Assembly (NCBI RefSeq): GCF_006345805.1
Contig: NW_021832464.1
Location: 1 to 40,301 of the forward strand
Direction of reading: 5' to 3'
DNA length: 40,301 nucleotides
From: Octopus sinensis
Lineage: Eukaryota
Position 1 is the first letter of the stretch. Each line of letters starts with the position of its first letter. Shown piece by piece: positions 1 through 40,301 of this stretch. The notes beneath the pieces are model-generated. The model saw nothing but the letters and a program-made list of their open reading frames with translations, was not told where the DNA came from and ran no database searches. The position numbers and the translations under genes are program-made.

Positions 1-470
1 GTCAGACAATCAGCTTTGGACGAGGAAGCAATGTCAAGGCTCCAAAGAGCAAGTCCTCATTAACCAATACTTAAATAAAAATTATGGAAATGGTCTATAT
101 TCTGCTTGGATATTTGACTCAATTGATCATGAGTTTTTGTTTTACGTATTGAGTTGATTTTAAATTCCTCATTGAATCGTCAACTTTGTAAAGAAAATAA
201 TCAAAAGGTGGACAGAAAACGTACATATCGATGTGAAAGAATTGGCAAAGTAAAGTTTTGCCGGGGGAATATTCCAAAGAGGATGGATCTCTTATACAGG
301 ATGCATAACTCAATGTTTTCCAAACTCCAAGAGCCCAATATGTTTACATACTTCACGAATCAATTCTTCTTTATTGACGACCATAAAATAGTTTCTTTCA
401 AAAGAGATGTGCTAGTCAAAATAATAACGTCTGTTAATAGATTCTTGAAAATGTTTGTTTAGAGATGAAT
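1..470 (+). mobile_element. Degenerate R4/Dong-clade non-LTR retrotransposon RT fragment
   Basis: Translates with stops and frameshifts as DNQLWTRKQCQGSKEQVLINQYLNK..YSAWI..FDSIDHEFL..KVKFCRGIFQ..FFIDD, collinear with the R4 RT at 25100-25500 (NQLGTRRSCQGAKEQALLNK..LWIDIRKAFDSVDH). Confidence 0.75.
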
Positions 471-1022
471 CGCGAAAAATCAGTATCTAATGTGAAAATT
501 TTATCATGCTAGATATAATTAATGACTTATGTTTAAAAAAATTTTTTTCATTTTAATAGAAAACCAGGAACTCATGTTGCCAAACGTAATGTTCTAAATT
601 TTAGATAGAATTTAAACCGATTTTCATAAGCAGATTAAAAAATGCATCTTACCAATCAGATATCATAGATATATTAAAATATACTGCAGAATGCTTAGTC
701 TGTAGCAAACATACATTAAAATATTGCTCAAATTTTTCCCTAATAAAAAAATTTGAATTTAGAACAGATGAACGCGAATTCATATATCGAAACCTTACTG
801 TTACGCAGAAACAATTGATTCGTTTAAGAAAAAATATCTTTATTCTCATCATATAAGAAATAAAAAAAGCATTTCCGTGCATAATTATTATTTTGCATAT
901 TTAATAATAAAGCTGAAGAAAAAATATCTTTTATTAAAAAGAACTAATCAAAAAATACTCCTTAGGTTAGAAAATTAATTGTGTTAGCTTATTTTCTATC
1001 GAATAATTATGAATGAGATGTA

Positions 1023-1206
1023 TTACTTCATTGGAGCACTTCGATCGTTTGTTGTTGCATGTGCCAATTTAGGTTTTCCTTTCTTGATTTGGCTCATAAC
1101 GGCATCTTTTCCAGCGGGCTGAGTAGGAATGTCTGTCTTTGTCTTTGGCTCTTGTGTTTTTCTATTTTAATTTAATTAATTTGTGACAAAAGGTGACTAA
1201 CCCCAT
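1023..1206 (-). CDS. 47-aa WH2-domain micro-protein (actobindin/WIP N-terminus-like)
   Basis: Exon 1 ATGGG (1206-1202), 40-nt GTTAGT..ATAG intron (1201-1162), exon 2 to TAA (1023-1025). Product MGKTQEPKTKTDIPTQPAGKDAVMSQIKKGKPKLAHATTNDRSAPMK; AVMSQIKKG-x3-LAHATTNDRSAP matches the WH2 helix plus LKKT-x-TNDRSAP motif. Start exon is inferred. Confidence 0.7.
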
Positions 1207-2303
1207 GACTGTAGTTTGAACATTTAGCGTTAACTAGAATAATATATTGGGCGATTAATTAAATTCTTACGGAAATGTTAATCCTTCCGCAATATTCATG
1301 CAAGTTGATTAGTTTCGTTGTTTCGCAAAAAATAATTCGTATTTTTGCTCAAAAGATAGCAATTTATCATGTACAGCCAGTGTTAGACGGAAAAATCTAG
1401 TCATTTGTATGAGTTATACAGCTATTAACAACTTTTTTAGAATATTTTTTCTTTCACAACAGTTTTTTTATTAAAAACAAGTTGATTTAGTAAATATTTT
1501 ATATAAAGAGATGGCACTATTCATAAGCACGTCTACGTATTAAAGACAAAAAATAAGAGAGTGTTCACGAACACGTGTACGTATTGAAGTTCGAATGCAA
1601 AGAGTCGAAAAACAAAAAAATCCCAATATTATAAGTTTACAATTAAACAAAAAAATAAAAGATTGAAATCTATCCAATCCTATTTCCGTTGATCCCGATC
1701 CGAAGGAAACTGTTGATTTGGTTTAACTTTTTATTACAAAAAGTCTTATTTTGTTGGTTATGATGATCAACTGATGCAATTTTTTATTCCATGTGCTGGA
1801 GTGTGTAGGAACTCATCTGTCAATAACAAACCTTGTGAAAAATGTCGTTAGATAATGGTCTCCTATGTAAACTTAACTGTGGAATTCTACAACGTGATTC
1901 ATTATCCCGTCAATTTTTTGTTATGGTCATAGGTCCTCTCAGTCGAATACTAATTTTCCTAAATTTTGAATTAATTTAAGAATCACTTGTTTTTTGTGGA
2001 GAATCTTAAAATAAGTTCTCAAGAAGGAAATACCTCAACAAAAATTATGGATGTCATTGTCAATTACTTTTATTTCACTGGCTTTTAATTAATCCTTAAA
2101 ACAATTAATTTACCTTTGACTCTATTTTTATAAGCAAACGAATGGTCCTCCTGTTTCTGAAAGATTTAAATAAAAAAATTCAATTTTTGTCTATGGAGGT
2201 CGGGAATAAACAAAAATGGCATATTGCAATTATCGCAAAGTAGAGAACTACTGACAAACATGCTATTACTGTTAGAAAATTGAGAGAAGCGCACATGCAA
2301 TAT

Positions 2304-3500
2304 TTAAGTAAGAAAATTAGAAGTAAATTGCTTCACCCCCCTTTGTTTAAATTTCGATATCAAAATATCAAGTAAAGTGTTGGCAAAAGGGATTAACTCT
2401 CCATGATGTGAAACTCTATACTGTTTTCTACAAAATAGGAATCTATTCTTTGATGGACGTGAGTATCTATGTATCCATTGCAAAATTCCCAAAAAGTTGC
2501 AAGAGTATTATGAAGAGAATAAAACTGGATATAACATAGAACTCCAAGTATGAACTTCTGAAGAGAGATATCTAGGTTAACTTCTATTAAAGCATTGCGA
2601 ACATCCAGTTCCGATATGAATAGAATATCAACTTGTATTTCGAATTGTCGAATTCTACACGCATGAGCGCTACCGGCTACTTTCAGATTAATTTCAATTG
2701 ATTTGGCATCCAGGATTAACATTTGAACAGATGATCTTTGATAACGGGAATTCCTTCTTCAGCCTTGTTTAAGGCAATTACATTAGATGAGAGAAAAATA
2801 ACCAGAGCTACCATTAAGAATCCAAGTACATAGAGTTTTGATTAAAAGACATCTGACAGCCTTTATAGTTATCGGAAAAAGAAAGTTCGATTTCTAAGAT
2901 CGAGAAATCAGATTGATAATTTTAAAACGAATAAGATACCGAGCTGATAAATATCTATTTTCATAAAATCTTACGGATTTTTTCAGTCCAATCAAATATT
3001 TTCAAATCTTCTCATGTTTCTTAGTATTTGAAAAAGCGAATCCCAGTTTTCATGTTGAAGTTAGAGAAAACTATAAATTCTTAATATTGTCAAGTAGTGA
3101 ATTCAATAGAGCAATTATGGAATTATAAAAAAAAGTATTACAAATCAGTTTTAATTAACAATGAGAAGAGATTGAGATCTAGAAAACTCCAAAAGATTTA
3201 ACTTTTACATCCACTAGAAAAAATTGAGAAAAAACCTTTACACTCAATTCTATACTAGTGTCTGAAAAGCACTGATGTGAATGTTGTAAAATGCAGGTGA
3301 CTAAAAAACAAAAATAACTTTCTACCAGCTAAAGGAATCTTTGTTCATTCTTGAGCTGTACTTACCACTCATCCATCTTACAGGGTTAGCATCTTCTGTG
3401 ATCATTCTTAAGTTCGACTCAATGACTTCATTTGGCAAGACTTCGTTGCTCAATTTGTAAAAAAGTCTTTTGGCATTCTTCTGGAGAGATCATTCCAAAC
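2304..3500 (-). CDS. Probable multi-exon gene, unidentified product
   Basis: Protein-like open stretches (MPKDFFYKLSNEVLPNEVIESNLRMITEDANPVRW; AGSAHACRIRQFEIQVDILFISELDVRNALIE; KQYRVSHHGELIPFANTLLDILISKFKQRG) separated by short AT-rich GT..AG segments. No consistent full model or family could be built. Confidence 0.3.
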
Positions 3501-3519
3501 TTATGTCCTATGCGTATTT

Positions 3520-4400
3520 ATTTTATTTATTCATTAAATCACCAAGACCACGCTAAAAACCGAACAAACGTCACGTGATCCCAATGCACTCAACCAGGGA
3601 CCTCATCTTCGCTCGGTGATCTTTCCACGAGCCCACACAAGATCGCACAGGGCAGCAGGCTGTTTTTGGCGGAGCATTCGCTGACGGGCCGAGGTTCAGC
3701 TTGATGAGGTCTTCCAGAGAAGCTGGACCGGGGCGTTGGCTATCATGCGACCAACGATCGGTTAATCTGAGGGCCCTTTGTTGGGCCTCCTCGATTCGCC
3801 TCCTGTTGGACCGCGTATACTCTCTGATGTACTAATAGCATTGTGGATTATTCCAATTCACTTGCAAGTAGGTCGTACTTATAGAGATTTTTCACCTCAC
3901 AATGATTCAAACCTTTATGGACTGTGATTCCAGTCTCTTGGCTGAAGACTAAGCTATGGATAATGGATTTGGACAGTCGTGAGTTCGATTCCGAAGGAGG
4001 CCAGTTTTCATCCTGGGGCCAATTCTCGTTATCGTTCCCCTGCCCGTGAGGTAACGAGTACTTCTGGCACGACACAGTTGGAAATGAGGATCTCTTACCT
4101 TCCGGTCTTAGCGTGGCGTTACGGGGTCCACCATGTCAGTTGGAAAATTCCAATCGGATATGGCAACGCTCAGGAGGCACTTAATGCCTACCGAAAAAGG
4201 ACTTCTAGCTCTCAGACCCTGGGACATCGTCGTCTCAGGCCGATCATGCGGGCAGGATCGAACCTTTCATTAGGATCTCCCTCGTTTGGATCGGCGATCA
4301 CGGGAATAACTATAATTAACTGGCTTTGCCCGTGTTTGGTCTTTAATAATAATAATAATTCCAGTCTCTTATTTATCAAATAGATATTTTTTGTAATGAA
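3520..4400 (-). mobile_element. R4/Dong-clade remnant (RLE C-terminus plus GC-rich 3' UTR and A-rich tail), interrupted by the SINE-like element
   Basis: ETGITVHKGLNHCEVKNLYKYDLLASEL aligns to EVGVTSQDNLQRVELEKLRKYDLLANEL of the element at 23466-24269. A-rich tail at about 3520-3540. Sequence resumes (YLFDK) beyond the SINE TSD at 4358-4370. Confidence 0.6.
3940..4357 (+). mobile_element. SINE-like retroposon, apparently full-length (418 bp)
   Basis: 13-bp TSD ATTCCAGTCTCTT at 3927-3939 and 4358-4370; (TAA)n tail; B-box-like GTTCGATTCC at 3983-3992; 3' part near-identical to a second TSD-flanked copy at 24695-24858. Confidence 0.8.
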
Positions 4401-4561
4401 ATTTACCAGTTTGTTTATTTAGAAATATTTTAATCTTAAATAAATATTTTGCTTAATATTGCTTCATATCTAATTATAAAAAATAGTCAGCTGCTCATAA
4501 TAACAGATGTTTACTTAATATGTATATTAACTTATATTTCAAAAAGTAATTATACGAAACA

Positions 4562-5083
4562 ATGCTATTATACTTGACTGTTATATTAAATCTTAATCAA
4601 ATTCTGTCTGTTACTTGGAAAGGTATTCCATTTTGTTAAACCTTAAGGAGATTGCAATAAAGACATCCAGAAGTGTTTTAAGATATACAACGTCTATAGA
4701 TTTCAACGTTCTGGAAAATATTTATGCCAAATATATGGAGGAGACTTAGCAACATTTAAATCGGACAAAGAATTGGAATATATAAATGGTGCCATATAAA
4801 AAACTAACTATTAAAGTACTGATCAAACAATACAGCAAAGATTATTTTGTTGGTTATGATGATCAAGTCACAGAAGGCAAGTTCAAAGACACAGAAGGAA
4901 ATTTGGCTGTATAGTAGATTAATTGATTTTATTAAACATTTATAGTCGGAAATAAAGTGGGGAGCTGACCAACCAGATAACAAATATAACGAAGATTGTG
5001 CTGCCATAAATTCAGATGGGAAGATGTATGATATTTCATGCCTACGTAAAACCGGATTCATCTGCCAATATCCTTACACTTAA
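4562..5083 (+). CDS. Secreted single-domain C-type lectin (QPD motif)
   Basis: Four exons, introns of 25, 28 and 37 nt (all GT-AG). Product MLLYLTVILNLNQILSVTWKGDCNKDIQKCFKIY..LCQIYGGDLATFKSDKELEYI..YFVGYDDQVTEGKF..KWGADQPDNKYNEDCAAINSDGKMYDISCLRKTGFICQYPYT with signal peptide and CTLD cysteines. Confidence 0.88.
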
Positions 5084-5169
5084 CAATCCTAAACATTTAA
5101 TTTAAAACAAACAATATTATTTCGAAACGGTGTGGATCTAATGTTCAAAACAATACGAAAAATTATTAC

Positions 5170-5511
5170 TTTATACTCAGTAACGTAGCAGCGTACCTGA
5201 AAGTCTTCAAACCTTTAATGTGAGAGGGACGCCAAAAAAATAAAAGACCGCGCGTCATGTGGTTCATCATTTTTGTTCGCATCAGATAAAATCTTAAATT
5301 GTATTCAAAAAGAACCATTTGTCGACATCCATCCAGATGACCTCCCTCTGGGCAGCACTTCCTCCAAGTTCGGGTACTTTCCCGCGAGCGGCTCATCTTC
5401 TCCGGAGATGTTGAGGAAAATCCTAAACCTAAAAAGAAGCTCAATATATTGAGCCTGAATATCAACTTCAAGTTGAATATTTACTGAAAAATCAAAAAGA
5501 ATCCCTTGCAC
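5170..5511 (-). mobile_element. pogo-family (DDE_1) transposase remnant
   Basis: EEVLPRGRSSGWMST..EY..RGLLFFWRPSHIKGLK resembles the 'LP..G..GWM....W....RxLLxxDxxxxH' segment of pogo transposases; frameshifted. Confidence 0.4.
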
Positions 5512-5559
5512 TTTATTTTGTTTTAATATTTGATAAATACTGAAGTTGAGTTCATGTTA

Positions 5560-6130
5560 ATAAATCTCGTGGGTGACCAGACTATGAAAAAAAATTCCCC
5601 CCGGACCGAAGTAAGCCTGTGCATACTGCAATACCGAAACTTGTTTTTAAATAAGGGAGAGAATAAATGCAGTCACTGTAACTCATATAAAAAGACTGTT
5701 GATACTTTACTACTAGGTGTGGCCGAATGCTTAACAGTTCCTCCCTCAGACGCCAATAACGAAGTGATAAAATGTCTGCATTTGCATCTACGCCTGCAAT
5801 ATTGAATAACAGACTCAAAAAATTAAAAACCCAATCAATCTAATTTGTTATCATTATCAAATTTGTAGAAATCCTAGTCGACACGGACGTTCCCGCAAAT
5901 ACTGTTATCTAGAATAACAAAACTGAAATTTTTGTTCGCGCAAATTCGAGTAAAACAATTAATTTATTGAGATGGGGGTCATTTCAAAAAATTGTCTCAA
6001 GCAGGTCGAAGTAGAAGAATTTTGCAAATATAGCTTGACGGCAAATGAACTGGAGGCAATCGACTGAATGAAAGAGAAAATCATCCTTGCTGTTATGATC
6101 TGGTATGGAATTGAGCCTAAAAAGAAAAGT
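5560..6130 (+). mobile_element. Degenerate R4/Dong-clade zinc-knuckle/RLE fragment
   Basis: LCILQYRNLFL..KCSHCNSYKKTVD..NNEVIKCLHLHL..LVDT..NNKTEIFV aligns with ACFLQYRNIFF..RCPHCKAAKKTVDH..HNEVVRCLHLHF..VDT..YNKPDLLV at 23466-24269. Confidence 0.75.
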
Positions 6131-6258
6131 TTGATTAACAAAATACATCAAGTAATTAACTAAATTTGATATTTGGTTATTAAATAAGTTATTAAAAAAA
6201 CAATCAAAGAACAAAAAGTATAAAAGTTGCATTTTTATTATTCATTTTGTATTAAAAA

Positions 6259-6645
6259 TTATTCAAGTCTAAAACCAGGATCTTGATGAAAGCCCGTTTT
6301 TTGTATAAATGATCTTTGGTTGGAACAATTCAAACAAATAGTAATCAAGGATCGTCCTTGAAGAAAAAAAGTTGCTGATTTACCCGGAGCGAGGATAATA
6401 TTACAATATTTACAAATTGAGCGTTTGATAGATCTATCACTACAATATATTTTTATCAAATACTACAGTCTCTGAACTGTCTTTCGACCAATTCGTTTCA
6501 TGGTAGAGATATTCATTCTGGTTAAAATAGAAGGACAAGAATCAGAATGAATCATTATATTTGACAGCTATTTATGATTATAAAAATAATTTCATTTCAC
6601 CTGATAGAGGTAATTCATACGTTCTTGGCCATGTTTATTACTCAT
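6259..6645 (-). CDS. RPP21: Ribonuclease P protein subunit Rpp21/Rpr2
   Basis: Three exons, introns 6568-6600 (33 nt) and 6440-6466 (27 nt). Product MSNKHGQERMNYLYQLS..MKRIGRKTVQRLDRSIKRSICKYCNIILAPG..TICLNC has the family R-x-N-Y-L-Y-Q motif and two CxxC pairs. Confidence 0.92.
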
Positions 6646-6725
6646 AACAAGAAAATATTCTCATCACTCCATATTTATATCACATTTAAATATATTTTAT
6701 AAATTAAAAAAGGATAAAATAAATA

Positions 6726-7545
6726 TCAATTTATACTTTTCTGAAAATTATCAACTATCTTATGAAAAACATCCATTTCATCAAATTGAAAACACAGAGC
6801 AGATATAAAATGAAGGGCACTAGAAATCCATCCACAATAAAATCCATAATCGTATTTGAATTCTCCATGATGTATATTTGATGACAAATTTTTTTGATGT
6901 TCGATCATATAAGTTACCAGAGACATTGTTATAAACATCGATATACCTAAAATGATCATAAAATAAAAAACCTGAAACTATAAATCCTTCTGCTGCCGAG
7001 TGATAATAATATAATTTTTTACTTAGGAATTTGTGAAAAATTCCGATTGTAGACAAGAATATGCTAAAAATATTCATTGTTAGTCCAAAAATCGCTAAAC
7101 AGCTTGTAACAGATTGAAATCCTATTTGACATAAAGTTATACATACTTGATATAGACTCGCATCCTGTTAATGATATCGCAGTAACATTAGCAAAACATG
7201 GATTAATAAGAGATATATTCATAGTTCCAGAACTGAAAACAGTTTTCCATAATAGTAAACAGTGAAATATTGTACTCAAAATTCCAGAAAAAGTTCCAAA
7301 TAATCTTATTTTTCTAAAAATTGGAGTATTTAGGTCGTCTCTTTTGATTCCCGGGGCGACAAATGTAGAATTGATACATAGTTCACTTAATTGGCGAGGA
7401 TAATTATTTACTTTCAAATTATCAAAATCTAAATTGTCCAAAACTAGTAAAATTATTAATATTTATCACAAGTTATCAATGCATCGTTTCTGTCTTTTAC
7501 ATTTGTTTCAAAAATCTCTGGCAATTTTCGAATATTTTTTGTCAT
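6726..7545 (-). CDS. Claudin/PMP22-superfamily membrane protein (5' end uncertain)
   Basis: Two 25-nt GT-AG introns join RLFGTFSG..C..C..ISRFQSVTSCLAIFGLTMNIFSIFLSTIG..YYYHSAAEGFIVSGISMFITMSLV..FKYDYGFYCGWISSALHFISALCF. This gives three clear TM segments with the Y-G-x-x-x-x-x-W motif before the last; the first TM was not located. Confidence 0.6.
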
Positions 7546-8084
7546 TTAAGACGATTTTATTTTAATAATCATTAATATATAATTGGAATTGTTCGATTAT
7601 TCAATAATCCCTCGAGTGTCAACGTTTGGTATTGATTCTTAGTGATAGTTATAATTGTTTATGTATTTTTTGATTTAATCAATATGTTAATACTTTTTGA
7701 AAACATAAAGAATTTGAAAAAATGTAGCTAAAAATCATTTAATCAATTCACTTTAGGTAACTATTTTTTACTACACGTAAATTATTGATTTTCATATCAT
7801 TAACTTTTGTTTAATATAATAAATTCAATTTGACTTCTGTGTAATTTAGAAAAAACGAATGCACCGCACTATTTCAGTATATTTTACAACAAAAAACTAA
7901 GAAGCCTTTTCTTGTCAAACTCTAGAGGATTTTTTTGTCATTTTAAAAAGAAATGATTATTGGAAAGTTGATAAATGATTTTATATGTTATCACTATTTA
8001 ATTAAAAAGTACCTAATAGGTGTTAATATCATTATTATTTTCACTATCATAGGAACATAATTTAAAGAAAAATTAATTAAGCTC

Positions 8085-9489
8085 CCACATATGCCACACA
8101 TGAAATTGCTGCCTTGATCATATTTTTCCAAGATGCACGGTTCCATGCTATACTCATGAGAGTATTAAAGTCGTCTCTGATTTTTAGCTGTCTTTTAATG
8201 TGGTGAAGGTCTCTCGGGATAACAATAGGTAGAGTTGTCCGTGAACCTCCTCGGAACTTTGATTTGTCATTTTTGTATTATAATTTCATTGCTTAACTGA
8301 CATAAGAAGTTGTGTCGAGTTTTAGTATGTGCCGAATAGGCGCCAACGAGTTTCGGTAATGTGATGGGTCTACTGTTTCAGATATATAATATAGAGTAAA
8401 GTTCTTGTTTTTCTTCGGTCAGTTGATGCCGATAAGAAGTATTACCTGTCTTCTGTAAAACGCATCGAGAAATTTTAGTTCAAACTCAGATGCTTCCAAT
8501 TTCCTCCGTTTTAGAAAAGTATAGGCTTAACAAAAGCATTGTATAATTTAACAAGTAAGACTGTTCCAACCTTGCGGTTTTGTAGCCACGTCGTCCACAG
8601 ATCGTTAAGTGCAACAGTCGACAGCATTTTTCTCCTCATATTGTCTTCGCTATCTCCTACGAATATCTCAACTTTTTTTTAGTTTTGTCATTTTTCGCCT
8701 GTTCTGTTTGCCTTCCGGTTGATTTTTACATACTCAGTTTTTTGATGTTCATTTTCAAGAACCATTTTTTCAGTGCTTGGGAAACAATGTTTAGCGATTC
8801 TTAGTGTTTCGACAAAAAGTCTACACCGTCAGCATAAATCACTTCAGTCCCGTTTCGAGCTAGACAATGAATAGTACAAGCGATATCGAATCACTTTGGG
8901 GCGTTACAATATTTGTTTTAAAATATTTGGATTCTACGGGCCCGGTCTTTACTGTTAACTAGATGTCTATAAGCAGTGCTCGAACAATTCTAATCGAGTC
9001 ATCGTCAAGAATAGTTTTGAGGACTTTTATTTGCTTGTCTCTGCGAAACGTATCAAATGCTCTTCTCATATCAAATTTCGAATTGTTTTCCCACGTCCGT
9101 CATGCACAATTAGATTTGTTTTCTGTTGTTGACGATTCAGTAGCCTAATGGTCATCTTTCAGGTCTGTGAACCATCCTTTAGGTTCAATTTCTGATATTT
9201 GAGAGTTTAATGAAGTTTTCACGTATTTAAAATTTTCCTTCTTAATTTTTCTCGATATTTGTCTACATTCTCTTGAGTTTTTCTTTTACTTTCTGGTCAT
9301 TTGTTTTTTCAATTTTCAGTTTGATGGCCTTTTTTTGCAACATCGGCAATATTTAGATTCAACAGGTTTGAGTGGCTTTTGCAGACAGTTGTTCCAATAG
9401 ATCCTTTCGCATCCTTGTGAATAAGTTATTTCAATATATCTCCGCTTTCGTTTGGGTCTTTCTCCGTCTCTTTTACTGGTCGATTTTGG
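8085..9489 (-). mobile_element. Degenerate RTE-like LINE (RT and C-terminus)
   Basis: DMRRAFDTFRR..IVTPQSDSISLVLF..KLYNAFVKPILF..LDAFYRRQ..RGGSRTTLPIVIPRDL..AWNRASWKNMI, with many stops. Confidence 0.7.
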
Positions 9490-9672
9490 ATCAATTTCTT
9501 TTTGGTATTTTATTAATTACACAAAAATTTTATACTTCTTATGTCTGGAAAAATCGATCTCCTGGGAGTTTTAAAAACACTCTGAATGATAAAATTGTAA
9601 AATAAACAAATCATTTATTAAAATTTAGAATTGTAATTAATATTAATTTTGTTATGTATTAAGTCCTGGTCA

Positions 9673-10645
9673 TTATTTATTGGTGTTACATTTGCAGAAT
9701 TTACCCTGATCAACTTGGCGAACTTTACAAACAAATGGCTTTGTTATCTTGGAATTATCAGTAACTGCAAGATGTTCCCATTTTCCACATAAGTTCATAT
9801 AAATACATTGTCCCTTAATTTTATCGGACATGTCACGATTTGACCAATGTTGGAATGCCTATATAATTATTTTTTAAAGACTTGATTTTGAGGAGGTTGT
9901 TTTATCCAGATTTCGGTTTGGTATTGGTCCACAAAATTTTCTATCGTTTTGTGTAATTAATAAAATACCAAAAAGAAATTGATTTTCGTCACTGTCGCTC
10001 GGTTCTACTAAAGTTCCATTTATTTTTGAGCAAATGGTTTCTGCTGCAGTGCATAGTACTTTTGATTTGTGATAAAGATAGCAGTAGCCTCCATGGCAAG
10101 ACACATTTGTGACTAAATATAGAGCAGATATATCGGGCTAATAACCTCCAGAATTGCATAAAAAATATCTATTATCTGTGCAGCAAGTTGTTTGCCATTT
10201 CCCGCATTCGTCAATTTCTATACATTTTTGACATTTTCCGGACATTATTGGTTCGTGATTCCCCCAATTTGCATATTTCTGGTATTGTATAATTTAAAAT
10301 ATTAGTAACTAAAGCTGAATTATAATGATGTCTGAATTTTTCATCACGAATAGTTTGTGCAATCCAAAAATTCCCCCCTAGTGTTTTAGAAACGTCTAGA
10401 AGTTATAGTAATCAAAAAACTAAGTATAAATTGGTTTTGTTTTGGAGAATATGAGTCCATTAACTGTAGATCAAATGCTTCGCAAAGATTAAGAGCTGCT
10501 TGGTAGTTTAGTTTATTTCCAGTGTACAAGAAATAATAATTAAAAAGGTATGACTTCATAAAATATCCAGAACCTTTTAATTATATTAAATAGTTTATAG
10601 ACTTAAAGAAATCCATGATGCCAACAAGTAAAGAATAGAATTCAT
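9673..10645 (-). CDS. Secreted protein with two tandem C-type lectin domains
   Basis: Seven exons, introns of 29, 25, 31, 33, 28 and 23 nt give an uninterrupted frame: MNSILYLLASWISLS..NYQAALNLCE..FWIAQ..YANWGNHEP..CQKCIEIDECGKWQTTCC..FLC / CHGGYCYLY..AETICSKINGTLVEP..ENQFLF..IWI..FQHW..CIYMNLCGKW..PFVCK. Confidence 0.88.
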
Positions 10646-10950
10646 TTGTTTAAGTTTGACTATAAAGCTTAATCGAATATAAAAATAAATATGGTCACAT
10701 ATTTTTAACAAGTGTAATTAAAAACTTTGAAAAATAAACAGTTGGTTCATGATAGTCAAAAAAACACTTCAGAATTAATTAAATCGTTACATAAATACTC
10801 TCAAAGTGAAATCACGCTCTCATACAGTAAAGAATTTATTAATTGAGTTTTTTAATAATTATTATGTTAAAAATGAATCACATTTTTCATCATTAGGGCA
10901 ACCGCAAATATGACTTAAAAAATTCAAATATTCAAATATGACCGACAAAG

Positions 10951-13589
10951 CCATTCCGATTGGCTTAAGCTGTTTTGCTTCGCCTCTTTCGGTCTCGGTT
11001 TTGCCCCATTAAGAGCCCGTGTGAAAACCTCCTCCATCTCGCTGGCTACAACCGTCAAACAAGAATTGGCCTTGTACGATAAGAACTTTTTTTCCATCCG
11101 GTGGCTGCGGGACCACCTCGCTAGCTCCGAATTTCCCTCTGGTTCACCATCCCATAATGTGTCCTCTCACGCGAATGACGTCGATTACCTCAACAGAAAG
11201 ATTAATAGTAAACTCTTGGACGGGGACGTTCGTGGTGCAGTTAGGCTGGTTGCCTCGACAAGTTCCCTTTTGCCCACGACCCCTGCTGTTTTGAATTCCC
11301 TCAGGGAAAAACATCCCCCTCAGCCAAACGACTTCAGGCCTCAGCCATCCCCTGACACCCTTGCTCTCAATCCTTTTGCTGTCTCGGAAACTCTTGTACT
11401 GAATGCCCTGAGGGACTTTTCACCTGGAAGCAGTGGTGGTGTAGATGGTCTGAGACAAGGTCATCTGAAAGACCTGACGTCTCCCACTACCGCCGAAGCT
11501 GGTCGAAAACTCCTACGCTCAATCACCAACCTGTGCAACCGCTTCATCTCCGGTTCCCTCCCCGATTTTGCTCGTGATATTTTCTTTTCCGCCAACCTTA
11601 CTGCCCTTGGGAAAAAGGATAAAGGCGTGAGGCCCATCGCCGTGGGCAATATTTTCCGGAGGCTCTCCGCTAAACTTCTGTGTCGAGCCATTGTTCCCTG
11701 TTTGTCCTCGAAGTTTCTGCCTGTCCAACTCGGGGTCGGCGTTCCTAACGGCTGCGAAGCTGCTGTCCACTCAATTCGTGACTTAACTGAATCATTTGAG
11801 GAGTTTATTATGGTCAAATTGGACGTTTCCAACGCATTCAATTCCATCAGGCGGGACCACCTTCTGGAGTGCTGTCGTGAATTAGTCTCTTTCGCCTATC
11901 CCCTTGTGCATCTCTCTTATGCTTGCTCAAGTATCCTTATGTTCAACGATATACCTATTTCTTCGGCCACCGGGGTCCAACAGGGAGATCCCCTGGGTCC
12001 TGTCCTTTTTGCCTTGGGCGTTAACAGTATCGCTCATTCTGTTCGATCCCCAGTTAACATATGGTATCTGGATGACGCAACCATTTGCGGTCCCCCCGAT
12101 GCTGTTTTTGACGACCTTCGTTCTATCCTCCCTTCCCTCTCGGACATCGGCCTATCTATAAACGCCGATAAATCCGAAATCGTGAACATTGCCTTAAATC
12201 CGAGTGACTTCACTGCTTCAATTTCCACGTGCCGAGGCATTCTCTCAGATGTCCGGATTACGGACAAATCAAATCTTACGATCCTCGGTGCCCCCATGGG
12301 GCCTTCTGCCCTCGAATGCTCACTCGCTGGAAAAATTTCCCACTTATCCAAAATGATCGACAAGCTTAAAGTCATAGAGCCTCATGTGGCTCTTTTCCTC
12401 CTCCGAAACCACTTTTCCGTCCCTAAGATCCTTTACACCCTAAGATGCGCACCCTGCTTTCAAAGAGGCGACCTTCTTTCCGACCTTGACAATATCCTCA
12501 GGCTCGGTACGAGCTCTCTTTGCAATCTGGCTTTCGACGATCCAGGCTGGACTCAGGCATCCCTGCCTGTGCGCTGGGGCGCCCTTGGCTTGAGATCCTA
12601 TTCCGATCTTGCCCTCCCGGCATTCCTATCCGCTCATCACGCTTCTCGTACTCTCTCAGACATCATTCTTAGAAACCTCCCCGAACGGAAATTGTCTGAA
12701 GTTTACTCTGCAGCCCGTGGTCGGTGGGAGGCTCGGTTTGGTTCGAAGCTGCCCAATTCTCAATTTTCACAGCGTCAATGGGACGAAATCTCTTGTCAGG
12801 CAATCTTCGAAGGCCTGCTTCCTGTCTCCAATCAACACCGTGTCGCTTGCCTCCGTGCAGGTCGCTGTGAAGGCAGCGGTGTCTGGTTAAAGGCTCTCCC
12901 TCTCCCTTCCATCGGGAACCTGTTGGACAAGGATTGCCTAAGAATTGCAATCTCCCTCCGTGTCGGGCTGAAAATCTGCCAGACGCACAAATGCCGTTGT
13001 GGGGGAACTGTTGACGAGTACGGTTTGCATCCCCTCGCTTGCCGGCGGAGTGCAGGTCGTGCCCCCCGTCACAGTGAACTCAACTCAGTCATACAGAGAG
13101 CCCTCGCTTCAGCAGGCATCCCGTCAATCCTTGAACCTGTTGGATTGGATAGAGGGGATGGCAAACGCCATGACGGCATGTCCACCTTCCCCTACGAGCA
13201 GGGGAAATCCCTTATTTGGGATTCTACCTGCTCGGACACGTTCTCGCTGGGAAATCTCGCTCTGTCCGCCGCCAATCCTGGGCACGCTTCCAGGCAGGCC
13301 GAGGAGCGAAAGATTCTCAAGTACGGCCACCTCTCCAACTCGCTGCTCTTTACTCCAATTTCTGTGGAGTCCTCCGGGATCTTCGGTCCCAAGACACTCC
13401 GCTTCCTTCGCTCGCTCGGTCGACGGATTACAAGGACTAGTCACGATCCAAGAGAGTTTTCTTGGCTCCTGGAACGTCTGTCGATTGCTGTGATCCGAGG
13501 GAACGGCTTCGCCATTCGCGAGGCTGGTCGGGTGTCTCGTGAGGCCTTTAATTAACTTAGCTATCTTTAATTTCTTTCTTGCTTTCATA
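10951..13589 (+). mobile_element. CRE-clade non-LTR retrotransposon (RT plus restriction-like endonuclease), 5'-truncated with an open ORF
   Basis: ORF 11021-13555 stays open upstream to the 5' junction. RT motifs RPIAVG, QLGVG, KLDVSNAFNS, GVQQGDPLGP, WYLDD; C-terminal CxC..H..C..RH, KRHDG..WD.T..EERKILKY..SIAVIRGN. 10-bp TSD ACCGACAAAG at 10941-10950 and 13590-13599. Confidence 0.93.
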
Positions 13590-13739
13590 ACCGACAAAGT
13601 ATGATTTATATAGCCATAAAAATATATGCCCGTGAATATGATCTGATAACTTTTTATTTTTATGTATTAATACAGTTTTAAGTGTTCGTTTATATGGCAC
13701 TCAAATTTATTGTAATATAACGAGAAATAATATGTAATG

Positions 13740-14300
13740 TTATCATTTTTTAGTTTCTATCCTTCTCCAGCATTTTCTAAAGCATAAAAAACTTCATTCA
13801 ATCGAAATAGTTATAGCTGGACATTTCCATAACATTGAACAAATTTCTGGAAAACAATTAGCAATCGTTGCACCATGGATTTCTTTTAATCGATTTTTAA
13901 AATTTGGGTTTGATCAACATTCAAAAATATTTTTCAAATTTAAAATAAGATTTTTGATCCGTTCAACATTTACAAGATATTGACAATGTGTTTCCGATGG
14001 AACAGAATGATTATGAAAAATTTTATAAAGAGGGATATTCACATCCGTCATCATCGAAACTAATTTAAAACAAAAATCATTTGGAATTGCAATCAATTTC
14101 GATTGACGAAGTCGTGTGTTTTACTTTTTTATTATGCATTTCAGTCTGTCTGTGTTGATTCACGTTAAAATTTTTCGAAAAGTTTGCGAGAACACAACAG
14201 AACTTACAATTAAGTTCACCATTAGTACTTCTCTCAAATTCTAGTGGATATTTATTTAATATATCACGAGCCGAAAACGCGACCGAGCCCAGCAAGCGAC
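13740..14300 (-). mobile_element. Internally deleted CGGBP1-like (hAT-related) transposase remnant
   Basis: KYPLEFERSTNGELNCKFCCVLANFSKNFNVNQHRQTEMH (zinc finger), DVNIPLYKI..PSETH, and C-terminal CPAITISIE*SF. A possible element end TAGGGCAACCGCAAATATG lies at 10894, on the other side of the CRE insertion. Confidence 0.5.
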
Positions 14301-14699
14301 TTTGACACATGTCATGCCTGAGATTTATCCTCAATAGTGAGGAGGTCGATTCTTCCAGACATAAGAAGCATAAAATTTTCATTTAAAAAAGTATGTGAAG
14401 AATTTTGTATTTGAGAAGTACATGGAAGACCACAAAGCTATCAGTAAGACATGGGCACATAAGTGCTTAAGTTTTTCCTTGTCTCAGCCACAGAATTTTT
14501 GAGATCAAGCAAGACCAGGAAAGTTAATTATTTTTAATTAATTCCGAGATAGGAAGTCCATTAGTTACTCTTGTCTTGTAGTTTCTTTTAATTGTAGTGC
14601 GACCGAATTTTTAAAAAGTACAGTAAAGTCTTTCATAATCGCCACTCTTGGATAATTGTCACAAAAATGTATTTTAAATGGAAAAATTCTGATGTCTTT

Positions 14700-15330
14700 C
14701 AGAAGATGAACATGTTGATAAGCTAAAAAATGTTACTAAAAAGAATACTATCAAACTTTGTGTAGTCTGATAACTAGAGATGGTGGTTGTGTCTCGAAAT
14801 TTACGGATCGCCATATGCAGAAATACAATGATGAAACTGAACCGGATATGGATTAGCAAGGATATCTGTTCTAAGACATAGATAAGACTTGTCAACGCGA
14901 TTGTGTTTCTAGTCTTTCTCTATGGTTGTGAATCGTGGACATTGTCCAAAGCAGACAACATACAATTGGATTCATTAGAATTGTGGCGGTGACGTAAACT
15001 TTTGAAAATAAATTGGTACGACAAAGTATCGAATGATAAAGCTCTTGTAAAAATTAAACCATCATTGCCACTTGTGGCAAAAATATGGAAACAACAATTA
15101 TCATACTTGGGACACGTACTTCGGAGTGATGATATAGAAAAGAAAATCTTTTTATCTGTGTTTACTGGAAAGAGGATACATGGAAGACCAAAATTAAGTT
15201 GGACATCACAAGTCGTCGAAATAGCCGGACATCGTTACTTGGAGATTGAAGAGCTGGTTAAGAACTGGTGGATGAATTTGATCAATAAAATCGTCAATGG
15301 CCGGAATCGGCTGAATATGACTTAATTTAA
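14700..15330 (+). mobile_element. RTE-clade LINE 3' fragment
   Basis: RLVNAIVFLVFLYGCESWTLSK..ELWR*RKLLKINWYDKVSN..LSYLGHVLR..GKRIHGRPKLSW. Confidence 0.85.
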
Positions 15331-15873
15331 CTAATCAAGCTTTACAAATAATTAAAAATTTTTTAATCAATCCGAAAATATTGACGTTAATAAGGCTATT
15401 GGGTCAAATGAAATAAGTAAGGCCATAAAAAACTACATAGTTTGAATATTTTTGTGGATTCTGTTATCCGTTATTTTCTAATAATTGCCACATTTTTAAA
15501 AGTTCCATTTTTGTGGATATGAGAGAGTTTACTCTAATATTTTGAATACATAGATTTTTCATCCTATAAAACATTTGATAGAAACGTAGACGTCATATAT
15601 AAGCTATAAATAAGTCATTTAAATCGATTAAACATAACTCTAGCGCACTAACAAATTTATTTCTAATAAAAATTATGCTAAAATTATAAATTGCATATTA
15701 GTTGGATTCAAATTAGGGTTGTCGTCAAACCCCCTAATAAAATTTTTAATCACGCCTCAAGTTAAAAAGAAGAAAAAATCTAAAACCAATAAAAATTAGA
15801 ATTTATCTTGTGAAAATATACATTTATAAAATCAATAAACACTTTCGTCTCTGTTTTATTAAAAATAAAAATA

Positions 15874-17094
15874 TTATTTTTTCTTTTTTCGGAACCAGCA
15901 ACAAAATCTAATTCGAATTAAAAAACAAATAAACTTTGACTTTGGTTTAGAAAATACAGAATTCTAAAAAATATTACAAAATATTAACCGGAGTAGGAAT
16001 ATTTCTGACAAACGAGGAATCACGTTTGTGAGTATCAACACAGACCACCCAATCACCCTCACACTCTTCTGAATATCCAGACAAAACTTCCGACATCAAA
16101 CCAGATAAATAAGCATAATCAGGTGCCTCCTCAAATTTAAGGGACCGAGAATATGATAAAAATATGCCGAATTGTCCTTTAAATCATAATTGGTAAAATA
16201 ACCAGGCAATCCTTTGCAAAGTGCTTTAACTGTTGTGGCATTTTTTTTCTCCCCGATTTTTTGATACCGTTCTTTGACTGTGTCTGCCTGAAGTCCCTGC
16301 CAAGGCAGACATCCAATCAAAAAATAAAAGAACATATGGCCCATAGCTTCCAGGTCATCTCTTCTGCTCTGTTCTAGGAAAATAAGTAAATATAAAAACC
16401 CATCCCCTTGTGAGTATTTATGCTCATATATCGTGCAGTCCCCGTCAAGTGCCGTTGTTCGCAGAATGGAATATGGACGCCCGTTTTAGTGTCACGGTAT
16501 TCCTTCGATAAGCCAAAGTCGACAATATGCAAAACATTCGACCGGTCGTTAGGTCCAAGAAGAAAATTGTCAGGCTTCACGTCTCTGTAAACTATTCCTT
16601 TAGAGTGGACATATGAAATTAGTTTAATCTAGAAAATAAATTCAATAAATACTAATTGCTTTGCGATCAATGCAACTTTCTTTGCTGGAAATATTCTTCC
16701 ACACGTGTCAAAGTGACTTTCCAGGCTCGGACCAAGTAGATCAAGGACTAAGACATTATGAGTGCCATGCAGTCCAAAAAAATAAGCATCTGGTATTCCT
16801 TCTATTTTAATCGTCTTTAGCAAGGTCAACCTTGAGGACAGAGCATTTTGTAATACTGGTACTCCAAATGTAATTGAGGAGACCGAGCTTTGGTGCTTTC
16901 CTAAATAAATTATAATACTGACGAGAAACTAATTTTATTGCGTAGTTCTTGCCTGTAATTATATTTCTGCCTATGTGTAATAAAATCAACTAATGATAAC
17001 AAAGTCTAATTTCGCCAAAGTTCCCTGCACCGAGTCGTTGACGCAGCTCATACTTTCCGTCGATATATCCTAGATTGACAGATGACTTGGACAT
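15874..17094 (-). CDS. CSNK1G: Casein kinase I gamma (gilgamesh-type)
   Basis: Hand-spliced with introns of 30, 29, 29, 24, 26, 26, 25 and 27 nt. Motifs [104 protein letters not shown]; C-terminal CCWFRKKKK palmitoylation-type tail typical of CK1 gamma. Confidence 0.93.
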
Positions 17095-17439
17095 CAGAAT
17101 CCCCCGAGTTGATTGAACGATACAAACCGTCTATTATAAGCAATGGGATTGATCATTCAAGAATAGAAAAATCAATAATTCGTTAATTTGTCGATAAAAT
17201 TTATTAATTATAACAAGACAGCGAAAAATAAATAAGGACAAGGAAATACCAAATAACAACTAAGAGGAATAATCTGGATAAATAATTTATCATTATTGAA
17301 CAAAAATATTGATTAAATAATAAATCTAAATAAATAAAACAAGTCGATGGGCTAATTAAAACAAAGAAGTAGAATTTAGATTACAATGTTGATATAGAAT
17401 CAGACGAAAATAAAGAACATTAAGAAATTTTTTAAGATT

Positions 17440-18120
17440 TGAGATTTTCCAACCCGTAACCGAATCTTCTATGGACTCAAAGTCAGTCTCCGCAGAAAGC
17501 CGCTGGCTTGGGCTGTCTTTTGAGCTTCCACAGAATACACACGCACAGGACGAATGGGACAGGATCCTCTCTGACCAGAAACTGAACAACCTCAAGCATA
17601 AGCTCAATCAACACCCATTGGCTTGTTTATTGGCTGCCTCACAACCATATTCGGGGGTTTGGTTGACCGCCATCCCAATGGGATCGATTGGAACCTTATT
17701 GGATGATGATTGCCTGAGGATGGGCGTCTCATTGCGCCTGGGGCTAAACGTATTCCAAGAACACCGGTGCCGCTGCGGATCGACTGTTGACCCCTTTGGA
17801 TTGCACCTATTATCGTGCCAGAGAAGCTCCGGACGCCTCTCCCGACATACTGTCCTAAACGACATAGTCAAGCGGACTCTTGAAACAGCCGGATTCCCAT
17901 CACAGTTGGAACCGGCTTTATCGCACCGTCATATCTTTGCTACGATCGCAGTGGAGACTTTGGGAGTCCTCGCTCCCAGAACCAAAAAATTCCTTATTAA
18001 ACTGGGGGACCTGGCAAGCAGAAGGAGAAACGATTATCGAGAACGGACATGGCTTTTCTAACGCATATCAATAGCCATCTTGGGTTTTTGGGAATTGCCA
18101 TTCCATCTTATCCTCTGCTG
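17440..18120 (+). mobile_element. CRE-clade fragment with internal deletion of the RLE core
   Basis: SGVWLTAIPMGSIGTLLDDDCLRMGVSLRLG..HRCRCG..HLLSCQRSSGRLSRH..LEP joined directly to IFATIAVETLG, so the RPDG segment is missing. Confidence 0.88.
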
Positions 18121-18234
18121 CTAATTAAATATTTATTAGTAACCTTGTATATTCCAATACTTTGTGTCTTTACATAGATTTAAGTAATTTTTCCAACATG
18201 TTTTTTTCTAAACAAGAATTTAATATCAAAAAGT

Positions 18235-18490
18235 TAACAAAGCCATCTATCCAAAGTGGATGCTGCCAACATTATTGACGTTGCGTTGCCTCTCACGATA
18301 GCAACAGAAATCAACTGGAGAAGCCACCGGGTCTTACGTTTGTCGTGGCTTTTTAAAGTGGGTAAGCGTCAAAGCTTCTTTAGGAAGCGAAGCGATTTCT
18401 CACTTATTCATCCAGTTGTCTCGACCACAATCGGTCTCTCAGCGCTTCATATTTTCTTTTCTTTGCCATCATCGTTTTTTCCGAGAAATG
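18235..18490 (-). mobile_element. CRE-clade 3' fragment
   Basis: KI*..PIVVETTG*ISEKSLRFLKKL..RWLLQLISVAIVRGNATSIM on the minus strand. Confidence 0.7.
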
Positions 18491-19461
18491 TATATTTTTC
18501 TTTATAAATATTAAATTATCAAGTTTTAAAGAGATTTGTTAAACTTTTTAGAATACAATAAATCTAATTTTATTTAAAAACGTTTATTAAAAATTAAGTT
18601 CTAAATAATTAAAGTAAACGAAATAAAACATTACCTTTCTATAATATAAACAATCGTTCCATATATTGGAAATTATTATATATGGTTGTCCTTTAGAGTA
18701 TTTTGCATTGTGCCATCCAGCCCCGCAAGCGATAAGCTAAGCAAATTCATGCTTCAGTATCTAACGTCGTACGGAGAATTGTCAAGTGCAGACCGCGCAC
18801 GGAGGACCACTCTGAGCGTGAAAGTGAAGATCATCCTCAACGAAAGGAAGCGGCTGAGAAATAAATTTAAACGCTGTGTGGACCCAGCTGACAGGGGAAG
18901 ACTTAGGAACATGATCTCGGAAATTGGTTATAAGGTCCACGTCGCGACAAAGCTGGAAGCAGCCAGGAAAGCTTGTCAAAACCTGGACTACAGAAACCCA
19001 AATTTCTGGGACTGTTTCCACAAAGTGGCTAACCTCGAAGGAAAATCCTCACCCCCGAGGTTGTGCAACCAGTCTGGTATGCCCGCCTCGCCACAAGAGA
19101 TGCCAAACATATTTGCAGAACACCTGGCCACTATCCAGGAGGCCAATCCGGAAACGTCGCAAAACCGGGAGTCGGAGCCACTGCCGCGCCCACTGTCGCC
19201 GGACCATCACCCGATCACCATTGCAGAGGTGACCTGGGCCATCCGTTCGTCAAAAGGCAACGCACCGGGCCATGACAAAATACCGATGCGATTGTTTAAG
19301 GAAGCACCCGAAGACCTACATGTGTTCCTCGCGGATCTGTTTACGGCAAGTCTCAAATGGGGCCATGTGCCGGAAAAATGGAAAATCTCAGAGGTCCGGA
19401 TGATCAAAAAGCCTGCGAACCGGTGAATCTCGCTAGCAGCTACCGTCCCATAAGCCTAATC

Positions 19462-19735
19462 CAGCGGTTCTCAACCGTGGTCCCCGGGGACCACTAGTGG
19501 TCCCCAGAAAATTTTTAGTGGTCCCCAGGAATTTTCGAAAAATAAAAATATATTAAAGTTAAAACTAATTGTACAATTAAGTATAAATCAAAAACATTGA
19601 AATTAATCAAGCGGTTTTCAATCGTGGTCCCCAGAAAATTTTTAGTGGTCCCCAGGAATTTTCGCAAAATAACAATATATTAAATTTAAAACTAATTGTA
19701 CAATTAAGTATAAATCAAAAACATTGAAATTAATC
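19462..19735 (+). repeat. Tandem duplication of the hAT left end (147 + 127 bp) with GTGGTCCCC subterminal repeats
   Basis: Second unit starts at about 19609 with a degenerate TIR (AAGCGGTTTTCAATCG). Perfect 20-bp palindrome GGGGACCACTAGTGGTCCCC at 19486-19505. Confidence 0.9.
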
Positions 19736-20563
19736 TGATTTGATTAGCGTGGTTTATCATTCTAGTTATGGTTAACAAGAATCGTCGTCTTTGGTCGGAT
19801 TCTTACGTACAATTTGGATTCACTAAATTCATTGCCCCAAATAATGAAATAAAGGCAAAATGCATGATTTGCCATAAAATTTTGGGAAACAATTCACTGA
19901 AACCTTCTCAACTTAGGCGCCACAAAGAGTCTGTACACCCAGAAAATTCCTGTTGAAGACCCAATTCCAAACTGGATCGTTCAACCTTTCTTGACCTCAT
20001 TTAAAGAATATCAGGAACTCAATTTTCAGCAGAGCTTGATTGAACTTCAATGTAATCAGTCTGCTCAGATTATTTTCAAATGTACTTCATTATTAGATTT
20101 TTGGTATTCTCATTAATAATTACTTTTTATTGTTAGGTGTCAGATGGCGAAAGAATTCCCCATTTTGAGTAAAACTGCATTGGAATCAATACTTGCATTC
20201 CCCACTACTTATCACTGTGAATGGCGATGTCGTGTCTGACTTTTCTAAAAACAAAATATAGAAATAGACTACGGGTACAAGATGATATGCGAGTAGCTTT
20301 GTCGAACATAGAGCCTGATATAAGTAAAATTATTCTGAGCAAACAAGATCAGAAATCTCACTAAATTACTATTAAATTTTCTGTTATTTTCATAATGTTC
20401 ATGTTATTTTTATAATAAATATTCGAACATGTCTAAACCTGGCCCTGGCGAGGCCAAAAATTGTGCGCTAATACCAAAAAATGTTTATTTTATTTAAGGT
20501 GGTCCCCACAAAATTTTATAGTGCAAAAGTGGTCCCCAGTCTAAAAAAGGTTGAGAACCGCTG
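19462..20563 (+). mobile_element. Non-autonomous hAT (Buster/Charlie-type) internal-deletion element, 1102 bp
   Basis: 15-bp TIRs CAGCGGTTCTCAACC / GGTTGAGAACCGCTG; 8-bp TSD GCCTAATC (19454-19461, 20564-20571; nnnTAnnn). Retains the BED finger (19768-19956) and the C-terminal dimerisation region (FWCQMAKEFPILSKTALESILAFPTTYHCE..KTKYRNRL..DDMRVALS). Confidence 0.95.
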
Positions 20564-21714
20564 GCCTAATCCCAACTATCTCAAGGCTGATGGAGAAGAC
20601 TTCCACGCCGAAGAGAAGAAAGTGCTGCTCCCGCAGCAATGGGGTTTTCGCTCTGGACGTAGCTGCGGTGACTGTTTCATTACGGTACAGTCCACCATCT
20701 CGAGAGCAACGGAGTTTAAAGAAACTTTATCTCTTGTATGTCTGGACATCTCAAAGGCTTTTGACAGCGTCTGGCACAGAGACCTCCTGGAAAGGATCGA
20801 ACTCTGTGAGCCAACAGCGGAAGTCTTCCTCTGGATGCGCTGCTTCCTCTCAAATCGCTACTCTTTTATCTCTGAGTCGGGCTTCTTCTCAAGATATATT
20901 TCGCTCCGAAGGGGGGTTCCGCAGGGGTCCTGTCTCAGCCCAATCTTTTTCAATTTGGTAATGAGCAGTTTCCCCACACCCTCCGATCCCAGGACATCCC
21001 TACTCCTCTACGCGGACGATGTTCTCGTTCTGGACACCTCGATGGACACCAATGCCTCGGAGAAACGACTTGCCGGCTACATTGAGGAGATAAAGAATTG
21101 GTGCATTGGTAAGCGACTCTCGCTGGCCATGGACAAATCTGCATATCTCCAAATTAACCCAAGAAAGTCGCAAGATCGCAAACCCGGCTCTTTGGTGGAA
21201 ATTGCTCGCCCTGAGAGCATACGTTACCTGGGGCTCACAATCGACGCAAACTCGAGATACCATTTGCATTTCAAACGGAGAAAAGGGAAAGCCATCGCCG
21301 CTCTCCGACTCCTAAGAAGCATGCACTTGAATCCAAATACCTTCCTATTTGTATACCATGCAACAATCTTGCCTAGCCTACTGTATGGTATGGAAGCTTG
21401 GTTCTACTCGAAACAATATGAGAAAATTCTGCGAAAATGCGAAAAAATACGGAGATACGCTCTAAAACTAGCCTATATGCTAAATCCATGGGAGCCTGTC
21501 CCAAGCTGGGCGGAGAGCAAGTCTCCAGAGCTACGGCAGGCCATCGAGGCTTCTATCCGAACTTTTCGGAAACGCTCTAAAGTAACTGACCTATTCATCG
21601 ATCGTGGAGAATAGCAGGTGTCCCTGCTCATAGACAGACAAAGCGGACGAACCATGGAAGAGCTCGAATGCCCAAAGCAATCGAATGCCCATTTTTTAAT
21701 TCATAACGCATTTT

Positions 21715-22100
21715 TGCTGAAATGCATCTTGTGCCGACAAAGTGAGACGTTTTTTCTGACACAAATCACTGAATGTTTTAATGTTCCAAGTTTTTCAGTC
21801 TGCTGGTGTCTTTTCGATTCTCCTATCAATTGCTCACTACCCTGGCGATGAGAAAATCCCAAGCGAATGACAATCTTGCTATTTTTTGAAGGCAAGTCAT
21901 TTGTCTATGATGCGACATTTATAAATCCGTTCTTGTTTTCGAATATCATCGAGTCCACATGGCACGTTACAAACAAGGCAAACTGTGCAAAGAAAAAAGG
22001 ACAAAATACTATCACACTGTCACATTTGCGCCCTGGTTACAGGCTTTTTAAAACAAGACATTGGAAAACTCTAAAAATGCCTCAAATTTTAAGTTGTCAA
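21715..22100 (+). mobile_element. Highly degenerate CRE-clade RLE fragment
   Basis: CRQS..HKSLNVLM..QSAGVFSIL..GDEK..FEGKSFVYDATFINPF, collinear with 13030-13260. Confidence 0.55.
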
Positions 22101-22509
22101 TGAAACTTAAAATATGCACAATCTTACATTTCCTCAACCACAGGTGTCAAATAAAGACCATTTCGCCTCAAATGCCTATAACTTGACGTTTTACTGATCC
22201 AGCGAGTTCTTGAAATCACACGTTCTTTAGTCCAGCACCTCGTCAGTCGAAAAGTCCAACCTCTGTTCATGCCGACTTGCCCTTGACCATATTGATCACA
22301 TTATAAATTTGCCCAGTCAGCGCTTCCAACTCGGCGTTTCTTCCGGCCACCTTCGCGGCAATGTTTTCCAACTACTCTTTAGCATAGATTTATTTGTGAT
22401 TTTTTCATAGGTTTTCTGTGCAGAGTAGAAATAGAGATGGAATTTTCAACACTTTCCAGAACCTCTTCCAACACTTGGGAAAGAGCGGATTTAACCCAGT
22501 CCTCAAAAG

Positions 22510-22995
22510 CAGAGACATTTGCTTAAGGACCAAATGCAGACTGTCAATGCAATCTTTTTCCTGGTTTTTCTATACGGCGCTGAAACATGGATAGTAGAAA
22601 ATCAGTATAGACAAAAAATTAATGATTTTGAATTTTGGTCCTGAAGAAGGTTACTGAGAATCTCTTGGACGTAAAAAATAACGAACATCAATATATTCAA
22701 ACTGGTAACCACAGACATTTTGCTTGAAGGAAAAATTGTAAAACACAGATTGGCGTTCTTTGGACATGTCGCCTGCTCTGATTCATTGGAAAGAACTATT
22801 ATGCTGAGCAATATTGCTGGGAAAATAAGTCCCGGTCCACCAAGGACTCAATGTCTATAAACGGTAGAAGATGTCACGGGATCGGCTTTATCAAGGCTTT
22901 TCGAAATTGCGAATGACCAAGAGGGGTGGAAAAAATTGGCTTATACGATCTCCAATAGTCGGAAACGATCTAAGTAACCTAACCTAAATTCTGAT
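22510..22995 (+). mobile_element. RTE-clade LINE 3' fragment with AACCT tail
   Basis: FLYGAETWIV..EFWS*RRLLRISWT..RLAFFGHV..GKISPGPPRTQ..DQEGWKKL..SRKRSK*, followed by AACCTAACCT. Confidence 0.8.
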
Positions 22996-23152
22996 TAATT
23001 TTAATAATGCAATCTTTTAATTTTACATTTTTATAATTAATGGAGATGCAAATAATCTCATTGAATTTGCATTTTCTTTAAAGCTCTGTCAGGTTAAATT
23101 AAATACTAAAAACCTGAAATCTTGCATCAAATTGCGAACTTAAATCTTTAAT

Positions 23153-25932
23153 AATTATTTAATTAACACAATTCCGAATAAAATAGTATTAAAAGACCAT
23201 TCAGCCTTCGGAGTCCACTCCACGAGCTCCACTATCTTCCCGATCTATCATCCCAAGGCCCACACTTCCGTTAATTTTAAGTCGTTTCGATCCATCCAGA
23301 AAAGGAACATGGTAGGCATCCTCGACAAGTCGACGCACCGCGATCTCTCGGTCACCGATCCCGTTAGCTTCCTCGTATTTTGAGAATACCTCCTCAACCC
23401 GGGCTTCATAATCCATTTGCGTAAGACCTCTCCGAAAGTCCAGCACAATGCTCTCCATCGTACGCTTAAGCACAATTGATTGCATATAAGCAATCAGATG
23501 TTCCCTCACTCTGATCGAGTCCAAATATTTTAAAATATTTAGACACAATGCCATCCCATGTAAGGACCACAGGAATTATATTCACTTTGGCCTTGTGAAT
23601 CAGGGATAATTCATTAGCGAGTAAATCATATTTTCTTAACTTTTCAAGTTCTACTCGCTGTAAATTATCTTGAGAAGTAACTCCCACTTCCACAATCCAA
23701 ATTACGTTCTCTTTTTTATCATATACCAATAAATCAGGTTTGTTATAACGAATGGTAGAATCAGTCTCGATTCGAGTGTCCACCCGTATCTCAACTCTTT
23801 CATTCGATATAACCTCCTGCACCAAGTGTGTCTTCAACCTTTTCTGATTCTTCAATCCATAAAGACGACAAAAATGGAGATGCAAACAGCGTACAACTTC
23901 ATTATGACGTCTCGTGTAGTCAAGATACAGCATACGTTCACATCTAGTGGCCAGATGATCCACTGTTTTCTTCGCCGCTTTACAATGAGGGCATCTTGAG
24001 ACCAGTTCTTCGGTGGAAAAGAAAATATTCCGATACTGAAGAAAACATGCCAATCCTTCATTGCGCGGTGAGTTATTTCCATTTGCAAGCCATATAGATG
24101 AGGACTTGTGATCAACATTTGGAAGGTTTTGTGAATTGAATAGGATAAAGTGTAAATTTTTTCCTTTAATCTTGGTCATCAGAGAAGTTTCCTGAAGGTT
24201 TATTAGATTTCCAAGACACTGCTTCAATGGGACTCCAGAAAAATACTCTTCCCCATACTTGGACTGCAAATACTCTACAATTGTTGATGCGTCTTAGCAT
24301 AATTTTCTACTTGTAGAATTGCAGCTTTACGTGGGGAGGTGAGTCTTTTCTGTTTGAGGTCGGTCAAAAACCTCAATAAAATCTTTTCACTTTTAAAATT
24401 GACTGATTGTAGCCCCCTCCCATAAAATGTTCTTGGGAGATACAATCTGTCTAAATTCGCCGGCTTGGCGTGTATATGCAGGCTTGTTAAGAGCTGCCGT
24501 ATACTTTTATCAACTTGATCGAACATGGTCGGCTCAACATTTAGGACTCCAATATAATAATTATAAATCGATAGTGCATATTCATTAACTGTTTTGAAGA
24601 AATTTCCAGAATTTAGCTTTGTATTAGCAAGCTTCTTAATCCTTGCAATTGCTTCACTTTTCAAGACATCCATCACTTCATTACTCTTCATTTCTCTAGC
24701 TCTCAGACCCTGGGACATCGTCGTCTCAGGCCGATCATGCGGGCAGGATCGAACCTTTCAGAAGGATCTCCCTCGTTTGGATCGGCGATCACGGGAATAA
24801 CTATAATTAACTGGCTTTGCCCGTGTTTGGTCTTTAATAAATAAATAAAATAAAAAAAATTACTCTTCATTTCACTAGATTTGTTTTCAATGATTCCAAG
24901 GTAGCGATATCCTTGCAATCCATCGAATACACATGCTTCATCACCCAATGCCATCGAATTTGTTGCAGACTTTTCGAAGTTCTCCATTCCCGAGGCTTCC
25001 AAAAACTCGTTTGTATAGCTCATCATTCTTACTAACAGGTCTTCACTTTCAGCGAACATTTTAATATCATCGATGAACATAAAATGATTCGTAGAAAAAT
25101 TTTGCGTTAAGGAACTTCACTTGTTTTGACAGATATTGTGGGAAACTTAAGAGTTAAACCTCTACTCAAGGGGTCCATCACCAACACAAACAATAATGGA
25201 GACAAACTATCCCCTTGCAATATGCCTCTTCACAATTTCACTTTACGAATGGTACGAGTATTCAGCTTTAGATGCACAGTCCATCTTCCCACCAATGATT
25301 TGACAAAGTTAACAATCTACTTAGGGATTCCAGAGTTGTCCATAATTTTAAACAAAAACATATGATCCACGGAATCAAACGCCTTCCTGATGTCAATCCA
25401 TAAAGAATATAGCTTGTGGTCCATGGCGTTAAATACAGATTTATTCAACAGAGCTTGTTCCTTTGCACCCTGACAACTTCGTCTCGTACCGAGTTGGTTT
25501 TCTGATATAACATCAAATGCCTCCACGTAATCAGCCATTTTTAAATATACACATTTAGTCATCAACTTATACAGTGACGGCATGCATGTTATAGGCCTCA
25601 ACTCCTTTGGAGAAGTCGGATTCTTACACTTTGGAACCAAATAGGTTATCCCAGTATAGAACCACTCTCCAGGGTAGTAATTATTTCCAATAATCCTCAT
25701 TATTTATGCATAAATAAATTTGTGAAGACAATCAAGCTTCTTGATGAAGTAATACTCCATCACATCCACACCCAGCTGCCTTCCAATTGGGTATAAATTC
25801 AATAACATCCGTTAACAACTCCTCATTAATCTTATCGGATCATTCTCAACTCCAGTAATTCTTCGGAGAAGCGGATAATCACCGTTTAAGACATTTTTAG
25901 GTTTCCATACACTCTCCCAGAATTCAGCACAC
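23153..25932 (-). mobile_element. R4/Dong-clade non-LTR retrotransposon, 5'-truncated and frameshifted
   Basis: WKAAG.DG, LRPITCMPSLYK, QLG..QGAKEQ, WIDIRKAFDS, RG..QGDSLSP, FIDD, YRYLGI, RLYLPR..GRGL, CPHC..H..C..RHNEV, NKPD..EVG.T..EKLRKY..WDG. 12-bp TSD TAAATCTTTAAT at 23141-23152 and 25933-25944. Confidence 0.92.
24695..24858 (+). mobile_element. 5'-truncated copy of the SINE-like element
   Basis: Near-identical to 4204-4357; A-rich tail; 15-bp TSD ATTACTCTTCATTTC at 24680-24694 and 24859-24873; interrupts the R4 ORF just after the YLG motif. Confidence 0.92.
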
Positions 25933-26354
25933 TAAATCTTTAATTATTTTTAAATATTTATCAGTTGAGCCACTTTCGAAATTTTCTGACAAATAAGGAA
26001 AATGTGTGTAACCATTATTTGATATCTGCGCTTTCCATAAAATTAATTTCTTAGCGAAGGCATTGATATATCCATAAATTTGATAATTTAATGTATTTTC
26101 CCCTTGTAGTTCGACATTTAGGGCAGACAGATGCATCGATAGATCCTACTCATTTACAATAATTATCCAAAGGGATCAATGGCCCTCTATACTATAGAGC
26201 AGTGATTCTCAAGCTTTTTTGCTCAGGGGCCGCAAATTAAAAAAAAAATTTACAGGGGCCGCAAATAATTTTTAAGAATTATTTATTAACCAAATAATCA
26301 AAATTAGGTTTAATTCTACTTGTTGAAGTACGTAACAAATCACTCAGATGAGTA

Positions 26355-27310
26355 TCAGTCAATCTGCTGCGAAACTTTGTTTTTAATTCGAACGAGTTTA
26401 CTAAATGTCGATTCGCAGACATATGTTGATCCAAACATTGCTAAATTTTTCTTTGCATTATTGACTAAATTCGGAAATCGGTTCTCTAGAATTCTCGAAT
26501 AAAAGTCAATTATTGAAATGTTGTTGAACAAACTTTTCAGTTCAACATCATTTTGCAAATCAATCAATTCCAGTTGGTAAATCCCGGAAACCTCCTCACT
26601 TTTCATAATTAATACAGATGCAAATAATCTCATTGAATTTGCACCTTCTTTAAAGCTCTGTCAGCTTAAATTAAATACTAAAAACCTGAAATCTTGCATC
26701 AAATTGCAAATTTAAATCTTCAATTATTTTTAAATATTTATCAGTTGAGCCACTTTCGGAATTTTCTGACAAATAAGGAAAATGTGTGTAATCATTATTT
26801 GATATCTGCGCTTTCCATAAAATTAATTTCTTAACGAAGGCATTTATATATCCATAAATTTGATAATTTAGCTTATTTTCCCCTTGTAGTTCGACATTTA
26901 GGGCAGACAGATGCACCGATAGATCCACATAAAATGCTAAATCTGCTACCCATCTATTGTCTTTCAATAATGCATTGTCCACTTTATTTTCAGTGAATAA
27001 AATAATTTCAGGGAGAAGTTGATAAAATCTAAATATAAAAATAAAAAAAATTAACCTTTTGAGACAAGAGCTACGGCTTAACCATCTTACTACTGAGAAA
27101 AGAAGGACATCGCCATAATCCGAATCGGTTTCAGTTAAAAATGTTTTAAATTTTCGGTGATTCAAGGCGTTCGCCCGAATCCAATTGACAATTTTTATCA
27201 CTACTTCAGAAACATTTTCCATTTTAATATTTTTGGAAATTAGGTTTTCCTGATGAATAATGCAATGATGCCATAATACTGGAGTCCAGTTATTATCACA
27301 CCTCCATTTA
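26355..27310 (-). pseudogene. hAT transposase 3' half (duplicate copy)
   Basis: HCIIHQE..VVKIVNWIR..ALNHRKFK..VRWLSR..DLAF.VDL..LNVELQG..FGSTYVCESTFS; duplicates 30500-31430. Confidence 0.9.
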
Positions 27311-27311
27311 T

Positions 27312-27557
27312 TCAATAAACAACCGATCCAATTTGCTGCTCATTTTCGTTAAAAATGGGTGCATTAAAGAATGGAACTTGGTCAAATTCTGAGCAATTAA
27401 GAAGCAATAAATCGTCAAAGCTCTTTTCCTTCGCCCCCAAACATTTTAGTTCAGATGGCTGATTGTAGGAGTAAGATGCTTCTCTATAAGTACCTCGATA
27501 ATTGTTATATCGTCCACGTGAGTTATTGAATCCTCTAGTAATTCCTTTATTCATCAC
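27312..27557 (-). pseudogene. GAR1: H/ACA RNP subunit Gar1, 5' half only
   Basis: RG-containing N-terminus, then QVPFFNAPIFNENEQQIGSV matching the Gar1 core [20 protein letters not shown]. The sequence switches into hAT at 27311 and the 3' half is absent from the window. Confidence 0.8.
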
Positions 27558-27735
27558 CAGAAATAAAATAATAAAAATCGTGACACAATATTTTATGAAA
27601 TTAATTAATTTTAAAATTGAAATTATTCTTCTTATTAATAATCACGAGATGAATTCATTTAAACGTTAGAGATTTTTACAGTGAACCTATCCCTATCTGG
27701 AAATAAAATTCGAATCCAAACTAAATCAATACTAA

Positions 27736-28209
27736 ATGAATCAATTAACCAAGTGTGTGTATTACAGGATTCAAACCCTTCTGGATAAATCTTTATGTAT
27801 TGTCAGGGCTCTCAATTTGTTCCGATAAGTTAATTATGATCAATGTTAAAAAAAACCTTTATTAATAAAAAAGCCGACTTTGGGTTTGTGAAGCTTATTA
27901 TTTCCCGAGAATGAGAGAAGTTGGCGAAACAGTAAAGAATTATGATAAGATGACTCTTGAGCAAGCTCAAAGTGTGATCAGCCAGCTTACAGATCAGGAT
28001 AAAAAGGTTCTTGGAATGATTGTAAGACATGGAAACAAAGTGTCGAGTTATTCAGATAAGAACCTGATGACTCCTTATAATTTGAGTGTTTACTTTGCAC
28101 CTAATTTGTTTCACTCTGGCATGTTTGAATATATAAATAAGTCAATTTATATGCTAAGTTTGTCGCCTATTTGATTGACAATCATGAAAAGAAACTTGAG
28201 TTTTTATAA
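27736..28209 (+). CDS. RhoGAP-domain protein (5' end uncertain)
   Basis: QLTDQDKKVLGMIVRHGNKVSSYSDKNLMTPYNLSVYFAPNLF matches the RhoGAP 'N.M...NL...F.PNL' motif. A 23-nt GC-AG intron joins it to NLYAKFVAYLIDNHEKKLEFL*. Confidence 0.6.
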
Positions 28210-28865
28210 AATAGCGGGCAAGTTTTTAAGAGTAAAAGACAATAAAGTGTTCATTTTAGCTTTTTTTGTCTACAAACTCAAGAGGGTGTCCATTTTTGTA
28301 TTCGATAGGTGGATTGGCCACATTTGAGTTACTTTTGGAGGACTCACTCCCTTCGTCTTAGAATTCATCAAAAAAAGGACAAATTAACAACAAATGTGCA
28401 GAAATTCAAAGACTTGCTGACTGAAATGGACCCTCAGTCGATAAACTGTGTGCTCACCACAACCTCCTGCTTTGCTCCTCGAGTTCCTGACACGTTTTTA
28501 CTGTTTTTGATTACTGATAGAATACCAGAACTGGCCCGTCTCAATGGTTGTCAATTAAACTTTAAATTATATAAATATTATTATTAACCCCTAAGCTTGC
28601 TTAGCATAACAAACCCTGCACAAACAGTCATAGCTAACTAATTGAATGAAGAAGCCAAGGAAGAAGGAACTGTTTGTGCTGATCAACATTAGGCTCCAAA
28701 TCTTCAATACAGCTTTCCGGATTTAAAGAGAGGTAAGGAATATCTGGTTAGCCCAGTTCCCATTTGTCAGCTTCCTACCGTCGCTCACCGCACGTCATTT
28801 GTTTCCGGAAGGGTTTTACATACTGAAGATTTTTCATTGGTAAGTAATCATAGATAGATCAATGA

Positions 28866-29640
28866 TTTTTTTTTTTTTTTTTGAATAATGAAAATTAATA
28901 CAGTCAAATTAATTAATAGAGAATTAATGTCGTGAACTTGAGGGTTAGTCCGACGACGAAGCACTGCGGATAGAGAGGCAGTTCCCGCGAAGAATTGCAA
29001 CCGAGATGCGCTGGAAAAGCCAGCTCGTCTCCCTCCGGTCATTTGTATTCTGTGAGATTCTTCTCCCACAACCCGTAACAGATTTCTACCTTCTTTCCAA
29101 CCACACCGGAGGTCTCAAAGGCTAGGGGGACAAACTCAACGACGTTCGGAAGCACAGCGTACTTCGTCGGCCAGCACTCCTCCTATCGGCCAGCACTCCT
29201 CCTACAGGACAATGCGTGTAAACCGTTCGAAGGAATCAAAAAACCACAGCGACAACGGTGAGGTTGGCAGATTTCAAGTCCAAGTCGAAGACACACTCCG
29301 ATACGTATAGTTTCGTCTTCCATAAGCAGACCATTGGACGCCAACGGAAGTGCGTTTAGCCAGTCTCCTGAGTGAGGCTGACAGGCACAGTTCAAAGAAG
29401 CCAGTTCCAACTGGTCGACTCGCGTGCGAAGACTCTCCAACAGGTGTGTGCACCAGATGACATCCCAACTCTTCTGTATTGAAGGAATCTCCGGAAGGCC
29501 AAGTCCGAGCGATCTCCAGGCGAGAACAGCAACAGGGTATTCCGTAAGCTCATCAAGTTCGAGTGAGTTGATAAGAACAGAGCGAACGAAATTGCCGGAA
29601 GCAGACATCGACGAGAGATAACAAGGCAAAGCAAGATCTG
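28866..29640 (-). mobile_element. 5'-truncated CRE-clade copy with poly(A) tail and deleted RLE core
   Basis: HSGDWLNALPLASNGLLMEDETIRIGVCLRLG..HRCRCG..HALSCRRSAGR, then a 19-bp tandem duplication (29167-29204), then KYA..FVP.AFETSG..FQRISVAILRGN; poly(T) on the plus strand at about 28866-28882. Confidence 0.88.
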
Positions 29641-29738
29641 CACATATTGTTAAAAAATTTTTAATTAAATTGAATTTTTTTAAATTTGTTTGAATAAACT
29701 AACATTAAAATAATTAGGCCATTTTTTTGTGATTATAT

Positions 29739-30265
29739 ATGATAATAACAGTTTTAATTTTTATTTTGTCTAATGTGACTTGTGGTCCAGTAGCATTTGA
29801 AGAATGTGGGGGATCATCATCTATTACAAGCATTGATGTTACAGATTGTAATATGACCTCATGTTATGTATATGGAGGGGAGAATTTGGAAATAAAAATA
29901 AATCTTACCATATGTATAAATACGATTTTATTTTTAGCAAAGTCACTTAGAAAAATCAGCGCGGAGGGATTTATCGAAACACCCCGTCTTCCCATTTTTA
30001 GAGCACCCAAAGCATGTCTTTATATCTCAGAGCAGTGTCCACCTGTAGAAAACAGTCAAATCAGCTTTGACTATAGACGGAAACTTCCCAATGTACATTT
30101 GAATGTATTTTATATATATTTATCATATAGCCGATGAATCTAAAAGTTTTTGTTAAGTTTTTAGAAGACGATGAAATAATTGCCTGCGCAAAATTCAATG
30201 TACAGATTGGCTCGCGTGAAAAGAATTTTGAAAATGAAATTAATGTCAAAATTCGATTTGACTGA
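29739..30265 (+). CDS. NPC2: NPC2-like ML-domain secreted lipid-binding protein, intact
   Basis: Signal peptide, FEECGG..IDVTDC..C..G..I.I...; introns of 24 and 26 nt; ..AC..C P..F.Y..LPNV..V.VKF..I.C.. gives the six-cysteine ML pattern. Family-level call; orthology is not established. Confidence 0.85.
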
Positions 30266-30499
30266 ATTTCATTAATCTAATTAATCTCACTAATAATTCC
30301 GGTTTTGGTTTTGATTAATTTTTTTTTGTTAACAATTTATAATTTGAGGAGAACCATAAGTACAGTGCGACCCAGAATTGTGGGAATTTTTCCTTAATTT
30401 TGAGGCTTTCCCCAAAAAGAGGGTTTTCCTTAAATGTAAGTCTCTCCTGTTCGATGTCTTACCTCAATAATATAACCAAGACGGATAACTACAATTTTA

Positions 30500-32241
30500 T
30501 TTTGTTTTAATTCGGACAAGTTTAGTAAATGTCGATTCGCAGACATATGTTGATCCAAATATCGCTAAATTTTTTTTGTATTATTGGCTAGATTCGGTAA
30601 TCGGTTCTCTGGAATTCTCGTAAAAGTCAATTATTGCAATGTTGCTGAACAAACTTTTCAGTTCGACATCATTTTGAAAATCAATCAATTCCAGTTGGTA
30701 AATGCCGGAAATTCCTCACATCATAATTAATGGAGATGCAAATAATCTCATTGAATTTGCCACCTTCTTTAAAGCTCTGTCAGGTTAAATTAATACTAAA
30801 AACCTGAAATCTTGTATCAAATTGCGAACTTAAATCTTTAATTATTTTAAATATTTATCAGTTGACCCACTTTCGAAATTTTCTGACAAATAAGGAAAAT
30901 GTGTGTAACCATTATTTGATATCTGCGCTTTCCATAAAATTAATTTCTTAACGAAGGCATTTATATATCCATAAATTGATAATTTAGCTTATTTTCCCCT
31001 TGTAGTTCGACATTTAGGGCAGACAGATGCACCGATAGATCCACATAAAATGCTAAATCTGCTACCCATCTATTGTCTTTCAATAATGCATTGTCCACTT
31101 TATTTTCAGTGAATAAAATAATTTCAGGGAGAAGTTGATAAAATCTAAATATAAAAATAAAAGAAATTAACCTTTTGAGACAAGAGCTACGGCTTAACCA
31201 TCTTACTACTGAGAAAAGAAGGACATCGCCATAATCCGAATCGGTTTCAGTTAAAAATGTTTTAAATTTTCGGTGATTCAAGGCGTTCGCCCGAATCCAA
31301 TTGACAATTTTTATCACTACTTCAGAAACATTTTCCATTTTAATATTTTTGGAAATTAGGTTTTCCTGATGAATAATGCAATGATGCCATAATACTGGAG
31401 TCCAGTTATTATCACACCTCCATTTATTCATACGTCCACGAAAACCAGTTTACTGCCAATCATATAAGGGGCTCCATCAGTTGAAATTGAAACTAATTTT
31501 TTTGGATCCAGTTGATAATCTTCAATTAATTTCACAATTGGAGAAAAAATCTGTGTTCCTTTAGTTTCTCCGTGAAGTGAATTCAATGAAAAAAATTCTT
31601 CGTATACTCGAAAGTCAGATGTTACTCCCCTTATAAACACTACTAATTGTTCGATATCTGAAATATCTTTGGAACAATCAAGCGCAAAGAATAATATTGA
31701 AAATCTTTACAAATTCTAAAAATACAAAACAATTGCATACTGTAAAAGTTCGTTAATCAGATTATCAGATATATCACTGACTCTTCTAGTAACAGTATCG
31801 TTACTTAGAGGTAACTTGTGTGCAATATCGAAAACAGCGGGCGAACAACATTCCGATGCAAATATTTCGATTGCCGTTTTATATAATTCGCCATCAGAAT
31901 AAGGCTTCATATTTTTAGCCAATAGGTAACTAATTTTGTATGATGCCAGGTTAATATTAGACGAATATGTGCCACTTTTGAAAGTAAATGATCGTTTTAA
32001 ATAATCTTCTTTCATTTGTTTTAGTTTTTTCGTCCGAGAAACACCAGTGAATTTGTCATAAAGAATAGAGTGGAAACGGTAGTGCCGTTCGATTGTATAC
32101 GTTTTTAGAGTTGCAAAATAGAATGGCATATTAGGCAAAGAGCCTTTCCATTGATCTCAATAATGAAATATTTTTCTTCCCAGATGTGTTGAAAAATCCT
32201 ATTTTCCTCGGAAAGTTTTCGACACGTTTAGAATCAGACAT
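30500..32241 (-). pseudogene. hAT transposase (GTF2IRD2-like), near full length, frameshifted, 3' end truncated
   Basis: MSDSKR..NRIFQHIWEEKYF..ALCLIC..ERHY..ASYKISYLLAKNMKPYSDGE..LPLSNDTVTRR..SL.LD.SKDISD..QL..FIRG..STDGAP..HCIIHQE; introns of 25 and 27 nt; several 1-bp deletions. Confidence 0.9.
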
Positions 32242-32394
32242 CACAACAACAAATAAAAACGTGACATTTTTTTATTCATAAAATTTAAAAATATTAAATT
32301 AAAAAATAAAACATTATAAAACCTAGGGGCCGCAAATTAAATCCTAGGGGCCGACTTGAGAATCACTGCTATAGAGGAATCAAATGTAGACCTA

Positions 32395-32760
32395 CCTACT
32401 CATTCACAATAATTATCCAAGGGAACAATGGCCCACAGGACAGTTTGAATAAAGATTGTTTCAAACGAACTTTCGGTTCTCCACGAAGCAAAAGTAAATA
32501 TTATTACGTTAGTCTTGAAATGGGATGCGGTTGTCTTAAGGTTTTTTAAAAGTCACATGGATAAGTTATCCACTAAAGAAGTAACGAGGACATACATCTA
32601 GTCGGTTAAGCTAAAAAGGACGCTGGAGAGTACGCTGGTTGAATACAGACATGGAATGAAGGTAGACGACGTAGAGTAACTCCGCGGAGCTGATATGCCA
32701 CGTGGACACTCAACTGGAAAAAAACCTCGAAAAGGAAATTAAAAAGCAAAGGAAGTTTGT
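32395..32760 (+). mobile_element. R4/Dong-clade RLE C-terminal remnant
   Basis: VSNELSVLHEAKVNIITLVLKWDAVV..YI*SVKLKRTLESTLVEYRHG matches LANELSLIHKAKVNIIPVVLTWDGIV..YMQSIVLKRTMESIVLDFRRG. Confidence 0.75.
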
Positions 32761-33003
32761 GATAAACACTTCTTCCAAACTAAAAAGGCAAATCATTGAC
32801 GATTTAGACTCCTAATTAGATAATTTAGTTGATTAAAATTAAACGATTCAAATGAAATAATTTAATTTATTACGTAAGAAATATGCTTTTTTATTTCCTT
32901 GTTTATTTCCTTTTTTTTTCCTAACTAAAAACTCTCGATAACTCACAAAGCGAAACATGAAAAATGTGAAACCAATAAGGAAAAACGAAAAATGTTCACG
33001 AAT

Positions 33004-33431
33004 TTAAATAACTTTCAAGTTCATCTTAAAATATTGAGATTCAACTGAAAAACGCCTAAAATTATCGAAACAAGAATCTCCATATACAAACGCTAAGCAT
33101 TTTTTATGGCCATACACGTGTCCATCAAGTACAAAAGAACTTTCAGACTTTGTTCGCATTAGCCGGTAGCAAAAACCACATCTGTCGTCATCAAACTGTG
33201 GTTCACTAGTATCCCATGTTATTTCTTCTAGTTTTGCAAGATCCTTTAGACATTCTTTGAGAGATGGTGAAAGGTCTCGAAATTCTGGACTCTCAGGAGA
33301 GAATTCATAAAACCCGCCCTGTAATTTTGCAATTATGAGCTGGAGATCTATATTTTTGACTACTCAAAATATTATCACCAACAAAAACCTTCATCCATAT
33401 GATCTGACAACTTAGACATGTCCAGGTTCAT
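33004..33431 (-). CDS. Probable PHD-like zinc-finger protein (possibly partial)
   Basis: ATG at 33431, 41-nt GT-AG intron, then an open exon of about 115 codons: ..DDDRCGFCYRLMRTKSESSFVLDGHVYGHKKCLAFVYG.. (C-x2-C...H-x2-C, ePHD/zf-HC5HC2H-like first knuckle). Confidence 0.45.
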
Positions 33432-33523
33432 GATAACAAAAACTGAACTTGAAAATATTTTATTTATTTTTTCAAATAATATCTGGAAAATTAATATAAT
33501 AAACAAATTTTTTAAATCTAGAT

Positions 33524-34863
33524 CAGTGATTCGCAAAGTGCGGCCCTTAGGATTTAATTAAGGGGCTTATGTTTCTATAAATATTTTATTTAATATTTAA
33601 AAAATTGTCAGTTTTTTTATTTTTCACTATAGTATGCAATCATTTATATTGCCATATTTTGTTTTGATTAAATCTTTCTTTGATCATTGAACGAATGAAT
33701 TTCAATACCACCGACCTTGCAATAACTCATCATTGTAAATATATTTACAAATAGGCGCTGATCATTTCATATTCATTGCAATTGTAGTCTATAATGTTTA
33801 CTATTTTTATAGGAAATGTCAAGTTACATGACTACAATGGCAATTCGTTATTATAGAGGAGTGATTCTTTCTTTGATAGTCGAATGACTATTACTTCCGG
33901 CCATTCAGTGACATGTATCATTATTATTCACTTAATTTAGTCGTCGACGAGAGGATCAAAATTTTTCAAATTGCAACAATTGAAATCGTCATCTTTTCAG
34001 GTGATTTTATTGTGTCACGAGCCGGACGCGTTACACTTGTGTTTTTTCTGTTAGTGGACACAATAGCTTGGAATACCATTGCATGCGCAGTTACTTCGGA
34101 ATAAAAAGGGAAATTATTCGGAAAATAGTGTCAGATTGTGAAGTGTGCCGTTTTTCCACACCATTAAAAGTTGGCGATGAGCAAACTCATATTCCCTTCT
34201 ATCAAGGAAATTGCTGATTTCATAACTTTCAGCTACTGTGATTAACTGGTTACATATCAAATAATGTATTTTTGCATCAATCGTTGTACAAAAATGGAAA
34301 AGTTCCCATTTTTTGAAACATTCAGTTTCATCTCACAAACACCAGTTTTTAGTTGCAGAAGAAACAAGTGACATAGTCAAACAAGATTTACAATAAACTA
34401 ATTATTAAAAAATAGATCCAAAAATGTGCTCTGTGCATAGATATTTGGAACACGGCACTTGATAGAGAAACAAACTCTGGAAAAAAGTGAATTAATAAGG
34501 ATGGAGATAAAATAATGACGAGAATATGTAAGAAGAACAGATTATAGGAATATTTCAAAAAATGTTACAAAATGATGAAATTTCAAATAATTTAATCATT
34601 AAACGAAACTACATCACGAATTATTCCTTCTGAATCCAATTACATGCAAAAATAATAACGACGATAATGTTAAAAAAAGCACAACATAAAGATAATCCGT
34701 GTGCTTCCACGTGGCACAATTTATTAGGTTTGCCATGAATAGTTAAGATAATTAAACAATAATTAATAAAAAATAAGCTTTATTTTAATTAGAACTATTT
34801 TATATTTTAAGGGCTCTCGGGCCGCACCTATACATGCAAAAAGCCGCATATTTGACACCCCTA
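33524..34863. mobile_element. Two hAT-type ends (left CAGTGATTCGCAAAGTGCGGCCC; right GGGCCGCA..TTTGACACCCCTA) around TE debris
   Basis: Both termini resemble Buster/Charlie ends and both flanks are nnnTAnnn (ATCTAGAT, CCTTAGAC), but TIRs and TSDs do not match each other. Confidence 0.35.
34059..34217 (+). mobile_element. Integrase zinc-binding (H2C2) remnant, Ginger/Gypsy/SCAND3-like
   Basis: HNSLEYHCMRSYFGIKREIIRKIVSDCEVC resembles 'H.G....Y..I...Y.GI.RE.IR..V..C..C'. Confidence 0.45.
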
Positions 34864-34999
34864 CCTTAGACGATTTAAATCTCCTATTTATTATGCCGTA
34901 AATTTAAGTTTTTTTTAGCTATTAGAGAGTGATTTTCGTATTTTTGGACAATCTTGTACATGTTTCGGTGATTAATCACAATACTTTCTATCGGCTCAG

Positions 35000-35230
35000 G
35001 CGATTCTTTTGCAAGAAGTTATGCCACAACTACGTTTTGACTATATAGTAACTAATAATTACCCAGGGTATCATCAAGCAAAAGAACAAATGGCACATCA
35101 TATTATTAATGAAGCCAGCGTTTTCGATATGCACACTGGAGGGCCCTCTTTTTGTGGTTTTTTTGTTTATAATTTATTAGTGGCATCCATTACAATCAAT
35201 GGAATACAATTTGAAGGTTGTCGCAGTTAA
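35000..35230 (+). pseudogene. dsRNA-binding-motif-like exon(s), ends prematurely
   Basis: AILLQEVMPQLRFDY..GGPSFC|VASITINGIQFEGCRS* after removing a short GT-AG intron (about 24 nt); resembles ADAR/Staufen dsRBDs but stops before the KKxA helix. Confidence 0.35.
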
Positions 35231-36629
35231 CCTGTGCAAGTGAATGTGTCCAAATCTTAGAAATAAATCTGATCTTTAGAAATAAAATATGTTTAATTTA
35301 TAGTATTTTTAGATGTTTTAATATCAATTGTAGCCACACTGCAAAATTTGCGCTTAAGAAATTATAGGCCCTTATTATGATTTTTCGCTCAAATCGATAA
35401 TAAACATTTGATTTCTGCTGTCACGGGAAAAATTTGAAAATTTTTTAAGTACGAAGAAAACTTGAAAGTTTTTAAAAGACAAAAAACAACTGATCAACTT
35501 TTTTAATTACTATACTCCTCGATGTCACAGGTTCTTTGCGAACTGATAAAATATTCAGACTGCAGAGCAATAATATTGAATAGTTTAACTAAAAAAGTTA
35601 TTTGTTATAAATAATCACGAAATGCTTCAAATGCCATAACAGCAATAGGAAAATTAGACAAGACAATGAAAAACAGCAGTAAAACATAACTGGCTTTGAA
35701 GACAGAATTATCAAACATATTAAATATGAGACAATTTAATCCATGATGAAAACACAGCCTTAAAGAATTAGAGAGAAAGGCTTAAAAAACTATACACACA
35801 TCGGTTAAATGTTTGTCAAAATTAACAATTGCTGACAAAACTAACAAATACCAATTTTTAGGGTTTTTTACGATAAAAATAAGATCAGAAATAATCTGGT
35901 TAGTCACTATAAATATTCCAGGTTTGTACATCACGTCTTGTTTTAAAAATATAAAATTTATAGACTTAGTTAAAGTAAACAAAACAGCTGTATTCTCATA
36001 CGAGTTCTGCAAAGTTGTTTCCAGGTAAAAAGAATACTCACTGAATTTATGACCTGAGTACATTTTATCAAAAAATAAGTGAATTTTCTTTATTGTGCTT
36101 TCTGGTGATCTGAATTTCTTTATTTTTAAAAGACAGGAGGAAAGATTATTTTTTGATAATGTCTTTTGGTTTAACTTTCATTTCTTATGAGTTTCTACCA
36201 GAGAACGAGCATTTTTATAAAGAGTTTTTTCTTTAATATGGATTATGTCGTTCAATTTTTAGTGATTCTTTCATTTTTCCCTGACGCTTTTACTTGTTCT
36301 CATATTTCAAATAACGTCGTTATAATCAAAGTCTACATAAATTTAAAATTTATAAACTCGATTTATTTTAGTATTAACTGATGGTCGCTTGCTAGTTTGC
36401 TAATAATCCTGTAATGCAGGGGTTTTGTCGCATTAAACATCAAATCATCGCCAATTTTAAAAAGAGCAAAACATTTTTATTTGCCAATTTAGTGTTCATA
36501 TTGAATTAATAATGACACATTAATGTAAGCCGTCTTATATCAAAAAATAAATACATTTATTGAAAATTTTAAAAACGCAAAAATTTATTATTTAAAAATC
36601 TGATTTGAACATCCGTTATTTTTCATTAA

Positions 36630-37255
36630 AAATATCTAAAAAAATTTTTGACTGGTCTCATTATCCTTGATATCCGTCGACCGATCGAGCGAAGGAAGCA
36701 GAGCGTCTTGGGGCCGAAAATCCCCGAAGACTTCGAGGCAATTGAAGTAAAAAATGCGAGTTCGAGAGGTGGCCAGATTTGAGAATCTTACGATCCTCGG
36801 CCAGCCTCGAAGCGTGCCCAGGATCAACAGCGGACAGAGCAAGATTTTCGCGTAAGAATGTATCTGAGCAGGTAGAGTCCCTAATAAGAGATTTCCCCTG
36901 CTCGTAAGGGAAGGTGTACATGCATTTTGGGCGTCGGCTGTCATCTTTATCAAGCCCAACAGGCTCGAGGATTGACGAGATACCCGCGGTAACGAGGGCT
37001 CTCTGTATGATTACGTTGAGTTCACTGTGGCGAGGGGCACGACCAGCATCATAGGCAAGCGAGAGGGTGCAAAACCGTACTAGTTAAAGTTTTCCCACAG
37101 CTGCATTTGTGCGCCTGACATATCTTCAGCCTAACAAGGATGGAGATTGCGATTCTTAAACAATCCTTGTCAACCAGATTCCCGATGGAAAGTAAAGGGA
37201 GAGCTTTTTACCAAACACCGCTGCTTTGACACCAATCAGGACGTAAGCAAGCGAG
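36630..37255 (-). mobile_element. CRE-clade 3' fragment, same subfamily as 10951-13589
   Basis: Direct nucleotide similarity to about 12835-13460 (e.g. ACCTTCCCTTACGAGCAGGGGAAATC); frameshifts; RPDG motif reads RRPKC. Confidence 0.9.
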
Positions 37256-37760
37256 TCGGACCGGTCTGCATTAGTGCATAGCATAATTGAAAACCTGTCT
37301 TTTAACATTTTGAAACAATTTTTGCAGCTTTGTGTATACACTATTTGAAGAAATTTTTTTGTAAAAAATATCCGTTTCATTAGCGTTGTATACATTTTCA
37401 ATTCTGTATTTAAGATTTTATCTTTCATGAACGAAAGAAAATCATTAAAACATTTTTTATTCAGTTCATTACATAATGAAATTTCACCGTGAAATTTTCT
37501 TAATTTTAGACCATTCTGTTGTTTAAATTTTTCTAACCAGTCTTCAAATGAAACGAAAAAATAAAACAACCTGCACTTGCTTTAAGATAATTCCTCCATT
37601 TCCACAATCCTTTTAGCTTTCAGATTAGAGCCATTAAAATAAACCGTAAAATATTGCAAAGCGATTCATTGTCTTCACAATTTTTTTCTTTGTTATGGAT
37701 TTGTGAGTAAAATCCTGAACAAATTTCTAACATTATCTATTCGTCGAAACGACCAATATA
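37256..37760 (-). mobile_element. Tigger/pogo (CENP-B HTH plus DDE_1) transposase remnant
   Basis: GSNLKAKRIV..WLEKFKQQNGLKLRKFHGE..(YNADET-like region, frameshifted)..KDRFSIMLCTNAD, cut by the CRE fragment. Confidence 0.7.
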
Positions 37761-38509
37761 CGGAAACGTATTCTACAAGCCATGTCTAGAAGAAGGTTAA
37801 AAGATTACCATTAATCAATATTTTAGTCGAACTAAATCAAAACATTCTCAAAAAAATTATGGAGTCTTGGTAATCAAGTCACTTTGATGATTCTATAAGT
37901 TTAAATAAGAGGCACGATTACAAATATATACTCAAAAATCTTTGATTGTCGATTTTAAAGTGTTTAGATGTTTTGCGATATCTTTTATCGTCCAATTTAA
38001 CTCAAAAAGAGCATTTAACTCTTGTTGTTTAGAGAAAAAAAGAAAATGAGAGAACAAGTATCCGAACTAATTAAGAAGATCATTGTCTCCAGAAAACCCT
38101 TTCCATTGAAGATCCAACAGGGAATGTGCACAAGTCTGAGTCGTCGCCGTTATGTTCGGAAAGGGGAGTAGAACCGACTCCGTTACAACAGACATATGCA
38201 TACATCTGAAGGAAATCCTTAGATTAGGTGATTCTGGTGGCCAACGCAACACACTAATAGAAACCAACGTGCGCAACCGCGTGCTAAAAAACGTTTTTTT
38301 TTTTTTTTTTTTGTTTGTTTCAAATACTCAAGATTTCTGATTTCCGAGCTGGATAAATAGTTGAGTAGAGGAGAGTTTGTTAGATTATACAATAAAAAAG
38401 ATTAGTCACTGGAGGAATGAGGTAGTCTTTAGTAAAATCTTAATAATAAATTGGTATGGTGTGTGTCTGTCTGTCTGTCTGTGTGTGCACACCAACTTCA
38501 AATTGGCAA

Positions 38510-38837
38510 TACGATGTCCTCGACTTACATGATGAGGTCCTTAAAACCTTCCCCCCAAAAAAAATTAAAAAAAAAATTTCTGCATTTTGGTTAAAATGAA
38601 CAACTACGATGTCCTCGACTTACATGATGAGGTCCATAAAACCTTCTCCCCAAAAAAAAATAAAAAAAAAATTTTCTGCATTTTGGTTAAAATGAACAAC
38701 TACGGTGTCCTCGACTTACATGATGAGGTCCTTAAAACCTTCCCCCCAAAAAAAAATTAAAAAAAATTTTCTGCATTTTGGTTAAAATGAACAACTACGA
38801 TGTCCTCGACTTACATGATGAGGTCCTTAAAACCTTC
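38510..38837 (+). repeat. 95-96-bp minisatellite, about 3.4 copies
   Basis: Units start at 38510, 38605, 38701 and 38796 (TACGATGTCCTCGACTTACATGATGAGGTCC...). Confidence 0.97.
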
Positions 38838-39192
38838 GAGGCAAAAATCTCACGTATTAAGAATATTCTTGATGAAAACGACAGCGAGAATATTAACAAT
38901 GATGAACTCCCAATTATTCGCGATAAAGAAATTCAATTCATCCTATGATTTTCTCTTTAAAATTAAATGCATATATCATTATCGACCATGAATCAAAATA
39001 AAGCTATTATCATATTTGACTTTGACAGAATGTGCAATTACAGATTGCACGACCTTGAATAGAGTGTGCAATTAACAGATTTTGAAAAACACTTTGATAG
39101 TTGAAACCACATTAGCACAATCATTAACACAATTTACCACCAATTGACAGCGCAATCAGAAGAATTTGCGTAAAAATATTAACTATTTAGTT

Positions 39193-39430
39193 AAGTTTTT
39201 CGTAAAGATAGAATTTATTTTCGGTATGCCTCTTTTCCTAAACTTTTTTATTATTCAAAAATAATTTTTTCAATAGATAACCGAAGGAGGGAAGACGACC
39301 CTAAGAAAAGAAGTTTTTCGTAAAGATAGAATTTATTTTCTGTATGCCTCTTTTTTCCTAATATTTTTTATTATTCAAAAATAATTTTTTAAATAGATAA
39401 CCGAAGGAGGAAAAACGAAACTGAAGAAAA
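39193..39430 (+). repeat. 118-bp tandem duplication, 2 copies
   Basis: AAGTTTTTCGTAAAGATAGAATTTATTTTC...ACCGAAGGAGG starts at 39193 and 39311. Confidence 0.93.
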
Positions 39431-39784
39431 AACGGTCAGCTTAAGGTAATTAATTAAATCTTTTTTGTGTGTCGCTTTTTTGGCTGCTGCTACTCTGCTT
39501 GCCGCATCTGCGCCTGCCCCATTTCCGCCAGTGGTTTGTCTAATCAACGTCACTAAGCTAAATCTCCGGACTATAAAGGCTCTTAAGCATTATCTTAATT
39601 GGCTGTTAAAAAAATTAGACAGGTTGTTGCCGTGGCGGCAGAGATTTTTTTTGTTTATACTATTTTACAAATTTTTAAAGTTTTTTTTTGTTTTTTTATT
39701 TTTTTGTTTTTAAATTATTTATTTTTATTTATTTTTATTTGTTTTTTTATTTTTTTTGTTATTTTCTAAAAATTCAACCGGATT

Positions 39785-40246
39785 GAATTTTTAAACTCCT
39801 TAGATCCCTCTGGAATGCCGAATCATCTTTTAAAATTAAAGATAGGCGTTCCAGTGGTTTTATTACGAAATCTTGCGCCACCTAAATTATGCTACGGAAC
39901 GAGGTTAGTTATCAAAAATTTAATGGCTAACGTAATAGAGGCGACGATATTAACAGGTAAGTATAGAGGTGAAAATGTTTATATTCCACGAATTCCGATA
40001 ATTTCTGATGAATTACCATTTAGATTTAAAAGGCTGCAATTTCCTTTGAGGATGAGTTTTGCAATGACAATAAACAAGGCCCAGGGACAGTCATTAAAGG
40101 TAGTTGGGTTATTTTTAGAGAGTGAGTGCTTTTCACATGGACAGCTGTATGTGGGATGCTCGAGGGTAGGCAGAAGAGAAAATTTATTCATATATGCCAA
40201 GGAAGGACGGACGACAAACATCGTTTATCAACAGGCGATAGAATAG
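39785..40246 (+). pseudogene. Helitron PIF1-like helicase C-terminal fragment
   Basis: [84 protein letters not shown]; the N-terminal part is absent. Confidence 0.93.
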
Positions 40247-40301
40247 GGTCACATTAAACCAGGTAGTTTTATACATCTACATAAACTTATAGTTGTTTGA
40301 T

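What the first reader, a model, noticed from the sequence alone, without database searches (positions are those of the whole stretch)
26200..32368. Pack-type composite hAT transposon carrying three intron-containing host genes
Seen: matching 14-bp TIRs and an exact 8-bp nnnTAnnn TSD (CTATAGAG) bracket 6169 bp. Inside, a transposase (32241-30500) and a duplicate of its 3' half (27310-26300) enclose about 3.2 kb holding a GAR1 5' half, a RhoGAP, possible further exons (28250-28830), a CRE insertion and an intact NPC2-like gene. Removing the element rejoins the flanks into a 73-bp tandem duplication (26145-26199 plus 32377-32394, repeated from 32395), which independently suggests they were once adjacent. 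Known: 8-bp nnnTAnnn TSDs are typical of Buster-group hATs; gene capture is well described for Pack-MULEs and Helitrons, much less for animal hATs. Inferred: host genes were captured as DNA (introns retained) and sit within a single mobile unit, a route for duplicating genes in a compact genome.
Basis: partly seen in the sequence, partly recalled or inferred. Interest (0 to 1): 0.85.

Follow-up and report, generated by a model that had tools for sequence, protein, structure and literature searches.

The report
hAT transposon stuffed with captured DNA
A 6.2-kb cut-and-paste transposon (hAT, Buster group) has intact ends, but its middle is a patchwork of host-gene fragments, one complete NPC2-like gene, a retrotransposon piece and a scrap of DNA from a Chlamydia-like bacterium; this shows how such elements pick up DNA, but nothing shows it has moved since.

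Summary
The structure is real. Exact 14-bp inverted ends (26200-26213, 32355-32368) and an exact 8-bp duplication, CTATAGAG, bracket 6169 bp. Both match an intact related Buster-type hAT found elsewhere.

Inside are two broken, overlapping transposase parts: A (26200-27314) and B (30501-32368). They enclose 3186 bp.

The cargo is not three intron-containing host genes. It is a patchwork:
- a GAR1 5' fragment;
- a 349-bp piece that is 89% identical in DNA to a Simkaniaceae (Chlamydia-like) bacterial contig. It covers the 3' end of a RhoGAP-domain gene plus its terminator, and is frameshifted;
- a ~40-codon SepSecS fragment;
- a 5'-truncated retrotransposon piece;
- one apparently complete NPC2-like gene with introns of 24 and 26 (or 38) nt.

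A and B differ by 8.9% over 417 bp, then by 0.4% over 522 bp, so A is a mosaic. A third fragment of the same transposase lies 46 bp outside the element. The "73-bp tandem duplication" is only a 41-bp repeat.

Best reading: a hAT whose interior was rebuilt by error-prone break repair with template switching, like maize Ds elements that carry filler DNA. Whether it moved after capture cannot be tested here. Interest is moderate; the bacterial fragment is the surprise.

The parts
26192..26199 (.). Left copy of the 8-bp target-site duplication, CTATAGAG (nnnTAnnn form)
   Evidence: (I4)
26200..26213 (+). TIR at the 3' end, CAGTGATTCTCAAG. Subterminal GGGGCCGCAAAT motifs follow at 26226 and 26255.
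   Evidence: The end is homologous to the 3' end of the intact relative L001/L002.
26200..27314 (-). hAT part A: the 3' end plus the transposase 3' half (about residues 267-591 of a 601-aa relative). It has two frameshifts. It is a mosaic: 26376-26792 is 8.9% diverged from B, and 26793-27314 is 0.4% diverged.
   Evidence: (Dimer_Tnp_hAT)
27315..27557 (-). GAR1 5' fragment. It is an open frame from the ATG and aligns to human GAR1 residues 55-113 of 217. It is cut at the junction with A.
   Evidence: (Pfam Gar1 positions 3-45 of 92)
27558..27932 (.). AT-rich cargo of unassigned origin
   Evidence: No protein match in six frames.
27933..28281 (+). Fragment of Simkaniaceae-like bacterial DNA. It holds the last ~87 codons of a RhoGAP-domain gene (frameshift near 28145-28150) plus 73 bp downstream with a decayed intrinsic terminator. 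Both edges are sharp.
   Evidence: 89% DNA identity over 351 aligned columns to L003 10557-10904; the contig's RuvB is 93% identical to that of a Simkania MAG.
28372..28547 (+). SepSecS fragment, about human residues 195-245 of 501. A frameshift lies just upstream, and 28494-28520 is a putative 27-nt GT-AG intron.
   Evidence: The intron was read directly from the sequence.
28866..29645 (-). 5'-truncated, GC-rich non-LTR retrotransposon fragment of the RLE type. It covers residues 562-867 of the 878-aa ORF at 10919-13552 and is frameshifted. Its poly(A) tail is at 28866-28882. The CRE clade was not verified.
29739..30265 (+). NPC2-like (ML-domain) gene, apparently complete. Exons are 29739-29913, 29938-30104 (or to 30092) and 30131-30265. 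Introns are 24 nt and 26 (or 38) nt. It has a signal-peptide-like N-terminus, and all six cysteines align with human NPC2.
   Evidence: (ML domain positions 2-133 of 133; 22.1 bits against a cut-off of 22.7).
30266..30500 (.). Cargo of unassigned origin. The junction with B shares only about TTTG.
30501..32368 (-). hAT part B: the 5' end plus transposase residues about 11-562. It has at least three frameshifts and two in-frame stops. It lacks the last ~176 bp and the 3' TIR.
32355..32368 (-). TIR at the 5' end, CAGTGATTCTCAAG
32369..32376 (.). Right copy of the TSD, CTATAGAG
25933..26146 (-). Outside the element: hAT fragment C (right piece). Together with 23028-23163 it equals part A 26600-26926. 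It has no termini. It is split by an AT-rich RLE non-LTR element at 23164-25932. It ends 46 bp from the TSD.
   Evidence: (D1)
26145..26185 (+). Left copy of a 41-bp direct repeat. The right copy is at 32395-32434 (38/41 identical). This is all that remains of the claimed 73-bp duplication.
   Evidence: (D19)

Best explanation
This is a non-autonomous Buster-group hAT transposon with genuine ends. Its interior was rebuilt by error-prone double-strand-break (gap) repair with template switching.

How it would have happened: the two ends were resynthesised inward from hAT templates and ran past each other. That gives part A (3' end up to about residue 267) and part B (5' end up to about residue 562), which overlap by about 940 bp. 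Instead of annealing, the two were joined through about 3.2 kb of filler copied or ligated from unrelated places. The filler holds a GAR1 5' fragment, a scrap of DNA from a Chlamydia-like (Simkaniaceae) intracellular bacterium, a SepSecS fragment and a complete NPC2-like gene. A non-LTR retrotransposon piece either came with the filler or inserted later.

Shown: the ends, the TSD, the duplication, the sharp junctions, the identity of each cargo piece and the A/B mosaic.

Inferred: the repair mechanism, the order of events, and whether the rebuilding happened at this site or before the element landed here. With both ends intact it could in principle be moved by a transposase supplied by another copy. 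No evidence shows that it has been.
For: Ends and target site:
- The exact TIRs plus TSD are found 0 times in 100 shuffles.
- An intact 2358-bp relative in two loci has TIR CAGTGATTCCCAACC, a homologous 3' subterminal region, and TSDs GGCTAAAT and GTTTAGCC, both of the nnnTAnnn form.

Transposase:
- It is Buster/GTF2IRD2-like.
- Both parts are broken.

Rebuilt interior:
- Junction J1 at 27314/27315 is sharp.
- A and B differ at 37 positions in 417 bp, then at 2 in 522 bp, so at least two hAT templates or a conversion event were involved.
- The cargo is made of short unrelated pieces with sharp edges: GAR1, the bacterial fragment, SepSecS and NPC2.
- The bacterial piece carries the bacterial terminator. 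The hairpin is intact in the bacterium (-18.8 kcal/mol, z -4.8) and decayed in the window. Its substitutions are AT-biased and spread evenly over codon positions.

Precedent:
- Maize Ds2 and Ds-l4 elements carry such filler, occasionally gene fragments with introns, and this is attributed to errors in repair after excision (PMC3260210).
Against: - No donor locus and no second copy could be examined. The source genome is not in any searchable collection.
- Junction microhomology is weak: about 4 nt at J2 and none demonstrable at J1.
- The A/B mosaic could equally come from later gene conversion between the two parts.
- Three cargo stretches (27558-27932, 28548-28865, 30266-30500) have no identified source.
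- The hAT fragment C and the 41-bp repeat just outside the element are not explained by this model without an extra, earlier event.
- A complete gene within filler is unusual for repair-derived filler.
Confidence: 0.55

Rival explanations
1. Macrotransposon, which is close to the reader's 'composite'. Two separate hAT copies in direct orientation flanked a stretch of chromosome. Each lost its inner end. The outer 3' and 5' ends were then used together, so the whole 6.2 kb transposed here and made one TSD.
For: - Two partial copies lie in direct orientation with one TSD around both.
- Their 3' portions differ by 8.9%, as expected for different family members.
- Macrotransposition by Ac/Ds ends is documented (PMC3260210; PMC9910405 and PMC4270019 are listed).
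Against: - It needs two independent truncations of the inner ends.
- The intervening DNA is a patchwork of truncated, unrelated pieces on both strands, including bacterial DNA, rather than an ordinary gene-bearing stretch.
- The 522 bp next to J1 are 99.6% identical between the two copies, which requires an added conversion step.
Confidence: 0.2
2. Stepwise accumulation in place. A simple hAT inserted here and was later hit by ordinary insertions and local duplications, with no single repair event.
For: - The non-LTR piece has a poly(A) tail, as a normal retrotransposition would leave.
- The window is a transposon-dense region with nested insertions. For example, fragment C is split by a non-LTR element.
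Against: - Gene fragments and bacterial DNA do not insert by themselves.
- There are no TSDs or insertion signatures at the internal junctions.
- The partial duplication of 940 bp of transposase still needs a recombination or repair event.
Confidence: 0.12
3. Assembly artefact: a false join through the 522-bp near-identical stretch shared by A and B, or a chimeric contig.
For: - A and B share 522 bp at 99.6% identity.
- Several frameshifts lie in homopolymer runs.
- No reads are available to check.
Against: - A collapse would remove the duplication rather than create it.
- The TIRs and TSD match exactly across 6.2 kb.
- The bacterial piece is 11% diverged, AT-shifted and frameshifted, with sharp eukaryotic flanks. 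It is therefore not fresh contamination.
Confidence: 0.08
4. Chance pairing of two independent, truncated hAT insertions whose outer flanks happen to share 8 bp.
For: The family prefers nnnTAnnn targets, which raises the chance of a coincidence. The region is AT-rich.
Against: - From the window's base composition, the per-base match probability is about 0.28. That gives about 4e-5 for 8 of 8, or about 5e-4 if the central TA is taken as given (my own calculation).
- No such structure appears in 100 shuffles.
- The TSD lies outside the 41-bp flank repeat, so it is not inherited from repeated flanks.
Confidence: 0.03

Closest known systems
Maize Ds2 and Ds-l4 elements (Ac/Ds family, hAT superfamily) that carry 'filler' DNA, including compound Ds-l4-483
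   Same: - hAT ends and an 8-bp TSD are kept.
- The interior is replaced by unrelated filler, occasionally fragments of genes with their introns or nested retroelements.
- The filler is attributed to faulty repair after excision.
- Gene capture is called rare for hATs (PMC3260210).
   Different: - This element belongs to the Buster group, not the Ac group, and the host is an animal-like genome with introns of 24-27 nt.
- The interior is a partial duplication plus filler, not a deletion plus filler.
- The cargo includes one complete gene and bacterial DNA.
- Only one copy is known.
Ac/Ds macrotransposons and composite insertions from alternative transposition
   Same: Outer ends of two hAT copies in direct orientation bracket non-transposon DNA, and a single 8-bp TSD surrounds the whole (PMC3260210; papers listed).
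   Different: Both inner ends are missing here. The intervening DNA is a patchwork, not a contiguous chromosome segment. The two copies share a 99.6%-identical stretch.
Pack-MULEs and other transduplicating DNA transposons (also Turmoil-1 of C. elegans)
   Same: A TIR-bounded non-autonomous element carries fragments of several unrelated genes, taken up as genomic DNA.
   Different: - It is a different superfamily.
- Pack-MULEs occur in many copies with identifiable parent genes. Here copy number and parents are unknown.
- This element keeps most of its own, broken, transposase.
- As of 2008 transduplication was said to be unknown in animals (PMC2572040, abstract).
Intact related Buster-type element in ENA assembly ERZ25067576 (L001 and L002, 3610-5967)
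   Same: - The transposase is 49% identical.
- TIR CAGTGATTCCCAACC compares with CAGTGATTCTCAAGC here.
- The 3' subterminal region is homologous.
- The TSDs are of the nnnTAnnn form.
   Different: It is 2358 bp, has a single open 601-aa transposase gene, carries no cargo, and exists as two identical copies.
Nuclear insertions of endosymbiont DNA (for example Wolbachia-to-host transfers). This comparison is from my own knowledge.
   Same: A truncated, decaying piece of DNA from an obligate intracellular bacterium, including non-coding sequence, is embedded in eukaryotic DNA.
   Different: The donor lineage is Simkaniaceae (Chlamydiota). The piece is only 349 bp. It sits inside a DNA transposon. 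Whether the source organism carries such a bacterium is unknown.

Membership tests
hAT superfamily, Buster group | 8-bp target-site duplication | tested here: met
   CTATAGAG lies on both sides.
hAT superfamily, Buster group | Target preference nnnTAnnn, against nTnnnnAn for the Ac group. The consensus is from my own knowledge (Arensburger et al. 2011). That Ac and Buster differ in target choice is stated in PMC3942097. | tested here: met
   - This element: CTA-TA-GAG.
- Element 19462-20563: GCC-TA-ATC.
- Lone end at 33524: ATC-TA-GAT.
- Relatives: GGC-TA-AAT and GTT-TA-GCC.

hAT superfamily, Buster group | Short TIRs that begin with CAG or TAG | tested here: met
   14-bp CAGTGATTCTCAAG, matching 13 of 15 positions of the relative's TIR.
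hAT superfamily, Buster group | Transposase with a hAT C-terminal dimerisation domain and a DUF4371/FAM200-ZBED5 RNase-H-like core | tested here: met
   - PF05699 scores 25.6 bits, above its cut-off.
- PF14291 is weak.
- All top homologues carry PF14291, PF27073 and PF27046, and many also PF05699. The named ones are GTF2IRD2-like or EPM2AIP1.
hAT superfamily, Buster group | Placement inside the Buster clade in a transposase phylogeny | not tested
   No tree was built. Placement is inferred from the nearest named homologues.
Autonomous hAT element | One uninterrupted transposase reading frame | tested here: not met
   B is spread over four reading-frame segments and has two in-frame stops. A is spread over three reading-frame segments.
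Pack-type (transduplicating) element | Non-transposon gene sequence between the TIRs of a TSD-flanked element | tested here: met
   GAR1 and SepSecS fragments, and an NPC2-like gene.
Pack-type (transduplicating) element | Parent (donor) gene copies elsewhere in the same genome | not testable with these tools
   The source genome is not in any collection.
Pack-type (transduplicating) element | Further copies with the same cargo at other sites with different TSDs, as evidence of movement after capture | not testable with these tools
   The window holds only this one copy. A metagenome scan for the family found nothing.
hAT macrotransposon | Two element copies in direct orientation with one TSD around both | tested here: met
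hAT macrotransposon | The intervening DNA is a contiguous piece of the donor chromosome | tested here: inconclusive
   The patchwork of truncated pieces on both strands, including bacterial DNA, argues against it. The donor locus cannot be examined.
Lateral transfer of bacterial DNA into a eukaryotic genome | Nucleotide-level identity to a bacterial genome that extends into bacterial non-coding sequence | tested here: met
   89% identity over 351 aligned columns, including 73 bp with the intrinsic terminator.
Lateral transfer of bacterial DNA into a eukaryotic genome | The matching contig is truly bacterial and can be assigned to a lineage | tested here: met
   The contig is gene-dense, with RuvB, SpoIID, DCD and CorC. 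Its RuvB is 93% identical to that of a Simkania MAG and 80% to Ca. Neptunochlamydia.
Lateral transfer of bacterial DNA into a eukaryotic genome | Physical linkage to eukaryotic DNA confirmed by reads | not testable with these tools
   No reads are available. The divergence, AT shift and frameshift argue against contamination.

The most novel reading that the evidence does not exclude
The composite has transposed after capture, so a Buster-type hAT in a parasitic animal with ultra-short introns acts as a vehicle. It would copy a working NPC2-like lipid-binding gene, and spread DNA acquired from a Chlamydia-like intracellular bacterium, around the host genome. That would be an animal counterpart of Pack-type elements that also propagates laterally acquired DNA.
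Probability: 0.12. Interest if true: 0.75.

Novelty: new member of a known kind. Interest (0 to 1): 0.45.

Why it matters
Uptake of gene sequence by hAT elements is described as rare even in maize, and transduplication is barely documented in animals. Here the junctions are still sharp enough to read the events: overlapping resynthesis from both ends, filler from at least five sources, and a switch between two hAT templates. The example sits in a genome whose introns are only 24-27 nt long.

Two further points matter if they hold up. First, one cargo gene (NPC2-like) looks complete, so the element could in principle duplicate a gene. Second, one cargo piece comes from a Simkaniaceae-like bacterium. 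That points to past contact between this organism and a chlamydial symbiont or co-parasite, and shows that break repair at transposons can fix such DNA in a nuclear genome.

It is also a warning for annotation. The 'RhoGAP' here would be called a host gene by domain search alone.

Tried and rejected
- Rfam and tRNA scans of the window found nothing.
- Exact look-up of ten window ORFs in the protein collection found none. The source genome is therefore not available, and donors and further copies cannot be sought.
- A joined query of the four cargo proteins returned only the bacterial RhoGAP-domain protein and one distant SepSecS. There is no close GAR1 or NPC2 relative.
- A six-frame query of the three unassigned cargo stretches gave no hit.
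- A metagenome scan with a 23-mer that is invariant in all three hAT copies gave no match.
- A scan with a 27-mer shared by the window and the bacterium found only a sister sample of the same bacterium.
- A scan of GTDB representative genomes for the RhoGAP-domain protein found none.
- I tested whether the 41-bp repeat belongs to the AT-rich non-LTR family whose fragment forms the right flank. Homology starts only at 32451, so this is not shown.
- I looked for a TSD around the internal non-LTR fragment and saw none.
- I considered a ciliate genetic code because of the tiny introns. All three stop codons interrupt the frames, so I rejected it.
- I considered the N-terminal half of a RhoGAP domain at 27560-27930. 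No frame gives a match at E <= 1, and the DNA homology to the bacterium stops sharply at 27933.
- 'CRE' as the clade of the internal retroelement could not be verified. The data show only an RLE-type element (reverse transcriptase, then a CCHC motif, then the endonuclease region).

Full report
**1. The observation**

The ends are as described. CAGTGATTCTCAAG lies at 26200-26213 on the + strand and at 32355-32368 on the - strand, without a mismatch. CTATAGAG lies directly outside both ends, at 26192-26199 and 32369-32376 (pair I4). The element is 6169 bp.

I scanned the window for any perfect inverted repeat of at least 12 bp that is flanked by a perfect 8-bp direct repeat, at a spacing of 0.2-12 kb. 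The scan returns two structures, this one and 19462-20563. It returns none in 100 shuffles. The motif GGGGCCGCAAAT recurs next to both ends.

**2. The ends are genuine family ends**

The conceptual transposase finds 230 relatives. All the top ones carry PF14291, PF27073 and PF27046, and many also PF05699. The named ones are 'GTF2IRD2-like', 'EPM2AIP1' or 'hAT dimerisation domain' proteins, which points to the Buster side of the hAT superfamily. The best match is 49% identical (Pfam).

The best full-length relative, P0002, lies in two loci of one ENA assembly. The two loci are identical over exactly 2358 bp. That block starts with CAGTGATTCCCAACC and ends with its inverted copy. It is flanked by GGCTAAAT in one locus and GTTTAGCC in the other. 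Its 3' subterminal sequence (..CAACCTTTTTTGGTGTCGGGGCCGAAT..) is plainly homologous to the window's left end (..CAAGCTTTTTTGCTCAGGGGCCGCAAAT..).

Every TSD seen fits nnnTAnnn:
- this element;
- element 19462-20563, with GCCTAATC;
- the lone end at 33524, preceded by ATCTAGAT;
- the two relatives.

That this pattern marks Buster elements is my own knowledge (Arensburger et al. 2011). PMC3942097 confirms that Ac and Buster differ in target choice.

**3. The hAT parts**

I measured both parts against the 601-aa relative.
- Part B (30501-32368) covers residues 11-562. It is spread over four reading-frame segments and contains two in-frame stops. It lacks the last ~176 bp and the 3' TIR.
- Part A (26200-27314) covers residues 267-591 over three reading-frame segments. 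It carries the true 3' end.

Neither part can encode a transposase. A and B overlap by about 940 bp. Joined without the overlap they would give an element of about 2.05 kb.

The junction of A with the cargo is sharp. A and B are identical up to ..CCATTTATTCA, and unrelated from the next base on.

The overlap is a mosaic. There are 37 differences in 26376-26792 (8.9%) but only 2 in 26793-27314 (0.4%). So A combines sequence from two different family members, or its inner 522 bp were later converted by B.

**4. A third copy, outside the element**

Positions 25933-26146 and 23028-23163 together equal part A 26600-26926 (about residues 389-500). The match is about 96% over 25933-26146 and 91-95% over the shorter piece. 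This fragment has no termini. It is split by an AT-rich non-LTR element at 23164-25932.

The fragment ends 46 bp from the TSD and directly abuts the left copy of the 41-bp repeat. Where all three copies can be compared, no pair is consistently closest.

**5. The flanks**

Removing the element does bring two similar stretches close together. Only 41 bp are alike (26145-26185 and 32395-32434; 38/41). The other 32 bp of the proposed 73-bp unit score no better than shuffled sequence.

The TSD lies outside the repeat, so the TSD match is not inherited from repeated flanks.

The right flank at about 32451-32551 is a fragment of the same AT-rich non-LTR family (tblastn E = 2e-9; DNA alignment). The element therefore sits in old transposon debris.

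**6. The cargo, piece by piece**

(a) *27315-27557 (-).* This is an open frame from an ATG that aligns with human GAR1 residues 55-113 of 217. It ends at the junction with A. It is a 5' fragment, and no intron is seen in it.

(b) *27933-28281 (+).* Domain search calls it RhoGAP, but only profile positions 87-146 of 148 are present. No frame upstream gives the first half of the domain.

The only close protein among 5.8 billion is P0121, at 76% identity. P0121 is encoded on contigs from three sources. Those contigs are gene-dense and bacterial, with RuvB, SpoIID, dCTP deaminase, CorC and a serpin, at 40.7% GC. Their RuvB is 93% identical to that of a 'Simkania sp.' MAG and 80% to Ca. Neptunochlamydia. 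The hits that follow are mostly other Chlamydiota.

At the DNA level the window matches this contig at 89% over 351 aligned columns, with sharp edges on both sides. The match covers the last ~87 codons and 73 bp beyond the stop codon. That downstream stretch is a textbook intrinsic terminator in the bacterium: a 14-bp stem, -18.8 kcal/mol, z = -4.8. In the window it is a decayed remnant at -8 kcal/mol.

The window copy has a frameshift near 28145-28150. Of its 34 substitutions, 20 are A/T in the window against G/C in the bacterium. They fall 10/8/8 on codon positions 1/2/3. That is neutral decay towards the host's AT-rich composition.

I conclude that this is a relic of bacterial DNA in the eukaryotic sequence, not a host gene. 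The direction of transfer, bacterium to eukaryote, is inferred from the terminator and the truncation.

(c) *28372-28547 (+).* About 40 codons match SepSecS (human residues 195-235 of 501). A frameshift lies just upstream. A 27-nt GT-AG interval at 28494-28520 restores the next few conserved residues (read). It is a fragment, probably taken up as genomic DNA.

(d) *28866-29645 (-).* This is the C-terminal 300 residues of a GC-rich non-LTR element with a restriction-like endonuclease. It is frameshifted and has a 17-nt poly(A) tail. Reverse transcriptase is absent.

(e) *29739-30265 (+).* Removing GT-AG intervals of 24 nt (29914-29937) and 26 or 38 nt (up to 30130) gives a 154-158-aa protein. 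It has a hydrophobic N-terminus and a full-length ML domain (profile 2-133 of 133; 22.1 bits against a cut-off of 22.7). It aligns end to end with human NPC2, with all six cysteines in register. It looks complete. Whether it works is unknown.

(f) *27558-27932, 28548-28865 and 30266-30500.* These match nothing.

**7. The organism**

A casein-kinase-1-like gene at 15977-16928 (-) has three GT-AG introns of 24, 26 and 26 nt. Among animals, introns under 30 nt are reported only for myxobolid myxozoans and Dicyema japonicum (PMC13644364). The window probably comes from such a parasite. I could not decide which.

The window is dense in transposons: two non-LTR families, three hAT-related structures and a Helitron/Pif1 helicase piece.

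**8. Mechanism**

The anatomy is as follows: both ends kept, the two halves overlapping instead of meeting, sharp junctions, filler made of short unrelated pieces, and a switch between two hAT templates. This is what interrupted synthesis-dependent repair of a transposon-induced gap is expected to leave. It matches the 'filler DNA' Ds elements of maize, where capture of gene fragments with introns is documented and called rare for hATs (PMC3260210).

I rate this reading at about 0.55. It leaves open whether the rebuilding happened here, which would keep the original TSD, or elsewhere before transposition.

The rivals are:
- a macrotransposon built from two truncated copies, at 0.2. It fits the direct orientation and the single TSD, but not the patchwork cargo or the 99.6%-identical stretch;
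- stepwise accumulation in place, at 0.12;
- mis-assembly, at 0.08;
- chance pairing of two insertions, at 0.03. From base composition, an 8-of-8 match has a probability of about 4e-5, or about 5e-4 if the central TA is taken as given.

The hAT fragment C and the 41-bp repeat next to the site hint at an earlier hAT excision and repair event at the same place. That is speculation.

**9. Comparison, novelty and verdict**

The element works like a Ds2/Ds-l4-type hAT with filler, and in outline like a Pack-type element. It meets the tested criteria for a Buster-group hAT. It fails the criterion for an autonomous element.

For 'Pack-type', the two features that matter most, parent genes and further copies, cannot be tested. 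For 'macrotransposon', the contiguity of the cargo is doubtful.

I file it as a new member of a known kind.

The unexpected result is the Simkaniaceae-like DNA fragment inside the element. Interest is 0.45.

Noticed in passing
window 27933-28281: A 349-bp relic of Simkaniaceae-like (Chlamydiota) bacterial DNA lies in a eukaryotic sequence. It holds the 3' end of a RhoGAP-domain gene plus its intrinsic terminator and is 89% identical in DNA to contigs from three metagenome sources. The full-length bacterial protein (P0121) has no other close relative among 5.8 billion proteins.
   Followed up: yes
window 19462-20563: A second Buster-type non-autonomous hAT of 1102 bp. It has TIR CAGCGGTTCTCAACC, TSD GCCTAATC, an internal 127-bp tandem repeat (19497-19735), remnants of a zinc-finger N-terminus (19744-19953) and a C-terminal transposase remnant (20021-20221).
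   Followed up: partly
window 33524-33615: A lone hAT 5'-type end (CAGTGATTCGCAAAG..., 75% identical to 32280-32375 inverted), preceded by ATCTAGAT. No partner end is present in the window.
   Followed up: partly
window 23028-26146: An internal fragment of the same hAT transposase, without termini, is split by an AT-rich non-LTR element with a restriction-like endonuclease (23164-25932, - strand). About 17-22 bp are duplicated at the insertion point. The fragment ends 46 bp from the main element's TSD.
   Followed up: partly
window 15977-16928 (-): A casein-kinase-1-like gene with three GT-AG introns of 24, 26 and 26 nt. Introns this short are reported among animals only for myxobolid myxozoans and Dicyema japonicum (PMC13644364).
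   Followed up: partly
window 10919-13552 (+): An uninterrupted 878-aa ORF of a non-LTR retrotransposon (reverse transcriptase, CCHC motif, restriction-like endonuclease). Its GC content is 51%, against about 31% around it. Decayed relatives lie at 17414-18058, 28866-29645 and 36664-37254.
   Followed up: partly
window 39770-40243 (+): The C-terminal part of a Pif1-type helicase (Pif1 2B domain, E = 1e-16), probably a Helitron remnant.
   Followed up: no
window 38510-38837 and 39193-39430: Tandem repeats with periods of about 96 bp (at least three copies, 96% identical) and about 118 bp (two copies, 91% identical).
   Followed up: no
window 4204-4349 and 24695-24840: A 146-bp stretch that is 98.6% identical between two copies of the AT-rich non-LTR family. 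This is much closer than the rest of those copies.
   Followed up: no
L001/L002 3610-5967 (ENA ERZ25067576): An intact 2358-bp Buster-type hAT with an open 601-aa transposase gene is present as two identical copies on contigs longer than 1 Mb. It is a likely active element in an unidentified eukaryote.
   Followed up: partly
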